DNA of 64,000 nucleotides from a virus. Position numbers and translations under genes: made by a program. The stretch lies in IMG/VR virus record IMGVR_UViG_3300045988_149975. One strand, written 5' to 3'. How positions within the stretch are numbered: position 1 is the stretch's first letter; every line of letters starts with the position of its first letter. The notes under the pieces are model-generated. The model had not been told where the DNA came from. It worked only from the letters and a program-made list of their open reading frames with translations, and did no database searches. This document shows positions 1 through 64,000 of this stretch, piece after piece.

Positions 1-126
1 CTCTATGAATTACAGCTACTTTAGTTAAAGGAAAGTCATCATCCAAACATTCAGAAGTGGAAACTGTAACTTCAGATTTTTCATTATATTGGTCTAAAAT
101 ATCAACCAAATCTTTAATTTTCATCT
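1..126 (-). CDS. hypothetical protein, N-terminal fragment (gene continues past the window start)
   Basis: ATG at 124..126 reads MKIKDLVDILDQYNEKSEV... in the reverse complement and stays open to the window edge. RBS AAGGAGGAG lies 6 nt upstream. Confidence 0.4.
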
Positions 127-146
127 TATCTCCTCCTTATGTATTA

Positions 147-175
147 AGTATAGCATATAATATTTAATTTGTCAA
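147..175 (-). promoter_or_regulatory. sigma-70-like promoter for the 1..126 gene
   Basis: Minus strand TTGACA (170..175), 17-nt spacer, TATACT -10 hexamer (147..152) with a TGn extension (153..155). RBS and ATG lie about 20 nt downstream. Confidence 0.45.
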
Positions 176-408
176 TCTTTTATAAAAATAAAAATCAACA
201 AAAAGATAATGGATATAAGCCCTAAAATAAATGGTGCAATTACAAAAAGCCATCCATAAGGAAAAACGCCCAAAAGTTTTATAATACCTAAAATAATACT
301 TAATAAAGCGCAGATAAGATAAAAGAGTAAAGTTCTTTTAAAAACCTTTTCAAAGAATGTATACATACCTACTTGCACCTCTCCATTAACATCTTTATTA
401 CTATTCAC
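172..408 (-). CDS. small membrane protein (2 predicted TM helices)
   Basis: 78-aa ORF with hydrophobic stretches LLFYLICALLSIILGIIKLLGVF and FVIAPFILGLISIIFLLIFIFI. Confidence 0.4.
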   Translation of the reverse strand: MNSNKDVNGEVQVGMYTFFEKVFKRTLLFYLICALLSIILGIIKLLGVFPYGWLFVIAPFILGLISIIFLLIFIFIKD

Positions 409-410
409 TC

Positions 411-791
411 CTACTCTCCTAAATACTTTTTCCTCAAAACAGGTAAGGCAGCTTCACACTCCTCTTTTGTTTTAAATGCCATACCAGCCTCTTTTAAAGC
501 AAAATCTGACGAATAACCTTCCCAAAAAGCAACATCTACACATTTAAAATAGGCAGAAGGACGGTAATATATGTCACCTTTTCTTGGCTGCCACGGAAGT
601 TTAACAATTTTACATTCACCTTTTATTAAATCAAAGAACTGATATTCGGCGGGCAACCAGGCTCCATCACATTGGAAACACAATCCGTTTTTAAAAAATC
701 TATAAACTTTATCTGAACTATCAATCATAAATTCTTCTTCAAGTTCCACACCAAGCATTTTTGCTACATCTTGCATATAGTTTTTAGCCAT
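411..791 (-). CDS. hypothetical protein
   Basis: 126-aa ORF tightly packed with its neighbours on the same strand. Confidence 0.5.
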   Translation of the reverse strand: MAKNYMQDVAKMLGVELEEEFMIDSSDKVYRFFKNGLCFQCDGAWLPAEYQFFDLIKGECKIVKLPWQPRKGDIYYRPSAYFKCVDVAFWEGYSSDFALKEAGMAFKTKEECEAALPVLRKKYLGE

Positions 792-793
792 AA

Positions 794-955
794 TTACTCC
801 TCCACTATTTCATAATCATAATCAACACTTTCATTAAAAATCTCTTCTGCCATTTGTTCAGCTTCATAATCATCTACTTCATCATCAATTTCAAATTCTA
901 CACTCTTATGAGTTCCACCGAAAGAAGTATAAATATTTACTTTTAATTTTTTCAT
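794..955 (-). CDS. small acidic hypothetical protein (53 aa)
   Basis: Manual translation MKKLKVNIYTSFGGTHKSVEFEIDDEVDDYEAEQ...EIVEE. Fills the gap between annotated ORFs and is not in the track because it is under 60 aa. Confidence 0.3.
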   Translation of the reverse strand: MKKLKVNIYTSFGGTHKSVEFEIDDEVDDYEAEQMAEEIFNESVDYDYEIVEE

Positions 956-956
956 T

Positions 957-1193
957 CTAATCTACCTCAATCTTAAACTGTTTCATTATTTCATTTGTAA
1001 GAATGTATACATTACCAAAATTATCCCTCATCATATAATCAGTATAAGTTGTAATAACTTTCTCCTGTTTAGTATGATTAAAACTTGAAAATGCCTTTGC
1101 TTCATAGATTTTATCCTTTGTAAAGAAAGCAGAATCTACTTTACATTTAAGCGTTAAGTATTTTGTATAATAGGAAAATCTTGAAGGAATCAT
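957..1193 (-). CDS. hypothetical protein
   Basis: 78-aa ORF overlapping the next gene by 4 nt (ATGA). Confidence 0.45.
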   Translation of the reverse strand: MIPSRFSYYTKYLTLKCKVDSAFFTKDKIYEAKAFSSFNHTKQEKVITTYTDYMMRDNFGNVYILTNEIMKQFKIEVD

Positions 1194-1636
1194 AAGTTTT
1201 TCAACTCCCTTGCTGTTTCCACAATAGACTGCATTAAAGTTTGTAATCCACTTTTAGAAATTTCACCTATATAGCTTACACCTCTATCTACTAATGCACC
1301 TGTACTGTCTACTACAGCATTGATGTTGTCAGGGGTAACATAAGAAGCAATAATCATTTTATAAACAGTATCTTGGTCAGGAATAAAAATCATCCCTAAT
1401 CCGCATACTACTAACATGGAAATGCCTGTACAAATCCCTCTCCACTGCATCTTTGCAAGTTTTTCATCTGTTCTTGTTACCCATGTATCATTAGTATAAA
1501 TTTCCTTGTCTTTATCTATCATAAAAGCAAAGAATGTAATCATCATTCCAAGGCAAAATAGTAGTCCGCAAGCTGATTGAATTTTCGGCAATAAATCAAC
1601 AAAATAGAAAAGCCAAGGTGAAATAATAGGCTGCAT
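1190..1636 (-). CDS. membrane protein
   Basis: 148-aa ORF with several hydrophobic segments (LFYFVDLL, CGLLFCLGMMITFFAFMI, GISMLVVCGLGMIFI). Confidence 0.5.
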   Translation of the reverse strand: MQPIISPWLFYFVDLLPKIQSACGLLFCLGMMITFFAFMIDKDKEIYTNDTWVTRTDEKLAKMQWRGICTGISMLVVCGLGMIFIPDQDTVYKMIIASYVTPDNINAVVDSTGALVDRGVSYIGEISKSGLQTLMQSIVETARELKNL

Positions 1637-1639
1637 AAT

Positions 1640-2068
1640 TTATTCTCCTTTCAAGTCCCTTTGTAATGTTTTATAAATTTCCTCTGCTTTCTTAACTATT
1701 TCACTATTTGATAAATGTGAGGTATCTTTAAATACCAACCCCAAAGCAAGCATTAATAAATCTTTTGAATCATTATAACGAAAAGAGCCTTTACTCAATT
1801 CAATATTACCTTTAAACATTCCTGCATATACAACTATCTCACCCTCTTTAGGTTTCCAGTTAGATATTACTTCAATTTCCCCGCTTAAAATTTGTTTAAG
1901 GAAATAGGAAGTCATACTAACCCCTATATTATCTGCTTCAAAAATACCATTACTTTTTAAAACATAAGCACCAAGAGGTCTATCATGTGAAAGAACAGTA
2001 AAAGGTTTATCAAACTCTATATCAAAAGTTCTGCTGAACCACTCTAAAAAGCTACCTAAATAATTCAT
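1640..2068 (-). CDS. hypothetical protein
   Basis: 142-aa ORF. Confidence 0.5.
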   Translation of the reverse strand: MNYLGSFLEWFSRTFDIEFDKPFTVLSHDRPLGAYVLKSNGIFEADNIGVSMTSYFLKQILSGEIEVISNWKPKEGEIVVYAGMFKGNIELSKGSFRYNDSKDLLMLALGLVFKDTSHLSNSEIVKKAEEIYKTLQRDLKGE

Positions 2069-2069
2069 A

Positions 2070-2477
2070 TTAATTCTCCTTATATTTCCTCAAAGTAATA
2101 GAAGTTTTACCATCTGAAAATACATATTCATCATAATTATTAGCAGTGTTCACAGAAATTAAAGGCAAATCAAAATCAATATCTCCCTCAATACAAACAT
2201 TATATTCTGCACCTAATATAAAGGGGTAAAGTGAATCAGCAGGTTCAATCCAATCTTCCTCAATATGCTTACAGTCTTGCCCATTCTCAAATTTAACTCT
2301 GTAAACAAATCTATCATCTTCATAGGCTGTAAATACTACTTCACCTATATCTCCCTTGTTTATTAAAGAATCTTTTACAAAGGTTTTACAAATTCTTACT
2401 TTATCACCATTGTCGAATTTACTTTCTTTAACGATTCTCATTCTTAAACAACTCCTTAAAAATATAATACAGTACAT
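2070..2477 (-). CDS. hypothetical protein
   Basis: 135-aa ORF. Confidence 0.5.
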   Translation of the reverse strand: MYCIIFLRSCLRMRIVKESKFDNGDKVRICKTFVKDSLINKGDIGEVVFTAYEDDRFVYRVKFENGQDCKHIEEDWIEPADSLYPFILGAEYNVCIEGDIDFDLPLISVNTANNYDEYVFSDGKTSITLRKYKEN

Positions 2478-4443
2478 CTACTACAATACTATTACCTGCC
2501 ATTTTATAAAGCTGTGTATTACTTATTCCTTTACATACTTCAATATCCCTATCCTCAAAGCCCATAAGCCTGAAGCACTCTTTAGGAGTAAGTTTACGGA
2601 TTCTATTCTCAATTTTGTAGAGTCCTGTTTTAGCACCTAATCCACCTGCTTCACCTTTAAGAGTAACAGATAAACCGTTTACATCATACACCACCCTTTT
2701 AGCCTGTGGCATACCGCTTGTAAGTTCTGTAAGCTGTGGAACTACAACACCTGTTGCAATTCTATCATCATTTTGTAAGAAATTTGCTTGTGAAGTTTTA
2801 TAATAATTAGCTTTAATAGTTCTACAAGTACCATCCTTTTCAGTACCATAGGGCGTAACAGATTTAAAATGTTTGATGTAATCTTTAACTTTATCATCTC
2901 GCATAAAGTATCTATCCTCTACCTCATTTTCAAGCACATCCTTTAGACTTTTAGTAAGTGGAAACGGCGCAGGAAAGTTAAAACCTTTATCAATATCTTT
3001 CCTAATAGATATTATAAATACTCTTTCTCTCCTTTGAGGTATTCCATAATCTGCGGCATTTAATACCTTCCAATAATTATTATACCCCATCTCACTTAAA
3101 CAGTCAAGTATATAATTAAATTCTTTTGTAAATTTTTTACCAGTGAGATTTTTAACATTCTCACATACTGCATATTTAGGTTTGACAGCATCGATAATCC
3201 TTAAAGCGTCAAACACTAATCCGCTACGAGTTTTTTCACCATTATATTCCAACCCCATTTTCTTACCACTTACAGAAATATCTTGACAATTATGCACTAT
3301 AATGTTATTGACAGTATATGAATTATCATTTTCAACTTCAAGATTGAATACCTCGATAGGCTTTTCAATCATTTCAATAGCTTTAATAGGTACTGCTATT
3401 TTATCTCCTATAACTAATTGATGCAATGCTCTATCAGAAAACTGCGCATTATAACAATCTTTAAAACTATCTTTTTGTCTATCTTTTCTAATACTTGTTG
3501 TAGGTACTACATTATAAAGTTTAATAACAATTCTACACAACTGTAAAAACATCTGCTCATTTATAGTGCTAAACATAAAAGTTGCTCTATCTTTTCTTCT
3601 ATGCCCATCACCACTCATATAACCATCGAAGAATTTAGATAACTGTTCTTTATTTAAAGACACAACCCAATCAGGAATTTTCTTAATACCTGCTCCACTA
3701 CCACAACTATGTATTACAGATTCTAATTTATCATCTATAATTCTGAAGTCAATACACGTTCTTTTACTATGTCCTTCATTATATCTGATATTAGTTAAAT
3801 GTTTTATAAATTCCTCTTTCTTACCTGAACCAATACAAAATATGGGACGTTTCTGATAAAGTTTTTCACAATAACCGTCTGCAAAATATCTACCAAAAAG
3901 CCATAGCCTATCATCATCTAAATCTGTATAGGCAGACTCTGTATTTATATTATAGGTAATGAAATCTGTAAGTTTTAGATCTTTAGCCTTAACCCAAACA
4001 AACTCTCCATCTCTATAAACATATAAAGGATGCTCATTAGTTAAATAAAGATTATAAGCCCCTACCCCTTTAATATGTCTAATACTATTAGAAATTCTTG
4101 ACATCGTTCTTAAAACTTTTTGATAATTATTTGTATGTGTAAGTACATAATCACCTACAATTATATCTTCAATATTTTTATAACCACACTGCACTTTAAT
4201 TTTTGTTCCAGCAGGAACACATGGAAATCCATAAGTTACTAAATCTACTCCAGGAAGTTCGCCTTCATTTACTTTAGTAATATCCCAAAGGTTTAAACTT
4301 TCAGGCACGTTATGGATTAAGGAATATGCTTTACTTGCATACTTATCTACTTCACAATAGTTGACAAGGGTATAATTAATTCCCAATCTTTCAAGGGCTT
4401 TTTCAAAAGCCCCTATACCTCTAAACAAACTTAATAATTTCAT
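2428..4443 (-). CDS. DNA (cytosine-5) methyltransferase interrupted by an intein
   Basis: C5-MTase motifs in order: I (FRGIGAF), IV GFP|C...HN|CQ (PCQ split by the intein), VI VCENVKN, VIII QRRERVFII, X GNSIVV. Without the 311-aa insert the exteins form a roughly 360-aa Dcm-type enzyme. Confidence 0.85.
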   Translation of the reverse strand: MKLLSLFRGIGAFEKALERLGINYTLVNYCEVDKYASKAYSLIHNVPESLNLWDITKVNEGELPGVDLVTYGFPCVPAGTKIKVQCGYKNIEDIIVGDYVLTHTNNYQKVLRTMSRISNSIRHIKGVGAYNLYLTNEHPLYVYRDGEFVWVKAKDLKLTDFITYNINTESAYTDLDDDRLWLFGRYFADGYCEKLYQKRPIFCIGSGKKEEFIKHLTNIRYNEGHSKRTCIDFRIIDDKLESVIHSCGSGAGIKKIPDWVVSLNKEQLSKFFDGYMSGDGHRRKDRATFMFSTINEQMFLQLCRIVIKLYNVVPTTSIRKDRQKDSFKDCYNAQFSDRALHQLVIGDKIAVPIKAIEMIEKPIEVFNLEVENDNSYTVNNIIVHNCQDISVSGKKMGLEYNGEKTRSGLVFDALRIIDAVKPKYAVCENVKNLTGKKFTKEFNYILDCLSEMGYNNYWKVLNAADYGIPQRRERVFIISIRKDIDKGFNFPAPFPLTKSLKDVLENEVEDRYFMRDDKVKDYIKHFKSVTPYGTEKDGTCRTIKANYYKTSQANFLQNDDRIATGVVVPQLTELTSGMPQAKRVVYDVNGLSVTLKGEAGGLGAKTGLYKIENRIRKLTPKECFRLMGFEDRDIEVCKGISNTQLYKMAGNSIVVDVLYYIFKELFKNENR
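3289..4221 (-). mobile_element. intein with LAGLIDADG homing-endonuclease domain inside the C5-MTase
   Basis: Starts with Cys immediately after GFP (residue 75) and ends VHN followed by Cys+1 (residues 384..386). Two LAGLIDADG-like motifs (LFGRYFADGY and FFDGYMSGDG). Splicing would restore GFPCQDIS. Confidence 0.75.
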
Positions 4444-4613
4444 TCGATAACCTCAATTTCATCTACCTGAAAATCTCTAATAATGCTAATGAAATTTAAA
4501 GCGCCGCCGAAGTGGTTATAGAGTTTATCTAATACTTCTTTCTCACTGTCGGCTAATACAATATACTGTTCTAACTTTCCATCATAATAAAATAGAATTA
4601 CACCATAAGTCAT
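4440..4613 (-). CDS. small hypothetical protein (57 aa)
   Basis: Manual translation MTYGVILFYYDGKLEQYIVLADSEKEVLDKLYNHFGG... Strong RBS AAAGGAG upstream. Its stop overlaps the MTase ATG (ATGA). Confidence 0.45.
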   Translation of the reverse strand: MTYGVILFYYDGKLEQYIVLADSEKEVLDKLYNHFGGALNFISIIRDFQVDEIEVIE

Positions 4614-4795
4614 TTATTTTTCTCCTTTAAAATAATATCATAGCCTTTTACTCTTACTTCATTAATTAAATAATTTTCTACAACATCTCCGTATTTCTCA
4701 TTAATGTAATCTCTTACTTCCTTTCTGCTTTTAGCAGCATGGGTCATAATAACTTTATCACCGTAAAAATCCATCTGAACTAAATAGAGTTTCAT
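4610..4795 (-). CDS. hypothetical protein
   Basis: 61-aa ORF, translationally coupled to its neighbours. Confidence 0.45.
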   Translation of the reverse strand: MKLYLVQMDFYGDKVIMTHAAKSRKEVRDYINEKYGDVVENYLINEVRVKGYDIILKEKNK

Positions 4796-5082
4796 TATTC
4801 CTCGCCTCCAATGTTTAACTCTTCTAATGCGTTAAATAAGATGTCATCCATTATTATAAGTCCTTCTTTGAGGAAAAGGTTATCTCCAATCTGACTAAAC
4901 ATTTGTCTTATAAGGTCATAGTCATCTCTTCTGAAAAGCTCTATATCCTCATTATATAACCCATTAATGCCCATTTTAACAGGGGTACTTGCCATAATCA
5001 GATAGTCGCCATTATAGCTATCTCTTACCCAAATTCTTTCAACTTCTACAATATCCTGCTGTTTTAAAAGCTGTACTAACAT
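4795..5082 (-). CDS. hypothetical protein
   Basis: 95-aa ORF. Confidence 0.5.
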   Translation of the reverse strand: MLVQLLKQQDIVEVERIWVRDSYNGDYLIMASTPVKMGINGLYNEDIELFRRDDYDLIRQMFSQIGDNLFLKEGLIIMDDILFNALEELNIGGEE

Positions 5083-5591
5083 TTTACCTGTCCCTCCAAA
5101 ATTTCTTTATAAAAATCATATTTACCATCTTTATCAGTAGTATAACTTCTGCCTGTAAGATGTACACCATCACTTAATAAAAACTTTTTAAAGTAATCAA
5201 TCTTTTTAAGGGTTCTCTTATCAAGTTTTCTATAAACTTCATCAAAATATTTACTGCAATTAAAGTTATAAACAATAGGGATTACTTTACGATTAAACCA
5301 TCTACGCTCTAAAACGTATCTAATAAGCTGTAAACCTTGTGCAACAGCCCTTGCAGCCCTATTAACATGATTACTGTAGTCAATCACTGTAATGTGACGA
5401 CCCATGGCAAGGTTAAGCAGAAAATCATTATCCAAATCCTGAATAACCATATCCCAATTCTTTTGTTCACATTGAGTAGATTGAATACGAATAAATCTTA
5501 CACTGCCAATAGGTTTACAGATTGTTTTTTCCTCATGTAATTCCCAATCCTTTAAGTATTCAATACCATTAGTAAGATTTAAGTAAATCAT
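5076..5591 (-). CDS. hypothetical protein
   Basis: 171-aa ORF immediately downstream of a consensus promoter. Confidence 0.5.
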   Translation of the reverse strand: MIYLNLTNGIEYLKDWELHEEKTICKPIGSVRFIRIQSTQCEQKNWDMVIQDLDNDFLLNLAMGRHITVIDYSNHVNRAARAVAQGLQLIRYVLERRWFNRKVIPIVYNFNCSKYFDEVYRKLDKRTLKKIDYFKKFLLSDGVHLTGRSYTTDKDGKYDFYKEILEGQVKC

Positions 5592-5610
5592 TTTATCACC
5601 TCATTAATAA

Positions 5611-5657
5611 TGCCTTATCTTTGTACTTATTATAGCAAAGATAAGGCATCTTGTCAA
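5611..5657 (-). promoter_or_regulatory. consensus sigma-70 promoter with an operator-like inverted repeat over the -10
   Basis: Minus strand TTGACA (5652..5657), 17-nt spacer, TATAAT (5629..5634). A 13-bp inverted repeat TGCCTTATCTTTG / CAAAGATAAGGCA (5611..5623 and 5636..5648) brackets the -10. Confidence 0.5.
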
Positions 5658-5665
5658 TAGGTAAA

Positions 5666-6130
5666 TTACATATTTTTTACTACACTTACATAATATCTAA
5701 AGGCTTTTCCTGGGGGAACATCTTTATCTGTAAGCCAAAGTTTAGTATAATTTACATAATAATCCGTATTATCACCAAATAAAGGCTTTAAATCACTGTA
5801 AGCCATATTAAGAACATAATACCAATCATAACTATTAAAATGTTCTTTATTAAAATCTATACCTGCTTTTTGTGCAAGTTGAATAGACTGTTCCACAGTC
5901 CAATGTCCACCCCTTGTACCGTCAACATTTTCCATTCCCCTTACAGCTTCGTCAGCAAGCATGGGAGTAAAACATTCACCATAAATAGCAGTATAGATGG
6001 CTTTGAACAGTTTTAAAGATTCTTCTTTATGCTCTTCAAAATAATTTTTAAAAAAAGTCATCATGAGTTTTAAAGCATCAGGATTACTTTCTGCTGCTGT
6101 AATTAAAGATTTAATATCCATAATTTGCAC
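5666..6130 (-). CDS. hypothetical protein
   Basis: 154-aa ORF. Confidence 0.5.
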   Translation of the reverse strand: MQIMDIKSLITAAESNPDALKLMMTFFKNYFEEHKEESLKLFKAIYTAIYGECFTPMLADEAVRGMENVDGTRGGHWTVEQSIQLAQKAGIDFNKEHFNSYDWYYVLNMAYSDLKPLFGDNTDYYVNYTKLWLTDKDVPPGKAFRYYVSVVKNM

Positions 6131-6296
6131 TACCTTTCTTTCCTTCTAAAATATCATCAAAGAAATTCATAAAATTACTACCATAACCCTCAAAACATTC
6201 TTTATATATATCAGGGTCTATAATAGCCTTTTTGAACTTATCACACCCATAAGTATAGTTGAAATTTCTAAAGTATTTACACTCCCTGCACCGCAT
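6111..6296 (-). CDS. small Cys-rich protein
   Basis: 61 aa, reads MRCRECKYF...YGCDKF...YKECFEGYG. Confidence 0.4.
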   Translation of the reverse strand: MRCRECKYFRNFNYTYGCDKFKKAIIDPDIYKECFEGYGSNFMNFFDDILEGKKGSANYGY

Positions 6297-6480
6297 AGAA
6301 CTTTACCTCTTTTCCTGCATATAATTCAACCCAATCCTTTAACTCTACTATACAATCAAGTATATATGTTTTACCGTTTATTACAATATATACATCTTTT
6401 CCTGCCCTTAATCCAAGTAAATCATTGGATTTTAAAGTAATATCAGTATTAGAAGGTTTATAATTCATTTGTTTCTCCAT
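6277..6480 (-). CDS. hypothetical protein
   Basis: 67-aa ORF. Confidence 0.4.
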   Translation of the reverse strand: MEKQMNYKPSNTDITLKSNDLLGLRAGKDVYIVINGKTYILDCIVELKDWVELYAGKEVKFYAVQGV

Positions 6481-6628
6481 ACAAGATTACCTCACCATTA
6501 ATAAAATCTAAATCATCAATGTATGTACAAAAATTTTCATATTTACTATCAATACTAATAAAACATTCTACATTCCCTTGCTTATCTCTTACTTCAATGA
6601 GTGCATCAATAAGTTCATTTAATTTCAT
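6458..6628 (-). CDS. hypothetical protein (start moved to the internal Met)
   Basis: The track ORF 6458..6667 probably starts at MKLNELIDAL (RBS AAAGGAGAGG upstream). That ATG overlaps the stop of the upstream MTase reading frame. Confidence 0.4.
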   Translation of the reverse strand: MKLNELIDALIEVRDKQGNVECFISIDSKYENFCTYIDDLDFINGEVILYGETNEL

Positions 6629-7326
6629 TAGAAATCCTCTCCTTTGCAATGTTGAAATAATTTTCATCTTTTTCTATTCCAATAAACTTACGATTATTCT
6701 TTAAAGCTGCTACACCAGTGCTACCACTACCCATACAATTATCCAATACTACATCACCTTCACTTGTATAAGTCTTAATAAAGTATTCAAGCAATGCAAC
6801 AGGTTTTTGTGTAGGATGTAATCTACATTTATCTTTATTAAAATCTAATACATCTACTGGATAGCGTTTTCCATCATTTACCGTTACTACTGATACTTGC
6901 TCTCCATAATTACTACTACCTCTACCACTTTTGCAGGTATAAGGTTTCCCTTCTCTAAATTGTGGATGGTACGGGGGGGGAGGAATAGAATACTAAAATA
7001 TTTTCATGGTTCTTTAAAGGCATTTTCTTTGCGTTTAAATGTCCTGTTCCCTGTGGTTTACGCCATATCCACTCATACTTGAGATTTTTGATATTGCTTA
7101 CACCTAATACCTTATCAAAAGGAGTCTGTGCAAAGAGTAGGATAGCACCATTATCTTTTATAATACGATTATATTCTTTCCACATTAAGTCCAAATCTAT
7201 AACACTATCCCATTTATTCCTTGTAGTACCAAAAGGCGGATCACAAAGAATTAAATTAACACACTTATCAGGTATATCTTTCATTACCTCTAAACAATCA
7301 CCTAAATACAATTTTAGTTTATCCAT
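6615..7326 (-). pseudogene. beta-class N6-adenine/N4-cytosine DNA methyltransferase, frameshifted in a G8 homopolymer
   Basis: N-terminal frame (6955..7326) carries motif IV DPPF (ILCDPPFGTT). After the G8 tract the -1 frame encodes LHPTQKPVALLEYFIKTYTSEGDVVLDNCMGSGSTGVAALKNNRKFIGIEKDENYFNIAKERI (HPTQKP and motif I FxGxG) and ends at 6615. Removing one G, or adding two, restores a single ORF of about 236 aa. Confidence 0.7.
6973..6980. repeat. G8 homopolymer (C8 on the coding strand) at the methyltransferase frameshift point
   Basis: Direct read: acGGGGGGGGagg in roughly 30 % GC DNA. Confidence 0.9.
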
Positions 7327-7886
7327 CTAACTACAGTTTCTCCTTTAAATCCCTTTTCCCAAATAAACCAAGCATAAGCAATCGCATTGGATGGGTATTT
7401 ATCAAAATCACCATTCTTTGCGCAAGAAAGCCTACCCCTTGCAACATATACATACTTTGGTGGATTTTCTTTATAAAATTCTCCACGCTCTTTGCCTTCT
7501 AAAAATTGAAGGCGTAAAAAGAACGCTACAGAGTTACCTTTAGGAATAATATCTAATGCGTGTTTCACAAATGGAAGTGCTTGTTTGTAAGGAGGATTAG
7601 AAACAATATCTCCGCCCCATTCAGTCACATCAAAGAAATTTTGTACCTTACCATATCCTCTATCATAAAGGTCAATACTTTCTACAATATAGTTAGCTTT
7701 TTCTAACTCTTTACTGATATGCCCCTCACCACAACAACACTCTAAAATTTTCGGAGCAAATTTGTACTCTGCAAGTAGTAATTGTACTGCTTTAGGCTGT
7801 GTAGCATAGTAATCCTCTAATTGCCTTTCTTCCCTTGAATGATTACTTGCACCAAGAGTTACATATACATTATGCTTTCCGTTCAT
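7314..7886 (-). CDS. putative N6-adenine DNA methyltransferase (motif I followed by NPPY)
   Basis: ILECCCGEGHIS (motif I-like) followed by DIVSNPPYK (motif IV NPPY). 190 aa, intact. Confidence 0.6.
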   Translation of the reverse strand: MNGKHNVYVTLGASNHSREERQLEDYYATQPKAVQLLLAEYKFAPKILECCCGEGHISKELEKANYIVESIDLYDRGYGKVQNFFDVTEWGGDIVSNPPYKQALPFVKHALDIIPKGNSVAFFLRLQFLEGKERGEFYKENPPKYVYVARGRLSCAKNGDFDKYPSNAIAYAWFIWEKGFKGETVVRWIN

Positions 7887-8214
7887 ACTTAACCTCCAAT
7901 TTTACTTTAGTGCTAAATTCAGAGTCTTTCAATGCTTCAATTCTTTCTTTCAAATACTTACAGCAATTTTCCTCTGTCATTGTTTTAATAAATTCGCAGT
8001 TCTGTAACAAAACTTTCATTAAATAATCTTCAGTAGGGCAAAAATCGTACATTTTATCACTATGCGCTTTAAGCACATACCTATCGAATGTTACTGTTAA
8101 ATCAGTAATATAGCTACTTCCATAATCACAAGTGGGGCAGCCTTTAAAGGCTTCTTTATCATAATCAATGTTTACAATACCACCGTCTACTAATTTCATT
8201 AAATAATCTTTCAT
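7870..8214 (-). CDS. hypothetical protein
   Basis: 114-aa ORF with several Cys (CPTCDYG, CPTEDY). Confidence 0.45.
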   Translation of the reverse strand: MKDYLMKLVDGGIVNIDYDKEAFKGCPTCDYGSSYITDLTVTFDRYVLKAHSDKMYDFCPTEDYLMKVLLQNCEFIKTMTEENCCKYLKERIEALKDSEFSTKVKLEVKYERKA

Positions 8215-8721
8215 TTTTTAATCTCCTCAAATATAATTTGTTTTGGTAAAATATTATGACATACATATACGCTTGAAAACGGTGGATTAAGAGATGGTTT
8301 TTGTTCTCTATAATCTTTGAAGTATGCAACTCTCTTATTAAAGTACATAATTTCAAAGTCATTATCTTTGAACATATTAAATCTCTTTTGGCTTTCAAAT
8401 AATCCTACAACACCTACAAGCATTGCAAAGGGTTTACCAATCTCAAACAGCCTTTGTAATACCTCGCCCTTTAAAGAATAGGGAGGATTACTTATAATAT
8501 AATCACAATCAGGAATAGGCTCTTTAAAGAAATCTTTACCCTCATTTATATGTGAGTGTATAACCTCATTTCCCCCCCCCTAAAATCTTTACAAAATTCG
8601 ACTCTTCAGTATCAAAGGGACACCAAATTGTAGAACCAGGTTTTAGATATTTAATTAAAGGTTCAATAGCATATACAGGAGTGTAAAATTCATCATTACC
8701 GCTGCTTGCCACTTTATCCAT
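8211..8721 (-). pseudogene. phage Dam-like N6-adenine DNA methyltransferase, frameshifted in a G9 homopolymer
   Basis: N-terminal frame MDKVASSGNDEFYTPVYAIEPLIKYLKPGSTIWCPFDTEESNFVKILGGGK stops right after the tract. In the -1 frame it continues NEVIHSHINEGKDFFKEPIPDCDYIISNPPYSLKGEVLQRLFEIGKPFAMLVGV... (equal to track ORF 8211..8423). The DEFYTP N-terminus plus NPPY is typical of small phage Dam-family MTases. Removing one G gives an ORF of about 169 aa. Confidence 0.7.
8572..8580. repeat. C9 homopolymer (G9 on the coding strand) at the second methyltransferase frameshift
   Basis: Direct read: cattTCCCCCCCCCtaaaa. Confidence 0.9.
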
Positions 8722-8723
8722 TT

Positions 8724-9056
8724 TCATTCCTTATCATACCTTTCTACGTTAGGTTTATCAAAAGTTTCCCACTTATAAGCACGCCAACCAGTTATAATAG
8801 AACCGTTACTCGCTACTACATAACAAAAATCACATTGACGCATTGGTATTCTTACACACACTTTTATAATCTTATCACCACTCATTGCCATTTCAAAAAC
8901 CATATTTTTTGAAAGTTTATCCTTTTGTACAAGCGGTAATCTTTTTTGTCTTGCCCTTACCATAAAATGATGAGTAAAATTTACCCTTTCAAAGCCATCC
9001 CAAAACTTCTGCATATCTACTTTAGGCATAAATATATTTTTGTGATACAGTTTCAT
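8724..9056 (-). CDS. hypothetical protein (start moved to ATG)
   Basis: The track ORF uses a TTG start 5 codons upstream. The ATG (MKLYHKNIF...) lies 8 nt after GGAGG and just downstream of a consensus promoter. Confidence 0.45.
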   Translation of the reverse strand: MKLYHKNIFMPKVDMQKFWDGFERVNFTHHFMVRARQKRLPLVQKDKLSKNMVFEMAMSGDKIIKVCVRIPMRQCDFCYVVASNGSIITGWRAYKWETFDKPNVERYDKE

Positions 9057-9087
9057 AATAACAACCTCCAATCTTTTCTATGGTTTT

Positions 9088-9116
9088 ATTATACACTACT
9101 ATTATCACTATGTCAA
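9088..9116 (-). promoter_or_regulatory. consensus sigma-70 promoter
   Basis: Minus strand TTGACA (9111..9116), 17-nt spacer, TATAAT (9088..9093), immediately after the terminator hairpin. Confidence 0.5.
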
Positions 9117-9120
9117 TACC

Positions 9121-9154
9121 TTTTAATAAAAAAGCCGCCCAAAATCGAGCGGCT
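9121..9154 (-). terminator. rho-independent terminator
   Basis: 6-bp GC-rich stem AGCCGC/GCGGCT (9133..9138 and 9149..9154) followed on the minus strand by TTTTTTATTAAAA. Sits at the 3' end of gene 9153..9464. Confidence 0.55.
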
Positions 9155-9464
9155 ATTTAGTTAAAGTTTCTTTTACATAAATCTTATATTTAGAATTGCC
9201 ATAAGTAGAACTTTCAAATGTATTTGTTGGAATTTTAAAAACACTTTGAAAATTCTCACCAACTGATGATGTGTCTATACAAATAAAATAATCCTTGCTT
9301 ATATAGACAATAAAAGCACAAGTGAGAAAATCCTTTCCCTCATCTATTAATATTCTAACAGGGAAATTGTTACTAACATATATACAACTCATTAAAAATA
9401 ATAAGTTGCCATTATTAGGAACATATTTATCCCCATTCTCACTAATAATATATTCGGGAAACAA
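9153..9464 (-). CDS. hypothetical protein
   Basis: 103-aa ORF ending in the terminator. Confidence 0.45.
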   Translation of the reverse strand: MFPEYIISENGDKYVPNNGNLLFLMSCIYVSNNFPVRILIDEGKDFLTCAFIVYISKDYFICIDTSSVGENFQSVFKIPTNTFESSTYGNSKYKIYVKETLTK

Positions 9465-9477
9465 CTCTACTCACCTC

Positions 9478-9666
9478 TTAATCTTCATCTTCCAAATCAC
9501 TAACATTTATAAAATCAATAGTTTTAACTGTAGCAAGATTTACATATTTTAAAATATAATTATCTTCAAATACTGTTAAATCCTTGTCATTAATCGTAAA
9601 ATCTTCACGATCAGCATAAAGTTCCTCCATGTCATTATTAGCATAAGTAATTAAAATCTGTACCAT
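9478..9666 (-). CDS. small acidic hypothetical protein (62 aa)
   Basis: Internal ATG (MVQILITYANNDMEEL...) preceded by AAGGAGGAA. The longer track ORF (MVWWCCRF...) lacks an RBS and runs into the promoter leader. Confidence 0.4.
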   Translation of the reverse strand: MVQILITYANNDMEELYADREDFTINDKDLTVFEDNYILKYVNLATVKTIDFINVSDLEDED

Positions 9667-9815
9667 TATATATTCCTCCTTAATTAAAACCCATAATAAT
9701 GGTGCATAACACCAAGCGCAAAACCTACAACACCACCAAACCAAAAGTAACCATTCGTAAATACTTCTTTAACTTTATTATATAATTCCACTCTTTTCAC
9801 CTCCATTATGTGCTT

Positions 9816-9844
9816 ATTATAACATATTTTTACTGAAATGTCAA
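9816..9844 (-). promoter_or_regulatory. consensus sigma-70 promoter
   Basis: Minus strand TTGACA (9839..9844), 17-nt spacer, TATAAT (9816..9821). Confidence 0.5.
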
Positions 9845-9850
9845 GTAAAA

Positions 9851-9889
9851 TTTATTCCACACTTTGACGCATTTTTATTCCACACTTTG
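9851..9889. promoter_or_regulatory. two 16-bp direct repeats just upstream of the -35 (candidate regulator-binding sites)
   Basis: TTTATTCCACACTTTG at 9851..9866 and 9874..9889 (23-bp periodicity), 7 and 30 nt upstream of the -35 on the transcribed strand. Confidence 0.4.
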
Positions 9890-9890
9890 G

Positions 9891-10964
9891 CTATTCATTG
9901 TTTTTAAGTAAGAAATCAGGATTAATGACTTTAAAGGATATATCCTCTCTATAATTTCTTACAACAATACCTTCCCTATCTATATCATATAAAAGAGATT
10001 TACCTCTTGCTTTTTCTACAATATCATGAATAGTTGGGGGAAGTATAAAATCATTTGTAAGTACAGGAACATTGTTAAGCCCTAATTTTTTGCAGATAAA
10101 ACTTGCCTTATCTTGTTCAATGCGTAAATCATCTATAATTACATTGTAAACAAAGAAGTCATATCCTGAAACATGATATTTATTTCCTTGTATAGATTTA
10201 CCTATAATCTCACCTTGTATTACTACTTTATTAGCATTATATGTTTTAGCTATATCTTTTAAACAATCTTTTAAACCAAAACGCCTTGCCACTTCCCAAT
10301 ATGGGGAATCATCTTCTTTTCTTAACCATACATTTCTACTGCATACACCAAATTTTCCTTCATTTAAAAAATATGTAGCACTACATCCGTCTAATTTTTC
10401 AGTCATATAGAACTTAACATTGTCCTTATGCCATTTTTCATATTGATTAGGTAAATTTTGTACCCTTTCTTCATCTGTCTTATTACATATATTTACAGGA
10501 AATGAAGCATTTGTAGTTTTAAATTTCGCTAAAAGTTTTCTAAACCACCTGTATTTCATTAAAAACCGTAAAAATCTTGGGTAACTTACACTTTGTTTAA
10601 TAAGTTTTGTTTCAGCTTCAGCCTGCGGGTCATATTTAGTTATACCAAGTTCTTTTGTAACATCATCACCGATTTCATGATAACTGCCCCTTAAATAACT
10701 AATAGGTAATACCAAACCTTGTGAAATTTGCTTCCTTAATTTAATAGTTCTTACCCTGTACTTTCTATCCTTCATAAAAGCAAATTCAGGACGAGGAGGC
10801 AAAATGGAATCTACTTCTACAAAAATAACTTTATCCCCTACATTAAAATTATCAGATTTAGATACAACACATTCCCATCCCCTTACAGTAGCCTTGAGTA
10901 TTCTATCCGCATTGGGAATAGGTTCTAAACTTTCAATTCTTGCTATAGTTGCTAATTTACGCAT
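9891..10964 (-). CDS. ATP-dependent RNA ligase with N-terminal OB-fold, tRNA-binding-like domain (Rnl5/DraRnl-like)
   Basis: Nucleotidyltransferase motif I KLDG (MTEKLDGCSATYF). The N-terminal 60 aa (LATIARIESLEPIPNADRILKATV...VGDKVIFVEVDSILPP) resemble tRNA-binding OB folds. Confidence 0.55.
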   Translation of the reverse strand: MRKLATIARIESLEPIPNADRILKATVRGWECVVSKSDNFNVGDKVIFVEVDSILPPRPEFAFMKDRKYRVRTIKLRKQISQGLVLPISYLRGSYHEIGDDVTKELGITKYDPQAEAETKLIKQSVSYPRFLRFLMKYRWFRKLLAKFKTTNASFPVNICNKTDEERVQNLPNQYEKWHKDNVKFYMTEKLDGCSATYFLNEGKFGVCSRNVWLRKEDDSPYWEVARRFGLKDCLKDIAKTYNANKVVIQGEIIGKSIQGNKYHVSGYDFFVYNVIIDDLRIEQDKASFICKKLGLNNVPVLTNDFILPPTIHDIVEKARGKSLLYDIDREGIVVRNYREDISFKVINPDFLLKNNE

Positions 10965-10974
10965 TTATTATACC

Positions 10975-12840
10975 TCACTTTACTACCTCTGCTTCAATAG
11001 GTTTTTCTTCTGTTAAAAGTGCTTCAAGTATTCCTCCGCTGCGTGGATTACTACCCTTTACAACGGTACTTTCTATAGTTCCACCTTTTACTACCGTTTT
11101 ACTTACTGTTACAGGATTACCATTTACCTCATTCTGTAATTTATGTAGTTTTTCTAAATAACCCCATGCATCTTTCATTAAATCAGAAGTTCTTTCTGTA
11201 GCTATACCACCTTGTTGAGTTTCTTGTAAATATGATTTCTGTACTCTTTCCAAAGCTAAATCGGCTAAAGAAGTCATACCATCTATTACATCATCTTGAT
11301 TACGAGTATTAAACTTACGGAAAAGATTATCGTAAGCACAGATATATCCTGCTTGATATTCAGGACAATTAGTTGCTAATACGCACCTGTCACATGATAA
11401 TCTTGCTATTGCTTTAGTAGAAATTTTCTTTTGTTTTCTTAATTTTTTAATACCTGCCTTAATATTACCGTCTTTATCATATATAGGTGTAATATCATTT
11501 CTAATAAGTTCTTTTTCTACCTCATCCTTATCATAACCTGCTGTAAGCAGCGCAGGAAGAAGTTTTCCACATTCCTCTCTTGATAACTCCACCTCTGTAT
11601 ACTCTTTATCTGTAATATACTGCTGACGCTCTAATGCTTTACGTTCATTATCTAAAGGCTCATGTAAATTCTGTAAAGCCCTCTCCTGTCCATTTAAAGC
11701 GTTTTTAAAAGCCTCTTTTAAGAAGGCTATACATTTATCCTTTGTATTATATTTAACACCCTCTGCGCCAAAATATGCGCAAATTTCAACTAAATCTTCA
11801 AGCTGATAAGCATTTAAGTCTTTATTATTAATAAAGTTATAAAAATCTAATAATAAAGTAGTGCCAAAATCTTTAGGTACTTGTGTATCTATACCTGCTT
11901 CATCTAACTTATCTTCCCAATCGTTCATATCAGTTGAAAACCACTCATAAGAAGGTAACTTATACATCTTTCTATCACTCCAATACTTTTTAGGGAACAT
12001 AACCTGTTTTACATACTCTTCCATTTTCTTAAAAGCAATAGCTGATGCTTTCATAAGTTCAGTTGACGCTTCTATATCCAATAATTTAGGATTAAGTTTA
12101 AGTGCTTCTAACTTTCCACGATATTCCCCATCTTTCCATTGCTCTTTTTTCAACCTTTTAAGTTTACCACCTTCAAAATAGTTTACTTCCCCGAACTGTG
12201 AACCCGTAAGCCAACTTGTCATATCAGCAGAGAAAAAAGGATGTTTGAGTAATAATTTATTACTTCCTACACCAAAACCATGTATTTTAGCTTTATTTTT
12301 GACTGCTATCTCAAAAAGTTTATCAATATACTCAATAGGATTATCTAAACTTGCGTTCATTTCAACAGCAGAAAAACCAACATAAGGATGTTTTCTACAA
12401 AGTTTATCAAAATCCTCAAAGCTATCATCTAAATGATATACATATATTACAGGTATACCCTCTTCTTCTAAAGGCATAAAATATTCTTTACGCCATCTTT
12501 CTACAACATCTTTGCCAACAAGACTTGATAAGTCAAGTTCTACACAAGCAAAGATTAAATCTCTATGCTTTTTAACAAAGCCTATGTATTTCTTTAGATA
12601 ATCTTCCCACCACTCTACGCTTTTATCACGATATTGAGCGTCATTTATGAAAGTATGTGCGCCACTGTCAATAAGAAATTTCATTCCTTTTTTCTTGTAT
12701 AACCGTTCTTCTATCTCCTCTTTACCTCTACGCCTTATATAGTAATAAGACAATAATAAATTTTTAGTGACTGCACTTGCTATATCATAAATTTGTTTAG
12801 GCTCAACACCTGATAAAAATAATGTAAATTCGCTTTTCAT
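10975..12840 (-). CDS. dpdA: tRNA-guanine-transglycosylase-superfamily protein, candidate 7-deazaguanine DNA transglycosylase (DpdA-like)
   Basis: FLIDSGAHTF resembles the TGT DSGGFQ substrate motif. The C-terminal region has a Cys cluster (CDRCVLATNCPEYQAGYIC) like the TGT zinc site. It sits in a block with QueC and QueE. 621 aa. Confidence 0.45.
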   Translation of the reverse strand: MKSEFTLFLSGVEPKQIYDIASAVTKNLLLSYYYIRRRGKEEIEERLYKKKGMKFLIDSGAHTFINDAQYRDKSVEWWEDYLKKYIGFVKKHRDLIFACVELDLSSLVGKDVVERWRKEYFMPLEEEGIPVIYVYHLDDSFEDFDKLCRKHPYVGFSAVEMNASLDNPIEYIDKLFEIAVKNKAKIHGFGVGSNKLLLKHPFFSADMTSWLTGSQFGEVNYFEGGKLKRLKKEQWKDGEYRGKLEALKLNPKLLDIEASTELMKASAIAFKKMEEYVKQVMFPKKYWSDRKMYKLPSYEWFSTDMNDWEDKLDEAGIDTQVPKDFGTTLLLDFYNFINNKDLNAYQLEDLVEICAYFGAEGVKYNTKDKCIAFLKEAFKNALNGQERALQNLHEPLDNERKALERQQYITDKEYTEVELSREECGKLLPALLTAGYDKDEVEKELIRNDITPIYDKDGNIKAGIKKLRKQKKISTKAIARLSCDRCVLATNCPEYQAGYICAYDNLFRKFNTRNQDDVIDGMTSLADLALERVQKSYLQETQQGGIATERTSDLMKDAWGYLEKLHKLQNEVNGNPVTVSKTVVKGGTIESTVVKGSNPRSGGILEALLTEEKPIEAEVVK

Positions 12841-13025
12841 CTATCAAAGGAACGGTATAAAGGATTACGGCGAAGCCTATCTACTCTCGAACTTAACCTA
12901 TTCCATGTTCGCTGATTCCATGTCGGTCGATTTCGGCGTAAACGCCCTGTATCATTACGTTTAATGTCAATAGACACATCATTATTACTATTGCCTAATG
13001 TATTATAATCTTTTCTACTACCCAT
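12837..13025 (-). CDS. small arginine-rich basic protein (questionable)
   Basis: 62 aa, about 25 % Arg, in locally GC-richer DNA. Could be a nucleic-acid-binding peptide or non-coding. Confidence 0.25.
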   Translation of the reverse strand: MGSRKDYNTLGNSNNDVSIDIKRNDTGRLRRNRPTWNQRTWNRLSSRVDRLRRNPLYRSFDR

Positions 13026-13603
13026 TATAATTCCCCCATTTCATTTTTAGTTAAATAGAATTTATATTTCTGTGCTTCTCGCCATTTACAGTCAGTACAT
13101 TGTCCACAAGGCTCTCCTACATTATTTGCAAAATTACAGGAAAAAGTATCTTCTAAATTAACATTTAAAGAGCAGCCTATACGATACACTTCATCTTTAT
13201 CCTTGTCTATAAATGGTGCAATTACTTTATATTTGTCCTCAAATTCCACTCTTAAATAAGCATTTATAGCATCCACCCACTTTTGAGTAGTATCTATAAA
13301 TTCTGTATTAGCAATTAATCCTATATAAATATTAGCGTCCTTTGGATATACCCTATTAATTAATTCTAATACAAATCTTGCATTACGGCAAGGATTAAAA
13401 CCATCTTTTTCAATTTTGGAGCGCATTTTATCAAAATAATCAAACTCTTTATTCTCCAAAATTTCACCTACATTAATAAGTTTACTATCTGTATCTTCCA
13501 TAATAAAGAAAAATGTTTTAGGATTTAAACCTTTATGTTCCATCCATGCCTTCAACACTGTACTGTCATAACCATGACTCCATAATAAAAAATTATCTCT
13601 CAA
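13025..13603 (-). CDS. queC: 7-cyano-7-deazaguanine synthase QueC-like
   Basis: N-terminal PP-loop variant LLWSHGYDSTV (as in SGGxDS). C-terminal zinc motif CGQCTDCKWRE (CxxCxxC), as in QueC. Confidence 0.65.
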   Translation of the reverse strand: MRDNFLLWSHGYDSTVLKAWMEHKGLNPKTFFFIMEDTDSKLINVGEILENKEFDYFDKMRSKIEKDGFNPCRNARFVLELINRVYPKDANIYIGLIANTEFIDTTQKWVDAINAYLRVEFEDKYKVIAPFIDKDKDEVYRIGCSLNVNLEDTFSCNFANNVGEPCGQCTDCKWREAQKYKFYLTKNEMGEL

Positions 13604-13808
13604 TCCAAACTACGCCCCTTTTCTTTCTATATTTTGTAACAAGAGTATATAAACTCTTTGTACCAAATATAAATACCTTATTAAAGTTGAAAGCATTAAG
13701 AATATCTATATCGCCACCATAAAAAATTTCAAAAGGTACATTAAACTTTTTACAGAAATTATAAACTGCCACAATATTTATGTCCCCTATACTGCAAAAG
13801 ATATTCAT
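13593..13808 (-). CDS. hypothetical protein
   Basis: 71-aa ORF. An A9 tract lies immediately 5' of its ATG. Confidence 0.35.
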   Translation of the reverse strand: MNIFCSIGDINIVAVYNFCKKFNVPFEIFYGGDIDILNAFNFNKVFIFGTKSLYTLVTKYRKKRGVVWIER

Positions 13809-13868
13809 TTTTTTTTGCCATTTAAGTGAAATTCAAGCACATCTGATATATCCTCTTCTGTCAAAATC

Positions 13869-14375
13869 TTATTTGACAGGACAAGTGCTTGCTGCATTTA
13901 ATTTTACCTCCAAGTCTGTTAAGTTATCAACAGAACTATCATCTAAATAAACGTGGGCAAATACTTTTCTTGCTCTTAAATTTTCTATCCACCATTTCAT
14001 ACCGTCAGGGAACATTTCTTTTATACGCTCCAAATCATCATTAACAGCGTCAAACTCTAATCCCAACTTTTTACAATAAGAAACTGCCTCATCTAAACTC
14101 TTACCACACCTGCAAGTCCAAAGGATTAATTCGTTCCCTGCTTCTTTTAATTCTATGAGTTTTTCTATTACACATCTACCGCTTTTATCTTCTTTAAGAT
14201 AGCCAATATTCGGAAAAGCATTTTCTACGATAGTTCCATCAAAATCTACTGCTATAATCATTTTATACTCCTTATAAAATAGTGCGCCAAAAGGCGCACC
14301 ATAATTAACATTTACTATAGCCACAATTATTACAATAAGCACACTTACCATCAGGAATAAGAGTATACTCACCAC
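13869..14375 (-). CDS. HAD-superfamily hydrolase (nucleotidase-like)
   Basis: DxDxT motif IIAVDFDGTIV near the start of the soluble part, after an N-terminal hydrophobic segment. Overlaps the 3' end of the RNR gene. Confidence 0.5.
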   Translation of the reverse strand: MVSILLFLMVSVLIVIIVAIVNVNYGAPFGALFYKEYKMIIAVDFDGTIVENAFPNIGYLKEDKSGRCVIEKLIELKEAGNELILWTCRCGKSLDEAVSYCKKLGLEFDAVNDDLERIKEMFPDGMKWWIENLRARKVFAHVYLDDSSVDNLTDLEVKLNAASTCPVK

Positions 14376-17184
14376 ATTCAGGGCATTTCATTTTGCCATT
14401 ATGAATATCATCCTTTACCTCATGAATAGCTTTCTGCGTTTCCTCTGTAAGTGCTTTTTCAAAAGTATTTTTAGCATCCTCTATAGCTGTCTTATTTTCT
14501 TGCAAGTCTTTATAAATATCTCTAATTGCACTTGCAATACAAGAAGCGCAAGATTTAGAAATATCTTTTCTACCGCTACGCATTAAATAACTACAAGCAG
14601 GACAGTTAGCGTTGCTTAACTCATCAGCAATATCTAATGCTTTACCACCAAGCCTTAAAGCATAGCTTGTAAGTCTTGCAATAGTAGAAATATTAGCTTG
14701 ACAGCCTGTTTCTGCACCTACAAAAACCTCAAAAATGTGATTATCTTTTACATTTACTGTTACATAAAAATTTCTTACACAAGCTGTATGGTAAACAAAA
14801 GTGCGCCCCCAAAGGGATTTCACTCCATTACGTTTAACAGGCTCAAGATTATCTAACTGTCTTGCTTGCATATCATCTACTGTAACAGGTTCTTTAATAA
14901 TCTCAACTTTTGGCACATGATTTTTAACTTCTTTATTCTCTACATCAGCACGTTTTACACCATGGTCAGTACCAAGGATATTAATGCGTTTGCAGTTATC
15001 ACGAAAAATAGTAATACCCTTACAACCATTTGACCATGCCTGCAAATAAAGGTTAAAAATATCATCTACAGTTGCACTCTCTTTAAGATTAATAGTAGAA
15101 GAAATTGCATTATCTACATAAGACTGCATAGTAGATTGTAAATCAACCCTATCCTTGGGGTCAATATCATAAGTATCTACAATATAAGGAAACTTTTCTT
15201 TAATCTGTTCAGCAGTAAGTTCATTGGGATTATAACCTCTAAATTTTAAAAGATTTTCCACTGCAAGCATATTAATATGGAAAGATTTACCTTCTTTTTC
15301 AAGAACATGAGTAGTTCTATCATAAGACACTTGATAGTATGGTTCTACACCACCACTTTCTCTAAAGAGCATTGAAATTGAACCGGTAGGTGCAATACTC
15401 AATAAAGTGCCATTACGCATATTTTGAGATAAATCCTTTGCCACTCTTGAAGTAAATCTGTACTGAATATCATGTACCATACCACTTTTATCAAATTTTT
15501 CTTTGTCAAATTTACCAAAACTACCCTTTTCTGCCCCTAATTTTGCAGAAGTGGCATAGGCAGTAGTCTGCATATTGCGCATAATAGATGCTATAAGTTC
15601 AATACTTTTTTGACTGCCATATTTAATACCCATTGCTACAAACATATCTGCCATACCAAATATGCCTAAACCAATGCTACGCCAATCATCAATACATTTC
15701 CTATTCTTATCTAAAGGTTGAAGTTCATAACCATAATCAAGAATTTCATCTAATGCGGTTACAGCATTTTTAACTGTATCACAGAATCGCTCCATATTGA
15801 AATGCGCCGTATCAGTATAAGGATTATCTACGAAGTTATAAAGATTAATACTACCTAAATTACAAGCATTATACTCTGAACCTGCAAATTCACCACAATT
15901 CCCTGTCAAAACACCATTGGCAATGAAGGTATGATTTTTAGGCTCATTCATACAATAAACAGTATCAACTACTTCTGCTTCTTCGATAGCTACAACGCTA
16001 ATTTTAGGGCAGGCATAAGCTGTTACAATAAAATCAAGGTCATTATTAAAAACAGGATGTTTATACCAATCTAAAGTGTCACCAACTTTTAAATCTTTAG
16101 CTTCAACTCTGCCGACATCCCTCAATACCCATTTATGGTAAGGGGTACACTGAACAGTAGCACCATTAGAGAATTTAATCTTTAAAGTCTTTTGGTCATG
16201 CCCTGTTACTTTAGGAGTAACTTTGCTCCACTCATAACCATTCCAAACTTCTACCTCTTTACCTGCTAATTCCCCAATAGGTTTATACCCCTTTTTAGTA
16301 AGAATAAGGGTATCACCAGTTACACAAGGGTTTGTAGTATCAATCCTATATTCATTAATAGGATAGCCACTCAATAAGTTACATTCTCTTACATTATCAA
16401 TAAATAATGCCCCAGGCTCTCCCCAATCATACTGCGCTTCACAAAATTTCCTAAAGAAATCTCTTGCATTAATTTCTTTTTTAACCTCTTCACCATTTTC
16501 TTCATTTTTAAAGTGCAACTCAAAATTCTCATTACTAATTACACTTGTCATAAAATCATCAGTGAAACATATAGAAATGTTCGCACCCTGAATTTTATCA
16601 TTATTCTGTTTAATAGTTAAAAATTCTTCAATATCAGGATGGTCACAATTCAAGGAAATCAGAATTGCTGCCCTTCTTCCGTTATTTCCAATAACTTCAC
16701 CAATTACATTATAGACATCCATGAAGGAAACTGCACCGCTTGAAGTCTTTGCAGAATTATTAACTTTAGCACCCTTTGGGCGAAGGTTACTCAAATTAAT
16801 ACCTGCTCCACCGCCAAAGCTAAAAATTCTTGCCATTTCCTTACCTACATCAAAAATAGATTCAATGTTATCTTTAGGTGAGGGAAGAATATAACAATTA
16901 CTTGTTGTGGCTCTAAATTTTCCTTTACAACCTGCTGCATAAAGTGTTCTGCCCGCAGGTAAGAAAGTACCATCTATAATACTCTCTACCATAAAATCTT
17001 GTAATTCTTTTGTAGAAAAAATACTTGATACTCTTTTAATGAAAGCATTAAATCCTGCATCAAAACCTTCCTGTTCTACAATTTTTAACTCGTCATCGTG
17101 CATATATTTTTTCTTTATAATATTTTGCGGAATTTCATCATCCCACCATACTTTATACATATTTACATTACTAATTCTACCCAA
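14305..17184 (-). CDS. nrdJ: ribonucleotide reductase (class II NrdJ-like) interrupted by a mini-intein
   Basis: Active-site motif TTNP|C...N|CGEF, which restores NPCGE on splicing. C-terminal zinc ribbon CPECGEYTLIPDGKCAYCNNCG. 959 aa including a 143-aa insert. Confidence 0.7.
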   Translation of the reverse strand: MGRISNVNMYKVWWDDEIPQNIIKKKYMHDDELKIVEQEGFDAGFNAFIKRVSSIFSTKELQDFMVESIIDGTFLPAGRTLYAAGCKGKFRATTSNCYILPSPKDNIESIFDVGKEMARIFSFGGGAGINLSNLRPKGAKVNNSAKTSSGAVSFMDVYNVIGEVIGNNGRRAAILISLNCDHPDIEEFLTIKQNNDKIQGANISICFTDDFMTSVISNENFELHFKNEENGEEVKKEINARDFFRKFCEAQYDWGEPGALFIDNVRECNLLSGYPINEYRIDTTNPCVTGDTLILTKKGYKPIGELAGKEVEVWNGYEWSKVTPKVTGHDQKTLKIKFSNGATVQCTPYHKWVLRDVGRVEAKDLKVGDTLDWYKHPVFNNDLDFIVTAYACPKISVVAIEEAEVVDTVYCMNEPKNHTFIANGVLTGNCGEFAGSEYNACNLGSINLYNFVDNPYTDTAHFNMERFCDTVKNAVTALDEILDYGYELQPLDKNRKCIDDWRSIGLGIFGMADMFVAMGIKYGSQKSIELIASIMRNMQTTAYATSAKLGAEKGSFGKFDKEKFDKSGMVHDIQYRFTSRVAKDLSQNMRNGTLLSIAPTGSISMLFRESGGVEPYYQVSYDRTTHVLEKEGKSFHINMLAVENLLKFRGYNPNELTAEQIKEKFPYIVDTYDIDPKDRVDLQSTMQSYVDNAISSTINLKESATVDDIFNLYLQAWSNGCKGITIFRDNCKRINILGTDHGVKRADVENKEVKNHVPKVEIIKEPVTVDDMQARQLDNLEPVKRNGVKSLWGRTFVYHTACVRNFYVTVNVKDNHIFEVFVGAETGCQANISTIARLTSYALRLGGKALDIADELSNANCPACSYLMRSGRKDISKSCASCIASAIRDIYKDLQENKTAIEDAKNTFEKALTEETQKAIHEVKDDIHNGKMKCPECGEYTLIPDGKCAYCNNCGYSKC
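15898..16326 (-). mobile_element. mini-intein (no endonuclease domain) at the RNR active-site Cys
   Basis: Begins CVTGDTLIL (block A) at residue 287 and ends ...FIANGVLTGN followed by Cys+1 at residue 430. Penultimate residue is Gly, not His. 143 aa. Confidence 0.65.
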
Positions 17185-17197
17185 TTCATTCCCTCCA

Positions 17198-17794
17198 TTA
17201 TAATAAAAATTCTTCTGCCATTGGCAACTTCTCTACAAAATCCATGAATACTTTATTCCACGCTTTAAGTCTATGGTTTTTACGCTGCGATACCATAGTT
17301 TTAATTTGCTGATAATTTGTAGAAATACGAGCAGTAAGCTGATAACCCATTGGTACATTAGCAAGTACAGTATCAAAATCACATTCACCTTTATTGTATC
17401 TATCTACATATTCTTCAGCAATAGCGATAACTCTTTCATCTGTACCTTCTACACACATCTTTGCAATATCTGCTTTAAGTAACTTGTGCATTTTACTTGT
17501 GCTACTTACAATCTGCTGAAAATGATACCTTTGCCATTCTGCCCAAAAATATTGTGGCATTTCTAAATCAAACTGAACTATAATACCAGTTAAAAAATTA
17601 TTATGACCGCTTCCGATAGGTGCTTTGGCTAATGCTTCTGCTCTAATAATATGTTTATTTTCATCATCCAATAATGCAATTTTCATTGTCTGTTTATCAA
17701 ATTCTTTAGCATTAGGAGTTTTCAATAACATAGGATAACCCGAAGCCAAAATACTTTCCTCTAAACCATACACATTTACATTACTTATCTCCAT
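17198..17794 (-). CDS. hypothetical protein
   Basis: 198-aa ORF. No confident motif; weak, unconvincing resemblance to the QueF/ThyX signature (STSKMHKLL, WQRYHF). Confidence 0.4.
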   Translation of the reverse strand: MEISNVNVYGLEESILASGYPMLLKTPNAKEFDKQTMKIALLDDENKHIIRAEALAKAPIGSGHNNFLTGIIVQFDLEMPQYFWAEWQRYHFQQIVSSTSKMHKLLKADIAKMCVEGTDERVIAIAEEYVDRYNKGECDFDTVLANVPMGYQLTARISTNYQQIKTMVSQRKNHRLKAWNKVFMDFVEKLPMAEEFLL

Positions 17795-18008
17795 TTTTTA
17801 CCTCCAAATACTGTCCTGTCTTAATAATATAACCTTTTAACCCACATTTTGAACATACTATATCTTTCAACCATAATTTTGTAGGTGCTACAATAATGCC
17901 ACGATATAAACATTTTAAACAGATGCCCTCAAATACTTGATGAGGAATCTTCTGTTCCCTTAATTCATCCATATCAATTACCATCTTGTTCTTCCTCAAA
18001 TAATTCAT
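17781..18008 (-). CDS. small zinc-ribbon protein
   Basis: 75 aa with CLKC...CSKC. Confidence 0.4.
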   Translation of the reverse strand: MNYLRKNKMVIDMDELREQKIPHQVFEGICLKCLYRGIIVAPTKLWLKDIVCSKCGLKGYIIKTGQYLEVKNGDK

Positions 18009-18369
18009 TTAAAACCCTGGGAGCATAAGCACGTCCTTCAGTTTTAGCTAATGCTTTTTTAGTTTCATTGACAATCTTACCCATCCTATTAATAGAATTA
18101 TTATCATATCCATTTGCAAGCGGCGTAAGAATATCAATTAAATCTTTAGCTACCCTACGTTCTTTAGAGTATTCATTAATTAACCTACATATTTTAGTCC
18201 GCATTTTTCTATCAGTAGGATAATTAAATTCACAAAAGTGGCGAATATCACCAAAGGCTTTATCTGCTTCATTAACAGTAGTACTACAAATTGAAATATC
18301 GGATTTTGCATCCTTTAAAACTTCATAAAAATCAGAAATAATTTGACAAATCTCTTCTTTTGTTTTCAT
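17974..18369 (-). CDS. hypothetical protein
   Basis: 131-aa ORF preceded by RBS GAGGTGA and a consensus promoter. Confidence 0.45.
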   Translation of the reverse strand: MKTKEEICQIISDFYEVLKDAKSDISICSTTVNEADKAFGDIRHFCEFNYPTDRKMRTKICRLINEYSKERRVAKDLIDILTPLANGYDNNSINRMGKIVNETKKALAKTEGRAYAPRVLNELFEEEQDGN

Positions 18370-18387
18370 ATAATCACCTCAATAATG

Positions 18388-18416
18388 ATTATACCACAAA
18401 ATATCTAAAATGTCAA
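18388..18416 (-). promoter_or_regulatory. consensus sigma-70 promoter (extended -10)
   Basis: Minus strand TTGACA (18411..18416), 17-nt spacer, TGgTATAAT (18388..18396). Confidence 0.5.
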
Positions 18417-19058
18417 TTACTTTACATTTAAAATTTTATGTAATTGTATACCTATCCTGCCCTTTATACTTCCGTCCAGTAAAGTTTTATTTATAAGTTT
18501 TACAGATTCCTCATTGTTATTAACTGGTGAAAGAATTATTTCTGCTTTTGTAGGATATTTCTTCAAAATCTTTTTAGCAAATTCAATATCCCTCTCATTA
18601 TCAATCACAAACTTAACTTCATCATAGGATTTTAATACAGCTAAATTATTATACTTATTAAGCCCTTCTACACCACTACATGGACATTTTATATCCATTA
18701 CATAATTATAGCTTCTTTTATAGTCATCACTATCTATATCTATAAGTCCGCTTGTTTCAATACTTACAATATATGAAAAAGATAAAAGTTCATAAATAAG
18801 CGGGTAAATATCATTCTGTAATAAAGGCTCTCCACCTGTTAAACAAACATATTTATTACCTAATTTACTTACCTCTAACATAATTTTATCCAAACTCATT
18901 AAACTATAATTCTTACCCTCACAAGCATATATTGAATCACAATATCTACAAAATGGCTTTGCAACACATCCATAAAACCTAATAAAAGTAGTAGGATAGC
19001 CCGTATACTTCCCCTCACCTTGTATTGATGAAAAAATTTCAACTACTTTCATTTTCAT
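18417..19058 (-). CDS. queE: 7-carboxy-7-deazaguanine synthase QueE (radical SAM)
   Basis: EIFSSIQGEGKYTGYPTTFIRFYGCVAKPFCRYCDS matches the QueE signature (IFxSIQGEG...FxRxxGCNLxCxxCD). 213 aa. Confidence 0.75.
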   Translation of the reverse strand: MKMKVVEIFSSIQGEGKYTGYPTTFIRFYGCVAKPFCRYCDSIYACEGKNYSLMSLDKIMLEVSKLGNKYVCLTGGEPLLQNDIYPLIYELLSFSYIVSIETSGLIDIDSDDYKRSYNYVMDIKCPCSGVEGLNKYNNLAVLKSYDEVKFVIDNERDIEFAKKILKKYPTKAEIILSPVNNNEESVKLINKTLLDGSIKGRIGIQLHKILNVK

Positions 19059-19422
19059 ACCCCCAATCTAATTTGACAACATCACCATTCTTTCTTCTTC
19101 CAAAATTTCTTGAAAAACTATCGACTAATAAAAAACGTAACTCTTCTTCAGATTTAACTTTAACTTTAAAATATTCCTTTAAATCTAACTTACTATAGTC
19201 ATATTTATTTAATGGTGTAACACGTTCTGCAATATTGCATAAACCAAACGGTAAGGAAACATACAACTTGGTAAGATACTTACTTCTATTCCTGTTTTGC
19301 CATTCATATTTATTCTGTTTTATGCCTTCACCAACTGTACGATAGTATGGAAATTTTAAAACAAAGTTACCTATAATCAATATAAACCTACTACCACCTC
19401 TTGTAGTATAAAACCATTTCAT
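19039..19422 (-). CDS. hypothetical protein
   Basis: 127-aa ORF. No CxxxHGH, so not an obvious QueD. Confidence 0.4.
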   Translation of the reverse strand: MKWFYTTRGGSRFILIIGNFVLKFPYYRTVGEGIKQNKYEWQNRNRSKYLTKLYVSLPFGLCNIAERVTPLNKYDYSKLDLKEYFKVKVKSEEELRFLLVDSFSRNFGRRKNGDVVKLDWGYENESS

Positions 19423-19445
19423 TACCCCAACTCCAAATTGGAAGC

Positions 19446-19477
19446 CTTAAAAAAGAAGCCCCCATAAGAGGGCTTTT
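19446..19477 (-). terminator. rho-independent terminator after the SpoVS-like gene
   Basis: Stem AAGCCC/GGGCTT (19456..19461 and 19470..19475) with an 8-nt loop, followed on the minus strand by CTTTTTTAA. Confidence 0.5.
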
Positions 19478-19757
19478 AATTTAAACTTGTAAATAATTTA
19501 ATCAAAGTGCGTTCTTCACCTTCAACTACAGTAACATCAAATCCTGGGCGCACAACTATATCCCTACCATTTGAAGCAAGAAAACCTCTTGCAACAGCAA
19601 CTGCTTTTACAGCTTGTGATAAACTTGCAGCACCTATACAATGTAATACTACATTTGAAGCTACTGTATTGCCCTCACCTTTAAGAGTTTTAGCAATACA
19701 GCCTGCAAGAGATTTAACATTACTGCTACCACTTACTTTTAATACTACCTCTTTCAT
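19476..19757 (-). CDS. spoVS: SpoVS-family protein (stage V sporulation protein S homologue)
   Basis: Co-linear similarity to SpoVS over 93 aa: LKVSGSSNVKSLAGCIA, IGAASLSQAVKAVAVARGF, VEGEERTLIKL. Confidence 0.7.
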   Translation of the reverse strand: MKEVVLKVSGSSNVKSLAGCIAKTLKGEGNTVASNVVLHCIGAASLSQAVKAVAVARGFLASNGRDIVVRPGFDVTVVEGEERTLIKLFTSLN

Positions 19758-19847
19758 TGCCTTACCTTCCTATATTTTCTGCTTATTTATTATACTTTTA
19801 ATCTACATTTAAAGCCTCAATTATACATATTTATTTCTATACTTTAT

Positions 19848-19875
19848 ATTATAACATATTTTGATAAAAATTCAA
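19848..19875 (-). promoter_or_regulatory. candidate promoter for the SpoVS-like gene
   Basis: Minus strand TTGAAT (19870..19875), 16-nt spacer, TGtTATAAT (19848..19856). Confidence 0.35.
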
Positions 19876-20405
19876 CATTGATTTATAATTTTTTTCTCAT
19901 CAATAATAGAGAAAAAATCATTAAATTTCAACATTACAAAATCTTGTGACTTAAACTTTCCTTTTACCTGACTTTGGTGCATTATAAGTACAGGTATTTT
20001 TCCATTAATGCAATCATTTTCTGCCTGTTTAAACCATTCCTGAACGGAAGTCCATCCATTCTTATGATTTTTAAGTTCTAAATGTAAGAGAAAATTTACA
20101 TTATCAGTATAACATACTACATCTCCTCGCAAAGCATTATTCTCAATTCCCTTTAAATAACCACCACTTGATGCTGTTCTACCGAATTTAAGTAAAGGAA
20201 AAATTTTATTCAACTCATTGACTATTTTCCTTTCAAAATTTGCACCTTTAGTTTTAGAGGATTTACCTAAATTGCTTTTTTTAATTTGTTTTTCTAATTT
20301 CTCTATTTCAGGACTGTCAGGAGCATTTTCTTTCAAGAAAACTAATTTATCTTTTAATAAATCAACCCTACGCATTAAACTTTCCGCTCCTATTACTATC
20401 TTCAA
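19872..20405 (-). CDS. VRR-NUC-type PD-(D/E)xK nuclease
   Basis: C-terminal half reads GDVVCY...FLLHLELKN...SVQEWF, matching the VRR-NUC G-PD...E-K...Q..W pattern. Confidence 0.45.
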   Translation of the reverse strand: MKIVIGAESLMRRVDLLKDKLVFLKENAPDSPEIEKLEKQIKKSNLGKSSKTKGANFERKIVNELNKIFPLLKFGRTASSGGYLKGIENNALRGDVVCYTDNVNFLLHLELKNHKNGWTSVQEWFKQAENDCINGKIPVLIMHQSQVKGKFKSQDFVMLKFNDFFSIIDEKKIINQC

Positions 20406-20844
20406 AATCTTTCAAGCGGCGGGAAAGTTCACGGCTCACAAGGAAAGTACCATCTTCATAAGATTTAAGAATATCACTTAAATAATCATACTTTTCAAGT
20501 GCATATTCCATTGCTTTCCTACTCCCCTCTGCAAAAGAGTCATTGAATACCCTTAACTCTTTTTCTGTTACACTCATTCGTGGAGGACATTCTGAAAATA
20601 CCCTGCATTTCTCTTTATCAAAAATTGATTTAGCTTCCCTATATACCGCCCTTGCATCACTCATAAGTGTTCTTACATACATTCTCTGCTGCACAATAGC
20701 ATTAAGATATTTACTAATATCTGATGTGGATAAAATAGTTAAATCCTTGGGCAATGTAAGATAATCAATTTCTACATTTTTATTATTAAACAATACTACC
20801 CCATCTTCCTGTAATTCTTTCTTAATTCTTTCTATATTTGTCAT
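20368..20844 (-). CDS. hypothetical protein
   Basis: 158-aa ORF. Confidence 0.45.
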   Translation of the reverse strand: MTNIERIKKELQEDGVVLFNNKNVEIDYLTLPKDLTILSTSDISKYLNAIVQQRMYVRTLMSDARAVYREAKSIFDKEKCRVFSECPPRMSVTEKELRVFNDSFAEGSRKAMEYALEKYDYLSDILKSYEDGTFLVSRELSRRLKDFEDSNRSGKFNA

Positions 20845-20852
20845 AACTTACC

Positions 20853-21368
20853 TCACTTATAATTTGTGGAAAACATTATTCCTACTGCTGATGTTTCACC
20901 ATCTGTCATTCCCCAAGCATGGATAGGAGAATGTCCTAACCTCAAAGTTGCTATTCCTGCAACCTTTTTATTAGTAGATATGCCTACACCCACACCCCAT
21001 GTTGGCTCTAAAGGTTTATTATCAATACTTAAATTATACTTACTTTCCTGCTTTAAACTTACATAATCCCTGCCATACTCAAATGTATCTTTATTTTCAG
21101 GCTTTAAGTTAAACCTTTCACCGTTTAATTCTACATCAAAAGTTTGTTTACTATTATAAACTAAATCAGGGTCAGAAGTGTTCTTTTTAGTTTGAACACT
21201 CACTGACGCTGTATTTTCCGTTCTGACAACTTCAGTTACTACAGGGGTACTAACTACCCTTTCTATAACTTTCTCACTTGTAGGTGGATTTATGTGGATA
21301 TAAACGGCATATATAATGCAAACTATTGCTATTATATAAGGTAACGTGTCTTTAATTTTTTCCCACAT
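20853..21368 (-). CDS. membrane-anchored hypothetical protein
   Basis: N-terminal TM helix LPYIIAIVCIIYAVYI. 171 aa. Confidence 0.45.
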   Translation of the reverse strand: MWEKIKDTLPYIIAIVCIIYAVYIHINPPTSEKVIERVVSTPVVTEVVRTENTASVSVQTKKNTSDPDLVYNSKQTFDVELNGERFNLKPENKDTFEYGRDYVSLKQESKYNLSIDNKPLEPTWGVGVGISTNKKVAGIATLRLGHSPIHAWGMTDGETSAVGIMFSTNYK

Positions 21369-21567
21369 TTACTTTATCCTTAAAATTAAAGAATAAACTA
21401 ACAAGCAGGGTATAGAACACTAAATAAAAGAAGTATAAATTAAGCCCTGTAAAATGTGAAGCACCATAAGCTGCTACTACAGTCCACAAACAAGCTGCCA
21501 CATATACAGTTCCTACTACAATAGCCATTAAAAGTACAATAACTAAACCCATAAGTAAATATTTCAT
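21352..21567 (-). CDS. small membrane protein (2 TM)
   Basis: 71 aa, very hydrophobic. Confidence 0.4.
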   Translation of the reverse strand: MKYLLMGLVIVLLMAIVVGTVYVAACLWTVVAAYGASHFTGLNLYFFYLVFYTLLVSLFFNFKDKVNVGKN

Positions 21568-22434
21568 CTAATTTCCCCTTTCACACAAATCTTTAAATGC
21601 ACACCATTTACAATAACGTGTATTATCCTTTTTAGGAATGATTCCTTCTGCTACATACTTATTAATCTCCTTACAACGATTAAGCAAATCACTAATTAAA
21701 TCTCTATCCCATTCAAAGGGAAATTCCTTCAATTCTTGTGTATCTTTACATTCATAAAGAAAAATAATCTTTCTAATAGGTTTAGGATATTCCTCTAAAA
21801 GTTCAAGAGTTTTATCAAAGATTGCCATTTTCTTTTCCAACTTCTGCTCTTTTGTATATTTTCTACCATCCTCTAAAAAACTCTCTAATTTAGTTTTATA
21901 AAGATTTCTTAACCATTCCCCATCACCTAAAAGAACTTTTTTACGCATTTCATCTAAACAATACATATATAAACTTGCTTGAAGTTTATGTTCAGGTTTT
22001 GCATCAGTTAAAGCATTAAAACCGTTACTATTAATACTCTTAATTTCAAGTATTGATAACCTGTCACTATCTTTAAGTAAACCATCTGTATTACCCATTA
22101 CTTCATATTCCACATTAAATACAGGTGCCTCATCAAGTAAAAGTACGCCTGCTTCTTTTAAATAACCTTGTAATCTCTCATGTACAAAAGTGCCATTATT
22201 TAAAATGCGGAGGGAACGTGGGTCATCATTAGCATTAGTCTTTTTAGCAAAACAACGGTTATAATAAGAAGCCCTCATGCAACCTCCTATACCACTTGGA
22301 CTATTCCATCCATGCCCCCTATCCTCTGTTCCGCTATCCTTCATTAAAAGCATATCAATAGCAGGAATTAACAGGCTGTTCTTTGTAAGTGTATTTAAAG
22401 AGGGAACACTTCCTACTACTTTAAACTTCTTCAA
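21568..22434 (-). CDS. Cas4/RecB-like PD-(D/E)xK exonuclease with Fe-S Cys cluster
   Basis: N-terminal Cys (CMRASYYNRC) and C-terminal CKWCAFKDLC cluster characteristic of Cas4-family phage exonucleases. 288 aa. Confidence 0.55.
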   Translation of the reverse strand: MKKFKVVGSVPSLNTLTKNSLLIPAIDMLLMKDSGTEDRGHGWNSPSGIGGCMRASYYNRCFAKKTNANDDPRSLRILNNGTFVHERLQGYLKEAGVLLLDEAPVFNVEYEVMGNTDGLLKDSDRLSILEIKSINSNGFNALTDAKPEHKLQASLYMYCLDEMRKKVLLGDGEWLRNLYKTKLESFLEDGRKYTKEQKLEKKMAIFDKTLELLEEYPKPIRKIIFLYECKDTQELKEFPFEWDRDLISDLLNRCKEINKYVAEGIIPKKDNTRYCKWCAFKDLCERGN

Positions 22435-22880
22435 ATTACTGCTACCTCCTTAAAATCCTCTAATCTTGTTATCTGCCAAACTGCACCACCGTTGAATCTA
22501 TACAAATATAAATACCCCACATCAATATAATTTAAAATATCAGCAGAAAGTTTAGAACTCTCCTTGCAATCTAATACATCACTCTCATTATAGTAATTAT
22601 AAAAATCATAAGCCCTATAAGCAATATAATCTTTATCTTTAACTCTTATTGCAAGTAAGGGTATTCTATTACATTTAAGTGCCTCATTCTCAATCTTGCT
22701 TAAAATCTTCCCCTTTAAAATGTAATAATCTTTTTCAGTTGCTTTACACTCAATTAAATAATCATCTGTTACTACATCACCTTTTGCAAAATATAATGCG
22801 CCTGAAGCTATTACTGTTTTTCCACCTAAACTTTCTGCTATAAATGTTTCATGCTTATTACTTAACTTCTTCGGTTTCAT
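22431..22880 (-). CDS. putative PD-(D/E)xK nuclease / resolvase-like protein
   Basis: DVVTDDYLIECKATEKD fits a D...E-x-K core. Weak call. Confidence 0.3.
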   Translation of the reverse strand: MKPKKLSNKHETFIAESLGGKTVIASGALYFAKGDVVTDDYLIECKATEKDYYILKGKILSKIENEALKCNRIPLLAIRVKDKDYIAYRAYDFYNYYNESDVLDCKESSKLSADILNYIDVGYLYLYRFNGGAVWQITRLEDFKEVAVI

Positions 22881-23190
22881 CTTTCACATCCTCTGGTTTC
22901 CAAAAACAACAAAATGTTCTACCTTCCTCTGTTACCATATCAAAAGGGGTAACAAAAGAATTTTGGCAGATGTCATTTTCGTCATAATATTTACAACTCT
23001 CACACCTTGAAATGAAATGGGCAGCTTTCATTAAGGCTACATAAAGCCTTGTATCATAGCCTACATGAAAATCCAATACCTCACCTCCTTTATTGTAACT
23101 CTTGATAAGCAAATTCACCAAAATATTTGAGTTCACCTGCTCTCCTTGCTTGTTTAGCCTCTTCCTCTGTTGTATAACACCATAGTTCAC
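22858..23190 (-). CDS. hypothetical protein
   Basis: 110-aa ORF with Cys pairs (CESCKYYDENDIC...CCFW). Confidence 0.4.
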   Translation of the reverse strand: MNYGVIQQRKRLNKQGEQVNSNILVNLLIKSYNKGGEVLDFHVGYDTRLYVALMKAAHFISRCESCKYYDENDICQNSFVTPFDMVTEEGRTFCCFWKPEDVKDETEEVK

Positions 23191-24266
23191 ATTCTTTTCA
23201 CAATTTCAGCAAACAATGATTCATTTTCCCTTAAAAGACGGACTAAATTATCTTGACCTTGTGCAAGCATTTGGGAATCCATGTAATACCACGCTCCCTT
23301 ACGCTCTATAATACCTTTAAGAACAGCTAATACAACTAACTCTTTAGCGGTATCAATAGAACCTTTAGGAAGTAATCCATCATCAGTATATAAATCGTAT
23401 TCACCTGTTGTAAAAGCAGCACCTAATTTATTTTTCTGAATTTTCCATTTAATTACACGCCCTACAATTTTAGCATTAGTACCAGTGCCTTCTTTAATGT
23501 AATCGCCTGCCCTTAAACGGATTTCGATACTATTAGTAAACTTTTGGCTATTTCCTCCAGGAACAGTAGTAGGATCACCATAACCACCAATTTTATCCCT
23601 AAATTGATTTATGGATAAGACAGTAGTAGGCAGTTTACCATTCCTCTCCAAAGTATTATTAAAACTTTGAAATTTACCGTGATAAGTCTGTAATTTCAAT
23701 GGTTTAATACCCATTTGAGCAGTATCAGAAATATCTGTTTCAATATACTTTGTGGGTAACATGGCAGCAATAGAATCTATCACAATAAATTCCACACCCG
23801 CTTTTTGCAATTCTACTGCAATATCTAATGCTTGTTCCATACCTTCAGGTTGACAAAATAGTAATTTATCATTATCAATACCATTCTGCGCTCCCCATTC
23901 CTCACTATAACTACCACTTTCAATTTGAATTAAAGCAGCTTGTAGGGGTATATCACCATCATCAGCTACTACCTCATATTCAAAATTGCCTTTAGTTATT
24001 TTCTTCTTATACATATTCTGTACGGCAGCAATGGCTTTATAAGCAAGTAAAGATTTACCACTACTCTCTTGCCCTGCAAGTGTAATATATCGCCCCGAAG
24101 GTAAGCCACCACCTAATGCGTCATTAAGTGATACACTACCTAAAGGAATTTTGAAATTCATTTCATCATTTATATCTGCGCCCTTACGGATGGCATTTAC
24201 GCCAAAGCGTTTGTTTATATCTTTTATTAGTGTATTTATATCTGCCATAATTTCCTCCTTTATCAT
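23187..24266 (-). CDS. RecA/UvsX-like recombinase
   Basis: Walker A GQESSGKS within a RecA-like core (LPSGRYITLAGQESSGKSLLAY). 359 aa. Confidence 0.7.
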   Translation of the reverse strand: MIKEEIMADINTLIKDINKRFGVNAIRKGADINDEMNFKIPLGSVSLNDALGGGLPSGRYITLAGQESSGKSLLAYKAIAAVQNMYKKKITKGNFEYEVVADDGDIPLQAALIQIESGSYSEEWGAQNGIDNDKLLFCQPEGMEQALDIAVELQKAGVEFIVIDSIAAMLPTKYIETDISDTAQMGIKPLKLQTYHGKFQSFNNTLERNGKLPTTVLSINQFRDKIGGYGDPTTVPGGNSQKFTNSIEIRLRAGDYIKEGTGTNAKIVGRVIKWKIQKNKLGAAFTTGEYDLYTDDGLLPKGSIDTAKELVVLAVLKGIIERKGAWYYMDSQMLAQGQDNLVRLLRENESLFAEIVKRM

Positions 24267-26521
24267 TTTGCGGTGTAATAATCCCTACCGTACCCGGTCT
24301 CTGCCTCCAAAGGAATAGTAAGGTGTATTCCTCTGCGTGGCATACAATGGCTCATAATATATTGCATACGCTCCATACACAAGTGTACAAACTCTGTGGG
24401 GCACATCATTACAACCTCATCGTGTACAGAACTTACTTGATATGCGCCAATAGAATTAAGAATTGTATCATTGTCTAAATCTATCTGTGCAAATGCTACT
24501 GCATCAGCAGCACTACCCTGCGAAAGCACATTCACTGCTACTCTTTCAAGATAAGAACGTACCCTCATATCTTCACTATTTATATCCCAAAGATGTCTTT
24601 TATGTCCACCCAAAGTTTTTACATAGCCATTTTCCCTTGCAAACTTTACTGCTGCTTTATCATAAGCGTGTAAACCGCTGAAACCCTCAAAATATTTATC
24701 AATATATCCTTGTGCTTCTTCTTTACTAATCTCAAGGTTTTTAGATACTGCTATACTCGTGCCCCCATAATCCACAGCGAAGCCTATCTTTTTAGCTATC
24801 TGCCTCTTTTCAGGGGCAATCTTTTTAACATCATTAGGGTTTACATCTTTAAGTTCAGGAAAAACCAAAGTAGCTACTGTTCCGTGGGGGTCAAGATTTT
24901 CTACCATCATTTTAATAAGCATTTTATCTTGAGATAAATGTGCTGTTAAAAATTTTTCCAAGGCATGATAATCGGCTGCCACTACTGAATAACCTTCATC
25001 TGCTATAAAAAGTTTTCTTATTTCAAATCTATCCCAAAAATCAAAATAAGTTCTATCTTCACCCTCTTTAGGCTCTTCTAAAGGATGAGGAAGCTGCTGA
25101 AGATTAGGCTGTTGACAAGATAAACGGAAACTATCTGTACCACACAACCCAAAACTACAATGCACTTTACCATCTTCATAAATTAAATCCCAAAGTCCAT
25201 CCATAAAAGCACTTTTTAATTTTACTAACTTCTTATAATCAGTAAGACAATCTATAAATTTATGTGCTTCTTCTGATACTTTTTGGCGTTTTAATTTCTT
25301 TAACTCATCTTTACCTACCTTCGGCGTTTTTAATTCCTCATAGGCATATTGCCCTCCTGCTGTCCATTCTACCACTTTAAAACCAAAATTTCTACTTACA
25401 AAATCTTTATTATAACTTTCCTTAAAGATTACATTTGCCCTTTCAGACATTAACTGTTTCTTATAGCTTAATTTATCTTTTGTCGCCAAATTCTTTGCTA
25501 CTTCATCATACGCTTTTTGCGCACTCTCATTAAGCTGTACAGCTTTCTTTTTAAAACCGAATAATAACTCATAAAGATTTTGTGAACTTGAAGGATTAAA
25601 TTCTACCCCCGCTAAACTATATAGCTTATATTCAAGATTTTTAATCTCTATCTCTGCTTCTTTAGACATTTTCTCTAAAAGCTGTGTATCAATTCTAAAA
25701 CCTTTTCGCTCCATTTTCCACAACACTTTGAGATAAGGAATACGCACTTTATAATAGTAATCTGTCATTCCCTCATTCTTTAAGCCCTCAATAAGCTGCG
25801 GAAACATCTGTTTCATAAACCATACGTCCTCGGCAGAGTATTGTCCACCAATGGGAATCTGTACTTGCATAAAAGCGGCATTAGCATTGGCTTTTATACC
25901 TACTGATAATTTCTCATCATTTGTAACAGTCTTAATAACATCACTATAATGTGACTTTTCTACGCCATAAATCATTTTAGTTACTGCTTCCAAATTCTTT
26001 TCCACAGTTTCATCTATAGTATGAACCATTACCATTGTATCTTCAATAATATTTTTATTAAAAACTTTTACTATATCTATATCCTCATTAGCAATGGCGT
26101 GTAAGTCAAAATCTATATTATGGGCAATATATGTCTTGCCCTCATTTTCCATTATTAATCTCAATCTCTGTGCAAAATTATAGGCATCTACATTGTAATA
26201 TTCCCCTTCAAACTTTGATTTATCAAAATCAGGAAAATATTTAGGATTAAAAAATTTCGGAGGAACAAGTCTAAAACGATTATTCTCTTTATATAATCCT
26301 TCAAAATCATGCCTCACAGGAACATAAAATACATCTTTAGATACTTCATCTTCAAAAGCAAATGTATAACCTACTACATAATCTTTCCCTGTCCATCTTA
26401 CACTTGTCCCTGAAGTTTCAGTATCAAAATATACCATCTTTGCCTTTTCAAATAAAGCAAAAAAGGAGTCTAAAGAATGTTCCTGCACAATACTTAAATT
26501 AAAATATTTTTGGTGAAACAT
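24263..26521 (-). CDS. family A DNA polymerase (3'-5' exonuclease plus polymerase domains)
   Basis: Exo motif HNIDFDLHA. Pol motif A-like ADYHALEKFLTAHLS. Motif B RQIAKKIGFAVDYGGTS. Motif C VHDEVVM. 752 aa. Confidence 0.85.
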   Translation of the reverse strand: MFHQKYFNLSIVQEHSLDSFFALFEKAKMVYFDTETSGTSVRWTGKDYVVGYTFAFEDEVSKDVFYVPVRHDFEGLYKENNRFRLVPPKFFNPKYFPDFDKSKFEGEYYNVDAYNFAQRLRLIMENEGKTYIAHNIDFDLHAIANEDIDIVKVFNKNIIEDTMVMVHTIDETVEKNLEAVTKMIYGVEKSHYSDVIKTVTNDEKLSVGIKANANAAFMQVQIPIGGQYSAEDVWFMKQMFPQLIEGLKNEGMTDYYYKVRIPYLKVLWKMERKGFRIDTQLLEKMSKEAEIEIKNLEYKLYSLAGVEFNPSSSQNLYELLFGFKKKAVQLNESAQKAYDEVAKNLATKDKLSYKKQLMSERANVIFKESYNKDFVSRNFGFKVVEWTAGGQYAYEELKTPKVGKDELKKLKRQKVSEEAHKFIDCLTDYKKLVKLKSAFMDGLWDLIYEDGKVHCSFGLCGTDSFRLSCQQPNLQQLPHPLEEPKEGEDRTYFDFWDRFEIRKLFIADEGYSVVAADYHALEKFLTAHLSQDKMLIKMMVENLDPHGTVATLVFPELKDVNPNDVKKIAPEKRQIAKKIGFAVDYGGTSIAVSKNLEISKEEAQGYIDKYFEGFSGLHAYDKAAVKFARENGYVKTLGGHKRHLWDINSEDMRVRSYLERVAVNVLSQGSAADAVAFAQIDLDNDTILNSIGAYQVSSVHDEVVMMCPTEFVHLCMERMQYIMSHCMPRRGIHLTIPLEAETGYGRDYYTAK

Positions 26522-26807
26522 CTTTACTCTCCTTTACTACTTTCCTATACCTCTCTGTCATACTTGGCACAATGCGAGTTACTTTAGCATATTCTATCTG
26601 TCCTGTAAGCACGTTATGATATTTTTTGGGCTTTGATTCTGCAATATGGTAATCCATAATAGGGTATAACCTAAAACGCTTATATCCGTCTTTAGTTAAA
26701 TCTTCAATAGCGAGTAATACATTATCTACCATCTTTCTTGCCTCATTAAGTGATACATTCTGCATTGTCCCGATTTTCCTTGCAATAATCTCTCTATTTG
26801 CTAACAT
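26499..26807 (-). CDS. hypothetical protein
   Basis: 102-aa ORF. Confidence 0.45.
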   Translation of the reverse strand: MLANREIIARKIGTMQNVSLNEARKMVDNVLLAIEDLTKDGYKRFRLYPIMDYHIAESKPKKYHNVLTGQIEYAKVTRIVPSMTERYRKVVKESKDVSPKIF

Positions 26808-26827
26808 AACATACTCCTTAATAAACT

Positions 26828-26850
26828 AAAGCCCCATTCACAGGGGCTTT
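26828..26850 (-). terminator. intergenic hairpin (weak terminator or attenuator)
   Basis: 7-bp stem AAGCCCC/GGGGCTT (26829..26835 and 26843..26849). The U-tract on the minus strand is weak. Confidence 0.3.
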
Positions 26851-26861
26851 AGTATTATACC

Positions 26862-27587
26862 TTAAAGTCTTTTAAGTCCAGTAGCTTGCTGTACTTCTTT
26901 AGGCTCTTCTACTTCAGTTTCACCATAAGGTACAAACAAATTCTGTAATACACCCATAAAACCTTCAGTCTTTGCAATCTCCTTATATTTTTCAGGCAGT
27001 GATTCAATAATCTTTTCTTTAGCTTCCTCTGTTAAAGGTGCTTTAGACCAGTACAGAGGGTCTTTACCTGCGGGGCAATCATCTACCCTATCAAAGTTAT
27101 AAGGATTTTTCTTACCATTCTTACTTACATAATATGCTCTATCAAGTAAACCATACTTTTCTTTATTACGCTGAATAGCTGCAACATCAGAAGTACCTCT
27201 CACCATTACTCTTACTTGGTCAGTATACTCAATAACTTTACCAGTAGGTACGCCATTTACTACCTCATCTTTTGTAGTTACAGTACCATCAAGTACAAGG
27301 AAGGCAGATTTAATGGAGCGTTTATTAAGTTTACTTGCGTCAAAACTATCAGGCTGCTGACAACCTTTGCAATCAGGTTCACCAGTGCATACAAATACAC
27401 GAGGTACAGTACCTACCTTAATAGTATGGGCGTAAAAAGAAAGCGGCTCATCAGTTAAGAAACGCATAAGTTTCTCTTCCCCATCTTTTACATAAAAATC
27501 ATAAATACCAGTTCTACCTGAATTTGCTTTTGCTTCTTCACTCATTTTATTAACTGCGTCAAAACCTTTTTGAAAAAAACTTTTCAC
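26862..27587 (-). CDS. possible single-stranded-DNA-binding or annealing protein
   Basis: Sits between primase and polymerase. Has a Cys cluster CTGEPDCKGCQQPD. No firm motif; call is mainly positional. Confidence 0.3.
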   Translation of the reverse strand: MKSFFQKGFDAVNKMSEEAKANSGRTGIYDFYVKDGEEKLMRFLTDEPLSFYAHTIKVGTVPRVFVCTGEPDCKGCQQPDSFDASKLNKRSIKSAFLVLDGTVTTKDEVVNGVPTGKVIEYTDQVRVMVRGTSDVAAIQRNKEKYGLLDRAYYVSKNGKKNPYNFDRVDDCPAGKDPLYWSKAPLTEEAKEKIIESLPEKYKEIAKTEGFMGVLQNLFVPYGETEVEEPKEVQQATGLKRL

Positions 27588-27598
27588 TTTACATTCTC

Positions 27599-28387
27599 CT
27601 ATTCATATAAACTATAATTTCTCTTTGGATAAATTTCCAAATTACTAAACATTACTTTTAATTCATTTTCATTACAATCTTGTATATCTTTTTTACCATC
27701 AGGAAATCTACAACGCATAAAAGTAAAATCATTCTTTAAATACTTATAAATTCTTTTACAACCATCTTCTCCTGCCTTATCATTATCTAAAGCTAAAATA
27801 ATTTTATCCGCTTTAAACATTTTAAGTTTTTCAATTTGTGTCTTACTAATTTGAGCAGATATAATGGAAAGAGTATTAGTATAACCAAATCTATATAACC
27901 AAATTGCATCTAATAAACCCTCCACTAAAATAATCTCATCTTTAGGTTCAAATAAGTTCATGGGGTAGAAATAATCTTTAGCATTAAAATGATTATAAAT
28001 CTTATATTTAGGCTCATTACCATAAATAGAATTATAACCTCTATCCTTTTCGGATAATACTGCCCTACTACTAAACCCTAAAAGATTACCACTATAATCA
28101 AAAAAGGGAATTGTAATACGTTTTAATTCACCATCCCAACCTAATTTAAACTTAACAAAATCTTCCTCACTAAAACCTCTCTTTAATAAATAAGGATGTA
28201 CAATTTCTCCACTTTTAAAAGGCGCAAGCGCACTCATAGACAATACATCTTCTTTAATCTCATCGGATTCTTCGTATAGATTTCTATGTCTACTTACAGC
28301 CATTCTAAAATCTTTATTAAAGTAACTGTTAAGAAATTCATAAGCGTCCATAATTGAAATATCTTTTACAAACGCTACTAAAGACAC
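27599..28387 (-). CDS. DNA primase, TOPRIM domain (DnaG-like); its zinc finger lies upstream in another frame
   Basis: TOPRIM motifs EIILVEGLLD and ILALDNDKAGEDG. The ORF starts at a GTG; the remainder of the zinc finger lies upstream in the same frame with no start codon, and the frameshifted CHC2 N-terminus lies further upstream (next feature). Confidence 0.7.
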   Translation of the reverse strand: MSLVAFVKDISIMDAYEFLNSYFNKDFRMAVSRHRNLYEESDEIKEDVLSMSALAPFKSGEIVHPYLLKRGFSEEDFVKFKLGWDGELKRITIPFFDYSGNLLGFSSRAVLSEKDRGYNSIYGNEPKYKIYNHFNAKDYFYPMNLFEPKDEIILVEGLLDAIWLYRFGYTNTLSIISAQISKTQIEKLKMFKADKIILALDNDKAGEDGCKRIYKYLKNDFTFMRCRFPDGKKDIQDCNENELKVMFSNLEIYPKRNYSLYE

Positions 28388-28463
28388 TAAATTGAATTTT
28401 GCACCACAAGCAAAACAACCACCTACCTCTTTCTCTGCATGAATACCACAAGAGGGATTACGT

Positions 28464-28553
28464 TCACCATGATAGATAAGGACAGCAAAACATAATATTT
28501 TCGCCCCTAACTGTTACTTTTTCAAGCCCCAGTTCATTGCAAAAATTCTTCAT
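28464..28553 (-). pseudogene. N-terminal zinc-finger fragment of the primase, out of frame because of a 4-bp tandem duplication
   Basis: MKNFCNELGLEKVTVRGENIMFCCPY in one frame. The rest of the CHC2 finger, (Y)HGERNPSCGIHAEKEVGGCFACG, runs in the +1 frame into the TOPRIM ORF. The junction reads TATCTATC (plus 28471..28478 gatagata); deleting one TATC gives CCPYHGE. Confidence 0.6.
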
Positions 28554-28564
28554 TTCATCTACTG

Positions 28565-29155
28565 TCACATAACCACCTCCTGTTTTATTCTAAAAAATAC
28601 TTTTACGCCATCAATTACAGAACATCCTCTGTTACTACTAATAGTATGCCCTCTTATCATAGCGTGTACTATTGACTTATCTTTATTAGGAAATAAGGTA
28701 CGAGAAGCAGCCTTACTGCTCTTAAAAGTAGCTAATACCTCATTACTTTCCACAGAAACCATCTCAACTGGTTTTTCAAATAACCTATGTAACTTTTTAG
28801 CGGATATTCTTGCTTTCTCACGAACATTCTCTCTTAAACCGATATTCCACGAATGTAATAAATTATCTTTGTTTTCTATCCACTCTAAATTTTCAACATG
28901 GTTATTTAATTTATTACCGTCTTTATGATTTACTTGTGGTAAATTTTCGGGGTTAGGTATAAATGCTTCTGCTACTAAACGATGTACCCTTTTAGGATAA
29001 CACTTACCATCTTTAGCTAATGCTACCTGTAAATAACCCTTTGTAGTTGTGTTTGCCATCAAACACCTCTCTTTATTATACTTATGAGATATTACTACCC
29101 CTTCATCTGTAACAGTATAATCAGGAAAATCTTTTACAATAGCTTCTATAAGCAT
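28565..29155 (-). CDS. HNH homing endonuclease (free-standing)
   Basis: GYLQVAL...VHRLVAEAFIPNPENLPQVNHKDGNKLNNHVENLEW (HNH_3). Close paralogue of 63128..63658. Confidence 0.8.
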   Translation of the reverse strand: MLIEAIVKDFPDYTVTDEGVVISHKYNKERCLMANTTTKGYLQVALAKDGKCYPKRVHRLVAEAFIPNPENLPQVNHKDGNKLNNHVENLEWIENKDNLLHSWNIGLRENVREKARISAKKLHRLFEKPVEMVSVESNEVLATFKSSKAASRTLFPNKDKSIVHAMIRGHTISSNRGCSVIDGVKVFFRIKQEVVM

Positions 29156-29176
29156 TTCACCTCCATTACTTCATAT

Positions 29177-29205
29177 ATTATATCATAAAATTACCAATTT
29201 GTCAA
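29177..29205 (-). promoter_or_regulatory. consensus sigma-70 promoter driving the HNH gene
   Basis: Minus strand TTGACA (29200..29205), 17-nt spacer, TATAAT (29177..29182), then RBS GGAGGTG and ATG. Confidence 0.5.
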
Positions 29206-30449
29206 GATAATTTTTTCAAAGTTTGTGGTTTATCTACCTTAAATGTTCGCTCTTTCTTATCATCAAAATTTGCATAGACTACATCATAATTCATTTCCCT
29301 AAAATCAAATTGCATTGTAAATTTTGGTGTCCATTCACCATCACGAATTTTAAGAGTTTGAATTTCAACCTCTTTAGCTGCCCTCTGTACTTCATCCTGT
29401 AACATTGCCCACATTCCATCACAATACTGTTTAAGACTTGTAGCATAAGCAATATTACCCTTATCAGTAAGCTGTGTAGTAGTAATAATGGGTATTTTCC
29501 TGTTTAAAGCAATAATTTTAAATGCCTTAAATACTGCTAATACTGCTTTCCAATCTTCAGGGTCTTTACCCTCACTCATAAGATAACCACCATCTATTAA
29601 AACTATATCAGGTTTATAGGCATCTATTTTAGCTGCGCACTCTGCTACACCGTTTATAATAAGTTCAATGCTTAATTTAGAAGCATACTTTGGCGCAATA
29701 TTTTCAAGATAATCTTTATAAATACTTTCTTCATCATTAGTTAAAGCACCATCTTTTAAACGGCTATAACTTACACCACTCATTATAGCATCCACCCTTT
29801 TTAATATTTGATGTGGACTCATTTCCTTTGTAAGAAAAAGTGTCTTATAACCTGCTTTAATTAAATTAGAAGCTATAATACATAACAAAAAAGTTTTACC
29901 TACACCTGACTTTGCAAGGAATGATATTAAATCTACCTCTTTTATGCCACCAGTTTGTTTATCAAGAGGGTAAATCCCAAGGGGTATACCTGTCATACCT
30001 CCTGTAGCTTTATTTACTAAATAATCTTGAAAACGCTTCTCTGTATTTGCCCCTAAATCAACTTTTTCAGTAAAGGTAAAATCACTATTTACTTCTGAAA
30101 TTAAACTCTCCAAAAGGGTATAACATTTATCTACATCCCTATCATTTATAAGATTATCTATCTTTTCTAAAGTAGTTACTAACTTATTATGCCTAATCTT
30201 ACGGCGCAGTTCATCACAATAATAACCTACTGTTTCAGGACTTTCAATGTTAAGATTGACTTCAGGAAAATGCTTTTTAAAAGTTTCCTTATCAGGCAAT
30301 TCACCATACTTAACTTTAAAATCAGATAACCACTTAAAAGCCCTTTTATTTGCACCTGAAAAATAGTCAGCAGTTATATCTTTGTTAAGTACAGTTTCCC
30401 ATTCTTTTGTTTCAATAAGTTTTCTTAAAAAAGAATTTTCTACTGACAT
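29202..30449 (-). CDS. DnaB-like replicative helicase
   Basis: Walker A LAKSGVGKTFLL in a DnaB C-terminal-domain context (GIPLGIYPLDKQTGG). 415 aa. Confidence 0.75.
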   Translation of the reverse strand: MSVENSFLRKLIETKEWETVLNKDITADYFSGANKRAFKWLSDFKVKYGELPDKETFKKHFPEVNLNIESPETVGYYCDELRRKIRHNKLVTTLEKIDNLINDRDVDKCYTLLESLISEVNSDFTFTEKVDLGANTEKRFQDYLVNKATGGMTGIPLGIYPLDKQTGGIKEVDLISFLAKSGVGKTFLLCIIASNLIKAGYKTLFLTKEMSPHQILKRVDAIMSGVSYSRLKDGALTNDEESIYKDYLENIAPKYASKLSIELIINGVAECAAKIDAYKPDIVLIDGGYLMSEGKDPEDWKAVLAVFKAFKIIALNRKIPIITTTQLTDKGNIAYATSLKQYCDGMWAMLQDEVQRAAKEVEIQTLKIRDGEWTPKFTMQFDFREMNYDVVYANFDDKKERTFKVDKPQTLKKLS

Positions 30450-30838
30450 TAATACATCTCCTTAAATTTCTCTAAACTGATAGCATTTTCCACAAATTCC
30501 GTGGTATGTGTTTCATCTATATAATACTTGTACAAATATATGCAATTACTGTATAATTCATTAAGAGAAATCTTTTCAATTTGATTAAAAAATAAATATT
30601 TACCAAACAACTCATCCTCATATACACTTATATCCTCTTTTGTTGATATAATATGTATGTTAAATTTATCAAAAAGTTTTAAAGTTAAATCTCTATATTC
30701 AGGATTAAACTTATATTTAAAACTATCACCAAATATACCTTTCAATCTTTGCATTGTAGTAGGTTTTCTGTTAAAAATTGTTTCAAAATTTATAGCAATT
30801 ATTGGAGCAGTTTTATTGCTAATATCACCGTTTTTCAT
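30449..30838 (-). CDS. hypothetical protein
   Basis: 129-aa ORF. Confidence 0.45.
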   Translation of the reverse strand: MKNGDISNKTAPIIAINFETIFNRKPTTMQRLKGIFGDSFKYKFNPEYRDLTLKLFDKFNIHIISTKEDISVYEDELFGKYLFFNQIEKISLNELYSNCIYLYKYYIDETHTTEFVENAISLEKFKEMY

Positions 30839-30995
30839 GATACTTCTTATCCAATTCCGCTACTGATAAATCACCATTTAAAACAGCCAGTGTATGATAA
30901 TCACATAACGGTACTGCATTTTCTCCTGCTTTACTACGAATTGTATAATTATCCTTACCTTCTAACAAACAAGCAAAACATTTTTCTTTTACCAT
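30825..30995 (-). CDS. small zinc-ribbon protein (56 aa)
   Basis: Manual translation MVKEKCFACLLEGKDNYTIRSKAGENAVPLCDYHTLAV... RBS GGAGGG upstream. Its stop overlaps the next ATG (ATGA). Confidence 0.4.
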   Translation of the reverse strand: MVKEKCFACLLEGKDNYTIRSKAGENAVPLCDYHTLAVLNGDLSVAELDKKYHEKR

Positions 30996-31005
30996 TTTAA
31001 CCCTC

Positions 31006-31620
31006 CTATTTCAAATACTGTAATGCGGATTTACTTCTTAAAGTTGTTTTCCGCACATCTTCACCTGTAATATCAATCTTGATATACTCACTTAACATAG
31101 AAAATACTGTATTTCCATACCTTGTCTTAATAGTATTCAAATCTAAATTTGTACAAATTATTGTAGGTAAACCTTTTGAAAATCTTTGTTTTAAAAGTTC
31201 CTCTAATAATGATTTTTCAGAGGAACTTTTAAGATTGACCTCTGCTCCTAATTCATCTAATACTAAAAAATCGACATTATAATAAATATCTACATCCTCA
31301 TTATTAAAAGTCTTTGAAATTAAATCCTTAAAGGTCAAAAGTCTTGCAGTATAATAACAGGAATAAACATATTGTAAGATAATAGAAGAAGCATAAGTTT
31401 TTCCAACACCATTACTACCACTTAAAAGAATACAAATGTTATCTCTATACATTTCATCACAATGACTTGTATAACCAGTCAATACCTTTTTGAGTCCCTC
31501 ATTTGTAAACCTAAAATCTTTCCATGTCAAACCTTGATAAGTAACAGGAATACCCATTAAAGTAAGTGCTTCACTACTAATAACATCTCTTGTTCCTCGT
31601 TTAAAATTCAATAGTAACAC
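31006..31620 (-). CDS. DnaC/IstB-like AAA+ helicase loader
   Basis: Walker A LSGSNGVGKTYA, Walker B FLVLDELG. 204 aa. Confidence 0.65.
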   Translation of the reverse strand: MLLLNFKRGTRDVISSEALTLMGIPVTYQGLTWKDFRFTNEGLKKVLTGYTSHCDEMYRDNICILLSGSNGVGKTYASSIILQYVYSCYYTARLLTFKDLISKTFNNEDVDIYYNVDFLVLDELGAEVNLKSSSEKSLLEELLKQRFSKGLPTIICTNLDLNTIKTRYGNTVFSMLSEYIKIDITGEDVRKTTLRSKSALQYLK

Positions 31621-32041
31621 CTTCCTTAACTGCTTCCCTACCCCTTACAGGGGTTTCTTTATAGTTATTATACCACCTAATTGCCTTATTGTAAATACCA
31701 TTTAACCATTTATTGGATAAAAGAAAAAGCCCATAAGATGTATAATTTAATACACCATCTTTAGTATAAATTCTCTCATCACTATCCCAAAGATAATCCA
31801 TCATTATTTTAATCTCACTACTCTTAAAATTCTTCATAAGACTCTTAATAATTGCTCGGTCACTGTATTTAACAGGAACATAAATAATATCTTTTTCCTT
31901 TGCTTTAGTTTTCCAGTATTTCATAAAATCATCAGCAGTATAGTTTTCTACATCTAAAGCAGATTTTAAAACACCCTCTGCTTTAGATGTAACTACTGCT
32001 TTACCAAATAAAACTTTGCTCATTGCTTTATTATAAAACAT
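31601..32041 (-). CDS. hypothetical protein
   Basis: 146-aa ORF. Confidence 0.45.
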   Translation of the reverse strand: MFYNKAMSKVLFGKAVVTSKAEGVLKSALDVENYTADDFMKYWKTKAKEKDIIYVPVKYSDRAIIKSLMKNFKSSEIKIMMDYLWDSDERIYTKDGVLNYTSYGLFLLSNKWLNGIYNKAIRWYNNYKETPVRGREAVKEGVTIEF

Positions 32042-32232
32042 TAGCCTTGCAGCCCCTTAAATTCTTCCTCTAATACATTATCAATTTGAATAGAAAGTCT
32101 TTGAATTTCTTTTTCCCAATCCTTCTCATCTACAATAGTTTCAAAACCACATTCAACTCTTGCACTTTCATAATTACCCATATTTACTGTTTGACTTTTT
32201 ACTAATCTAATTAATCTTTCACCTTTATTCAT
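32041..32232 (-). CDS. hypothetical protein
   Basis: 63-aa ORF. Confidence 0.35.
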   Translation of the reverse strand: MNKGERLIRLVKSQTVNMGNYESARVECGFETIVDEKDWEKEIQRLSIQIDNVLEEEFKGLQG

Positions 32233-32629
32233 CTAATAACTCCCTTTCTAATGCTTCTTTAATTGCTAATTGTAATCTGCTCTTTAATACATCATTCCAA
32301 GAACTTTTCTTATCTGCTCCACACTCAATAAATGTGAGTACAATAGCTTCAATCATTGCCCTTGTATAATAAGATTTTCTATTAATAATAATAGGACTTT
32401 CAGGTAAAATACCATTTTTACGCCATAAATTAATAGTTTGATAAGTTCGTGGAATACCATAAGCAGAAAAGGCTTCTACTAATTTAGCTGTAGTATAAAC
32501 CCTTAATTCTTTTCCATTAACCTTAATAATTCTGCCAATAGTTGCCCAATCTTTAAAATGCTGTGCGCAAAACTCCTTATTCGATTTCTTCTTCCTGCGT
32601 TTCCGCTTTTTCGACTGCATAAAGTGCAT
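32225..32629 (-). CDS. hypothetical protein
   Basis: 134-aa ORF with a basic N-terminus. Confidence 0.4.
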   Translation of the reverse strand: MHFMQSKKRKRRKKKSNKEFCAQHFKDWATIGRIIKVNGKELRVYTTAKLVEAFSAYGIPRTYQTINLWRKNGILPESPIIINRKSYYTRAMIEAIVLTFIECGADKKSSWNDVLKSRLQLAIKEALERELLDE

Positions 32630-33020
32630 AACTCTCCTTTTGCTTAAACATTTTACTCAAATCTTCTTTATTTATTGTACCATCTTTTATATAATTTGTC
32701 AAGACATTTAAGTCATACTGTGGTACAAAAGTTACTACCTTATCATAAATGTGCAAGCGTTTAAGAATAGGGTCAGCCATAATTGGGTCAATTTCTTTAG
32801 TAATTCTTAAAGCATTTTTAAAGTTACCATTAGAAGTTTCAATCCAATAGTTGCCACTACCATCCCTATTTACAAACTTGTCCTTTAATAACTCTTTAAT
32901 CTCCTTGCGTCTTTTCTCTGCCATTGAAATAGTTTTTGTATACATTACATATTCATCGTACAAAGTATCTAAATCAATTTTCTTTTCTTCCTCCACTACA
33001 ACCACATCTATTTTTTTCAC
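32577..33020 (-). CDS. hypothetical protein
   Basis: 147-aa ORF. Confidence 0.4.
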   Translation of the reverse strand: MKKIDVVVVEEEKKIDLDTLYDEYVMYTKTISMAEKRRKEIKELLKDKFVNRDGSGNYWIETSNGNFKNALRITKEIDPIMADPILKRLHIYDKVVTFVPQYDLNVLTNYIKDGTINKEDLSKMFKQKESYALYAVEKAETQEEEIE

Positions 33021-34528
33021 TATTCTACCTCCATATTAAATATACCCATGTTTTTATAAAAAATATCTCTCTTATAACCATGATAACAAATACCTGATAC
33101 AAAAGGATGACGATAATCATAAAAGATTATTTTTTCTTTTCCTTCCTTTGTACGTCTTAATCTGCCTATTATTTGAATTAAATCTTTTTCGTTAGCTACA
33201 CTTGATACTAAAAATCCTACTTCCCATGACTTAACATTAGTACCTTCAGTAGCTATTGCAACAGTAGCTAATGTTACTAATACTTCTTTACTCTCTGCCT
33301 TTCTCAAAACCTCTTCTTTAGAGTCGCCCATATTACCATAAAATTTTTGAATTTTGGGGCAGGAAGGTAAGAGCATTTCATATAGATTATCTAACTGCTC
33401 AATAGTCTTACAGAATACTACACAGGATTTTCCCTCATTATAGTTCTTTTTAATATCAGCACATATCATCCTATTAAAGTTATCATCATTAGCAATTTTA
33501 GCGTATGCTTCATGTAATCTTAAAGGATAGGCTTTTATCTTACCTAACGCTTCAAGTTCTATACACATATCACGCCATTCAGGAGTCCCTTCTACAAATT
33601 GATTACCTTTATACACAAAACTATGTACGTCCTTCAAAGTTTTAACATCATAATAATATTTCTTATAATACCATTTCACATTACTCTTTCTTACCTTTAT
33701 GAGTATGTTTTCAGGGGCTATTATAGCGTCAGATTTTAGTTTTGAGCCGTCAAAAACGGTTGCCCCACAGATTATATCTACCACATCAACAAGCCCGTCA
33801 TTTCGCATTTTTGTAGCTGTAAGCCCTAACCTGAACATTGCAGGAAAATTAAATAATACTTTATAACTTGCTGCGCCAACATGATGTACCTCATCACAAA
33901 TAATAAAACCAATATGCTCATAAAGCTGTTTAAGTTTAACTTCACCTAAACGAGAGAGAGTTTGTATTGTAGTAAGTGTAAAATGCTTACCAAGTTTAAA
34001 TACTTTTCCTTTTACAAGTCCTACATCAGCTTCTCCATTATATGCAAGTTCAATATCCTTTTTCCACCCTTCAATTAAATCATCTTTATTAACAACTATA
34101 AGAGTGCTTTCAGACATTCGCCCTGCAAGATAAATGCCACAAAGACTTTTTCCGCTACCAGTTGGTAATACAAGAGTTCCGTATGGATAATTACTATTTA
34201 ACCACGCTTCAGTAGCTTGCTTTTGTATATCCCTTAACTCTAAAACAAATTTAGGAAATCCCACAGTATTTACTACCCTTGAATCATTTACTACCTCAAA
34301 ATCATCTACTTTAAGAACATAACCCATAGGCACTTCAATAAATGCTTTATTATCCTTATAGTAATGCAAATATGGAGGTACTTTTGTTTTAGCATATTTA
34401 CTATATTTTAGTACACTTTCATAGGCAGGATTTTTAAAAGTTAAATCTTTTCTTATCTGCATTTTTTGTTCTTCTGTTAAACAAAATATTCTTTTACAAT
34501 TACTGTATGCTACTTTTATCAATACCAA
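33020..34528 (-). CDS. superfamily-2 DEAD/DEAH-box DNA helicase
   Basis: Motif I LPTGSGKSL, motif II DEVHH, helicase C-terminal region (IIGRLRR). 502 aa. Confidence 0.7.
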   Translation of the reverse strand: MVLIKVAYSNCKRIFCLTEEQKMQIRKDLTFKNPAYESVLKYSKYAKTKVPPYLHYYKDNKAFIEVPMGYVLKVDDFEVVNDSRVVNTVGFPKFVLELRDIQKQATEAWLNSNYPYGTLVLPTGSGKSLCGIYLAGRMSESTLIVVNKDDLIEGWKKDIELAYNGEADVGLVKGKVFKLGKHFTLTTIQTLSRLGEVKLKQLYEHIGFIICDEVHHVGAASYKVLFNFPAMFRLGLTATKMRNDGLVDVVDIICGATVFDGSKLKSDAIIAPENILIKVRKSNVKWYYKKYYYDVKTLKDVHSFVYKGNQFVEGTPEWRDMCIELEALGKIKAYPLRLHEAYAKIANDDNFNRMICADIKKNYNEGKSCVVFCKTIEQLDNLYEMLLPSCPKIQKFYGNMGDSKEEVLRKAESKEVLVTLATVAIATEGTNVKSWEVGFLVSSVANEKDLIQIIGRLRRTKEGKEKIIFYDYRHPFVSGICYHGYKRDIFYKNMGIFNMEVE

Positions 34529-34748
34529 AAAACTCCTTCCTTACTTTAAAAATCAAATCCCAAAGTTTATCACTATCTTTATGTGGTAACATAATTGCCC
34601 TTAAAGAAAAATAAACATCACCCTTATCAGAAAAACTTACAAGTAATCCATCACTATCTTTAATACAAAGCCTTAAATTGTTATTTTCCTCTATAACCAA
34701 CTTTATCACCTCTGTACATATATTACCATACTTTCTACATTTTGTCAA
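34500..34748 (-). CDS. hypothetical protein (true start probably internal)
   Basis: 82-aa track ORF, but its ATG lies inside the promoter spacer. A TTG 6 nt after GAGGTG is a candidate start. Confidence 0.35.
   Translation of the reverse strand: MTKCRKYGNICTEVIKLVIEENNNLRLCIKDSDGLLVSFSDKGDVYFSLRAIMLPHKDSDKLWDLIFKVRKEFFGIDKSSIQ
34720..34748 (-). promoter_or_regulatory. candidate sigma-70 promoter
   Basis: Minus strand TTGACA (34743..34748), 17-nt spacer, TAATAT (34720..34725), right after the terminator. Confidence 0.35.
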
Positions 34749-34754
34749 GTCTTA

Positions 34755-34791
34755 TAAATAAAAAAAGTAACAAGAGATAACTCTTGTTACT
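34755..34791 (-). terminator. rho-independent terminator after the amidase gene
   Basis: 11-bp stem AGTAACAAGAG/CTCTTGTTACT (34766..34776 and 34781..34791), loop ATAA, then TTTTTTTATTT on the minus strand. Confidence 0.55.
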
Positions 34792-35320
34792 GTAAATAAT
34801 CTGTTACACCTCTTGCAATGGCTCTTGCAATATCATCTTTTTTATTTACTAAAATATTTGCATCGTCCATATTATCAATAAAGGCAATTTCTACTAAAAC
34901 GGCAGGCATTGAAGTAGAATTTAATACCACTAAACCTGTTCGTTCTTTTAAACCTCTATCTACTGTGCCAATAGTGCTTACAAGCTGATTTTGTATACAT
35001 TGCCCTAATTTTGCACCTGCACCATATAAACTATAAACACAAGTTTCAGTGCCTTTAGCTTCTGTATTAAAAGCATTACAATGTAAACTAATAAATAAAT
35101 CAGCATAACTATTGGCAGATTCTACAACACATTCCCCTATACCATCATAATTAAGATTATCAGACTGCAAAAGTTTTACCTCAAAACCTGCATTTTCAAG
35201 ATAACCTTTTAACAAATTACCTATTTCAAGAACTGTATCAGCTTCAGTAATACCTAAAATATGATTTACTGCACCTGAATCGATACCAGGGCAATGCCCA
35301 GGATTTATAAAAATCCTCAT
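34787..35320 (-). CDS. N-acetylmuramoyl-L-alanine amidase (Amidase_3-type endolysin)
   Basis: MRIFINPGHCPGIDSGAV...CNAF...E pattern of zinc MurNAc-LAA amidases. 177 aa. Followed by holin-like genes. Confidence 0.7.
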   Translation of the reverse strand: MRIFINPGHCPGIDSGAVNHILGITEADTVLEIGNLLKGYLENAGFEVKLLQSDNLNYDGIGECVVESANSYADLFISLHCNAFNTEAKGTETCVYSLYGAGAKLGQCIQNQLVSTIGTVDRGLKERTGLVVLNSTSMPAVLVEIAFIDNMDDANILVNKKDDIARAIARGVTDYLQ

Positions 35321-35643
35321 TTCTTATCCTCACCTTCCTCTAAAGCGTCAGGAGTACCATTGTTATTAGTATCTACAAGCATACCTAAAATAAAAGTTAC
35401 GAAACCTACCATAGAACCGTCAATTAATATTCTCAAGTATGCTAAAAGTTCTGATAACATCACTTTGTCTAATACAAATAGATATATCCAACAACCTAAA
35501 TATAATAATAAAACAACGGCAACTATTAATATATACCCTATAAGTACATACTTCACAGGTTTAGGCATATTCTCTAAACCTACCCTTAACTTATTAAGAA
35601 GTTCAGGTATTTTAGATTTAATAGTATTTAATAAATTATTCAC
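35317..35643 (-). CDS. holin-like membrane protein
   Basis: 108 aa with 2 to 3 TM helices and a charged C-terminus, adjacent to the amidase. Confidence 0.4.
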   Translation of the reverse strand: MNNLLNTIKSKIPELLNKLRVGLENMPKPVKYVLIGYILIVAVVLLLYLGCWIYLFVLDKVMLSELLAYLRILIDGSMVGFVTFILGMLVDTNNNGTPDALEEGEDKK

Positions 35644-35651
35644 TTTCTCAC

Positions 35652-35972
35652 CTACTTTAAAATACCTAATAAAATTGAACTTATTAAAGATATAATAAAA
35701 GCAATTATAGAAGCCATTCTATATATATTTTCCATTTTATCGTCTAATAATTTAGAAAAATCTACTTGCCTATCCCTATTTAACTTCTTTTCCGTTTCAA
35801 GCCCTCTATCAACACTTTTTAAAGAAACTTCAAGCACGGCAATATCTTTGCCGTGCTTTTCAAGTTCTTTTGCTTTCTCTTTTAAATCTTCAGCAAGTGC
35901 TTTCTGTGCTTGATTTACCTCTGCCAATTTAGAAGTGGCATCTAAAAGAAGTTCTAAAATTTCTTTCTCCAT
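35652..35972 (-). CDS. coiled-coil protein with C-terminal TM anchor
   Basis: 106 aa: KE-rich helix, then IIAFIISLISSILLGIL. Confidence 0.35.
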   Translation of the reverse strand: MEKEILELLLDATSKLAEVNQAQKALAEDLKEKAKELEKHGKDIAVLEVSLKSVDRGLETEKKLNRDRQVDFSKLLDDKMENIYRMASIIAFIISLISSILLGILK

Positions 35973-36002
35973 AAAATCACCACTTTAAATATGGTAAGAA
36001 AA

Positions 36003-36494
36003 TTATGCTACTTTAACAACAGTCATGGAAGCATTAGTAAGTGTTACCGCAGTATCTACCTGTACTTGTAAACTTGCGCCCACATTAGGATTACAAGCAC
36101 ATGGTTTAGCAACCCTAATTAAAGTTGTAAAACTTAAATTATCAGTATCACCTGCTACACCTGTTACAGACGCTTCTGCACCATTTACATCTACACCATT
36201 ATTTACTAATCTAATAGAATATAAACCTGCAACAGTAGGTACTGCATCTACATTTACCTCTACTAAATATATACCTTCTCCACACAAATTAATAGTTGTA
36301 TCAATACCTCTTTGTTGGCACAAATTTTGTACCATTCCTTGTAACTGCTGCTCATTCATTCCCTTATACTGATTCATAATTCCTTGTACTTCGGGATTAT
36401 TACCAAACATCCTCATAAACATTTGTTCAGGATTAGGATTGTTTCTTATTTGAGCCGCCATTTGCAGAACCTGCATTAGTGATTGGTCTAACAT
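36003..36494 (-). CDS. hypothetical protein
   Basis: 163-aa ORF. Confidence 0.35.
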   Translation of the reverse strand: MLDQSLMQVLQMAAQIRNNPNPEQMFMRMFGNNPEVQGIMNQYKGMNEQQLQGMVQNLCQQRGIDTTINLCGEGIYLVEVNVDAVPTVAGLYSIRLVNNGVDVNGAEASVTGVAGDTDNLSFTTLIRVAKPCACNPNVGASLQVQVDTAVTLTNASMTVVKVA

Positions 36495-36909
36495 TGCCCA
36501 TCTCTCCTTTCAGCTTTTCAACATCATTTACAAGTTTTCTCAAAGTATCATCATACTTCTTAAAATACTCTTCAGGTTGAACATTTGTAGGCTGATACAA
36601 TTTATAGGTTAAGAAATCTGATGTACCATTTGCTAAATTATACTGTTTAGTATAAATCTCTCCTTGAGATACATTAACAAATACATACATACTACCATCT
36701 AAATCTACTATTGCCGCCTTTGCCTCTTCAAGAGATGTTACAGGCAATGCCTTTAAGTACACTCTTGCAGATTGATTATTAGGAACATAATTAGACAAAC
36801 TGTTTAGACCAGGACTTGTTTGTCTATTCATATCCCAATTATTATAATTAACGCCATTATTAGGCGCAGGGTAACTAAAACCATTTCCATAATTATTATT
36901 ATATAGCAT
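36433..36909 (-). CDS. hypothetical protein (N/G/Y-rich N-terminus)
   Basis: 158-aa ORF overlapping the previous one by about 60 nt. Confidence 0.35.
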   Translation of the reverse strand: MLYNNNYGNGFSYPAPNNGVNYNNWDMNRQTSPGLNSLSNYVPNNQSARVYLKALPVTSLEEAKAAIVDLDGSMYVFVNVSQGEIYTKQYNLANGTSDFLTYKLYQPTNVQPEEYFKKYDDTLRKLVNDVEKLKGEMGNVRPITNAGSANGGSNKKQS

Positions 36910-36974
36910 AATTTCTTACCTCCATAATACTATTATACCACACTTTGGCAAAATTGCCACACTCATTTTCAATA

Positions 36975-37259
36975 CTATTTTAACATCTTATCAATAAGAA
37001 TTTGTATCTCTTTAGGATATAACTCATAGTCATCATTCATAAGGCGTTTCATTTCAAGCCTTGAAGTGCTTAATAAATTACTTGCGGATTCATAGGTAAG
37101 AACCATCTTTTCTGATATATCCCAAAGACTATCTTGATTTACATATTTTAACATTAATATTTCTTCATTTCTTCTATGTAAACCAAGAGCAGGTATTAAT
37201 GTTTTTAAGGTATTTACATTAGCCAACTTTAACTTTCTACTAAACTCCTTCTTATCCAA
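36975..37259 (-). CDS. small HTH protein resembling sigma-70 region 4
   Basis: LHRRNEEILMLKYVNQDSLWDISEKMVLTYESASNLLSTSRLEMKRL matches the region-4 HTH pattern. Immediately downstream of the RT gene. Confidence 0.4.
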   Translation of the reverse strand: MDKKEFSRKLKLANVNTLKTLIPALGLHRRNEEILMLKYVNQDSLWDISEKMVLTYESASNLLSTSRLEMKRLMNDDYELYPKEIQILIDKMLK

Positions 37260-37261
37260 TC

Positions 37262-38551
37262 TTATGCCCCTAATTTTTCCACAATCTCATCTTTTGTAAA
37301 ACCAAGGTTTTTATAAAGACTCCGTGGATTTTCTACATATTCGTATTTTAAAATGGTAGTCTTACCATTTTCTTCCATTGTTTCATATTTAACTGTATCT
37401 GTATTCTTGCCTGCTTTTTCTACCTCACCTGCATAAATCCAAATATAATCATCAAATAATAGATTACCCCATAAAGGCTTCCAAACTTCCTCGTTGAAAT
37501 TTTCTGCCATATAATAGTAATCCTCTTTAGAACTTAATACTTTTGGTATACCTCTCATTAATAACTCAATCCTTTCTTTAACAGAATCTAATTTTATACT
37601 TTTACGAAAATTATAGGTATTTGCCCACTTCATCCAACCTTCTATACTGGCTACCATACCTCTTGCATAGTCCAAATCTAAATCAGCAGTCTTTAATAGA
37701 CTATCCAATTTTCTAAACCTGCGTTTTATCCTTTTTGCTGTACTCTTTCTTAATAAAACACAGTTGTTAGGAAATGTCCTATAACCAAGAAAGTCTACAC
37801 CTTGCGTTATAGGAAATACATTACTTTTACTTAATAACAGGTTTAACTTATCATAAGCAAATACCTTCGCTTTTTCAGCTACCTCATGTAACTCCTTCTT
37901 ATCATTACCGAAAATTATAAAATCATCACAATACCTTATATATGCACTACATTTTAAATCATACTTTATATAAGTGTCTAATTCATTCATGTATAGATTA
38001 CCAAACCACTGTGAAAGATAATTTCCAATAGGTACGCCCGCCTTTCTATGACCAAATTCCTCTACATATCTTTCAAGTTTTCCACGCATTATATCAGCAT
38101 CTTTACGCCCTTCAAAATTCTTCAAATAACCTATATTAGCTTCTCTTGTTGCAAGGCTATCTATTATTATATCAAGAATACTTAATAAATCTTTATCTTT
38201 AATCTTTTTACGCAATATTATTTTCAATATTTCATGGTCAATATTTACATAAAATTGTGAAATATCAAGTTTAGCACAATACTTATACTTTCTTACATAT
38301 TCAGAGCATTTTATCATTCCCTTATGCTGCCCCTTACCTTTACGACAAGCATAACTATCATATATAAATAAACTATCCCAAATAGGCTCTAACACATTCA
38401 TTATAGCATGATGTACTATTCTATCAGGATAATATGGAAGTACATAAATTAAACGCAATTTAGGCTCATACATTGAATAAATCCTATAAACGGAGTTCTT
38501 ATAATTTCCATCCATTAAATCTTTTTGTAATGATAATAGGTTAGCTTCCAA
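37262..38551 (-). CDS. reverse transcriptase of a diversity-generating retroelement
   Basis: RT motifs in order: RIYSMYEPKLRLIYVLPYYPDRIVHHAIMNVLEP (1/2), LDISQFYVNIDH (A), KAGVPIGNYLSQWFGNLYMNELD (B'), YIRYCDDFIIFG (YxDD). 429 aa. Lies 3' of a TR/VR pair. Confidence 0.8.
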   Translation of the reverse strand: MEANLLSLQKDLMDGNYKNSVYRIYSMYEPKLRLIYVLPYYPDRIVHHAIMNVLEPIWDSLFIYDSYACRKGKGQHKGMIKCSEYVRKYKYCAKLDISQFYVNIDHEILKIILRKKIKDKDLLSILDIIIDSLATREANIGYLKNFEGRKDADIMRGKLERYVEEFGHRKAGVPIGNYLSQWFGNLYMNELDTYIKYDLKCSAYIRYCDDFIIFGNDKKELHEVAEKAKVFAYDKLNLLLSKSNVFPITQGVDFLGYRTFPNNCVLLRKSTAKRIKRRFRKLDSLLKTADLDLDYARGMVASIEGWMKWANTYNFRKSIKLDSVKERIELLMRGIPKVLSSKEDYYYMAENFNEEVWKPLWGNLLFDDYIWIYAGEVEKAGKNTDTVKYETMEENGKTTILKYEYVENPRSLYKNLGFTKDEIVEKLGA

Positions 38552-38604
38552 ATTTTCTCTTACTTTAATAACCTCTGATAAATTTCCTTTACCTTTTCCT
38601 GCTT

Positions 38605-38910
38605 TTAATTCAGCAATTTTAAGATTTTCAATATCAATAATTCTATTCCAAAGATTTCCATATCTTCGTATTTGAAAAACACCCTCTCTATTAAAAAGTT
38701 TAACAAATTGGCACTCTTTATAAAGAGTGCCAAAATGCTATTTAGGTATTTAGGTAAATTGATTTTCGCCTTAACTACTAACCCCTTTACCATCCTGTAA
38801 TGTGTTTCTGCTTTCGCAGAGGATAGAGATTCAGCCGAAGGATTAGCTTTATACCTATTGTATGATACCTTCGTATCACTACAGCTACGCTCGCCGTTGT
38901 TAGAGTTCAC
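38605..38910 (-). CDS. questionable ORF in the DGR spacer
   Basis: 101-aa ORF overlapping the TR 3' end and a 12-bp-stem hairpin (38707..38732). This region is normally a structured non-coding RNA in DGRs. Confidence 0.2.
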   Translation of the reverse strand: MNSNNGERSCSDTKVSYNRYKANPSAESLSSAKAETHYRMVKGLVVKAKINLPKYLNSILALFIKSANLLNFLIERVFFKYEDMEIFGIELLILKILKLLN

Positions 38911-38992
38911 ATTCGCTGAAGCATTATTGACATTAACTGAACGAGAACTGCAACTCGAACTGTTATTCCAGTTACTGCCGAGTTTCGCCTTT
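38877..38992 (-). repeat. DGR template repeat (TR)
   Basis: 116 bp aligning with 39151..39266. About 32 mismatches, every one at a plus-strand T of the TR, which is an A on the transcribed minus strand, changed to C, A or G in the VR. Confidence 0.8.
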
Positions 38993-39124
38993 ATAACCTC
39001 TACCCTTTTAGTTGCAACTATTTATATATATAAATTGGGGGTACGAGATGGTTGTCTACATTACCTCTCCAAGTTTATATCAACTTAAACACCACATTAA
39101 CTTGAATTAATGGGCTACGCCAAC

Positions 39125-40186
39125 TCAATTCCCAAGTTTATGGAGCGGCTCACCACAGCCACGCCCGCCGCTGAAAGAGTCCACAAGCGCCGAAGCACCA
39201 TTGACATCAACCGAACGAGAACCGCAACCCGAACCGCCACCCCAGAGACCGCCGAGCCTCGCCCTGTACAAAGTACCATAGCTTCTACCATAAGACTGGT
39301 CATCTACACCACTATTATATACAGAATCATTCCAACCACTTGAACCGTTTACACCAACATCACTTGCCCATTGCCATAAGAAACCACAAGCATCTTCAAG
39401 CCCATAATTACTTATCATTCTTCTGCCCGCTGTATCAACGTGTCCACCAGTTGTATTGGCATCTGTACTACCTTGTATATTAGTACCTTCATTACTTCCT
39501 TTTGCCGCCACCTGAAACTCATATCTCCACGGCAATCTTTTCTTTATATCAGCAAGTCTTTCTACAAACTGTTCACCATGAAATTTCTTTGTAGAAGCAC
39601 CATCTGCTGTTGTTCCACCATTTACACTCACAAGTTTACTTCCATTCCACGAGTTTAAGTAAATGTCCATCCATATATCTACTTCAGGAATATAAACCAT
39701 TCCTTCAGGTGAACATTTTGGGCGATGAATTAAATCCCATACTGATTGTGGTAATATATCACCTGCTACATAACCACTTAATGTATGCCCGCTTATCGTA
39801 CCCACATTTGTACATAAACAATGGAAACCACCTATTTTTCTACTATTATCTGCATTATAACCATTAGGTACAGTAGAATTTAAAGATAATACAAAATCTA
39901 ATCCATTATTTTCTACTGCATACACATAAACATCTTTACCGTTTCTATTTGCCAAACTTAAAGACAATGTTTTATCCATATCAGTAGAGTATACATTATC
40001 ATTTATTCTTAAAACCATCCCCGCAGGTATTGTTACAGTAGTCTTATTTGTAGTCATTAAACTTTTTCTATTAAAATAAGTATCAATATACTTTGCCAAA
40101 ATTTCTTCACTAAAATTTTCACCATCTATTAAAGAGTTTAAATATGCTCTAATTGTTTCTACCCTTAAATTATTTAATTTATCCAT
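39125..40186 (-). CDS. DGR target (variable) protein, probable receptor-binding tail protein with a C-type-lectin/FGE-like C-terminus
   Basis: 353-aa ORF in the tail-fibre region. The C-terminal Gly/Cys-rich segment (GGLWGGGSGCGSRSVDVNG...GGRGCGEPLHKLGN) carries the VR. Confidence 0.65.
   Translation of the reverse strand: MDKLNNLRVETIRAYLNSLIDGENFSEEILAKYIDTYFNRKSLMTTNKTTVTIPAGMVLRINDNVYSTDMDKTLSLSLANRNGKDVYVYAVENNGLDFVLSLNSTVPNGYNADNSRKIGGFHCLCTNVGTISGHTLSGYVAGDILPQSVWDLIHRPKCSPEGMVYIPEVDIWMDIYLNSWNGSKLVSVNGGTTADGASTKKFHGEQFVERLADIKKRLPWRYEFQVAAKGSNEGTNIQGSTDANTTGGHVDTAGRRMISNYGLEDACGFLWQWASDVGVNGSSGWNDSVYNSGVDDQSYGRSYGTLYRARLGGLWGGGSGCGSRSVDVNGASALVDSFSGGRGCGEPLHKLGN
39151..39266 (-). repeat. 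DGR variable repeat (VR) at the 3' end of the target gene
   Basis: See TR. Lies inside the last 50 codons of ORF 39125..40186, ending about 25 nt before its stop. Confidence 0.8.
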
Positions 40187-40197
40187 TATCTCACTCC

Positions 40198-40470
40198 TTA
40201 AACTTTCAATTTATAGTAATACTTACCACTTATAGGCTCTTCCAAAACAATATTATTGCTGCTTGTATCATATAAAACAGAATTATTATTACTATCTACT
40301 ACTGCAAGCGGTAATCTTTCTGCCGTTACTGCTAAAGTATATACATCCCCACTTTGTGTAAAATCATCGGCAGAAAAAGACTGTGACTCTGCTGTACTTC
40401 CACTACTGCCGCTATTTGCTACATTTATAAGTTCCCAAGTTACAGAACCATCTACAATTAAACTACTCAT
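40198..40470 (-). CDS. hypothetical protein
   Basis: 90-aa ORF. Confidence 0.4.
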   Translation of the reverse strand: MSSLIVDGSVTWELINVANSGSSGSTAESQSFSADDFTQSGDVYTLAVTAERLPLAVVDSNNNSVLYDTSSNNIVLEEPISGKYYYKLKV

Positions 40471-40482
40471 TTTATTTCCTCC

Positions 40483-40710
40483 TTATATAATTAAGAATAA
40501 ATACCATACCCCTAAAACCGCACCTAATATTATAAAATACTTTATGTATATTAAAATATAAAGCGCAATTAAATCATACATGGTCATTACATGGGCAGAG
40601 GTACGATTACTAATACAATAACTAAATACTATACAAACTATTACTGCTAATACAAACCATACTGCTAATGCTATCTCTAAAACCCCAATCATTCTTCTAC
40701 CTCTTTCCAT
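40483..40710 (-). CDS. small membrane protein (2 TM)
   Basis: 75 aa, hydrophobic. Confidence 0.4.
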   Translation of the reverse strand: MERGRRMIGVLEIALAVWFVLAVIVCIVFSYCISNRTSAHVMTMYDLIALYILIYIKYFIILGAVLGVWYLFLII

Positions 40711-41399
40711 CCTTGCGGATATGCTTCAGGACTCCATACATTATTATCTATTACACTTTCATAAATTTTTCCATTGAATTTTACTTTGTCACCTTTCATA
40801 TAAGGATTAGTTGAAGATGGTTGCTCCCAATCTAATATTTCTCCCTCACTTGTCAGCACTTTTGCAAATAAAGAGGGCGCAGAAGTTGGTGTCCATCCTT
40901 CTTGAGATGTATGATTTTGTAATACTTTGTATAATACATTATTATATAATACTTTATCACCTACTACATATTCTTTACTATTACCATTCCAGTGAGGGAA
41001 TACTTCGGTCATTTTTAACGCCGCTCCATCACTAATAGAACGCAGTTTAGTTTGATAAGTATTCTTTGTTTCTACTAAATCATCATCTGCTAATGACATC
41101 ATCATAGCATTTATGGCTAAAGTTTGTAATTCATTTTTTGCTGCCGCTGCTTCTTGTTCATCTAACTCATCTTGTGTTGGCACATAAGGTGGCTCTTCTT
41201 CATAAACTACTTCACCATCTACTTCCTTGCGTATATACACTTTACCATCCGTATTACCTATAAGTAATTGATAATCTTCCTCATTAATCTCTATATAACC
41301 TTCATCTAAAAGTTCTTGTATTCTTTCTTCTGTCATTTCTTCTTTTACATAAGTTTCTTGACGATTTCCATTTTCATCGAACTTAATAATATATGTCAT
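40689..41399 (-). CDS. hypothetical protein (possible tail-fibre assembly or accessory protein)
   Basis: 236-aa acidic ORF immediately downstream of the tail-fibre cassette region. Confidence 0.4.
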   Translation of the reverse strand: MTYIIKFDENGNRQETYVKEEMTEERIQELLDEGYIEINEEDYQLLIGNTDGKVYIRKEVDGEVVYEEEPPYVPTQDELDEQEAAAAKNELQTLAINAMMMSLADDDLVETKNTYQTKLRSISDGAALKMTEVFPHWNGNSKEYVVGDKVLYNNVLYKVLQNHTSQEGWTPTSAPSLFAKVLTSEGEILDWEQPSSTNPYMKGDKVKFNGKIYESVIDNNVWSPEAYPQGWKEVEE

Positions 41400-41460
41400 A
41401 TTATCATTCCTTTCTTTCAGTTTTCATAATTTATATGCCCATCATCAGAAAGTATATCTT

Positions 41461-41529
41461 TGGACAATCTCCAAAGGTACTAATGGTTGGGCGAGGGAGA
41501 GTAGCACAGGATTCACAATTCAATGGGGG
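41461..41529 (+). repeat. inverted copy of the tail-fibre junction (encodes WTISKGTNGWARESSTGFTIQWG)
   Basis: 31 bp (41462..41492) identical to the reverse complement of 42572..42602 in gene 42322..43755. The next 37 bp encode the same peptide with different codons (version 1: GGATTCACAATTCAATGGGGG). Confidence 0.7.
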
Positions 41530-41750
41530 AGAGGCACAACATCTTCAAATTGGAATACAAAAATTTTTTTAATAGAAGTTTTAGTAGTATTTATACTATA
41601 AATTTAGATATTTATAATCCTAATGGTAGTCCTGCAAGTGGGGTTTATCAGGACAGCGGCGGTATTACGTATTTTGATAATGATGGTTTTTACGGCGGTT
41701 TTTCACGAGTTGGTTACACGTTTTTTTGGATAGCAGTAGGTATATCTTAA
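41530..41750 (+). other. silent tail-fibre C-terminal cassette D (promoterless, +1 frameshift in an A5T7 run)
   Basis: Encodes ...FNRSFSSIYTINLDIYNPNGSP...GYTFFWIAVGIS*, homologous to the A, B and C tails (FPRxFxT motif, W-x-A-x-G-I-S end). The reading frame changes between the junction copy and the cassette at AAAAATTTTTTT (41559..41570). Confidence 0.55.
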
Positions 41751-41751
41751 T

Positions 41752-41801
41752 GTTTGCTGAAATGCAATTTTTAAAAATTTAAAAATTGCATTTCAGCAAA
41801 C
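41752..41801. repeat. 50-bp perfect palindrome (23-bp stem, 4-nt loop)
   Basis: GTTTGCTGAAATGCAATTTTTAA-AAAT-TTAAAAATTGCATTTCAGCAAAC. Sits between the convergent ends of cassettes D and B. No flanking U-tract. Confidence 0.9.
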
Positions 41802-41821
41802 AAATTAGCTTATTCCAATGG

Positions 41822-42070
41822 CTATCCAATTACATCTATTAAACCACGGGCTACCCCCATATCTTGTTGATATAAGTAAAATCCACTTTTATCTACAGTT
41901 CTTACTTGAAATTCTCCATCATATCTTGAGGGATTATTAGTATCAGTATTTACTAAACTTACCATCATAGTATAATAAGTAGTAAAAGTTCGAGGAAAAT
42001 TGAATTTACCAATTTGTTGTTCAGATGCACTATTAGTGCCTACTACTTGCCCCCATTGAATTGTGAATCC
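41822..42070 (-). other. silent tail-fibre C-terminal cassette B (no start codon, preceded by an in-frame stop)
   Basis: Reverse complement encodes *GFTIQWGQVVGTNSASEQQIGKFNFPRTFTTYYTMMVSLVNTDTNNPSRYDGEFQVRTVDKSGFYLYQQDMGVARGLIDVIG*. The junction uses DNA version 1 (plus 42050..42070). Confidence 0.65.
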
Positions 42071-42101
42071 TTAAAAATTCACTTTATAAACCCCATTTTA
42101 T

Positions 42102-42329
42102 ACTGGTTTTACTATACAATGGGGTTCAACTGGTACTTTAAGCGGCACTGCAACAATTTCTTTTCCTCGCACATTTTCTACTGTTTATCAAGTTATACCT
42201 GTCGGAAATGTAGAAGAAACAAATGAAAACTGGGGTTTCCCATTAAATGAACGTCCTACAACAAAGAATTTTAAAGCTGCACATTGGTATAGTGGTCAGT
42301 GGAGATACATTGCAGTAGGAATTAGCTAA
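42102..42329 (+). other. silent tail-fibre C-terminal cassette C (no start codon, preceded by an in-frame stop)
   Basis: Encodes TGFTIQWGSTGTLSGTATISFPRTFSTVYQVIPVGNVEETNENWGFPLNERPTTKNFKAAHWYSGQWRYIAVGIS*. The junction uses DNA version 2 (GGTTTTACTATACAATGGGG, 42105..42124). Its stop lies in the palindrome GGAATTAGCTAATTCC shared with gene A. Confidence 0.65.
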
Positions 42330-43755
42330 TTCCAATAGCATACCATAATAAATATCCTCCTGTAGTATACATTTGACCCCAAAGCCAATTAAAATTTGTT
42401 GTAGAAAAAGATTTTATACGGGAAGTATATTTTTCGTCATTAGTATTTAAACCTGTTTGTGTTAAATATACTCCATATAAAGTTGTAAACTTTCTGGGAA
42501 AAGTTGTAGTACCGGCTACTGCTTTGCCTGTAGTTCCCCATTGTATAGTAAAACCAGTAGATGATTCACGTGCCCAACCATTAGTACCTTTGGAGATTGT
42601 CCATCCATTATTAGTAATACTACCACTTCCGCCGCCGATTCCTGCACCATCAGCAGGGTCAGGTGAAGGCTGTGTACTTCCTGTTGTACCTGCTACTTTA
42701 CATACCAAAAAACAACCTGCATATTGCTTACCTACAAGTTTACGCACTGTATCTCTTGTAACAGTTTCATTAGGCTGCCAATATCCAGTATCTACATCTG
42801 TTAAAACTCTTTTCCATACATAATTAGTATCTTCACTTGCTGTATCAATAGAAAATTGCAATACATAATTTACTGCATACCCATTTCCACTCTCTGTTGT
42901 AATCTCATAAAAAACATGATTAGTATGCGCTCTTACTACTGTCAAATTACCAGTTTGAGAAGGATAATTATATGTATTACCTTCCCCACCAATTCCCACT
43001 ATGAGCATTGAATTTGCAGGTAAAGCATTACCTATTGCATAAGGTGAATTATCTAATACTCCCCCGCTTAACCCTATTTGACTTAATTGACTATAAGTCT
43101 TAATATTTGTTAAATCATTAAGCGATTTTTTATTTACCACATCATAATCATTTACAGGGCTTTTATCTGTCTGTAAACTTTTAAATAATGTAGGGATTAC
43201 ATTCATATCACTACCTAAAGTTACTAAATTCGTAACAGATGTATTTACCACAGGGGCAATCCACTCTTCTGTTGTATAACCACTTACCCATAAAGTATCT
43301 GCATTACCAGTTGTTAGTTTTAAGCCCGCATATTTTATATTATTATATGTAAAAGTACAAGGCTCTGCTTTGGCATCATCACTATTTGTAGTATTAAAAT
43401 TTACATTACATTCATTAGAATTGTGTACTTTTTGTAAATTAATGTCACAATTTACCGCTGCTGTACTACCATTTTTAGTAGACATTACTACCTTCAATGA
43501 GCAAGCAGAGAATTTTGCAATATCTATATTATCTAATACTGCTAAAGGCAATACCTGTGTAGTACCTGTTCCTAAAGTTGTTTCATGAATTAAGAATTTA
43601 GCATTAGTTCCTTTAAACTGTACAGGCATTACCTGCCAACGAGAAGCATCATCTACATATTCTTTTAAAGAATTAAAATTCTCATTTAATAAAGGGGCAA
43701 GTTCTGTATCTACATATTCTTCCCCTGTAAAAATGTGTAAATCTCCTAAAGCCAT
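42322..43755 (-). CDS. tail fibre / receptor-binding protein with an exchangeable C-terminal domain (expressed copy, cassette A)
   Basis: 477 aa. C-terminus ...WTISKGTNGWARESSTGFTIQWG-TTGKAVAGTTTFPRKFTT...GGYLLWYAIGIS*. The junction peptide and 31 bp of DNA recur in inverted orientation at 41461..41529 and 42102..42124. Confidence 0.7.
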   Translation of the reverse strand: MALGDLHIFTGEEYVDTELAPLLNENFNSLKEYVDDASRWQVMPVQFKGTNAKFLIHETTLGTGTTQVLPLAVLDNIDIAKFSACSLKVVMSTKNGSTAAVNCDINLQKVHNSNECNVNFNTTNSDDAKAEPCTFTYNNIKYAGLKLTTGNADTLWVSGYTTEEWIAPVVNTSVTNLVTLGSDMNVIPTLFKSLQTDKSPVNDYDVVNKKSLNDLTNIKTYSQLSQIGLSGGVLDNSPYAIGNALPANSMLIVGIGGEGNTYNYPSQTGNLTVVRAHTNHVFYEITTESGNGYAVNYVLQFSIDTASEDTNYVWKRVLTDVDTGYWQPNETVTRDTVRKLVGKQYAGCFLVCKVAGTTGSTQPSPDPADGAGIGGGSGSITNNGWTISKGTNGWARESSTGFTIQWGTTGKAVAGTTTFPRKFTTLYGVYLTQTGLNTNDEKYTSRIKSFSTTNFNWLWGQMYTTGGYLLWYAIGIS

Positions 43756-43767
43756 TCATTTACCTCC

Positions 43768-44961
43768 TTAATCATTATATCTCAATATAATCCATCCGTC
43801 TTGTCCTGGACTTGCACCACCTGCATAAGAAATGCCATTTGCACCATCATGTCCTTTAACCCAAGTCCAACCATCATCACTTTTTCGTGAAACATAACCA
43901 CCACTACCTGCACCACCGCCTCTTGCAGTAGCACCAAAAGCAGTAGTATTTCCACCTGCTGTACCACTTCCTGCACTTACAGGAGTTTCACCTTTTCTTG
44001 TAGCATCACTACCATTAGTGCCACCTTTACCTACTACAAGACTATACTTTTGACCCGCTGTAACATTTACAGTACCACTTACTAATTCGCCAGTACCGCC
44101 ATCACCACCATAACCTACTCCATGGTAGACATCATCTTGGTCATCATAATCGGCTCTTGCAGTACCACCTGCACCACCACCTGCACCATAAAGTGAATAG
44201 TTTACAGTTTTTACATTTGCAGGGCAAGTCCATTGCTGACTACTTGTAATTTTTAAATAATTTTTATAACCACTATATGTAACCTCTACTTGAAAAGGGT
44301 CAATATACAATGCTGCGTGTTTATTATTATTCTCATACATTCTAATCCACAAATCAAAAGTATTAACGCCGCCTTTTAAGCCAACTTCAATATTCTCACC
44401 TAAAGTCATCCATTTAATAACGCCTGGCATATTACTCTCATCTGCTCTACCTGTACTATAAGGATAGAAAATACTTTCAGCTAATGTATGCTGTCCTGTA
44501 TCTGTTAAAATATCGTTACCAAAACGTGTTTGAAACTGATAAGCAGAGTTTCTTCTATAATTATGATAATCATTGTAACTACCTGCCCATTTAACTTTAG
44601 AAGTTATAGTATATAAACCATCTTCAGGAACATTAACAGTACAACTTAAAACCTTGGCTAAACCATAACTTGCACTCCCGCCTGATATATACTTGTAAAA
44701 ATGTCCTGTAGAAACAAACGGTTCACCTTGTTCAAATGCAGATGTTAAAAAATAGTACCTTATACCGTCTACTATTACACCTGCATTTACACTCATATCA
44801 GAACGTGTTGTAGTAAGAGGAGCATAAAGATCTTTATTAAATGTTTTTATCCGTACATATTTTCCATTATAAAAATCTCTATAATCATCATATAAAGGGA
44901 GGCTATGTTTTGCTGAACCTATTGTTAAATTTAATCTTGTTTTTGTATCTATATTAGCCAT
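43768..44961 (-). CDS. glycine-rich tail fibre protein
   Basis: 397 aa with long G-rich runs (GAGGGAGGT..., GYGGDGGTGE, GGGAGSGG) typical of fibre shafts. Confidence 0.5.
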   Translation of the reverse strand: MANIDTKTRLNLTIGSAKHSLPLYDDYRDFYNGKYVRIKTFNKDLYAPLTTTRSDMSVNAGVIVDGIRYYFLTSAFEQGEPFVSTGHFYKYISGGSASYGLAKVLSCTVNVPEDGLYTITSKVKWAGSYNDYHNYRRNSAYQFQTRFGNDILTDTGQHTLAESIFYPYSTGRADESNMPGVIKWMTLGENIEVGLKGGVNTFDLWIRMYENNNKHAALYIDPFQVEVTYSGYKNYLKITSSQQWTCPANVKTVNYSLYGAGGGAGGTARADYDDQDDVYHGVGYGGDGGTGELVSGTVNVTAGQKYSLVVGKGGTNGSDATRKGETPVSAGSGTAGGNTTAFGATARGGGAGSGGYVSRKSDDGWTWVKGHDGANGISYAGGASPGQDGWIILRYND

Positions 44962-44965
44962 AACC

Positions 44966-45574
44966 TTAACTCCCTATAAAAATAGTATTACCATTAGTAG
45001 AGGTAAGTGAACCATCATCATTAAATACAGCCACATTATCAGGAATTACAGAATCATTGAGTTTCCCTTTTGATACCAAAACAGGAATCTGCCCTTCCTT
45101 TACGCCTAAATTTAATACACCTGTAGGAATTTTTCCATCTGCCCCTACCTGTACTATTTGATTAGCCTTTGTACCAGTATCAATTAAAGATGTAGCTATA
45201 TGGTTATTATCACCTACAGCTACTAATTGCCCATTTTCAACACCAGTATACATTAATGACATTTTAACTTTTTTAGTAAGAGGGTCTATCAAATTATCTA
45301 CCCTACTAATATCAATGTGCATACTATCAACATATTCTTTATCTACATAAGTTAAAGTAAGCTGCGCTATCTTAACCCATAATCTATCATGTACATTCGC
45401 TAAAACATATAATGCTAACTCATCTGTCCTAAAACACGCTTGCCCTAATTCCAAATTAGAAACTGGAAAGCTAATACCACTATTCTGTGATAAAAGACTT
45501 TGCCAGTTTTCATTCATTGGTGCAAGAGAATTAGCTATTGTCCATTCCTCTTGTATTGTCTGAACATTTTGCAA
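44966..45574 (-). CDS. tail fibre or baseplate-associated protein
   Basis: 202-aa ORF in the fibre cluster. Confidence 0.4.
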   Translation of the reverse strand: MQNVQTIQEEWTIANSLAPMNENWQSLLSQNSGISFPVSNLELGQACFRTDELALYVLANVHDRLWVKIAQLTLTYVDKEYVDSMHIDISRVDNLIDPLTKKVKMSLMYTGVENGQLVAVGDNNHIATSLIDTGTKANQIVQVGADGKIPTGVLNLGVKEGQIPVLVSKGKLNDSVIPDNVAVFNDDGSLTSTNGNTIFIGS

Positions 45575-45577
45575 TTC

Positions 45578-46249
45578 TTACTCCCCCTTATACGCAAATT
45601 CACCAAACAACTCTTCTCTTAACTCTTTAGCGACTTTTGCTGCTTCCTCTTCAGTGTCATAACTGCCACCATAAAAACGCTTACCATCTTTGCTACAATA
45701 CGCTTTCCATTTACCCGTTTCCTTATTATAAGAATAACCCTTACGCCTATGATTCATATTGTTTTGCCTTACTGTACAAATTCTTAAATTGCACTTCCTA
45801 TTATCTGCTTTATCGTGGCTAATATGGTCAACTATCATTCCTTCAGGGCAATCCATAATAAACCTGTTTAAACGAATATGTGTATGTGTAGTTTGCCAAT
45901 AACCTTTAGAACCTAATGTAAAATAATGCGGTTTTACTTTCTCAATATCCTCCGTATCTATTAAAGTATAATTTCCCTTATTATCATACATTTTTGTAAC
46001 TTCACCATCTATATAATATGTGTTATAAGCCCTGTTCTTTAAAGAAATTGCCTTTCTCATATTACAACCACAAGAAGTTGTACTACCTTGTCTTAAAGAA
46101 CGATATATAACAGGTTTTACATTTCCACAATCACATTGACATAAAACCTGCGCTTCAGTATTGCCTGACTTTGTAATCTTGTCAGGCAATAATCCAATAA
46201 TTTCCATTCTACCATATCTTTCCCCAATTTGAGGAATAATCTTTCTCAT
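45578..46249 (-). CDS. HNH homing endonuclease with AP2 DNA-binding domain (free-standing, inside the tail cluster)
   Basis: HNH core VDHISHDKADNRKCNLRICTVRQN. AP2-like C-terminus GYSYNKETGKWKAYCSKDGKRFYGGSYDTEEEAAKVAKELR. Confidence 0.7.
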   Translation of the reverse strand: MRKIIPQIGERYGRMEIIGLLPDKITKSGNTEAQVLCQCDCGNVKPVIYRSLRQGSTTSCGCNMRKAISLKNRAYNTYYIDGEVTKMYDNKGNYTLIDTEDIEKVKPHYFTLGSKGYWQTTHTHIRLNRFIMDCPEGMIVDHISHDKADNRKCNLRICTVRQNNMNHRRKGYSYNKETGKWKAYCSKDGKRFYGGSYDTEEEAAKVAKELREELFGEFAYKGE

Positions 46250-46262
46250 ACCTACACCTCCA

Positions 46263-46991
46263 TTAGTAACCTCTACTTGCCCAAGAAATCGTGCCCGCTA
46301 CATATTCACTACCCATTTTCATTGTCACATCAAATGATTTAGTAGTAATATTATAAACAATTATTGTAGGCGTTCCATCAATTCCACTATAAGATTTAAT
46401 AGTAGTATTTACATCAGGCACAATATGTAAAGGTCTTGTAAATTCTACTGTATATGGCTGATTATCTTCCGTAAGTTCTGCAATGCCTGTTTCATAAGTA
46501 TCTGGGCAGTCTATTTTATGAATATAAGTTCTTGCATTAGGTCTATCAGCATTTAAACTTGCTTGCATTACAAACTTACAAAGACATTTTTGATAAATAT
46601 AATCACCTGTAATTAATTCTTTCCATTTACCATAACCAAATGGAGTAATTGTTTCATCCCAATTAGTTTCATTTAATACCTTGTTATAAAATCTAATGTC
46701 ACCAATTACTTGCCCCGCATTTGATACCTTCAAGAAACCTACATCTAAATTAATAGGCACATTTTTAGTAAAATTATTTACTACTGTGGTATCCATATTA
46801 ACATTAATATTAAAATTTCTTATAAAAGCGTTAGTTGTAGTAAATGGTAATTCTACATCTAAAGTATCTAACCATGTATTTAAATATTCTATACCATTTA
46901 CATCTTTAATCTTATAGTGTAATTCATTCATTTTAAAAGGCAATTCAATCATTTTATAACTTCTCGCCTTTTGACTGATTACAACACTCAT
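46263..46991 (-). CDS. tail-associated structural protein
   Basis: 242-aa ORF. Confidence 0.4.
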   Translation of the reverse strand: MSVVISQKARSYKMIELPFKMNELHYKIKDVNGIEYLNTWLDTLDVELPFTTTNAFIRNFNINVNMDTTVVNNFTKNVPINLDVGFLKVSNAGQVIGDIRFYNKVLNETNWDETITPFGYGKWKELITGDYIYQKCLCKFVMQASLNADRPNARTYIHKIDCPDTYETGIAELTEDNQPYTVEFTRPLHIVPDVNTTIKSYSGIDGTPTIIVYNITTKSFDVTMKMGSEYVAGTISWASRGY

Positions 46992-47446
46992 ACCGTTTCT
47001 ACCTCATTAAATAATAATGTAAAACTAATTATATAAGTATCTAATTCCTCTTTATTTATAACAGGATAAGTTACCCTGTCAAACATTGTTCCTTCTGTCG
47101 CCGCATTAAATATACCTGCCTCTGTTAAAGCCCCTGTTGCTACGCCTGCGCCAAAAGTTGCACTCAATGTTAAAAACTTATCGGCAGAAGTATGACTATA
47201 ACCCGCTTTAAGCCTTTCTATTTCTGCAACAAGTGTAGTATCAGTTAAAGCAGGTGCTGTAGTACCTGTTCCTACTGCTATATATTCCATAGGGTCAGGG
47301 CGTGTTGCATTTGCAAAACAATTACATAAAAAATCATAACCCACATTAGTTATAAGATTATGTTTTATAAATTTTTGTTTTAAATTTCCTTCCCCATCTA
47401 ATAACTCACCTGTTACAATAACTTTTATTGCACTTTTTGTATTCAT
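46988..47446 (-). CDS. tail-associated structural protein
   Basis: 152-aa ORF. Confidence 0.4.
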   Translation of the reverse strand: MNTKSAIKVIVTGELLDGEGNLKQKFIKHNLITNVGYDFLCNCFANATRPDPMEYIAVGTGTTAPALTDTTLVAEIERLKAGYSHTSADKFLTLSATFGAGVATGALTEAGIFNAATEGTMFDRVTYPVINKEELDTYIISFTLLFNEVETV

Positions 47447-47457
47447 TTTATACCTCC

Positions 47458-50400
47458 TTATAAATCACCGTATAAAGCAAACTGATTATATACTTTCGGC
47501 GTTTCATAACGCTCCCTGCTTATTTCAAAAGAATCGTAAGTAAGACTATACATTACAAAAGTAAAATAACCATCGCCCTGTGATATTACAAAACTCAAAA
47601 AGTCTGCTTTACCTGAAAAATCTTTCAATGTATATTCTTTTCCATCTGATAATGTTACTACAAATCTATCATCTGTTTCCCTATAATGTAGCCATATATA
47701 ATCGCCCTCATCATTTTTCATTGTAAAAACAGTATAATTATTTGTACTATCAAACGGTACATACATTGTAAAACTGATTGAAAACTTCTCTGTTAAATCA
47801 ATATCTGTCCACTTTGGTCGACATTTTCCATCTATTAGTAAACCTTTTTCATACCTATTTTCTGCATAAGATGGTACACCATAACCACTTAAAGGATTAT
47901 TCCCTTCATCTGATACAAGTGTTTCATTTAAAGATAACCTATCCTGCACAGATTCCTTATTAGCCTCACTATAAGTAGTTATCTCTGTCCAAGAATTATA
48001 CATATCGTCTACACCTAATGGAAACCATAACCTACGGCGTGCATCTTCACTATTCCATACAAAATGTGCATCTTTCCATTTTAATTCCAACGCTTCATTT
48101 GCAGGTTTAATTACCTTTTCAATCCAGTTCCTCGCACAATATTCTTGGTCAAGTTCTATCTCATAAGTGTAATCACCATATACCTTTGCAGTATCAAGCT
48201 GTAAACCTTCAGCATTAACATGGGTATTATAGAATCTGCCATTCCAATCTTCTGCAACAGCGTCATACTCCTTAATCATATTTCTATTAGGTATAGAAGC
48301 TACTGTTAAAGTACAATATGCAGGATTTTCACAGGAAACACCTTTATCTGTATAAGCCTTTAACCAAAACATTGTACTTTGCGCCCACGCATAAGGATAA
48401 CTGAAGAATTGACCTGCACTTGTAGCAAGTATATTACCATATTCCCAATTATCGCCCTCTTTTAATACATAATAGGCTGCACCTTCTACTTTATCCCAAT
48501 GGAACTCAATATTACGTTCATTCTGAACACAGTCAAAACCACCAACATCTCTTGGTCTTGCAATTTCCATTTCCAATACAGCAGGAGTAGAACGATTACC
48601 CACAGTATCTACTGCAATAAGTAAAAATCTATACTCACCAACATCTGCACTATAATAAAAATTATCAGCGTGTATATCTCTTGCAATAGCTGTTTCATCT
48701 GATACAACACCTAAATATAATTCATAATGGTCTACATCTAACTCACCTTTATCCCAATATAACTGGAAACCACCAACTACTTCTTCCCCTCTAAAATTCA
48801 AGGGCATTGCAGGTGCTACATTATTTCCTGTTATATAAATTTCAGGTGAATAAGTATAGGCTGATACTTTACCATATTTACTTGTATTTTGAAATCTAAA
48901 AATATAAGTTTCAAAAATCTCCATATCACCTACAATAGCAGTATATTGTCCATCATCAACAAAGCCGCCGTCTACCCACTCGTCACTACCAACTTTTCTG
49001 TAACTTACGTTAAATCCTTTATTGTAAGTAAATTCAGCATAAGAAACATTTAACTTAACATTACTTACCACCACCTTATCAGGTAAGATATAATATTCTT
49101 GCTCATTAGATATATAAACAATTTCAGGCGGCGCTTCTTGTGGGTCTGCCAAATTTGACACATTAATGATTGGATTACTTGCACCACGTTGTTCAGAATA
49201 TATATCTTCATTATATTCTCTACAAGTAAGTTTAATGCTGCCATCTTGAGTATCTTCTATTTTTTGAATACGGAATTTCTTATCAATGAACTCTGTAACA
49301 TAATCTGTTACAGATATTACATCACCTACTGTTCTATTTAAAGCACGCCTATCTGTTTCAAATTCTATATAAGTCTGACAAGTAAGTGCTTGGTTCAAAT
49401 AAAACCATGCTAATCTACTTGCCTGGTCAAAATTAGTTACACCATACAACTCCATTGTTTCTACTAAAGGCTGTTTTCTAATATAACTTTCAGGACTTAA
49501 CGATGCTTCAGCATTTACTTTTACCCATTCATTATTAGGGTCAACATAGACTACCCTATAAATATCGGGAACATCCTGTAATGGCGCAAAACTAATAGAT
49601 AAACCACTCTTTATTTCAGCAGGAGTATAACTCTGTACTACCTCGTCTGCCTTTTCTACAAATAGACTATATTTACCCGCTCTATATACAAGCATTGAAC
49701 GGCAGCAATTAAGCATATACTGTACCCACTCTAACCTACTACGCTGTTCATCCAAACATAAGTTCAAAGTATAATCCTTTTCATCAAAAAACTTTGCACC
49801 GTCTATAAAACTTTGTACATCAATTTCGTCTAAATCCATACCGCACCCGTTATAACGTGTCATGAAATCAAGTACACACCATGCAGGATTATCTGACCAT
49901 TCTTCCGTATAATCTGTTAAATCTTCAGCATTATTATATTTTTTAACAATAGAACCATCTACTATACAAGTAAAATTAAAACTACCATTCAAATTTTCAT
50001 TGGCATTTGCTTGCAAAGCTGCATAGGCTAAATGCCTTAAACCACCTACTGTTTCAGCTTTAGTTTCTTGGTCACCACCAGTAACACGCCCATCAATTTG
50101 TTGAGTACCGTCACCTACATAAGTATTCCACGATACACCTTCAAATTTATCTGAATTAATAGGTAAATCATCTAATTCCAACTCTCTGATTTCTTTAATT
50201 TTACCATCACACAAAGCGATAATCTTATAAATTGTTTTTTTATCACTACTTAAACGAGAATAAATTAAATTACCTGCTACTTTTACAGTACCATAAATAA
50301 TTGGTATAGGACTTGTATTGCTTACACTTGTTTGTAGTGCGCCGTCACTATATGTATAAGACTGCCTTTTTTTAGATAACTCTTTTTGCTTTCTTAAACC

Positions 50401-50469
50401 TACAAACGTACTTACAAGAGTAAGTGCTATACCAATCCAACCAAAAACTGAACCTAATACTTTGGACAT
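47458..50469 (-). CDS. central tail fibre / host-specificity protein (lambda gpJ-like, FN3-containing)
   Basis: 1003 aa with an N-terminal TM helix, following M/L/K-like tail-tip genes. Internal FN3-like repeats. Confidence 0.55.
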   Translation of the reverse strand: MSKVLGSVFGWIGIALTLVSTFVGLRKQKELSKKRQSYTYSDGALQTSVSNTSPIPIIYGTVKVAGNLIYSRLSSDKKTIYKIIALCDGKIKEIRELELDDLPINSDKFEGVSWNTYVGDGTQQIDGRVTGGDQETKAETVGGLRHLAYAALQANANENLNGSFNFTCIVDGSIVKKYNNAEDLTDYTEEWSDNPAWCVLDFMTRYNGCGMDLDEIDVQSFIDGAKFFDEKDYTLNLCLDEQRSRLEWVQYMLNCCRSMLVYRAGKYSLFVEKADEVVQSYTPAEIKSGLSISFAPLQDVPDIYRVVYVDPNNEWVKVNAEASLSPESYIRKQPLVETMELYGVTNFDQASRLAWFYLNQALTCQTYIEFETDRRALNRTVGDVISVTDYVTEFIDKKFRIQKIEDTQDGSIKLTCREYNEDIYSEQRGASNPIINVSNLADPQEAPPEIVYISNEQEYYILPDKVVVSNVKLNVSYAEFTYNKGFNVSYRKVGSDEWVDGGFVDDGQYTAIVGDMEIFETYIFRFQNTSKYGKVSAYTYSPEIYITGNNVAPAMPLNFRGEEVVGGFQLYWDKGELDVDHYELYLGVVSDETAIARDIHADNFYYSADVGEYRFLLIAVDTVGNRSTPAVLEMEIARPRDVGGFDCVQNERNIEFHWDKVEGAAYYVLKEGDNWEYGNILATSAGQFFSYPYAWAQSTMFWLKAYTDKGVSCENPAYCTLTVASIPNRNMIKEYDAVAEDWNGRFYNTHVNAEGLQLDTAKVYGDYTYEIELDQEYCARNWIEKVIKPANEALELKWKDAHFVWNSEDARRRLWFPLGVDDMYNSWTEITTYSEANKESVQDRLSLNETLVSDEGNNPLSGYGVPSYAENRYEKGLLIDGKCRPKWTDIDLTEKFSISFTMYVPFDSTNNYTVFTMKNDEGDYIWLHYRETDDRFVVTLSDGKEYTLKDFSGKADFLSFVISQGDGYFTFVMYSLTYDSFEISRERYETPKVYNQFALYGDL

Positions 50470-50756
50470 TATTTATCACCTACATATCTAAAAATACCTT
50501 TTACACGGTCTTTATACCTTGCATAAGAGATTATCTCGGTTTTAATATGCCCTGTACAGTGAATCGCCTTTCCATCACCTAAACAAACCATTAAATGCCA
50601 TTTATTTAACGGTAATTTTACAACCAAAATATCACCATACTGAATATCTTTAAATTCTTTTATTTCTTCACAATGCTCTTTAAAATATTGTAACATATTA
50701 ACTTCTTCACTTACTGGATATTTGAACTTCCATGTTTCAGGAATTATTTCATACAT
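50469..50756 (-). CDS. NlpC/P60-like tail-tip protein (lambda gpK-like, short)
   Basis: Cys/His pair MVCLGDGKAIHCTGHI. Position matches gpK. Confidence 0.35.
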   Translation of the reverse strand: MYEIIPETWKFKYPVSEEVNMLQYFKEHCEEIKEFKDIQYGDILVVKLPLNKWHLMVCLGDGKAIHCTGHIKTEIISYARYKDRVKGIFRYVGDK

Positions 50757-50860
50757 AGGTGCAAGCTAAAGACAACCCCAAGCAAAGCCGTCCTTTTCGT
50801 CAATAAATGGCTGTCCTACCAGTTTTACAGCTTCATTTCGAGTCAACATTAAACCACCTC

Positions 50861-51478
50861 CTATTTATTAATCAAATATTCTCTCGGCACACTTGGATAA
50901 CCACCAAAATTTAACTGATTATGCCTTTGAATACAATCATTTAAAGTTTTACCGCAAGAATAATACTCTAATCCATTATAGCCACATCTATCACTCTTAA
51001 ATACAAGTTGACAATTTACATCATAAGTCATTAAGGGGGCTTCTTGTTCATAATCCCCTAAAACCCTTACTACCGAAAGTGAAAATGTTTCGGCAGTCAT
51101 TTTAATATCATCAAGTATTCCTGAATACATTGCAACTGGTTCATCTTCAGGATAGTCAGGAAACCATTCATATAAAGTGCATTTTTTACCTAAAAACTCA
51201 TTACCATGATTAGCTACTATTGCTGCCCATTCTTGCCATTTATTGCTTAATTCAAGTGAAATACTTTCGATAGAGTTATCAGAATTTTCCTCTCTTGTAC
51301 CCCTTACAATCGGCGCAGATTGATATACATTGCCATCTATTTCTACACTCTCTACACTATCGTCAGCTATAAATCTATAAATATTATTTTCATCATACCA
51401 TATTACTACTAATAATCTTGTCTGTACCTCATCAGTTTCTAAATACTCTGCTATCTCATTTTTAATACCAACAGTCAT
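50861..51478 (-). CDS. tail-tip assembly protein (lambda gpL-like)
   Basis: 205 aa with a C-terminal Cys cluster (CQLVFKSDRCGY...YSCGKTLNDC), as in the gpL Fe-S C-terminus. Confidence 0.45.
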   Translation of the reverse strand: MTVGIKNEIAEYLETDEVQTRLLVVIWYDENNIYRFIADDSVESVEIDGNVYQSAPIVRGTREENSDNSIESISLELSNKWQEWAAIVANHGNEFLGKKCTLYEWFPDYPEDEPVAMYSGILDDIKMTAETFSLSVVRVLGDYEQEAPLMTYDVNCQLVFKSDRCGYNGLEYYSCGKTLNDCIQRHNQLNFGGYPSVPREYLINK

Positions 51479-51510
51479 TTAGTCACCTCCAATAATTTAA
51501 GGGGCATATT

Positions 51511-51939
51511 TTATGCCCCATTTCTGACCTCCAATAAGTCGATTGTTACAACTCGATAGCCCATTTCATTAATTTGAAACTGCAAATCATCTGAAGCGAA
51601 CCTTACATAATACCATTGGTCATCTCCGCCCATATCAGTACCATCCTCATAAGTCTTTGACCACTTGAACTTAAAGGCTTTGAACTGACCTCTAACCTCT
51701 TTAAAGAAGTTTTCAAGTTTTCTACCACCATCAGGTGTCTTTCTAAACTCTAAAGTCCATTTTCTGCGTGGATAAGTCCACTGCTGTCTACGCTGTTCAT
51801 TCCCTGTCCACTTCTCATCAACAAGTGTATTATAACTTAAAGTATAGGAATAAACCTGTAATGCCATAATCCCCCACGCTTCTACGCCATTAGCTACATC
51901 TTTATAGTCGCTATTACTTGTTACATCAAGTCCTATCAA
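51511..51939 (-). CDS. minor tail protein (gpM-like)
   Basis: 142-aa ORF directly after the tape measure gene. Confidence 0.4.
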   Translation of the reverse strand: MIGLDVTSNSDYKDVANGVEAWGIMALQVYSYTLSYNTLVDEKWTGNEQRRQQWTYPRRKWTLEFRKTPDGGRKLENFFKEVRGQFKAFKFKWSKTYEDGTDMGGDDQWYYVRFASDDLQFQINEMGYRVVTIDLLEVRNGA

Positions 51940-51951
51940 GTTGTCACCTCC

Positions 51952-54900
51952 TTACTTTGTTGCACCTTTTGCAGCGTTCCTCATACTTGAATTAGTCTGC
52001 AAATCCTTTATAATCTGTGAACGAATCATAGGATATTGCTGTTTCCACATATCCATATTAGCTTTAGGGTCTACAGATTGGAAGTTATTATTTATCGCTA
52101 ATTGAATAGGCTGTCCACCCACTGCCCCACTATTACTTGCAAGGTCAGCACTTGTGTCTGCCGTTACATAACCACCTTCAGCATAACGGAATTTAGGTAA
52201 CTTACCTTTACCACTTAATCCACTACCTGCTGTATTTAACCTATCTAAAAAGTCTGTTCCTAAAGCCCTTACTGCTTTTGCCCTTACTACATATTCACCA
52301 TCTGACAATCTTGCAGGTATACTATCACTTGTAGATGTTCCTGCACCACTTACATAACCGCCTCCTGCAAAACCAAATCCCAATAAACTTGAAGATTGTG
52401 CTTTGGCTGCCTGCATTTGCATCCACATTTGCCAAATCTGCATTACTGCCATTAAAATCATCATTGCATTAGATAATTTTTCCGAATTAGCAGAAGCACC
52501 TATTAAGGCTGCCCCCATACTAATTGCATTTGCTGCGGCGATTTCATTAGCATAGTTATAACCAGTCTGTGCTGTATCACCAAATTTAACAGCAGAACCT
52601 AAACTTGTCATTTTCTCGCCTGTAGCTGTTACAACATCACCTAACTCAAGGAAATCATTATCTAACTGCATACTGCCATTTACACCGTTTACAGTAGTTG
52701 AACTACCCCTGCCCATATTATAACCTGTATTTGTAAAGCCACCTGTTACAGTAGTTGTAGTACCACCACCTAAAGATGTTGTAGTTCCACCAGTAGTATC
52801 AGATACCTGAATACCTACTGCACCGCCTATCTTCTGTGCCGCCTGTGTTACCACATCACCTAACTGCCTAATTGGAGGAATAGCAGTATTTACAATGGCA
52901 TTTTGGAAATCCAAAGAAGCCTGTTTAAACTTATCTTGAAATTCTTTAGAATCTACATCTATTATCTTTAACTTACTCTGTACAGTAGAATCAATTTCCA
53001 CCTCTCTATTACCGACCTGTTCATTAGAGGGTAGTATTGCACTGAATAAGCTGTCTGTAATATTTGTAGCCATCCTATCAAATATCTTCTTACTCCACGT
53101 TTGCAGTACAGATTTTGCAAAATCTTGTAATGCTTCTTTAGCTGTTTTTTCACCCCAAAGCATACTTTGGAAAGCATCTGATAAACTACCAATAAACTCT
53201 TCCTTAATAACTCTTTGGAATGGAGGTACAGCGTCAGTAAGTTCAAGCAATGCTTGTTTAGCATCTAATGCCTGTTGCCTAAAATTATTTGCCTGTGTTA
53301 AACTACCTCTTTGGGCAGCAACCTGTGACATTTTAGTATATAAAGCAATCATATCTGTATATGCGTCTATATACTCATCCATGTGTTCTTTACGGAAATC
53401 GAATAAATCACCTTCAGCGTCTGCTTCTGTATAAGCTAATCTATTAGCTTGATTTTTCTTACTAATATATTGCTCTTGTACATCAAGATTTATTCTCTCT
53501 ATCTGTGCATTAGCTTGCTGTGCTTGCTTCTCAAGGTTTCTTAATCTAATAATATCTTCTAAATTATTTATTGTCCCCTCTAAAGCAGTTTTACGGATTC
53601 CCCATGCATCTATCTCTGCTTGCTTACCACTCTCTACTGCCTGTGCATAACGTTCTTGAGCAGTAGTCATTTCAGCAAGTAATCTTGAATAATCACCTGC
53701 AAATTCTCTAATTAAATTCTGTTCAAATGCTTGCCTTGACTCGCCTGCTATATCTTGATATTTCTTATTTATCTCATCTAATCTATCGTCTAACTTTTTA
53801 TATTCTTCAATCAGCTTTCTTGTATATTCAGCTTCTAAATTCATTGCCTTCTGTCTTGCTTCAGCAATTTTATTATCAAACTGCTCTACATCAGAAGTTT
53901 GTCCCAAGGACTGTGCAATTTCTTTACGCTTTTCATAATTTGCAATTTCCTCATCAAGCTGTTGCTTTGATAATTCCATTGATGCTTCTATATAATTTTG
54001 AGTAGATACTAAATCATTTTTATATGCAGAATCTAACGCCTTTTGCTGTTCCTTTAAAGATGTTAAAGCAAGTTTTAACTCTGCCTCTAATGCTTTATAA
54101 GCACTTTTAGCTAATTTACCTGCCCCTTTTCCTGCACTTCCTGCATCAGCACTATCACCTGCTGTAAACAAAGCCTTAATATTATCAGGTAACAAACTGC
54201 TATCTGCAAAATCCTTCATAAGATTATCAGGATTTAAAGTATCTTTAACTTTATTTGCCGCCGCTTTAGCATCTGCTACAAACTCATCCATTATGTCACC
54301 CATAGTGGTTGAGTCATAAGCGTTCCACGCATTATTTACGGCATTGGTTAAAGTATCAATTTCACCCTGCATTGCATTAGCAGCGTCTTTATCTGTTAAG
54401 GAATACCAAAATTGCTCTATTTTCTTTTTAGCTAAATCTACTTCGAGTCCGATAGCGTTCCACAATTTATTCCATTTCTGTCCTAATGCACTTGAAGCGT
54501 CAGACACTTTGTAAACTGCATATACAACAGTTCCTATTGCCGCAACTATTGCCGCTATGGAAGCCACTGTTGCCGCTGACGCAACTAAAAATGCCGCTAT
54601 TCTTGCAACTAATAATGCAACTTGTTTTGCCGCATTTTTTAAACCAATGGATAAGGTATTAGTAATAACTGACCATATAGCTGTCGCACCTGAAGCCGCT
54701 GTCTGTGCTACTGTAGAAAGTGTAACTTGTCCTGTAAATAAACCTATAATAGTTCTTCCAGTTGCCAATACACCATTAAAAATAGCTTGTGCTGCTGACC
54801 ATGCTGTTGTAGCTATCCTACCTGCTATTGTTGAATCTGCAAATGCTTTAGTTGCATTTGCCATAGCTGTTATAGCACCTGTAAATGTTGTACTTTGTGA

Positions 54901-56745
54901 GATAGCGACACCCAACAATCTCCATTGATTAACTAAATTAGCTAATGTTGTAGAAATTCCTGCTAATTTAGTTAAGCCACTTGCAGAACTAAACATATTT
55001 GCAAATTCACTTACTAAACCTATAATACTATTTTTAGCTGTTACTACTATTGCACTTGTTGTAGCTATTACAGCTAACAAAGCACCATATTCACTTACAA
55101 ATCTGCCAATAGAAGTATCAGAGAATGAGGCTATAAAATTATACATCTCTGCTGCCGCATTACTTATAATACTTATTAACGGCTGTAACATAGTCAATGC
55201 ACCATTTAAAGTTACAACTAATATATTTATAACATTTAATGCACCATTAAAAGCCGCATTAAAAGCAGGCATCGCAGTTTTACCAATAGTCCAAATCAAA
55301 TCAAGTAGATTAGATAATGTATTATAAAACTTTGTCATTGTACTCAAAGTTTGCTGATTCAAATTTATATCCGTTACTACTTCTCTTGTCTGCTGTTGAC
55401 CATTACTATCAGTATAAGTAAAATCCTCTTTCTGCAAAGTAAACAACATATCTGTTATTTCTTTTAATTTACTTTTAGTATTCTGATAAAGATTTTCTAC
55501 TGCTACACTTGCAATCTTATTTACACCATCAGCAAAGTTGTTTAACATACCTTCCCAAGTGGTACTTAAATCATAAGAGGCTGCTTCAAAACCCGCCATA
55601 CGTTTCCTAATATCTTCATACAGCGTTCCCTCTTCACGCAGTTTATTTACAGTTGCAGTAGTATAGCCCAAAACTGTAGCCATCATATCTACACCTGGGC
55701 GGATTGCATCACCGCTAATTAAACCACGAATTTCCTGTATTACCTGCTGTTTCGGTAAACCGAATGATTTAACTGCATTTGCAGAAGCTACTACTAAATC
55801 CATTATTTGATTTAAGTCCATACCTGCATTTAAACCACCTGCTAATGCAGATTGATACGCTTCTGATAATTCAGAAACGGTTAAAGTAGTGCGCATTGCT
55901 TCTATCTGCATACGTTTAAGTATTTGTTCAGATATTTGTAAACCTTGTGCATAACTTGTCTGCTGCCCATTTATTTCAGTAGTAGATGCTAAAATACCTG
56001 CCATGCCTATCCTCATAGTTTCCATTGAGGAAGCAAATTGGAAACCTGGGGCTACAAGACTTTGTACTGTCCCTGCAATCATTTGAAAAGACTGTTCCAA
56101 AATAAATGCCTGGAAAGAAATCTTACTAATCATCTGCCAACTACTACTTAAACTACCAAAGAATGAATTTGCGCTCTTTGCTGCCCCATCCATACTACCC
56201 GCTAAATTGGTATTCCTTGTAGGGGTAGTAGACTGTTTACTTGTTGGCGTTTTTACATTTGCTCCGCTTGCTAAAGCCTTATTTGTAGCTTCTGCTTGCT
56301 TTTGTATAGCTTGTAAATTAGATACTACTGTTTTAGTATTCTTTGTACTTGCAGTAGCTAATTTATTCAAACCTGTTGTAAAATCCTTATTTGTCGCCTT
56401 TTGTAGATTAGCAAACTCTTTAGACAACTTTTGTAATTCTTTTACAACATCTGCTCTCATTTTATTAATTGCTTTTGTAGTTGTTACTGTATTTGAAGCC
56501 ATAGAATCATTTAATACTTTAAAACTATTCTGTAACTTCTTTGTTTGTGAAATTACAGAGTTTGTATTTTCATTAACTGATTTATTTATAGCTACTAAAT
56601 GCGTATTAATATTCTTACTTGCTTGCTGAAATGATTTAGAAAGCTGGTTTAAATCTTTTTCGGCAGTTTTTACACCTTTTTCAAGGTCAGTAGTATCTAA
56701 TGTAATATCAGCAGATACACTACCTACTTTAAAATCGTCTGCCAT
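51952..56745 (-). CDS. tail tape measure protein
   Basis: 1597 aa, coiled-coil-rich, with long Ala/Gly-rich hydrophobic segments and a C-terminal Gly-rich region. Largest gene in the tail operon. Confidence 0.8.
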   Translation of the reverse strand: MADDFKVGSVSADITLDTTDLEKGVKTAEKDLNQLSKSFQQASKNINTHLVAINKSVNENTNSVISQTKKLQNSFKVLNDSMASNTVTTTKAINKMRADVVKELQKLSKEFANLQKATNKDFTTGLNKLATASTKNTKTVVSNLQAIQKQAEATNKALASGANVKTPTSKQSTTPTRNTNLAGSMDGAAKSANSFFGSLSSSWQMISKISFQAFILEQSFQMIAGTVQSLVAPGFQFASSMETMRIGMAGILASTTEINGQQTSYAQGLQISEQILKRMQIEAMRTTLTVSELSEAYQSALAGGLNAGMDLNQIMDLVVASANAVKSFGLPKQQVIQEIRGLISGDAIRPGVDMMATVLGYTTATVNKLREEGTLYEDIRKRMAGFEAASYDLSTTWEGMLNNFADGVNKIASVAVENLYQNTKSKLKEITDMLFTLQKEDFTYTDSNGQQQTREVVTDINLNQQTLSTMTKFYNTLSNLLDLIWTIGKTAMPAFNAAFNGALNVINILVVTLNGALTMLQPLISIISNAAAEMYNFIASFSDTSIGRFVSEYGALLAVIATTSAIVVTAKNSIIGLVSEFANMFSSASGLTKLAGISTTLANLVNQWRLLGVAISQSTTFTGAITAMANATKAFADSTIAGRIATTAWSAAQAIFNGVLATGRTIIGLFTGQVTLSTVAQTAASGATAIWSVITNTLSIGLKNAAKQVALLVARIAAFLVASAATVASIAAIVAAIGTVVYAVYKVSDASSALGQKWNKLWNAIGLEVDLAKKKIEQFWYSLTDKDAANAMQGEIDTLTNAVNNAWNAYDSTTMGDIMDEFVADAKAAANKVKDTLNPDNLMKDFADSSLLPDNIKALFTAGDSADAGSAGKGAGKLAKSAYKALEAELKLALTSLKEQQKALDSAYKNDLVSTQNYIEASMELSKQQLDEEIANYEKRKEIAQSLGQTSDVEQFDNKIAEARQKAMNLEAEYTRKLIEEYKKLDDRLDEINKKYQDIAGESRQAFEQNLIREFAGDYSRLLAEMTTAQERYAQAVESGKQAEIDAWGIRKTALEGTINNLEDIIRLRNLEKQAQQANAQIERINLDVQEQYISKKNQANRLAYTEADAEGDLFDFRKEHMDEYIDAYTDMIALYTKMSQVAAQRGSLTQANNFRQQALDAKQALLELTDAVPPFQRVIKEEFIGSLSDAFQSMLWGEKTAKEALQDFAKSVLQTWSKKIFDRMATNITDSLFSAILPSNEQVGNREVEIDSTVQSKLKIIDVDSKEFQDKFKQASLDFQNAIVNTAIPPIRQLGDVVTQAAQKIGGAVGIQVSDTTGGTTTSLGGGTTTTVTGGFTNTGYNMGRGSSTTVNGVNGSMQLDNDFLELGDVVTATGEKMTSLGSAVKFGDTAQTGYNYANEIAAANAISMGAALIGASANSEKLSNAMMILMAVMQIWQMWMQMQAAKAQSSSLLGFGFAGGGYVSGAGTSTSDSIPARLSDGEYVVRAKAVRALGTDFLDRLNTAGSGLSGKGKLPKFRYAEGGYVTADTSADLASNSGAVGGQPIQLAINNNFQSVDPKANMDMWKQQYPMIRSQIIKDLQTNSSMRNAAKGATK

Positions 56746-56760
56746 TTAAACTCCCCTTTC

Positions 56761-56799
56761 TTTTATAAAAAAAGTCGAGATAGTAACACTACCTCGACT
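56761..56799 (-). terminator. hairpin plus U-tract (partial terminator or attenuator before the tape measure gene)
   Basis: Stem GTCGAG/CTCGAC (56774..56779 and 56794..56799) followed on the minus strand by TTTTTTTATAAAA. Confidence 0.35.
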
Positions 56800-56802
56800 G
56801 TC

Positions 56803-57062
56803 TTATTTTCCTTTTATCATCTTACCTGACCATAATTTAAAAAGTTCAGGTGTCATCTTTGGTAAATCGGAAACATCCTTATTAGGTTTTTTAGATGGAT
56901 TTTCTACACTCAAATGGTAGTCCAATAATGCGAAAATCTTTGCAGGAGAACTACTCCAAAATTCAATATCTGACATTTTAAGCACCCTCTTTGCAAAATA
57001 ATAAAATGCTACCCAATCCCACTCACCATCATCATTGGAAAGAGTTTTCTTTAGTTTTTTCC
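56803..57062 (-). CDS. -1 frameshift extension of the tail assembly chaperone (gpGT-like)
   Basis: Slippery heptamer A_AAA_AAC (plus 57054..57060) at the end of the G ORF. The -1 frame stays open through track ORF 56803..56985. Confidence 0.5.
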
Positions 57063-57443
57063 GCTTTTAGGTGCTTTTTCTGTATTTTCAGGTAATGAAG
57101 AAGTAAGAGCATCTGTGATTACCTCTACAAGTTGTGTAATGTTTCGTGGTGTAAGATAAGAACCCAACTCTTTAGTTGAAATATCAACATCACTTGAAGC
57201 CATACCTGCCTTAATAATATTAAGAATATCTATCATTCTTGCATTAACTGACATTGCTTCAAATGCTTTTTGAACAGACCCAAACTTCTCCTCTAACTCT
57301 GCAAAAGCGTTAAAATCATAAACTAATTCAATATCTTTACCACCCAAGCTAATAGTAACACCTTTAGCCTTAACAAGATTTAATTTACTCATATATTTAT
57401 TACTCCATTCTTTTCTAACTTTTATACATATATTATACCACAA
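57051..57443 (-). CDS. tail assembly chaperone (gpG-like)
   Basis: 130-aa ORF upstream of the tape measure gene, ending at a slippery AAAAAAC. Confidence 0.55.
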   Translation of the reverse strand: MWYNICIKVRKEWSNKYMSKLNLVKAKGVTISLGGKDIELVYDFNAFAELEEKFGSVQKAFEAMSVNARMIDILNIIKAGMASSDVDISTKELGSYLTPRNITQLVEVITDALTSSLPENTEKAPKSGKN

Positions 57444-57469
57444 AAATTACATTTTGTCAAGTAAAATTT

Positions 57470-57501
57470 TAAAAAAATAAGGGGTAAATTAATTTACCCC
57501 T
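57470..57501 (-). terminator. rho-independent terminator after the Ig-like tail protein gene
   Basis: Perfect 22-nt palindrome AGGGGTAAATTAATTTACCCCT (57480..57501) followed on the minus strand by TATTTTTTTAA. Confidence 0.55.
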
Positions 57502-57889
57502 CTGGCTCATAAGACAGTTCAAAAGCATAATTCTTTGTTACTTCCCTTGAACCTGTGGCATTTACTTTAATCTGTAAGGATTTTTTCTTTGCTTCTGTAT
57601 CAGTATTACCCAGGAAAACAATTCCAATGAAATCTTCATCAAAATTTACTGCACCTTTCTTACCATTAACAACTTGGAAAGAAGCTACACCTCTTGACTC
57701 ATCCCAATCTTCGGGTTTTTCAAGTTTAAAAGGTAAGAAATAACCTTCTTGTTCAGTAGGCTCTGATGCATTAAAACCTGTATAACCTGTTACATATTTC
57801 AAACTACCACTAATTACGCCATTAACACCGTCATTACCTATGTTAAAGGCTATATTGGAAGCTAAATCAGAAGTTTGTTTCCCTAACAA
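57494..57889 (-). CDS. Ig-like-domain tail protein (paralogue of 60771..61388)
   Basis: Shares the GKxTSDL...V.G..K.VTG.T.F...E..GY.LPF.LE.P pattern with 60771..61388. 131 aa. Confidence 0.45.
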   Translation of the reverse strand: MLGKQTSDLASNIAFNIGNDGVNGVISGSLKYVTGYTGFNASEPTEQEGYFLPFKLEKPEDWDESRGVASFQVVNGKKGAVNFDEDFIGIVFLGNTDTEAKKKSLQIKVNATGSREVTKNYAFELSYEPEG

Positions 57890-57930
57890 ATCCTGTTCAG
57901 CAACAGCGGTTAAGGTAATCTCACCGCTAT

Positions 57931-58524
57931 CTACTTCCCCGCACCAATTTCCTCCGCAGTAGCATTAAGTACCATATCCCACCATTTACCGCTAAAGTTA
58001 GTAGGTACGGCAGAACCAGTGAAGGAACATTCACCGAAGTCACCGCTTGCATCATTAATATCAAAGTCAGGTGCTTCAGTCATACGGCACTTATAAAGTG
58101 TAACATGGGCATCGGCTACCGTACCGTCTGTTGACGGATAATTCCACTTACCTTCAATTTTAAAGTAAGGAGGTGTAGCTGCATCTGCTGTCATACTATA
58201 AGTAACTTTTTCAGTTAAATCAGTACCACCTCTTGAAACTTTACCGCCCATAATAACTTCCAAACCACTAAAACTCAATACACTGTTAGTAACTGTAAAA
58301 TTAATACCAGTAATACGAGAATAAGTGTCCATAATAATGGAATCGCCCTGTAAATTCTTTGTTTCCATTTCAGGGGAAATCTGTAAAGTTAAAATACCTG
58401 CTAAATCTACCCATTCACTATAAGTAGGCTCGGCAGTTGATGGGTCAGTTAAAAGTTTAGCAACTTTAACATCCTGCAACTCCATAAGTACAACTTTTGT
58501 ATCGTCAATACTTGCTGCCATCAA
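57931..58524 (-). CDS. major tail protein
   Basis: 197 aa, Thr/Ser/Gly-rich beta-protein in the canonical position upstream of the chaperones. Confidence 0.5.
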   Translation of the reverse strand: MMAASIDDTKVVLMELQDVKVAKLLTDPSTAEPTYSEWVDLAGILTLQISPEMETKNLQGDSIIMDTYSRITGINFTVTNSVLSFSGLEVIMGGKVSRGGTDLTEKVTYSMTADAATPPYFKIEGKWNYPSTDGTVADAHVTLYKCRMTEAPDFDINDASGDFGECSFTGSAVPTNFSGKWWDMVLNATAEEIGAGK

Positions 58525-58922
58525 TAATCAATCCTTTCATAATTTAAAGCTAATCCAGTTACATTTAATATCCAGTTAGCCCTGTTTGAATCATCATACA
58601 TAAGAAATGTAGGAGGATTTAAAGGTCTTATACAAAACCTTTTATCATTCCCATCCCTAATTTCTCCTTTATTTAACAATAAATAAATATCATGTGCAAT
58701 CTTTACTGCCATATCATTTTGTTGATTTCTAACTCTAATCTGACAAGTAAAATCTACACTATTTCTTTCTCGCCCTCTTATTGCATAAGAAGCGGTATCG
58801 TATACACATATTGAATTATCTGCTTCCCCACGCCTTGAAGGAAACCTATTAATAAAAATATCTTTATCAATAGTACCAAAATTTGATTTTTCTAAAAAAG
58901 TCGCCATACTCTTTGCAAACAT
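58521..58922 (-). CDS. head-tail joining / tail completion protein
   Basis: 133-aa ORF, positional. Confidence 0.4.
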   Translation of the reverse strand: MFAKSMATFLEKSNFGTIDKDIFINRFPSRRGEADNSICVYDTASYAIRGRERNSVDFTCQIRVRNQQNDMAVKIAHDIYLLLNKGEIRDGNDKRFCIRPLNPPTFLMYDDSNRANWILNVTGLALNYERIDY

Positions 58923-59335
58923 TATTTTCTCATTTCCTCTCTCACTATACTAATTAATTTATCAGCATTACGCCTTAAAGGCTCTTCCAAATACTTCGCT
59001 TGCCCTACTTCATGATGGTATTCAAGATTTTCATGCTGTATCATAGCATAGTTATAACCAGTTTCAGGATTTTCAGTAGAATATACCACACTATAACCTT
59101 TTGGAATCTCTACTACTTTCCCCGATTCTTTCAATCTACCAGTATCAACAGGAACTAAAGGCTGTGATTCTTCTAACAAATATTCAGCAGCTTTTTTGCA
59201 ACCTCTCATAGCTTTTTGCTTTGTAGTATTTGCAAATTCCTGTATAAATTTAGGGTTTAAATCAAGATACAGTTTGACACTGCCACCATATTTAAACTTA
59301 CCTAATGTTGCTAATGCCATTATCTGCCCATTCAA
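58922..59335 (-). CDS. head-tail joining protein
   Basis: 137-aa ORF, positional. Confidence 0.4.
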   Translation of the reverse strand: MNGQIMALATLGKFKYGGSVKLYLDLNPKFIQEFANTTKQKAMRGCKKAAEYLLEESQPLVPVDTGRLKESGKVVEIPKGYSVVYSTENPETGYNYAMIQHENLEYHHEVGQAKYLEEPLRRNADKLISIVREEMRK

Positions 59336-59804
59336 AATCAGTAAAAGTAGAAGTCATTTCAAAGGCTCTCACACTTACATAAACACCTTGTAACAGAACG
59401 CCATTATCTATGCCTACAATTAAATAATTAGCTGTTCTTCCATCAACAAACTCTATGTAAATTCTATCTAAAACCTGTACTTTATGAGGGGCAATACTAT
59501 CTAATGTAAATTGTATAGTGACAATCTTTTTATTTGTTGTAAGCTGCGCAGTAGTGGTTTCTAAATCAACATCACTTGTTTGAGTAGAGTTTATAGTAGC
59601 ATTAATAGGGATTTTATTCTCAAAATCATAATCTATATAATCAAGACTATTTTTAAAACCCCTTGACAATATAGGCACATAATAGTATTTCATGCCTATA
59701 CCACCTAACCAACTATAAACTTCATCAAAAGATTTACTCAAATATTCTAAATCATTCATAAGGCAATGTCTTTCCTGTAATTTCAGATGCTGTAAAAGAA
59801 CCAT
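59298..59804 (-). CDS. head-tail joining protein
   Basis: 168-aa ORF, positional. Confidence 0.4.
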   Translation of the reverse strand: MVLLQHLKLQERHCLMNDLEYLSKSFDEVYSWLGGIGMKYYYVPILSRGFKNSLDYIDYDFENKIPINATINSTQTSDVDLETTTAQLTTNKKIVTIQFTLDSIAPHKVQVLDRIYIEFVDGRTANYLIVGIDNGVLLQGVYVSVRAFEMTSTFTDFEWADNGISNIR

Positions 59805-60504
59805 CTCTACTGTAAAAAACTATTACAATATAATAGCTTGTATCAGCTTCTAAATCTGTTAAACGGTATTTCAAACGCTTAATATCATAAAAATCAAATT
59901 TTGTTATATCTAAACCATCCCGCAACTTTGTTTCGGCGTATTCATCATAAATAGGTTCTTTACTATACATTAAAGTGTACTTATAAAAGTTACCCTTCGA
60001 CATATCATATCTATTCCATTCTAACTCGAAAGAATAAACATTTGTACTATTTATTTTGAATTTAATTGTTTGTTCTTGGGATAATTTATAGTTCCGTAAA
60101 GAACCATCTCTTGCCCTCAATATAATATCTTTTACTTCAACAGGTGAATTGGAGATTGCCTCATCTAATTCCTCTTTAATTTTATCGGCTAAAGAGGTAT
60201 AATGATAAACCCTATCACCTTTTTTAAATGTCACCTGTTCAGTGCTTGCATCATATTCAGGTGCTACAGCAAGTGCTAATCTTAAATAAATTGTATGTAA
60301 ACACTTTAAAATTACAATGTTTATTTCCTCTGATGTCAACTCTTCCGCATTATCTTTACCTATGCTTACCATTGACATTTTAATTATGGTAGGAATACTC
60401 TTTTCAACACTTGCAAAAGCGGGGTCATTTTCAATAGAAGGTGTAGATAACATTAAGCTATCTATCAAATATTGAGTAATTAACTCTAAATTTGAATCCG
60501 CCAT
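59752..60504 (-). CDS. structural protein with C-terminal FN3-like domain
   Basis: 250 aa. C-terminal segment ...YKYTLMYSKEP...TSYYIVIVFYSRDGSFTASEITGKTLPYE. Confidence 0.4.
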   Translation of the reverse strand: MADSNLELITQYLIDSLMLSTPSIENDPAFASVEKSIPTIIKMSMVSIGKDNAEELTSEEINIVILKCLHTIYLRLALAVAPEYDASTEQVTFKKGDRVYHYTSLADKIKEELDEAISNSPVEVKDIILRARDGSLRNYKLSQEQTIKFKINSTNVYSFELEWNRYDMSKGNFYKYTLMYSKEPIYDEYAETKLRDGLDITKFDFYDIKRLKYRLTDLEADTSYYIVIVFYSRDGSFTASEITGKTLPYE

Positions 60505-60522
60505 TTTACACCTCCAAATCTA

Positions 60523-60771
60523 TTAAAGAACTGCTAATGCTCCCTGTAAACGAAGATACTCTTTAATTTCAGGAATAACAGATACTTTCTCACCTTTATT
60601 GAAGAAATACCATCTATCCCCATAATAAATTTTTAAATCCTCATTAGTAGCTACTTCTACTTTCTTTTCCACAGGGGCTTTTTTAGTTTCAACCTTGGTT
60701 TCAACTTCTACTGTTGGCATTGTTACTTCAATTGCTTTATCTTCTTTCTTAATTGCCATAATTTCCTCCAT
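60523..60771 (-). CDS. small KE-rich structural protein
   Basis: 82 aa with VE(T)K repeats. Confidence 0.35.
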   Translation of the reverse strand: MEEIMAIKKEDKAIEVTMPTVEVETKVETKKAPVEKKVEVATNEDLKIYYGDRWYFFNKGEKVSVIPEIKEYLRLQGALAVL

Positions 60772-61388
60772 TATTCATTAAATGTAGCTGTCGCAACTGA
60801 TAATGTTAAAGTTACATTATCATTCGTTTTAAGCTGTACAGTTACAGCCCTTGCAGTTGTAGAATCTGCACCTAAAAATACAACAGCAGTTTTATCAGAA
60901 TCATCTATAGTACGCCATTCTTGTAAACGTGAGGAGTACATTTGAATCGAAGTAGAACCTTTAGGTAATTCTACTGTAAATGGTAAATAATAACCATTCT
61001 GTTCATCTTCTTTACTACTAAAATCTGTCCAACCTGTTATTTTTTTAAATGTACCAGTTACTACACCTGTTTCACCATATACAGGACTCTCTACTAAATC
61101 AGAAGTATTCTTTCCTAATAATGTAATAGTAGGTGCTTTAACTACAATTTTCCTTTCTACTGGCGGCTCACTACCACCATCAACTGCTTTTACAAAAGCA
61201 CTACTACCTGCTTCAGCATAAAATACTTGTGAGGGTTTAACGCCTAATTTTGTGGCTACTTTATAAGGGTCTTGCTCCATATAAAACACCTCATTTGCTG
61301 TTACATTTTTACCTAATGCTTTTGCTAACTTTTGTGGAGATTGTTTTGCGTACAGTACATCATTTGCTGTTATACTCATGTTCAACAC
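60771..61388 (-). CDS. Ig-like-domain structural protein (possible head decoration)
   Basis: 205 aa, paralogous motif with 57494..57889. Confidence 0.4.
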   Translation of the reverse strand: MLNMSITANDVLYAKQSPQKLAKALGKNVTANEVFYMEQDPYKVATKLGVKPSQVFYAEAGSSAFVKAVDGGSEPPVERKIVVKAPTITLLGKNTSDLVESPVYGETGVVTGTFKKITGWTDFSSKEDEQNGYYLPFTVELPKGSTSIQMYSSRLQEWRTIDDSDKTAVVFLGADSTTARAVTVQLKTNDNVTLTLSVATATFNE

Positions 61389-61406
61389 TCCTAAATATAA
61401 ATGGAA

Positions 61407-61426
61407 GGGAAACCTAACGGTTTCCC
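61407..61426 (-). terminator. hairpin downstream of the capsid-like exon
   Basis: 8-bp stem GGGAAACC/GGTTTCCC with a 4-nt loop. The U-tract is modest. Confidence 0.3.
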
Positions 61427-61435
61427 TAAAATTAA

Positions 61436-61771
61436 TTACGCAGTTTCAATTATTACGCCATGTGTAGGATTAAGAACTGCTGTACCCCAAATGCCATACC
61501 AAGCAATCTTAACTTCACGCCCAAAATCTTCAGTATCATCTGTACGAATTTCAGGGGCTAAAGATTCTGCAAGTGCATAATAATCTTCGCCAAAGATTAC
61601 TGCCTGATATACGTTAGCACTGGAAGCACCTGCGGCTTTAAGTTCTGCTACATAGCCTAAATCGCTTTCAGCAGCAGCACCATTAGGCATAATGGTTGTT
61701 TCAATAAAACGAACATCGTCAATTCTACCGATTTCCAATCTGTTACTATGGGCGGTAAATACCCATTTCAC
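61436..61771 (-). CDS. probable 3' exon of a capsid-like structural gene
   Basis: Starts with GTG immediately after an in-frame stop, directly 3' of a group I intron core ending ...GUAAG. 111 aa ending AVLNPTHGVIIETA. Confidence 0.4.
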   Translation of the reverse strand: MKWVFTAHSNRLEIGRIDDVRFIETTIMPNGAAAESDLGYVAELKAAGASSANVYQAVIFGEDYYALAESLAPEIRTDDTEDFGREVKIAWYGIWGTAVLNPTHGVIIETA

Positions 61772-62975
61772 TTACTTTATGTAAGCGGGGGCGTACTTCT
61801 ATGAGTGTCTTTACACTCGACTGCCCCTCTTATGTTCACACATAAGGTCTGACTATCTCTTTACCCCTTTCTTATGTTCGAGGTATCTCGTGTATAGTCG
61901 ATAGACTTTTTTCAGATAATTTATAACTCATTGATTTTGGTATAAATTCTTTTATGTAGTCGCAAAACTTTGTAAAACTTTTTGAAGGTATTCTTATCAT
62001 CGGATAACCACATTCAAGCTGAACATAGGTTTCAATTTTAATAATTTCATTTAAAGAATTGCTCAATAACTGACACTCCTCAATAGTAAAACAACAAGTT
62101 GCTATCTTACCCCAATTTCCTTTACCTTTACTACCATCATCTGCATACCATATAGCGATTGATAAAGGATTGAGCATTTCCTTAATGTTATTAGGAATAA
62201 TCTTTGTTTTACCTTTATAGAACATTTCCCTTAACTGTTTTATATCTCCAAAGGCTTTTGTCCTTTTCCTAACCGATTGATAACCTTCTTTAGTTTTTCT
62301 ATAATAACTACTGCTTATATCATTGCCAAAGAAACTTGCCTTATAGTTTAAGTAATCTTCTTGTTTAAGCGAATGACTTAAATAAAGTACCCTTCCATCA
62401 AGATAACCGTCACCTAAAATGCTACCAATTACAACACTTCTTTGATTATCTGTTAAGTGCTTATAATCACTTTGTACAGCAGATATGCCATAATGTGTTA
62501 GCCATTTTGTAACTGTACTATTCTTTACATTAAACTTTTCGCCGACATCTTTCTTCCTACCACCATTTTGAAAAACCTCTAATATCTCCTCTTTCGGTGG
62601 TATATAAGCAAAATGTTCAAAAGTTCCTAACTTATACTCTTTAACAAGTCTTTTTATAACTTTTAAACTTACACTAAAATGTTTTGCAACTAATTTCTGA
62701 CTTTTTAAGTCATTATATACTTTTTGTAAATCTTCTTTTGCAATATAAATCTTTTTCATTATAAATTACCTTCCTTTAGTACGGTATTACCCCTCTGGGG
62801 TTCACTTTCTATATACATAGTATTATAGGCTTTTTAAAGCCAACCGTTTAGCGAGATGCTTTGTACTTGTTTTTATTCAAGCACAACGGCAAAATCTACC
62901 GTTAAATAACTGTTCAGGCGCACCATAGTTGCTCGCATTACAGCACTATTACTTTCACCCACTATGGTAAGGGTT
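61772..62975 (-). mobile_element. group I intron (B) carrying a LAGLIDADG ORF; boundaries approximate
   Basis: Minus-strand RNA 61930..61800 contains R-like CGACUAUAC, a P8 hairpin, S-like GAGAUAGUC (P7 GACUA/UAGUC) and a P9 hairpin CCUUAUGUGUGAACAUAAGAGGGG. 54-nt block 61808..61861 repeated at 63018..63072. Confidence 0.5.
61872..62759 (-). CDS. LAGLIDADG homing endonuclease (intron-encoded)
   Basis: Two LAGLIDADG motifs (IGSILGDGYLDG and IAIWYADDGSKG). 295 aa. Confidence 0.75.
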   Translation of the reverse strand: MKKIYIAKEDLQKVYNDLKSQKLVAKHFSVSLKVIKRLVKEYKLGTFEHFAYIPPKEEILEVFQNGGRKKDVGEKFNVKNSTVTKWLTHYGISAVQSDYKHLTDNQRSVVIGSILGDGYLDGRVLYLSHSLKQEDYLNYKASFFGNDISSSYYRKTKEGYQSVRKRTKAFGDIKQLREMFYKGKTKIIPNNIKEMLNPLSIAIWYADDGSKGKGNWGKIATCCFTIEECQLLSNSLNEIIKIETYVQLECGYPMIRIPSKSFTKFCDYIKEFIPKSMSYKLSEKSLSTIHEIPRT

Positions 62976-62979
62976 ACTG

Positions 62980-63795
62980 ACTAATATCTCTATTAGCGGG
63001 GCAACTGCTTCTCTAAAGTGTCTTTACACTTGAGTCACCCTCTTATGGTTTCCCATAAGGTTAGACTATCTCATCCCCCGATTTTTTACATCGGGGGCTT
63101 CGTCCATAGTCGTTGCAAGGGTATCAATTAAACATATTCAAACCTATACGTTCCTAATAATACATTATTTCTTAACAATGCAGAAGTTATTGATGGGTAT
63201 TTAAGATTGAGTTTCTCTGACGCTTCTCTCGTACTATTAAACTCAAACTTTTCTCCTGTTTTTATATTCTCACATTTAATTTTGCGACTTCTATGTTTTA
63301 TACCATTTTCTCTCGCCGCTTTGCTATGTGCTTCTGTCATAACATTTATCAGACCATGTGCATAAGCGTGTCTAATATTATAACTTGAATCACACCATTC
63401 TAAATTCTCAACGTGGTTATTTAACTTGTTACCATCTATATGATTTACTTGCGGTAAATTATCAGGGTTAGGTATAAAATTCATTGCTACAAGCCTATGA
63501 ATTTTCTTTGAATGTTTACCATCCTTATCATATAAGTTTACATATAAATAACCGCCTTTGTTGACAGTTTGAACTAAAAACTTTTGTGTAAATGTGGAAT
63601 ATACCCTTCCATCATCATAAATATAATAATTTTCAAAACCTTTAATTTTTCGTTTCACTTACGTTACTCCTCTCTTTATGTTTAATCTTAACCTTCTCAC
63701 AGGATTGGCATGACTTTTCAGTTTTAGCTTTCCCTGTTTTCACGAAGTTTAATCGAGTACATTACTGTACAAGTGGACTAATGCTAATGGCTTTA
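62980..63795 (-). mobile_element. group I intron (A) carrying an HNH ORF; boundaries approximate
   Basis: Minus RNA 5' part has P4/Q-like ACAGGGAAAGCU...AAUCCUGUG (63700..63660). 3' part (63127..63010) has R CAACGACUAUGG, P8 CCCCCGAUGUAAAAAAUCGGGGG, S GAUGAGAUAGUCUAACC and P9 CCUUAUGGGAAACCAUAAGAGGG. Confidence 0.5.
63128..63658 (-). CDS. HNH homing endonuclease with NUMOD4-like N-terminus (intron-encoded)
   Basis: GFENYYIYDDGRVYS (NUMOD4-like) plus HRLVAMNFIPNPDNLPQVNHIDGNKLNNHVENLEW. GTG start after RBS GAGAGGAG. Paralogue of 28565..29155. Confidence 0.8.
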   Translation of the reverse strand: MKRKIKGFENYYIYDDGRVYSTFTQKFLVQTVNKGGYLYVNLYDKDGKHSKKIHRLVAMNFIPNPDNLPQVNHIDGNKLNNHVENLEWCDSSYNIRHAYAHGLINVMTEAHSKAARENGIKHRSRKIKCENIKTGEKFEFNSTREASEKLNLKYPSITSALLRNNVLLGTYRFEYV

Positions 63796-64000
63796 TGCCA
63801 CTCTTTCAATCCATTCAGGGCAATCTCTCAAATCACGGCTCTGATGAGGATGAACAAATGCGATATAATAACTACCATCAATTTTCGGTGCATTATTAGT
63901 AGAAAGAATTTCTACTGCATCTTTAATAGTAGCTACTGTAAGGGTATTTACACCTGCTGCTAATTGATTACGCTGTGTAACTTTAGCACCGTCTTTCTGT
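63796..64000 (-). CDS. 3' part of a capsid-like structural gene (5' exon, partial)
   Basis: Reverse complement reads ...KIDGSYYIAFVHPHQSRDLRDCPEWIERVA* and stays open to the window edge. The stop is immediately followed by intron-like sequence. Confidence 0.35.

Follow-up and report, generated by a model that had tools for sequence, protein, structure and literature searches.

Organization of the Locus and Its Target Gene

The 64,000-nt stretch of viral DNA analyzed here (the window) encodes, on the minus strand, a tail protein gene with a variable repeat (VR) near its 3' end, a matching template repeat (TR), a structured spacer RNA, and a reverse transcriptase (RT) with a fused acidic module. 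An initial annotation made from the letters of the sequence had read positions 37262-40186 as a diversity-generating retroelement (DGR), and all core elements of that reading survived testing. Related loci from metagenomes (L001-L054) were used for comparison; four of these (L001, L012, L013, and L014) come from the same phage species as the window (95-99% nucleotide identity), and the target-TR-RT layout is kept in relatives down to 39% RT identity.

The target gene (39125..40186, minus strand) encodes a 353-aa Mtd-like receptor-binding tail protein with matches to the Mtd second domain in Pfam (PF21916; 1.5e-22, scoring higher than the gathering threshold), to a tail protein family in PHROG (phrog_11262; 5.9e-61), and in the PDB. 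Residues 43-344 align with residues 67-374 of crystallized Mtd (1yu0; phmmer E 8e-20), and six Mtd crystal-structure sequences match the protein (8e-20 to 7e-18). The homology covers both the second (beta-sandwich) domain and the lectin domain at the C-terminus; judged by its sequence, the target is a full-length homolog of BPP-1 Mtd, and the C-type-lectin receptor-binding fold first proposed for it is in keeping with homology that runs through the C-type-lectin domain of 1yu0.

Template and Variable Repeats

A repeat search of 36500..41000 revealed one large direct repeat (38876-38989 against 39150-39263; 114 nt, 77%), with all other repeat pairs at 36 nt or less. This search and an ungapped minus-strand comparison place the TR (38877..38992; 116 nt, minus strand) and the VR (39151..39266; 116 nt, minus strand) where the initial annotation had put them. 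The VR comprises codons 307-345 of the target gene and falls in the last 47 of its 353 codons, consistent with the last 50 codons first indicated. A TR-like search of both strands of the window with A>N tolerated recovered the TR and VR only, with no second VR.

The TR contains 35 adenines, and all 28 mismatches over the 116 nt lie at these sites (28/28; hypergeometric p = 1.1e-20); 7 of the 35 adenines are unchanged. Changes from TR to VR are A>G at 21 sites, A>T at four, and A>C at three, so that the replacement of TR adenines by G, T, or C, and the restriction of mismatches to adenines, both hold on realignment; the earlier count of "roughly 32" differences does not, the number being 28. 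The TR is rich in AAY codons (ten) and stop-prone codons are almost absent, only the two 5'-most codons being able to become stops. Its theoretical diversity is 4^35 DNA variants and approximately 10^18.4 protein variants.

A non-A mismatch three bases further 3' of the aligned repeat (T38875 against G) is the end of TR/VR homology. The 3' homology boundary of the VR (39146..39151, minus strand) is IMH-like, with GAGCCG against GATACG in the TR; the GATAC/GAGCC difference, including the T>G mismatch, is common to the window, L001, L002, and L003. The boundary differs from that of BPP-1 in two respects: IMH and IMH* are distinguished by no more than GAGCC against GATAC (5-6 nt), and no GC-rich hairpin follows the VR, the downstream DNA folding no better than shuffles (z -1.76), with no significant GC-rich hairpin or cruciform.

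Reverse Transcriptase

The RT core (residues 1-371; 37559..38671, minus strand) carries the DGR-type motif 4 sequence IGNYLSQ ([I/L/V]GxxxSQ) and YCDD, the latter as first annotated. Its match to BPP-1 bRT in the PDB (8ub7) has an E of 1.8e-45, with the best group II RT at 5e-15. The predicted fold points the same way, with bRT matched at TM 0.87-0.90 and the top five Foldseek matches all bRT (TM 0.75-0.90). Weak, sub-threshold NCBIfam matches to group II, Drt, and retron RT models could be taken to mean that the RT belongs to another retroelement (a group II intron, a retron, or a defense RT) and that the repeat is an unrelated duplication. These matches are, however, all far below their cut-offs (121.6 bits against 300 for the group II model TIGR04416; 41 against 235 for the retron model), bRT is the best match by 30 orders of magnitude, an Rfam scan of the window gave no intron RNA or msr/msd match, and the mismatch pattern is A-only (p 1e-20). 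This alternative, which we consider to have almost no probability, is effectively refuted by the mismatch pattern, the NCBIfam scores, and the bRT match. The RT is a DGR RT whose closest solved structure is Bordetella phage bRT, and the assignment to the DGR clade in the initial annotation is borne out by bRT as the top match and by group II and retron models below their cut-offs.

The length of 429 aa originally given for the RT corresponds to the ORF from the first canonical start (TTG 38551). The conserved frame runs 40 codons upstream of this TTG, which is replaced by TTA in L012; homologs begin MKRxGNLW, and the window reads IRRYGNLW. The codon at the conserved start is ATA (38671..38669) in 5/5 assemblies of this phage lineage, and a Shine-Dalgarno (SD)-like GAGAGGGTG (38680..38688, minus strand) is located 8 nt upstream of it. 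The counterpart motif GAGGTG is found ahead of ATG in L002 and of ATT in L003, and two other lineages have TTG at this position behind an SD. We infer from this conservation that the RT starts at ATA 38671, giving a protein of approximately 469 aa. The ATA start probably keeps RT levels low, and a near-cognate start codon of this kind offers a handle on regulation. An out-of-frame ATG (38661) followed by a frameshift was rejected as the RT start, since the corresponding CATGG/TATGG represents His/Tyr-Gly codons in relatives with a normal ATG start. If the ATA is unused, translation would yield an RT short of about 40 conserved N-terminal residues, or none at all.

Bacteria studied so far initiate very poorly at ATA, and the first canonical start would remove 40 conserved RT residues; both points count toward the element being a recently inactivated relic whose RT has lost its ATG start. 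Yet the ATA is common to five independent assemblies whose VRs show A-site divergence and follow a substitution in the TR, and the same position behind the SD holds ATT in a sister lineage and TTG in two others. The entire RT ORF is open, and its 41 N-terminal codons are intact, with two synonymous and zero nonsynonymous changes in L012 and one of each in L001/L013/L014. A relic is in our judgment very improbable, and a working RT that starts at ATA is the reading preferred here.

Structured RNA around the Template Repeat

The spacer 3' of the TR encodes a structured RNA (38738..38877, minus strand) that a covariance model (R1) detects in 34 loci, always directly upstream of the RT. Compensatory changes occur at 22 of 23 pairs across 25 distinct sequences, and 90.9% of cells are paired compared with 35-51% for slid partners; the alignment behind the pair counts was made to fit the structure of the model and so overstates pairing, and the slid controls speak against this bias as the sole cause. 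Folded as a single sequence, the TR and spacer together give z = -6.4. The spacer RNA matches no Rfam family, a gathering-threshold Rfam scan of the window was empty, and ARAGORN found nothing in the window.

The elements of the spacer RNA include an extended hairpin (38753-38791), a GNRA hairpin (38807-38820) followed by AAACA, and a helix (38868-38873/38836-38841) that is a candidate TR:Sp priming duplex (all minus strand). A long-range helix brackets the TR, its 5' strand (38995..39005, minus strand) pairing with 38821..38831; an RNAalifold consensus indicates compensatory changes in L002. The BPP-1 bRT-Avd RNP contains a cPRT Stop duplex, an adjacent stem-loop followed by adenosines, and a TR:Sp duplex. 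By analogy, the bracketing helix corresponds to the cPRT Stop duplex, and the adjoining stem-loop with its adenosines and the candidate duplex between TR end and spacer correspond to the other two.

A terminator-like hairpin (38708..38733, minus strand; 11 bp, 4-nt loop, T-rich tail) lies between the spacer RNA and the RT ribosome-binding site. The initial annotation was correct that a hairpin exists here, and its details (a 12-bp stem at 38707..38732) are amended accordingly. The hairpin shows a G-C to A-U compensatory change in L001; L002 and L003 lack it, which makes it a feature of this lineage alone.

Turnover of the Variable Repeat and Proposed Mechanism

With the VR left aside, the target is 97-99% identical among the window, L001, and L013, as is the RT. 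Of the 24 columns at which their VRs differ, 23 are TR-A sites; the remaining column (T/C) changes together in the TR and its cognate VR. The lineage is active, since near-identical phages differ in the VR almost only at TR-A sites and a TR substitution is mirrored in the VR. An RT without VR polymorphism, a possibility that had been raised against the DGR assignment, is not what the related genomes display, these being polymorphic at A sites of the VR. For the genome in the window, activity is suggested by these relatives, which come from other samples. The locus is a genuine DGR that rewrites the tip of a receptor-binding tail protein. Taken as a whole, it is very probably best explained as a functional minus-strand DGR of a low-GC, siphovirus-like phage, with a BPP-1-type mechanism, membership in an Avd-less clade, an ATA-started RT, and a fused module.

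Alongside the observed repeats, adenine-restricted differences, RT and target homologies, covarying RNA, and VR turnover among relatives, homology with BPP-1 suggests a possible order of events. An RNA containing the TR and its flanking structured segments would be transcribed; a helix formed by the spacer and the sequence immediately 5' of the TR would close the template into a loop, and the short duplex of spacer and TR end would set the RNA for self-primed cDNA synthesis by the RT, with priming in cis. Copying of the TR would be faithful except at adenines, and the cDNA would take the place of the VR in the 3' end of the gene for the Mtd-like tail protein. Receptor specificity would change through the randomization of as many as 25 codons in the binding surface of the C-type lectin (approximately 10^18 possible proteins).

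Absence of Avd and Comparison with Known Systems

Avd is a basic four-helix-bundle protein of approximately 128 aa that is present in about 74% of DGRs. No Avd ORF fits between the target and the TR, as the initial annotation had noted, because the gap from the target stop codon to the TR is only 132 nt. Searches with 74 small minus-strand ORFs of the window gave no match to PF05635 or to a four-helix bundle among the matches listed, which are the best 25 of 29 families in Pfam (the others being weaker than E 0.0045) and the best 25 of 74 families in NCBIfam, the latter compatible with a weak Avd-like match. Avd was also not found among the called genes of 11 related loci. Its absence does not exclude membership in the DGRs, since Avd is not universal among them, and the element belongs to an Avd-less clade.

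Like the BPP-1 DGR (mtd-avd-TR-brt), the element has an Mtd-homologous target with the VR at the C-terminal C-type-lectin end, a TR located between target and RT on one strand, and adenine-specific differences. In contrast to BPP-1, no Avd was found in the window, the start codon of the RT is ATA, and the RT is longer (469 aa compared with 328 aa for bRT), having about 35 additional residues inserted ahead of motif 4 and the acidic 98-aa module fused to it. Accessory genes are missing from 29% of DGRs ("Architecture A1"; Wu et al. 2018; PMC5758913), and these resemble the present locus in having target, TR, and RT without avd, HRDC, MSL, or CH1. The DGRs of gut and environmental Firmicutes phages (L001-L054) are alike in synteny, Mtd-like target, spacer RNA, GATACG TR end, and lack of Avd. 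A megablast search of 36900..41500 against 50,697 GenBank phage records gave no match, and RT identity to deposited GenBank phages is at most 40%. Among DGRs the element is ordinary except for the missing Avd and the uncharacterized 98-residue module fused to its RT.

A DGR acting on an Mtd-like tail protein is a textbook case, and its identification alone adds little; tens of thousands of DGRs have already been catalogued. The Avd question may matter: about a quarter of DGRs are without Avd, and to our knowledge the bRT-Avd complex underlies all mechanistic and structural studies of reverse transcription in DGRs. The locus and its approximately 50 relatives constitute a compact, well-conserved Avd-less system consisting of an RT (340-470 aa), a structured and strongly covarying spacer RNA (about 140 nt), and one or two conserved small proteins. 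Reconstitution of these parts could be used to ask what takes the place of Avd, and they might give smaller tools for targeted mutagenesis.

The C-Terminal Acidic Module

The C-terminal module (98 aa; 37265..37558, minus strand) begins MRGIPKVL and is joined in frame to the RT; the initial annotation had not recognized it as a unit of its own. L009 and L010/11 have short RTs, with the module as a separate ORF (approximately 100 aa) downstream, and 346 clusters match the module, mostly stand-alone proteins of 93-115 aa. Most relatives have three genes here, for the RT, for another small conserved protein ("X"), and for the module; in the window X is missing and the module is fused. Matches to the module are absent in Pfam, the PDB, PHROG, and GenBank phages. 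Its pI is 4.2-5.9, and an AF2 model (pLDDT 92) has an a-a-b-b-b-a-a topology. The module was rejected as an Avd, being acidic and, in the model, alpha/beta, in contrast to the basic, all-helical four-helix bundle of Avd.

RT extensions of up to about 150 aa with no recognizable motif have been described for approximately 20% of DGR RTs (Wu et al. 2018; PMC5758913). Unlike these, the extension here resolves into a discrete, widespread family of about 100 aa that is usually encoded by a separate gene; we did not find such a family stated in the DGR literature consulted, including that study. CH1, which the same authors describe as acidic, 160-169 aa long, and confined to Bacteroides lineage 3A, shares its acidity with the module and differs from it in described size and distribution.

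One plausible, though tentative, reading is that the module assists the RT as a mechanistic accessory factor of the DGR, either replacing Avd or acting unlike it, and that the window carries a natural RT-accessory fusion. Several diverged lineages have the module as an in-frame C-terminal fusion to the RT, and in the others it is encoded 0-2 genes downstream of the RT; a DGR RT adjoins it in 35 of the 43 loci retrieved with the module alone, and Avd occurs in no locus of the clade. The GenBank phage set, including BPP-1 with its Mtd and Avd, has no module homolog, so Mtd as such does not require the module. Such a role sits less easily with the acidity and alpha/beta fold of the module, which are not those of an Avd-like basic RNA binder, and with a full-length RT model in which the linker has low confidence (pLDDT 69, pTM 0.74). 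In addition, the module's internal SD and ATG are kept in 7/7 fused genes (P about 4e-8), suggesting that the free protein matters, and the module is under purifying selection (dN/dS 0.15 at dS 0.38) beside an Mtd-like gene in phages that have lost the TR and RT.

The conserved internal ribosome-binding site would allow independent, higher expression, which could also suit a tail or Mtd-associated protein, such as an assembly chaperone or adaptor, that has the TR and RT upstream of it by chance and whose fusions are tolerated read-throughs. An Mtd-like gene adjoins the module in 36 of 39 viral loci, and the module sits where a fiber chaperone gene usually is. Target and module are kept together in four independent RT-less contexts, although the contigs of the RT-less relatives, among them L034, L035, L037, L049, and L050, are partial and an RT could lie elsewhere in those genomes. 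L037 and L038 differ by the precise presence/absence of a 1245-bp segment with TR and RT, between the stop codon of the target and the ATG of the module, and are 85% identical on either side of it; such precise differences between related phages are a handle on DGR gain and loss. However, a structural chaperone would not be expected to become fused in frame to an RT repeatedly, no module homolog was found beside Mtd in BPP-1-type phages, and the module has no similarity to known tail-fiber assembly families. A tail-associated function is likewise tentative, and we rate it as slightly less likely than an accessory role.

If the module is instead a DGR accessory, it may, together with protein X, represent a previously undescribed accessory system of Avd-independent DGRs, in which the RT would be made at a low level from its AUA start and the module would be produced from the internal ribosome-binding site as well; we offer this combined proposal as speculative.

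The Neighboring HTH Gene

The gene directly after the RT (36975..37259, minus strand) encodes a putative HTH protein of 94 aa, described in the initial annotation as sigma-region-4-like. Its position is as reported there, and the likeness to sigma factors comes through homologs only: these match Sigma70_r4_2 (1.8e-5 in L008, and 0.028), and the protein in the window has no match of its own. The gene also follows the RT in L001-L003 and L012-L014, and its linkage to the DGR is inconsistent. It was rejected as a DGR accessory because it lies two genes away from the RT in L008 and is absent from most DGR loci that carry the 98-aa-module family; it is probably a phage backbone gene and not part of the DGR.

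Adenine-Directed Variation of an Mtd-Like Gene

The region is a bona fide phage diversity-generating retroelement (DGR) that diversifies a receptor-binding protein resembling the major tropism determinant (Mtd) of Bordetella phage BPP-1, and sequence comparisons indicate that it is apparently active. The initial annotation as a DGR was correct with respect to the repeats, the reverse transcriptase (RT), and the tail-protein target. A repeat search of 36500..41000 returned a single large direct repeat (38876-38989 vs 39150-39263; 114 nt, 77% identity), all remaining pairs being ≤36 nt. It coincides with the template repeat (TR; 38877..38992, minus strand, 116 nt with 35 adenines) and the variable repeat (VR; 39151..39266, minus strand), which were present where first placed; in the target gene (39125..40186, 353 codons), the VR takes up codons 307-345. 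Aligned without gaps on the minus strand, the repeats differ at 28 of 116 positions (the earlier count was roughly 32), and all 28 are TR adenines, which bears out the claimed restriction to adenines (A>G 21, A>T 4, A>C 3; p = 1.1e-20 by chance); the other 7 of the 35 adenines are identical in the VR. Homology stops 3 bases past the repeat (TR GATACG vs VR GAGCCG), a boundary that includes one T>G difference. The TR holds 10 AAY and 8 AGY or GAG codons, only its two 5′-most codons can mutate to stops, and its theoretical repertoire is 4^35 DNA sequences, or ~10^18.4 proteins. No further VR-like copy occurs elsewhere in the window.

The target matches the Pfam family "Mtd second domain" (1.5e-22) and a PHROG tail family; residues 43-344 align with the crystallised BPP-1 Mtd (1yu0, 8e-20), and the alignment takes in the C-type-lectin domain, which bears the VR in Mtd.

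Protein and pattern searches identified the same phage in other samples as four assemblies (L001, L012, L013, and L014). Among the window, L001, and L013, identity is 97.2-98.9% for the RT and for the part of the target that precedes the VR; of the 116 VR columns, 24 vary, and 23 of these are TR-adenine columns. The A-site polymorphism that the initial annotation proposed to look for in a phage population is therefore found among the genomes of relatives, as variation between assemblies and not between reads of the window's sample. The 24th column is a T/C difference shared by the TR and VR of the same genome, which means that a change in the TR was copied into its own VR. In more distant relatives (L002, 69% RT identity; L003, 62%), too, TR and VR differ in this A-restricted manner, and the GATAC/GAGCC boundary recurs. 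L012, a relative with 95% identity, has the non-A bases of its own VR (L012:4310-4425) in the 5′ half of its TR (L012:4581-4696), and about 10 TR adenines are lost; it looks as if the TR was overwritten by the VR (gene conversion) or the two repeats were merged by the assembler.

Reverse Transcriptase

The RT matches the Pfam family RVT_1 and phrog_1423 and contains the motifs IGNYLSQ (DGR type) and YCDD. Its closest solved relative is the BPP-1 DGR RT, bRT (8ub7, E 1.8e-45), the best group II intron RT reaching 5e-15; its scores with the NCBIfam models for group II, retron, and Drt lie far under the cut-offs. With an AlphaFold model (pLDDT 90.6, 40-sequence alignment) as Foldseek query, the top five matches were bRT structures, with target-normalised TM-scores of 0.75-0.90.

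The RT was initially called as 429 aa from TTG 38551. Because this codon is TTA in L012, and the 41 codons upstream of it are conserved and encode an N-terminal region that is confidently folded in the model, the RT is better read as a protein of 469 aa (37262..38671, minus strand) that probably begins at a near-cognate ATA codon. Homologues begin MKRxGNLW, and the same frame in the window reads IRRYGNLW, with ATA (38671..38669) at the Met position and GAGAGGGTG 8 nt before it. The corresponding codon in related loci is ATG (14), TTG (2), or ATT (2); it is ATA throughout the window lineage (five members). Low RT expression is a plausible consequence.

An insertion of ~35 aa, predicted to be helical, precedes RT motif 4 (residues ~172-206; 37900..38020); it is common to some homologous RTs only (P0002-P0010 and P0024) and missing in others and in bRT. 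In the ATT-start lineage (L003:6001-7662, encoding P0004, with P0003 and P0005), one ORF runs through the TR, spacer, and RT, and gene calls therefore give "RTs" of 533-553 aa whose N-terminus is translated TR.

Spacer RNA

The TR and spacer fold with an energy of -102.5 kcal/mol, compared with -73.7 ± 4.5 for shuffled sequences (z -6.4), and the consensus of a three-lineage alignment has 17 compensated pairs. A covariance model of the 140 nt past the TR (38738..38877) matches 34 loci, in which RT identity falls as low as 39% and GC content ranges over 35-57%; the element ends at the RT start in all 34. Both sides have changed in 22 of 23 pairs, and 90.9% of alignment cells are paired, compared with 35-51% when partners are slid 1-3 columns, the alignment having been fitted to the structure of the covariance model itself. 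No Rfam family matches this RNA.

On the minus strand, positions 38995-39005, just 5′ of the TR, form a helix with 38821-38831, adjoined by a GNRA hairpin (38807-38820) and then AAACA; a 6-bp helix joins 38868-38873, four bases beyond the TR end, to 38836-38841; and an extended hairpin occupies 38753-38791. On analogy with BPP-1, the RNA would prime its own cDNA at about G38836, and synthesis would begin from the GATA end of the TR. The hairpin reported initially in the spacer (38708..38733) lies beyond the element; L001 shows a single compensatory change in it, and it is confined to the window lineage. It looks like an intrinsic terminator, and may be where the non-coding RNA ends or may attenuate transcription of the RT.

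A Fused Acidic Module

No family of the type of Avd, the BPP-1 helper, was found among the matches listed in Pfam and NCBIfam scans of the window's 74 small ORFs, or in the genes called at 11 related loci. The DGR fits the known Avd-less TR-RT architecture; 29% of DGRs are without an accessory gene, and unexplained extensions of the C-terminus are seen in ~20% of DGR RTs (Wu et al. 2018; PMC5758913). Its points of note are a fused acidic module and the gene family to which this belongs, the conserved spacer RNA of the Avd-less clade, and the ATA start codon.

The module (37265..37558; RT residues 372-469) begins MRGIPKVL and is predicted to fold as helix-helix-strand-strand-strand-helix-helix (pLDDT 92); modules are acidic (pI 4.2-5.9) and RT cores basic (9.0-10.0). 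In L009 and L010/11 the RT is ~340 aa, and a module homologue of 100-102 aa is encoded by its own gene downstream. Among 1.84 billion representative proteins, a profile of the module matched 346 clusters at E≤1e-3; all but 7 of the best 150 are stand-alone proteins of ≤196 aa, mostly 93-115 aa, and the 7 exceptions are RT fusions. Another small gene, X (~95 aa), is conserved between RT and module in 22 loci (including L010:5010-5306, L030:5704-5988, and L017:5706-5984). X has no Pfam family; all unfused loci have it, with its start overlapping the stop codon of the RT gene, and neither the window nor the fused-type loci do.

Tentatively, the module may be an RT accessory of the DGR. With the module as sole query, viral contigs yielded 39 loci, with an Mtd-like gene adjoining in 36 and a DGR RT in about 30; bacterial genomes added four (Sporomusaceae, Schwartzia, Faecalibacterium, and an uncultured-bacterium MAG), two of them with an RT identified next to the module (L052 and L054). 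In-frame RT-module fusions occur in several diverged lineages, and BPP-1-type phages, which have Mtd and Avd, are without the module. A little more doubtfully, it may be an Mtd- or tail-associated protein, as target and module are kept without an RT in four independent contexts. In L037 and L038, sequences with 85% identity flank an exact 1245-bp presence/absence of TR and RT, which falls after the target stop codon and before the module ATG. The A-site signature persists in the "VRs" of phages without an RT, and the TR-RT cassette was therefore lost from them; after the loss, the module has been under purifying selection (dN/dS 0.15 at dS 0.38). A Shine-Dalgarno motif and start codon are also kept ahead of the module in 7 of 7 fused genes with DNA (background 9%, P ~4e-8), which suggests that free module protein is still made from them. 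The pairs with and without the cassette (L037:5994-5999 vs L038:4755-5999, L050 vs L046, and L035 vs L043) are from marine-type phages.

Phage Backbone

The surrounding genes are those of a phage, with a tape-measure-sized ORF, tail genes, an amidase, a helicase, methylases, and HNH endonucleases; those around the DGR all lie on the minus strand, and GC content there is 30-36%. Every long ORF in 1..64000 is likewise on the minus strand, the plus strand has a uniform, strong negative GC skew (-0.19 to -0.36), and no tRNA genes were found there.

The sigma-region-4-like HTH gene reported after the RT is a 94-aa ORF that does follow it directly and is conserved in the closest lineages; its assignment draws on two weak or sub-threshold Sigma70_r4_2 matches to homologues, the window's own protein having none. 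It was considered as part of the DGR and is treated as a backbone gene, being two genes further downstream in L008 and missing from other DGR loci.

A homologue of stage V sporulation protein S (SpoVS; 19476..19757, Pfam E 8e-24) points to a spore-forming Firmicutes host. Genes of the 7-deazaguanine pathway, encoding QueC and a QueE-like radical-SAM protein (13025..13603 and 18417..19058), suggest DNA modification by the phage. Overlapping ORFs of 123 and 190 aa (6955..7886), each matching the DNA methylase family N6_N4_Mtase, may be the two parts of a frameshifted methyltransferase gene.

Follow-up and report, generated by a model that had tools for sequence, protein, structure and literature searches.

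In a 64-kb window from a gut phage of roughly 100 kb (the window being the whole stretch of 64,000 nucleotides that was analysed, to which all coordinates refer), the gene for a tail fibre is followed by an array of alternative 3' ends. Our preferred interpretation, which we hold with moderate confidence, is that this array is a nested DNA-inversion switch that exchanges the ~90-aa receptor-binding C-terminus of the fibre, probably by homology-dependent recombination. Evidence for it comes from related phages, in which the same four tips occur in three permutations, exactly those that inversion can reach. An earlier note on this DNA had proposed a multiple-inversion tip switch, and that proposal is supported by natural isomers in the relatives L005, L015, L016-18 and L019/L020. 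A broader claim is advanced more tentatively: a virulent-type phage may here possess a programmed, multi-state host-range switch that dispenses with an invertase and relies on general recombination of the RecA/resolvase type, with heterospecific, recoded junctions that favour inversions and not deletions, a scheme that could be called 'homology addressing' of a shufflon, beside a diversity-generating system (DGR).

Organization of the fibre-tip array

Within the 64-kb window, the fibre gene at 42322..43755 (minus strand) ends in tip A and is followed by three tips that have no start codon, namely C (plus), B (minus) and D (plus). The order of elements is IR1-v2-[A> <C]-v2'-spacer-v1-[B> <D]-v1'-IR1', which amounts to two convergent cassette pairs, and the array is flanked by the fibre gene itself and the gene for a CBM_5_12 protein. 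Its features are as follows.

42322..43755, minus: tail-fibre gene, 477 aa, the expression locus (open reading frame; identical protein P0001)
Residues 1 to ~382 of the same gene, 42322..43755, minus: constant shaft of the fibre protein
Residues 385-477: expressed tip A of the fibre protein, with the PF21882 match at 399-475
42572..42603, minus: IR1 arm at the expression site, 32-nt exact inverted repeat, codes WTISKGTNGWA
42536..42559, minus: IR3 arm (v2 junction, TACTGGTTTTACTATACAATGGGG) at the expression site, 24-nt exact inverted repeat
42325..42535, minus: variable part of tip A, expressed here
42318..42333: GGAATTAGCTAATTCC, a palindrome of 16 nt that contains the overlapping stop codons of tips A and C, which converge here
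42125..42329, plus: variable part of tip C, silent, startless, intact (whole cassette 42105..42329)
42101..42124, plus: IR3 (v2) arm before silent tip C, exact partner of 42536-42559
42072..42100: central spacer that separates the v2 arm of C from the v1 arm of B and contains stops in both directions
42050..42071, minus: IR2 arm (v1 junction, AGGATTCACAATTCAATGGGGG) before silent tip B, 22-nt exact inverted repeat
41805..42049, minus: variable part of tip B, silent, with a 1-nt deletion near 41865 (cassette start 42070)
41751..41802: perfect hairpin (25-nt arms, 2-nt loop) at the point where tips D and B converge
41530..41750, plus: variable part of tip D, silent, with a 1-nt deletion in the T-run 41564-41570
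41508..41529, plus: IR2 (v1) arm before silent tip D, exact partner of 42050-42071
41493..41507, plus: recoded linker that joins IR1 to the v1 junction (ARESST in its v1 version)
41461..41492, plus: IR1 arm at the array end away from the expression site, 32-nt exact partner of 42572-42603

All four cassettes lie at the places and in the orientations that had been claimed for them, and B and C are indeed head to head, with junction codons 34 nt apart and stops in both directions between them. The hairpin at 41751..41802 is probably a two-way terminator, and it is kept, behind B or D, in L015 and L016 as well. A scan for promoter and terminator consensus sequences was uninformative in this AT-rich DNA and did not call the hairpin with its 25-nt arms.

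Each tip consists of a whole Gp53-like_C domain (PF21882), covering profile positions 3-83 of 84. Against the curated cut-off of 24.9 bits, tip A scores 33.3 bits, C 25.7 and B, once its frameshift is repaired, 38.5; D, repaired in the same way, scores 19.5, under the cut-off. The tip is ~90 aa long and of lectin type, and an AF2 model of it (pLDDT 86.5) gave Foldseek matches to 6ct8/6cl6 (TM 0.73-0.74) and to 4mtm (TM 0.66); the predicted fold matches the receptor-binding domains of R-pyocin fibres and of AP22 gp53.

Four alternative tips are present, as had been described, but only A and C are intact in this phage. Tip D carries one -1 frameshift, in which the C of AAAATTTTCTTTAAT has been lost inside the T-run 41564-41570. 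Tip B also carries one -1 frameshift, the loss of an A near 41865, and its WIAIGIS end is out of frame. The stop at 41822, which had been taken for the end of B, arises from this upstream deletion; the original end is the stop codon at 41805-41807. Both frameshifts recur, without gaps, in two other assemblies (L037 and L038). With B and D frameshifted, the working choice here is therefore between A and C only, while all four tips are open in relatives. An FPRxF feature had been reported for every tip, and D departs from it with FNRSF.

Natural isomers among relatives

Segments are found inverted singly and in groups among relatives, the observed states being inversion of C/A by itself, of the entire array, and of the entire array together with D/B. 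The C/A segment is inverted in L005 and in L019/L020, with breakpoints inside IR3, and these phages have C on the constant part and A silent. In L016-18 the whole array is inverted and D is expressed. L015 has the arrangement of the window after inversions at both IR1 and IR2, with the whole array and D/B flipped and B expressed, and its four tips are the same as those of the window, at 92.6-97% nucleotide identity. Alternative 3' fibre parts are joined in frame to the constant 5' part in each of the isomers in L005, L019, L016 and L015.

The framework of the array is retained through these rearrangements. IR1 is found at both array ends in L015, L016 and L019, and the v2'-spacer-v1 core is kept in L005, L015, L016 and L019, with its orientation reversed, like that of the array as a whole, in L015 and L016. 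At least six different arrays, with differing tip contents, show this architecture of four junctions that alternate in orientation.

All four types of tip, A, B, C and D, are found on expressed fibres in the protein database. Tip A, which is silent and inverted in L005, L015 and L019, is expressed on a 700-aa fibre in P0002, and tip C is expressed in L005/P0009 and L019/P0057, at 98.6% amino acid identity. An intact, expressed homologue of tip B is found in P0049/L015 (87.5% amino acid identity), and intact homologues of tip D are expressed in P0021/P0030/P0036/L016 (84-86%) and silent in L015. Altogether, more than 150 homologues of the fibre protein share 88-98% identity over the first ~380 aa and have mosaic C-termini.

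Contig ends give an indication of mixed orientations within a sample. A separate assembly of the same phage is 100% identical to the window over the shared sequence; its scaffold L002 ends at 42017, and a 597-bp scaffold, L038, corresponds to 41475-42071, the overlap between the two being exactly 55 nt. The ends of L002 and L038 lie 33 nt (55-22, or k-22) from the IR2 arms, and this position of contig ends would imply that both orientations of D/B were present in the sample, possibly as co-existing strains. The L003 and L005 contigs end at the inner edge of the v1 arm, and L020 ends 30 nt outside its own outer junction arm, a distance computed from coordinates.

Identity and recoding of the junction repeats

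A search of the whole 64-kb window for exact inverted repeats of at least 18 nt, at a spacing of 60-3000 nt, returned three pairs only, all at tip junctions. IR1 (32 nt) encloses the array as a whole, IR2/v1 (22 nt) encloses D/B, and IR3/v2 (24 nt) encloses C/A. Because the window contains no other such pairs, a chance origin of the junction repeats is excluded.

The earlier note had described the junction as exactly conserved. This is so for the protein, but the DNA is identical only within partner pairs, A and D sharing IR1, D and B sharing v1, and C and A sharing v2. Similarly, the 69-nt stretch before D (41461..41529), described as a copy of the constant region, does encode the same 23 amino acids, WTISKGTNGWARESSTGFTIQWG, but its DNA is not identical throughout: 32 identical nt are followed by 16 mismatches in 37 nt, all of them synonymous. 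The amino acids of the linker and junction are those of 42534-42571, yet 11 of the 12 degenerate codons differ (P = 0.009 in a comparison with random sampling of this phage's codon usage), with CGT/AGG, TCA/AGT and TCT/AGC among the codons that differ between v1 and v2. In the adjoining IR1, all degenerate codons are identical (8/8, P = 0.002).

The same pattern extends to other arrays. In six arrays, the exact identity between partner junctions extends over 22-25 nt, and between junctions in direct orientation it amounts to 8 nt (four arrays) or 13-14 nt (two arrays); one 22-nt direct repeat, in L036, runs counter to a rule of no direct homology. The motif CAATGGGG is common to all junctions, with CATTGCAATGGGG in distant relatives (13 nt in L035 and L036). 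It corresponds to the codons for Q-W-G, and it is absent in register from IR1 and from a 39-nt repeat of L015, a fourth, unrelated pair that lies farther upstream in the fibre gene. The offset of the identical block around the QWG codons varies by array (13+8+1, 16+8+0, 5+8+9 and 17+8+0). Apart from CAATGGGG, the three repeat pairs are unrelated in sequence, and none is an imperfect palindrome or has dyad symmetry. They do not fit the gix/hix consensus, which describes 26-bp sites with dyad symmetry around a 2-bp core, alike at all crossover points. A hix/gix-like palindrome in the v2 junction was considered and rejected, its GGTTTT being a half-site likeness only, without a symmetric partner. 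XerCD/dif-like sites were likewise rejected, as the repeats show no evident resemblance to them.

Recombinase search and recombination genes of the phage

Pfam scans of 40 ORFs detected no serine (PF00239) or tyrosine (PF00589) recombinase in the window, which bears out the earlier remark that no invertase gene is visible there. Beyond the window, where a Hin/Gin-type or Rci-type enzyme had been thought worth seeking, no serine or tyrosine recombinase was found in the stretches scanned, which belong to a composite genome and to relatives. These stretches comprise contig positions 1-16565, 45088-67262 and 72555-93666 of scaffold_81, which bears the array and whose remainder is taken, from gene order, to correspond to the scanned window regions, as well as two close relatives beyond both window ends. 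Of the phage's own genome, all but ~27 kb was seen directly. Serine and tyrosine recombinases were also absent among the genes called around the arrays in L015, L016, L019, L035 and L036, and a search for Hin-like motifs found nothing, nor did phmmer with a Hin sequence as query (best E-value 0.56). The array had been likened to Mu G-segment or shufflon systems. Multiple inversion stands as a description of its layout, but we do not file it with the Gin-type or Rci-type systems, since neither a recombinase of those kinds nor a clear common site of either kind was found.

The phage does encode recombination functions of its own, in the following genes.

21568..24266, minus: recombination gene block
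21568..22434, minus: PD-(D/E)XK/Cas4-like nuclease (Pfam PF12705)
22431..22880, minus: Holliday-junction resolvase (PHROG 2002, 2.5e-20)
23187..24266, minus: RecA homologue (Pfam PF00154, 6e-40)

We propose that the RecA, resolvase and nuclease encoded at 21568..24266 may act in trans on the array.

Discussion

In regard to mechanism, the exchanges probably occur by homology-dependent recombination between identical inverted repeats of 22-32 nt, without a dedicated invertase, with RecA, the Holliday-junction resolvase and the nucleases of the phage, or their host counterparts, as likely agents. A crossover between the two copies of v2 would swap A and C, and one between the two copies of v1 would swap D and B. 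A crossover between the two copies of IR1 would invert the array as a whole, and D would then occupy the expression site, together with the recoded copy of ARESSTGFTIQWG that belongs to it. A promoter and a start codon are available only to the cassette that is fused to the constant 5' part, and therefore one tip is made at a time. The v1 and v2 junctions would be kept synonymous but non-identical, so that only inverted partners share enough homology to recombine and cassettes in direct orientation would not be deleted. Repeats of 22-25 nt are at the lower limit for RecA-type recombination, and inversion rates might therefore be very low. Frameshifts are present in three silent cassettes, namely B and D of this phage and A of L005, and it follows that switching occurs too seldom to maintain all copies in working order.

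A serious though rather unlikely alternative is that the same switch is driven by a dedicated recombinase that has escaped recognition, either from the host or from a phage ORF without a family, acting on the common core CAATGGGG with asymmetric arms in the manner of Rci on sfx or of PsrA. Such an enzyme could be concealed among the several phage ORFs that match no family, and heterogeneity is apparently common enough to break assemblies. Partner repeats are rather uniform in length (22-25 nt), and the motif common to all junctions could be a crossover core; however, the Q-W-G codons account for that motif, it is not found in the same register in IR1 or in the 39-nt repeat of L015, and the identical block shifts relative to it between arrays. 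The repeats also have no dyad symmetry, and the synonymous recoding of v1 against v2 would be purposeless for an enzyme that reads a common core. PsrA, one tyrosine recombinase, inverts three different repeat pairs inside hsdS genes (PMC7096588), so differing repeat sequences are compatible with a single site-specific enzyme. Every described phage tip shufflon has a recombinase (PMC6109161, PMC13596623), but no PF00239/PF00589-type protein was found in the window, in the three scaffold_81 stretches or in the relatives.

We consider it improbable that there is no working switch at all, and that the arrays are a by-product of module shuffling during co-infection, with rare past inversions and decaying leftover cassettes. 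The highly mosaic fibre C-termini of the family, the relative L001, which is without any array, and the three frameshifted cassettes would all agree with such a history. So would the dN/dS of ~1 among alleles of D, but C has a dN/dS of 0.1-0.2, in both cases with counts too small to split relaxed from diversifying selection. Decay is also difficult to reconcile with the silent, startless cassettes of seven arrays, 17/20 of which are full-length and open over 64-90 codons in DNA of 32% GC. The recurrence of the four-junction alternating architecture with different tips, the restriction of the permutations to those that inversion can reach, and the contig ends that point to mixed orientations within samples argue in the same direction.

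Non-reciprocal gene conversion from silent donors, in the style of pilE/pilS or vlsE and without inversion, is a far less probable account. Promoterless silent copies with a conserved 5' junction would suit it, but the exchanges are reciprocal, in that A lies inverted in the former place of C, with unchanged flanks, when C is expressed, and there is no conserved 3' homology, other than GIS and the stop codon, to close a conversion tract. Several contigs break in the array region, but there is hardly any chance that the array is an assembly artefact from a chimeric or mis-joined repeat region, since the same arrangement is gap-free in other assemblies (L002, L037 and L038), homologous arrays come from many samples, and the repeats are shorter than the assembly k-mers.

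The homology-dependent inversion switch that we favour can be set beside several known systems. The C/A module has the same layout as the Mu G segment with Gin and the P1 C segment with Cin, in which alternative 3' fibre parts are convergent. In Mu and P1, inversion fuses one or the other 3' part to a constant 5' part, and the host range changes; a serine invertase is encoded beside the segment, the sites are 26-bp imperfect palindromes, there is an enhancer with Fis, and a second gene, U/U', is swapped. In contrast, no invertase was found here, the repeats are perfect, 22-32 nt long, without dyad symmetry and within coding sequence, the exchange is confined to a domain of ~70-85 aa, and the three repeat pairs are independent of one another. 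The presence of several segments, of alternative C-termini for one gene and of alternating sites recalls Min of p15B and the R64 shufflon with Rci, whose segments invert singly or together. Min is one serine recombinase and Rci one tyrosine recombinase, each with one shared site (mix and sfx, respectively) and an adjacent gene, whereas the present array has three heterospecific repeat pairs with an 8-nt shared core, and no recombinase gene was found.

Inversion also shuffles the C-termini of receptor-binding proteins of gut phages, with isomers between genomes and within populations, in the Rin shufflon of Bifidobacterium prophages (flanking recombinase gene, 11-bp rix motif; PMC6109161) and in the tail-fibre shufflon of BV01-like Phocaeicola phages (flanking recombinase gene, 10-bp TGGGAGAACT; PMC13596623). 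Those phages are temperate, whereas no integrase or invertase was found here, the phage has replication and recombination genes of its own, and the repeats are pair-specific. The pneumococcal cod/SpnIII hsdS inverton with PsrA likewise has three different inverted-repeat pairs in coding sequence, which shuffle the domains of one specificity protein; its locus includes a tyrosine recombinase gene, and what is varied there is a restriction specificity subunit and not a phage fibre (PMC7096588, PMC7672463). Genome isomers in phages of lytic type are found in Anabaena cyanophages, in which a region of ~30 kb is invertible between repeats of 400-700 nt and no coding sequence is switched (bioRxiv 10.64898/2026.02.14.705889). 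In the present phage, by comparison, repeats of 22-32 nt fuse alternative protein domains in frame.

To our knowledge, tail-fibre inversion switches are known only from temperate elements with their own invertase. The same outcome is found here in gut phages of ~95-101 kb without a detectable invertase or integrase, which form a widespread family with more than 150 fibre variants in public metagenomes. The design of the repeats resembles a set of rules, in which inverted partners are identical and direct neighbours are synonymously scrambled. Should general recombination be responsible, no dedicated enzyme would be needed for programmed inversions to evolve, and searches anchored on recombinases would overlook such switches. 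The repeat-length threshold of phage recombination would then be measurable in nature, and host-range predictions and assemblies would have to treat the fibre tip as multi-state.

The DGR that the earlier note had recognised on the neighbouring gene is real. It acts on the next receptor-binding gene, which would place two mechanistically unrelated diversifiers of tropism in one phage, and an inversion array and a DGR in one virion offer a natural system for comparing two strategies of diversification. As for the affiliation of the phage, the fibre region has no DNA or protein match in the GenBank phage collection, and the DNA polymerase is only 32% identical to that of Bacillus phage BCD7. A low-GC Firmicute is the presumed host. 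The species-representative bacterial genomes contain no fibre homologue, and hence neither a prophage copy nor a clue to the host, and a tRNA scan returned none. RtcB homologues at ~50% identity come from Clostridia, a weak hint on the host.

Organization of the fibre gene and its tips

The tail fibre gene, which like all genes of the window (GC ~32%) lies on the minus strand, ends in a tip domain, A, matched by Pfam to PF21882 (Gp53-like_C, fibre residues 399-475). An AlphaFold model of tip A (pLDDT 86.5) can be overlaid on the receptor-binding C-terminal domains of two pyocin fibres, R2 and R1 (6ct8 and 6cl6; TM 0.73-0.74, ~30% identity); it also matches AP22 gp53 (4mtm) and, less closely, H-type lectins. 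Three extra copies of the tip domain, all without a start codon, lie between the fibre gene and the CBM_5_12 gene that follows it.

Features of the fibre locus and its repeat pairs
42322..43755, minus: tail fibre gene, 477 aa, the last ~90 residues being tip A
42105..42329, plus: tip C, silent, no start codon
from 42070, minus: tip B, silent, no start codon
41530..41750, plus: tip D, silent, no start codon
41461..41529: 69-nt copy ahead of D, encoding 23 residues, WTISKGTNGWARESSTGFTIQWG, that also occur in the expressed fibre
40689..41399, minus: CBM_5_12 protein gene, next after the fibre gene, 236 aa
41461-41492 / 42572-42603: IR1, exact inverted, 32 nt
41508-41529 / 42050-42071: IR2 (junction version v1), exact inverted, 22 nt, joining D and B
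42101-42124 / 42536-42559: IR3 (junction version v2), exact inverted, 24 nt, joining C and A

Tips A and C point towards each other, and their stop codons overlap within a 16-nt palindrome; D and B likewise converge, with a perfect hairpin (41751-41802, 25-nt arms) between them, and B and C stand head to head. An earlier note had described this array of startless cassettes, and its layout and coordinates are borne out by the positions and orientations of all four.

Pairwise identity of the junctions

The same note held that the junction is exactly conserved, which is true of the protein but not of the DNA, where identity is strictly pairwise. The first 32 nt of the 69-nt copy are identical, and the other 37 nt hold 16 differences, all synonymous. 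IR1, IR2 and IR3 are the sole exact inverted repeats of at least 18 nt, at a spacing of 60-3000 nt, in the whole window. In the four window-type arrays, one module is always v1 and the other always v2, and inverted partners share 22-25 nt of exact identity, versus only 8 nt for direct-oriented junctions. Two contigs with more distant arrays, L035 and L036 (fibres ~61% identical), again share 22-25 nt between inverted partners, with the identical block partly inside the tip (5+8+9), whereas elsewhere it lies upstream of the QWG codons (13+8+1, 16+8+0); their direct pairs have 13-14 nt in common, apart from a single L036 pair with 22 nt. Of 12 degenerate codons, 11 differ between v1 and v2, among them switches of Arg codons (CGT/AGG) and of Ser codons (TCN/AGY); this is more divergence than even codons drawn independently according to the codon usage of the phage itself would give (P = 0.009, post hoc test). 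All eight degenerate codons of the adjacent IR1 are identical (P = 0.002, likewise post hoc).

In L035 (8376-8410) and L036 (8929-8964), the two inner junctions share a perfect 16-nt palindrome, CCCCATTGCAATGGGG, which encodes LQWG on either strand. L036 has five cassettes, one direct-oriented behind a 22-nt direct repeat.

Inversion states in related phages

Homologues of the fibre protein number more than 150, and the contigs that carry them reach ~101 kb (101,513 bp for the longest contig with the identical protein, P0001). The homologues are near-identical over the N-terminal ~380 residues, with mosaic C-termini; the same junction followed by diverse C-terminal tips appears in 59 of the 120 listed matches, where the expressed types are A (P0002), C (P0009, P0057, P0060), D (P0021, P0030, P0036) and B (P0049). 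The multiple-inversion switch proposed in the earlier note is supported by flipped states in several contigs. In L005 and L019/L020, whose flanks are collinear with the window, 42101-42559 is reversed (97.6% identity), and the constant part carries C, with A silent where C had been. L016-18 have D in the expression position together with an inverted central core and outer junction, which is the state that IR1 recombination produces. The same four tips (92.6-97% nt identity) stand in L015 in the order B> <D followed by C> <A, which is exactly the window after IR1 and IR2 inversions. Gene conversion is ruled out because the exchanges between genomes are reciprocal.

Of 20 silent startless cassettes in seven arrays, 17 have a full-length open frame of 64-90 codons, which is hard to explain without occasional expression. 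B and D each have one single-base deletion: compared with expressed homologues, D lacks the C of AAAATTTTCTTTAAT in the T-run at 41564-41570, and B lacks one A near 41865. The expressed homologues in related phages (P0030, P0036, P0021, P0049) read NTKIFFNRSF and YLYQQRYSSGAWFNRCNWIAIGIS. These frameshifts are real, since neither site shows an alignment gap in L037 or L038, two further assemblies of the phage; the usable tips in this genome are A and C only.

Fibre C-termini of this phage family are swapped at several conserved joints. Contig L001 has a tail-collar-type fibre end (10001-11998) without a cassette array. In L015, a fourth, unrelated 39-nt inverted repeat in coding sequence further up the fibre gene (11200-11238 / 13499-13537; encoding SIHSALPINSVLEY) links the expressed gene to a silent stalk-plus-tip of 260 aa and would exchange that unit.

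Probable mixed orientations within a sample

In ERZ28618332, another assembly of this phage (100% identical), scaffold_814 (L002) stops at window 42017, and 41475-42071 is on a scaffold of its own, 597 bp long (L038). These scaffolds share exactly 55 nt, and each free end lies 33 nt (55-22) from an IR2 arm. The 22-nt repeat alone is insufficient to break a k=55 graph; minority reads running from the outer left flank through the arm into the start of B would break the assembly at precisely these two 55-mers. From these contig ends we infer that both D/B orientations were mixed within the sample. Similarly, contig L003 runs to the final base of the v1 arm and L005 goes one base further, and L020 ends 30 nt outside its outer junction arm, which, if k = 55, is 55 minus the 22-nt arm minus the 3 nt common to both alternative tips. 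Co-existing strains could instead account for this pattern.

Candidate agents of inversion

The absence of an invertase from the window, remarked on earlier, is confirmed by Pfam, which detects no serine or tyrosine recombinase among 40 window ORFs covering every recombinase-sized ORF, and by PHROG scans of window ORFs without assignment. No such family occurs among genes called at 1-16565, 45088-67262 and 72555-93666 of ZHAN23-2 scaffold_81 (93,666 bp, the L015 genome), the remainder of which would correspond to scanned window regions, judging from the order of its genes and how far they lie from the fibre gene; nor does one occur in two close relatives beyond both window ends. These negatives concern recognisable families, with ~27 kb of the phage's own genome outside direct view. 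A general-recombination module spans 19872-27587 and includes a weak SSB-like protein (26862..27587).

Recombination genes
19872..20405: second PD-(D/E)XK nuclease (PDDEXK_15)
21568..22434: PD-(D/E)XK/Cas4-like nuclease
22431..22880: Holliday-junction resolvase
23187..24266: RecA homologue

We lean slightly towards homology-driven inversion, which the repeat pattern fits without proving. Homology length would address the system: only inverted partners would exceed a threshold of ~20 nt, and direct neighbours would be held under it, avoiding deletions. A hidden site-specific enzyme, either unrecognised or from the host, seems less likely, though one tyrosine recombinase, PsrA, is known to act on three distinct repeat pairs within hsdS genes (PMC7096588) and CAATGGGG is common to all junctions here.

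The earlier comparison to the Mu G segment and shufflons holds for function: as in the Mu G, P1 C, p15B Min, Rin and BV01-like systems, inversion selects among alternative fibre C-termini (PMC6109161, PMC13596623, PMC9881135). In other respects the array does not fit those families, as it has no recognisable recombinase alongside, no dyad symmetry and no evident common site of their type. Further differences are that it resides in a large phage that encodes replication and recombination functions but lacks an integrase, that one small domain only is exchanged, and that the repeat pairs are nested and heterospecific.

The neighbouring retroelement and other genome features

Components of the diversity-generating retroelement (DGR)
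37262..38551, minus: reverse transcriptase (RVT_1)
~38872-38995: template repeat (TR)
39125..40186, minus: Mtd-like target (Mtd second domain)
~39146-39270: variable repeat (VR)

In the local TR/VR alignment, mismatches fall mostly at template adenines (46 of 86 substitutions; A>G 31, A>T 11, A>C 4), and nearly all do so in the well-matched 3' part. With its RVT_1 and Mtd-like genes and this adenine bias, the DGR noted earlier is genuine. This phage therefore has two neighbouring receptor-binding genes, each with a different kind of diversifier.

Contigs L010 and L011, from separate assemblies of this phage, both break off ~200 nt in from the window's left edge (~199-224), which could reflect a genome terminus, a repeat or local heterogeneity. 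Genes at 10975-19058 suggest 7-deazaguanine-type DNA modification.

Putative DNA modification genes
10975..12840: queuine tRNA-ribosyltransferase/DpdA-like protein, 621 aa
13025..13603: QueC-like protein
18417..19058: radical-SAM protein

Selfish elements are abundant (2428-4443, 14305-17184, 28565-29155, 45578-46249, 61872-62759 and 63128-63658; 4348-6759 in contig L012). L015, L016 and L019 lack the HNH-AP2 gene that lies here two genes upstream of the fibre. Free-standing endonucleases are of HNH, HNH-AP2 and LAGLIDADG types, and inteins interrupt a C5-methylase, a ribonucleotide reductase and, outside the window, the terminase.

Follow-up and report, generated by a model that had tools for sequence, protein, structure and literature searches.

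A probable nested three-switch shufflon of tail-fibre tips with synonymously recoded junctions in a gut phage genome

The tail-fibre locus described here probably represents a nested shufflon of fibre tips with three switches, in which exact DNA identity would pick the recombining partner and homology-dependent recombination would carry out the exchange, a reading drawn from sequence comparison and held with slightly more confidence than doubt. The locus lies in a window of 64,000 nucleotides (64 kb), by which the whole stretch of analysed DNA is meant. In the orientation of the fibre gene it is composed of the constant part, a forward S1 arm, the v1 linker with a forward S3 arm, tip cassette A (forward), cassette C (reversed), a reversed S3 arm, a spacer, a forward S2 arm, cassette B (forward), cassette D (reversed), a reversed S2 arm with the v2 linker and, finally, a reversed S1 arm. 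The analysis shows this anatomy and the recoding of the junctions, and it shows that relatives include inversion isomers and that the layout is conserved. Inversion between the S3 arms would exchange tip A for tip C, the latter then being expressed, inversion between the S2 arms would exchange D and B, and inversion between the S1 arms would join the constant part to the second module.

The tail-fibre gene of the present isomer (42322..43755, minus strand, an open reading frame of 477 amino acids identical to P0001) comprises the constant part followed by S1, the v1 linker, S3 and cassette A, and three silent tip cassettes are located downstream of it. The expressed-side arm of the outer switch S1 encodes WTISKGTNGWA (42572..42603, minus strand) and forms a perfect 32-nt inverted repeat with the S1 arm of the stub (41461..41492, plus strand). 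The adjoining v1 linker ACGTGAATCATC, covering the RESS codons (42560..42571, minus strand), is spelled differently from the v2 linker GAGGGAGAGTAGCAC of the stub, which covers the RESST codons (41493..41507, plus strand). The S3 arm in the expressed gene, the v1 spelling of (S)TGFTIQWG (42536..42559, minus strand), pairs as a perfect 24-nt inverted repeat with the arm heading cassette C (42101..42124, plus strand), and a perfect 22-nt inverted repeat in the v2 spelling of GFTIQWG links the S2 arm heading cassette B (42050..42071, minus strand) to the S2 arm in the stub (41508..41529, plus strand). The S2 and S3 arms standing back to back are separated by a non-coding spacer of 29 nt (42072..42100), which is near-identical in the related genomes L007 and L155 and identical in L008.

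According to their translations, cassette A (42322..42535, minus strand), the tip currently expressed, and the silent cassette C (42125..42329, plus strand) are intact. The tip of A is also present in P0002, and C is expressed in the relatives P0009, P0057 and P0060. Both cassettes converge on a 16-nt palindrome, GGAATTAGCTAATTCC (42318..42333), which contains their overlapping "...GIS stop" ends. The silent cassettes B (41805..42049, minus strand; delimited by alignment with L008 and translation) and D (41530..41750, plus strand; alignment and translation) are frameshifted, B by a 1-nt deletion near 41854-41872, which replaces the conserved ...NWIAIGIS end, and D by a 1-nt deletion within the run 41558-41575, so that the switch system is not fully functional in the strain of the window. 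An intact counterpart of B was found in P0049 and those of D in P0021, P0030 and P0036. Cassettes D and B converge on a perfect hairpin of 25+25 nt (41751..41802), which is kept in L007 and L008 and looks like a bidirectional terminator. Outside the invertible region and common to all isomers, the downstream gene (40689..41399, minus strand) encodes a pair of CBM5/12 modules and weakly matches tail-fibre assembly proteins.

Every tip is, in this reading, one of several interchangeable "foot" domains for receptor binding, of the Gp53-like_C or R-pyocin fibre type, and the repeats sit in the codons for the conserved first strands of this domain. All six tips tested matched Gp53-like_C (PF21882), the match of the expressed gene covering residues 399-475. 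Tips A, B and C and tip K of L155 reached 25.7-36.6 bits and thus exceeded the curated cut-off of 24.9 bits, and tip D (19.9 bits, E 1e-3) and tip L of L155 (21.4 bits, E 4e-4) remained below it. In addition, the R2 pyocin fibre was hit at E = 5e-3, its receptor-binding domain at the C-terminus being alignable with the junction peptide plus cassette (TASLGASGWWRDNDTGLIRQWG...).

No dispersed exact repeat in the window is longer than S1, S2 and S3, which are also its only non-hairpin exact repeats of at least 21 nt; S3 extends to 33 nt at 88% identity, and the longest direct repeat in the whole 64 kb measures 19 nt. The first-pass annotation had described inverted junction copies as identical and direct copies as different, which was borne out, as inverted partners share 22, 24 and 32 nt and copies in direct orientation at most 8 nt (CAATGGGG). 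Pairs of non-partner arms among the three repeats have 8-9 nt in common. The identical block previously placed at 41462-41492 with 31 bp is real, its true extent being 32 nt (41461-41492 and 42572-42603), and instead of the two classes of recombination sites assumed before, three orthogonal repeat classes were found.

Likewise, the junction peptide ARESSTGFTIQWG of 13 residues does occur in two synonymous spellings, v1 in the expressed gene (GCACGTGAATCATCTACTGGTTTTACTATACAATGGGG(A)) and v2 in the inverted stub (GCGAGGGAGAGTAGCACAGGATTCACAATTCAATGGGGG). The full peptide, formerly ascribed to all four copies, is confined to these two, and cassettes B and C carry just (T)GFTIQWG after stop codons. 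v1 and v2 are spelled differently in 11 of their 12 degenerate codons, with 16 of the 17 nucleotide differences that the peptide allows, and both serine codons change family (TCN to AGY). When synonymous spellings are drawn at random with the codon usage of the genome as weights, at least 16 differences arise with P of about 3e-4 to 9e-4, and the codon-usage likelihood of v2 lies at the 2.5th percentile. The recoding is hence more extreme than saturated drift, the explanation against which the earlier proposal had been set. A third spelling, v3, present in some relatives with a single cassette, alters three amino acids and contains few synonymous changes. The recoded linker of 12-15 nt between S1 and S2 or S3 is unnecessary for the logic of deletion avoidance, a point against the main reading.

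The supposition that the arrangement permits inversions is supported by the relatives: inversion has taken place at each of the identical blocks, as simulated isomers of the window are colinear with them. After simulated inversion at S1 and S2, the window and L008 form a single match of 1148 nt at 94.9% identity, homology stopping at the outer edges of S1 (on the expressed side that of 42572..42603), and after simulated inversion at S3, the window is colinear with L007. The window and L008 are accordingly exactly two clean inversions apart. Similarly, P0121 shares the shaft of P0049 (97.9% identical) but carries the partner, D-type tip. None of the 156 site positions differs between the window and L008 compared to 59 of 989 positions elsewhere in the segment (Fisher P = 2.7e-4), because of which selection seems to act on the DNA of the site arms themselves. 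All clade members that were examined carry S2 and S3 with the same DNA sequence, and in L155 both S1 arms share the same A-to-G change, which fits conversion between the arms. No exact copy of nine isomer proteins predicted from the window, L008 and L155 was present in a collection of 15 billion proteins; with only one to three contigs for each strain, this absence is evidence of little weight.

The two-version layout is kept with differing tips in four genomes with four cassettes (the window, L008, L007 and L155), and L155 and L156 bear four unrelated tips on the same frame of S1, S3 and S2. L158 represents a two-cassette version with S1 only. The rule that partners are identical and same-orientation copies different holds for five four-cassette genomes, including L159 of a more distant clade, in which three repeat classes of 25, 23 and 22 nt surround a common core of 13 nt. 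Partners share 22-25 nt in L159, and non-partners or same-orientation copies just the 13 nt of the core, which in all four inner sites of this clade includes a 10-nt palindrome. The clade reaches the same distinction of partners and non-partners by an independent route. Across genomes, the lengths of the repeats range from 19-36 nt (S1) to 22-25 nt (S2) and 24-25 nt (S3), with edges set by the point at which the flanks diverge. The temperate phage L090 with a homologous tip was dismissed as a model, as its junction copies share one block whatever their orientation, which is a different design.

These comparisons also bear on an explanation without programmed switching, in which the locus would be a mosaic from rare exchanges between co-infecting phages at conserved junctions, v1 and v2 would be no more than the marks of two cassette modules with different origins, and the cassettes now silent would be decaying relics. 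Exchange between genomes at the joints is indeed rampant, as one shaft occurs with at least a dozen tips and the same tips on different shafts. Also in line with it are the frameshifts of B, D and cassette A', the silent cassette of L007, which argue against strong continuous selection on all cassettes, and the scar of cassette C that L157 retains in direct orientation. The existence of single-cassette relatives, some with v3, and the missing isomer proteins point the same way. Nevertheless, such a history is distinctly improbable, for unrelated tips sit on the same layout of four cassettes and three repeats in L007, L008 and L155 (and, differently built, in L159), the window and L008 are separated by two clean inversions, and zero amino-acid change combined with near-maximal synonymous change is unlike separate ancestry; in v3 the pattern is reversed.

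The layout of the locus is found again, with 0-2 mismatches, in independent assemblies of two further samples. L003, a single megahit contig, spans the whole region with one mismatch, and L001 and L006 reproduce parts of it. Breaks in the region are frequent among the contigs of this phage family, as would be expected of a chimeric contig from mixed strains; given the agreement of L003, L001 and L006 with the window and the same architecture in independent samples and assemblers, an assembly artefact was rejected as having next to no probability. In the assemblies of at least four samples, contigs end precisely on the boundaries of S2. Such ends, counted by allowing for 55-nt graph overlaps where present, occur in L006 (both ends), L001, L156, L007, L141 and L134. 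The end block of 55 nt common to L001 and L006 stops exactly at 42071, and the left end block of L006 (41475-41529) stops exactly at the end of the S2 stub arm, so that L006 is the S2-bounded segment assembled alone, which again speaks against rare exchanges between phages. The breaks indirectly suggest heterogeneity within samples, with both orientations possibly present in one population. The break at 42613 in L002 and L003 was discarded as a signal of S1, being the boundary of another fibre module of co-occurring L004-type strains.

Fairly frequent switching, as suggested by the S2 breaks in several samples, would also be expected from a classical site-specific shufflon, in which an unrecognised invertase encoded by phage or host acts at S1, S2 and S3. 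Such an enzyme would provide orientation control, as in Gin/Hin or Rci, and the two spellings would be historical baggage or a tuning of site affinity and not a guard against deletion. A sequence-specific enzyme would explain the identity of S2 and S3 throughout the clade equally well, and the invariant site arms of the window and L008 as well as the palindromic core of the L159 clade are in line with it. No Pfam match to a serine or tyrosine recombinase (Resolvase, Phage_integrase) was obtained in the scanned window ORFs of at least 114 amino acids. The scans of the window covered 66 ORFs of at least 94 amino acids, including every minus-strand ORF of at least 114 amino acids bar named exceptions; ORF 51952-56745 stood outside them, and ORFs 46988-47446 and 47458-50469 were compared to PHROGs only. 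The genome beyond the window was covered via relatives or precomputed Pfam hits, and neither the 10 kb rightward flank of the same strain nor the remaining flanks of two relatives contained a resolvase or integrase domain according to Pfam. Many ORFs are without a Pfam match, and short ORFs or such Pfam-less proteins could conceal an unrecognised recombinase. Still, a dedicated invertase is considered rather unlikely, since it would have to act on three unrelated sequences: no motif common to S1 and either S2 or S3 rose above chance, and dyad symmetry in the three repeats was no better than in shuffled sequence. Moreover, repeat length varies between genomes with edges set by flank divergence, and sites could be made incompatible for an enzyme with less than near-maximal recoding.

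The lack of an invertase domain in the regions scanned, the lack of a common motif or dyad and the presence of a phage-encoded RecA (23187..24266, minus strand; Pfam RecA, 6e-40) favour homology-dependent recombination, which is the preferred, unproven mechanism. The phage RecA is a candidate enzyme for it, and PD-(D/E)XK nucleases are encoded at 19872-20405 and 21568-22434. We infer which enzyme acts, how often switching takes place and that the recoding is protective. Exchange would proceed via homology by RecA and the nucleases or by template switching between the short inverted repeats, with the partner selected by exact identity, as partner arms share 22-36 nt and same-orientation arms 8 nt, the latter because the same peptide is spelled by two nearly maximally different codon sets. 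Under such exchange, recoding would stop same-orientation copies from recombining and deleting cassettes, and codon choice would prevent cross-talk between the inner switches S2 and S3. That deletions would be suppressed is a logical consequence of the layout and would matter only for machinery lacking orientation control. Arms of 22-25 nt are at or below the homology length usually held to be efficient for RecA-type recombination, and this length counts against the RecA-type route. It is proposed tentatively, with doubt somewhat prevailing, that the locus is an invertase-free shufflon in which general recombination flips short exact inverted repeats of about 22-36 nt, and in which synonymous codons are an address code that keeps parallel switches orthogonal and guards same-orientation copies of an invariant structural peptide against deleting cassettes. 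Such a code would have arisen two or more times in this family: one clade would have recoded upstream of the core, and the other would have adopted cassette-specific codons downstream of it.

The locus belongs to an uncultured and apparently virulent gut phage with a genome of about 100 kb. Among 50,697 phage records, blastn gave no match to the locus, and the nearest cultured relative by portal protein, Bacillus phage BCD7, was too distant (35% identity) to serve as an annotated guide. The phage also carries a diversity-generating retroelement (DGR) on a neighbouring receptor-binding gene, so that two diversification devices adjoin. If the proposed explanation is true, virulent phages with general recombination alone could run multi-state receptor-binding switches, and selection on synonymous sites could decide which repeats recombine, a constraint usually invisible to annotation and dN/dS analyses. 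It would further explain why abundant gut phage assemblies break at fibre-tip junctions and would offer a signature for finding such loci, namely partner repeats of at least 22 nt along with recoded same-orientation copies.

Tail-fibre inversion switches are the textbook case of programmed host-range variation, and those known to us rely on a dedicated invertase and a single site family. The G segment of Mu (Gin), the C segment of P1 (Cin) and the multiple-inversion system Min of p15B are served by serine invertases, encoded beside or close to the invertible segment, the crossover sites of which are dyad-symmetric, about 26 bp long with two imperfect inverted half-sites flanking a 2-bp core, and of one family. 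As in these systems, inversion in the window would swap the C-terminal receptor-binding part of the fibre, the crossover sites lie inside coding sequence at the junction of constant and variable parts, and silent alternatives occupy the opposite strand. Unlike there, an invertase gene was not found in the scanned window ORFs and sampled flanks, the sites lack dyad symmetry and fall into three unrelated repeat classes, the assembly- or chaperone-like gene lies outside the invertible region, and the phage is apparently virulent instead of temperate. The cassettes resemble the foot domains of R-type pyocins and phages (PDB 6CT8, 6CL6) through their Gp53-like_C matches. The arrangement itself stands apart, as we know of no foot-domain proteins with invertible alternatives so arranged. 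Heterospecific lox and FRT sites (lox2272/loxP "FLEx") are interleaved versions that recombine only with themselves, and the locus would be their natural counterpart, with two self-only versions interleaved so that only wanted rearrangements occur; those designs are man-made and enzyme-based, whereas the versions in the window are natural, lie within coding sequence and encode the same peptide.

For the R64 shufflon, the danger that sites in the same orientation recombine and delete DNA is acknowledged as a problem of design (PMC11850598). All sites there carry one conserved asymmetric repeat, so that any inverted pair can recombine, and enzyme and site asymmetry prevent deletion (PMC11850598, Gyohda references therein). 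The window shares with the R64/IncI shufflon (Rci, sfx sites) several cassettes for an adhesin-like C-terminus that inversions would shuffle, and differs in the lack of an Rci-like gene in the window and sampled flanks, in its orthogonal site classes and in same-orientation copies that differ by codon choice. General surveys of gene-altering inversions (PMC9881135) do not mention synonymous recoding or the avoidance of direct repeats. Several distinct repeat classes in a nested inversion locus, for which the first-pass annotation knew of no described precedent, are already known from pneumococcal hsdS (PMC4948785). This cod/ivr locus (SpnD39III/Spn556II) contains three inverted-repeat pairs of 15, 298 and 85 bp with a switch each. 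PsrA, the local recombinase, is dispensable for two of the three inversions, and short direct repeats are sites of excision (PMC4948785, PMC6620402). Both loci thus combine distinct inverted-repeat pairs, nested or adjacent and each with its own segment, into combinatorial alleles. In hsdS, however, the repeat classes lie at different protein positions and encode different peptides, so that no recoding is needed, the recombinase-independent repeats measure 85-298 bp compared to 22-32 nt in the window, and the target is a bacterial Type I restriction specificity gene with a tyrosine recombinase, whereas in the window it is a phage fibre.

The tail-fibre gene (42322..43755, minus strand) encodes 477 aa, the final ~80 residues of which match Pfam Gp53-like_C. 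Junction and tip align with the foot domain by which the R2 pyocin fibre binds its receptor (PDB 6CT8/6CL6); WTISKGTNGWARESSTGFTIQWG is therefore the conserved stretch with which the receptor-binding domain begins. In fibre orientation, the constant part is followed by forward S1, a linker in the first spelling of the junction peptide (v1), forward S3 and the expressed cassette A, then by inverted cassette C, inverted S3 and a 29-nt spacer. Beyond the spacer lie forward S2 and cassette B, a hairpin, inverted cassette D and S2, a linker in the second spelling (v2) and inverted S1. All three repeats are exact inverted pairs, of 32 nt for S1 (41461-41492 / 42572-42603), 22 nt for S2 (41508-41529 / 42050-42071) and 24 nt for S3 (42101-42124 / 42536-42559). 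They rank as the three longest dispersed exact repeats of the whole 64 kb, the longest direct repeat being 19 nt. Every tip tested matched Gp53-like_C, D only below Pfam's curated cut-off. Moreover, the tips silent here are expressed in fibre proteins of relatives, namely C in P0009, P0057 and P0060, B in P0049, and D in P0021, P0030 and P0036.

The junction peptide ARESSTGFTIQWG is spelled GCA CGT GAA TCA TCT ACT GGT TTT ACT ATA CAA TGG GGA in the expressed gene (v1) and GCG AGG GAG AGT AGC ACA GGA TTC ACA ATT CAA TGG GGG in the inverted stub (v2). The spellings differ at 11 of 12 degenerate codons and at 16 of 17 possible nucleotides, with both serine codons switching codon family. The codons of v2 are unusual for the genome (2.5th percentile of codon usage), and the chance of such divergence between two independent, usage-weighted spellings is low (P about 3e-4 to 9e-4). 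At no point do v1 and v2 agree over more than 8 consecutive nt; thus same-orientation junctions (expressed versus B, stub versus C) have 8 nt in common, and the inverted partner copies 22, 24 and 32 nt. These values bear out the first-pass annotation, according to which one peptide is written in two synonymous versions, identical between inverted copies and different between direct ones. Its identical outer block of 31 bp also exists as an inverted pair, but with the 32 nt of S1. Other details have to be revised: B and C hold only the GFTIQWG part and not the whole junction peptide, and there are three repeat classes instead of two site classes.

All eight isomers of the window were simulated and aligned to relatives. 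A single-block alignment to L008, a 93.7-kb contig with fibre P0049, was given by the S1+S2 isomer only, with 1148 colinear nt at 94.9% identity. This block runs exactly from S1 arm to S1 arm, homology ending at both outer edges. Likewise, the contig L007 is colinear with the S3 isomer, so that the expected inversion at identical blocks is matched by natural arrangements. Between the window and L008, the S1-to-S1 segment shows 0/156 differences inside the sites and 59/989 outside (P = 2.7e-4), and the fibre P0121 joins the P0049 shaft (97.9% identical) to the partner D-type tip. In sample ERZ28618332, the S2-bounded segment was assembled alone as a 597-nt scaffold (L006, window 41475..42071), both 55-nt end blocks of which stop exactly on the S2 boundaries and are overlapped over those 55 nt by the neighbouring scaffold. 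Contigs from other samples (L156, L007, L141, L134) end exactly at the S2 boundary or one 55-mer past it. Since a 22-nt repeat alone cannot break a k=55 graph, the sequence beyond S2 must differ within the sample. Such breaks are indirect evidence and fit inversion; a mixture of strains with different tips would also produce them.

Cassettes B and D have each lost 1 nt (at window 41854-41872 and 41558-41575, respectively) when compared with their intact counterparts in L008 and relatives, so that neither class-2 tip of this strain is in frame. Both deletions recur in two other assemblies from other samples (L003, L006). In L007, the silent cassette A' (7090-7320; L141 57-300) is frameshifted near its 3' end, featuring GQMYTTEDIYYGML in place of GQMYTTGGYLLWYAIGIS. 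Judging from the reading frames, the switch between A and C would be the only one to give two full-length fibres in this strain. The predicted isomer proteins had no exact match in a large protein collection. Silent cassettes can accordingly decay, which limits the claim of continuous selection on every switch.

With regard to the mechanism, no Pfam match to a serine or tyrosine recombinase was obtained for the scanned window ORFs of at least 114 aa, a set to which the two long minus-strand ORFs 51952-56745 and 47458-50469 do not belong. For the same strain, the 10 kb to the right likewise has no such record, and none was found in what remained of the flanks of two relatives (~10 kb per side), one of which carries S1-v2-S2. 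S1 has no motif beyond chance in common with S2 or S3, and dyad symmetry is absent from all three. Repeat lengths vary by genome, the edges lying where flanks happen to diverge, and the phage possesses its own RecA as well as PD-(D/E)XK nucleases. Taken together, these features favour homology-dependent exchange as the candidate mechanism of flipping, which might proceed by RecA-type recombination or by template switching between close inverted repeats. Neither route has built-in orientation control, and same-orientation repeats would consequently delete the cassettes between them. Recoding would then be the only available protection, which is the logic of the first-pass annotation; as a whole, its reading appears largely right, with deletion protection as a proposed role. 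Weak points of homology-dependent exchange are the shortness of the repeats and the strict conservation of S2 and S3 across genomes. The absence of an invertase is weakened by the many proteins without Pfam annotation. Besides, the linker from S1 to S2/S3 is recoded although deletion avoidance does not need it.

The same frame carries four tips unrelated to A-D in L155/L156 (S1 36 nt, S3 25 nt, S2 25 nt), again with v1 at the expressed and v2 at the stub side and with the same A-to-G variant in both S1 arms. C is expressed and A' silent in L007/L141, together with two other class-2 tips. L158 is an S1-only version with two cassettes, L009 and others have one tip each, and the junction of some single-tip relatives is spelled in a third way (v3) in which three amino acids are changed. 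L159, from a clade whose fibre is just 61% identical, again combines four cassettes with three repeat classes (25, 23 and 22 nt). All its inner sites have the 13-nt core CATTGCAATGGGG in common, and partner specificity is set by the flanks. For the outer pair these are upstream NTGL codons; for the inner pairs, the three codons that open the cassette (SYT or QST). Same-orientation copies have 13 nt in common and no more. Thus, two lineages arrive at one result in different ways (partners at least 22 nt, non-partners at most 13 nt).

Further rearrangements were observed at related loci. The expressed tip of L158 (5912-5944 / 6351-6383) has an S2-type 5' half and the same first codons (GGGGAACTACAAGC) as the A-type silent cassette. 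Possibly this tip arose by hybrid formation inside the common CAATGGGG core; if so, the event would be a rare one between classes. In L157, an 83-nt remnant of cassette C (6331-6412; 92.8% identity to window 42104-42185) lies in direct orientation 3' of the stop codon of tip cassette N, starts from CAATGGGG and looks like the scar of a non-inversion rearrangement. A second mosaic boundary occurs upstream of S1 at window 42613 (L002 end, L003 start, L004 homology break), where the assembly of sample ERZ27290399 breaks exactly. In L004-type relatives, which have no shufflon, everything downstream of ...GIGG(G/R)SGS is swapped for a fibre end with a collar domain and for another assembly gene. 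Many fibres of unrelated gut and oral phages (IMG/VR loci L010-L129) have a tip domain that opens with GFTIQWG, and many of the contigs concerned start or end right at the motif, which suggests widespread tip exchange or inversion at the junction. The temperate phage L090 (integrase at 2684-3913) has four junction copies (4470-5430), all of which, in either orientation, have an ARDNST-coding block around CACGTGATAACTC in common, with GFTIQWG codons different in each. This is a one-class design, the opposite of that in the window.

The phage has a GC content of ~32%, all window genes on the minus strand and a siphovirus-type tail module. Besides RecA and the nucleases, the window encodes PolA, DnaB, primase, ribonucleotide reductase and QueC. 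An identical fibre protein (P0001) is encoded on a 101,513-nt contig; relatives of 91-114 kb derive from human gut metagenomes, and the nearest cultured relative is Bacillus phage BCD7 (portal protein, 35% identity). Homing endonucleases and inteins are numerous, the latter within the C5-methylase (2428-4443), ribonucleotide reductase (14305-17184) and terminase (L132 4348-6759). An HNH-AP2 homing endonuclease gene (45578-46249), three genes upstream of the fibre gene, is found in the window, L007 and L009 and is missing from L008, L155 and L158. Near the left end of the window (199-224), two independent short contigs (L130, L131) stop within 25 nt of each other; the site could be a terminus of the genome or one more variable spot. 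A diversity-generating retroelement (37262-40186) lies about 1.3 kb from the shufflon. It has a minus-strand reverse transcriptase gene (37262-38551) and a template repeat (38876-38989); its 114-nt variable repeat (39150-39263; 77% identity to the template) is located 3'-terminally in a gene for an Mtd-like tail protein (39125-40186). Thus, one phage holds two separate devices for varying receptor-binding proteins.

The locus works in like manner to the fibre inversions of Mu, P1 and p15B and the R64 shufflon; it differs in that neither an invertase nor Rci was found and that its sites do not form one family. In formal terms, it most resembles the pneumococcal hsdS locus, where three distinct inverted-repeat pairs occur, two of which invert without local recombinase, and excisions take place at short direct repeats (PMC4948785, PMC6620402). 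Unlike in the window, its repeat classes encode different protein parts and hence no recoding is seen. A survey of gene-altering inversions names tail fibres as targets, with no mention of synonymous divergence or direct-repeat avoidance (PMC9881135). The deletion problem of multiple same-orientation sites has been described together with an enzyme-level answer by Rci (PMC11850598). Accordingly, we rate the locus as a system of multiple tail-fibre inversions in which codon choice has made the repeats orthogonal and addressed by identity, with no detectable invertase.
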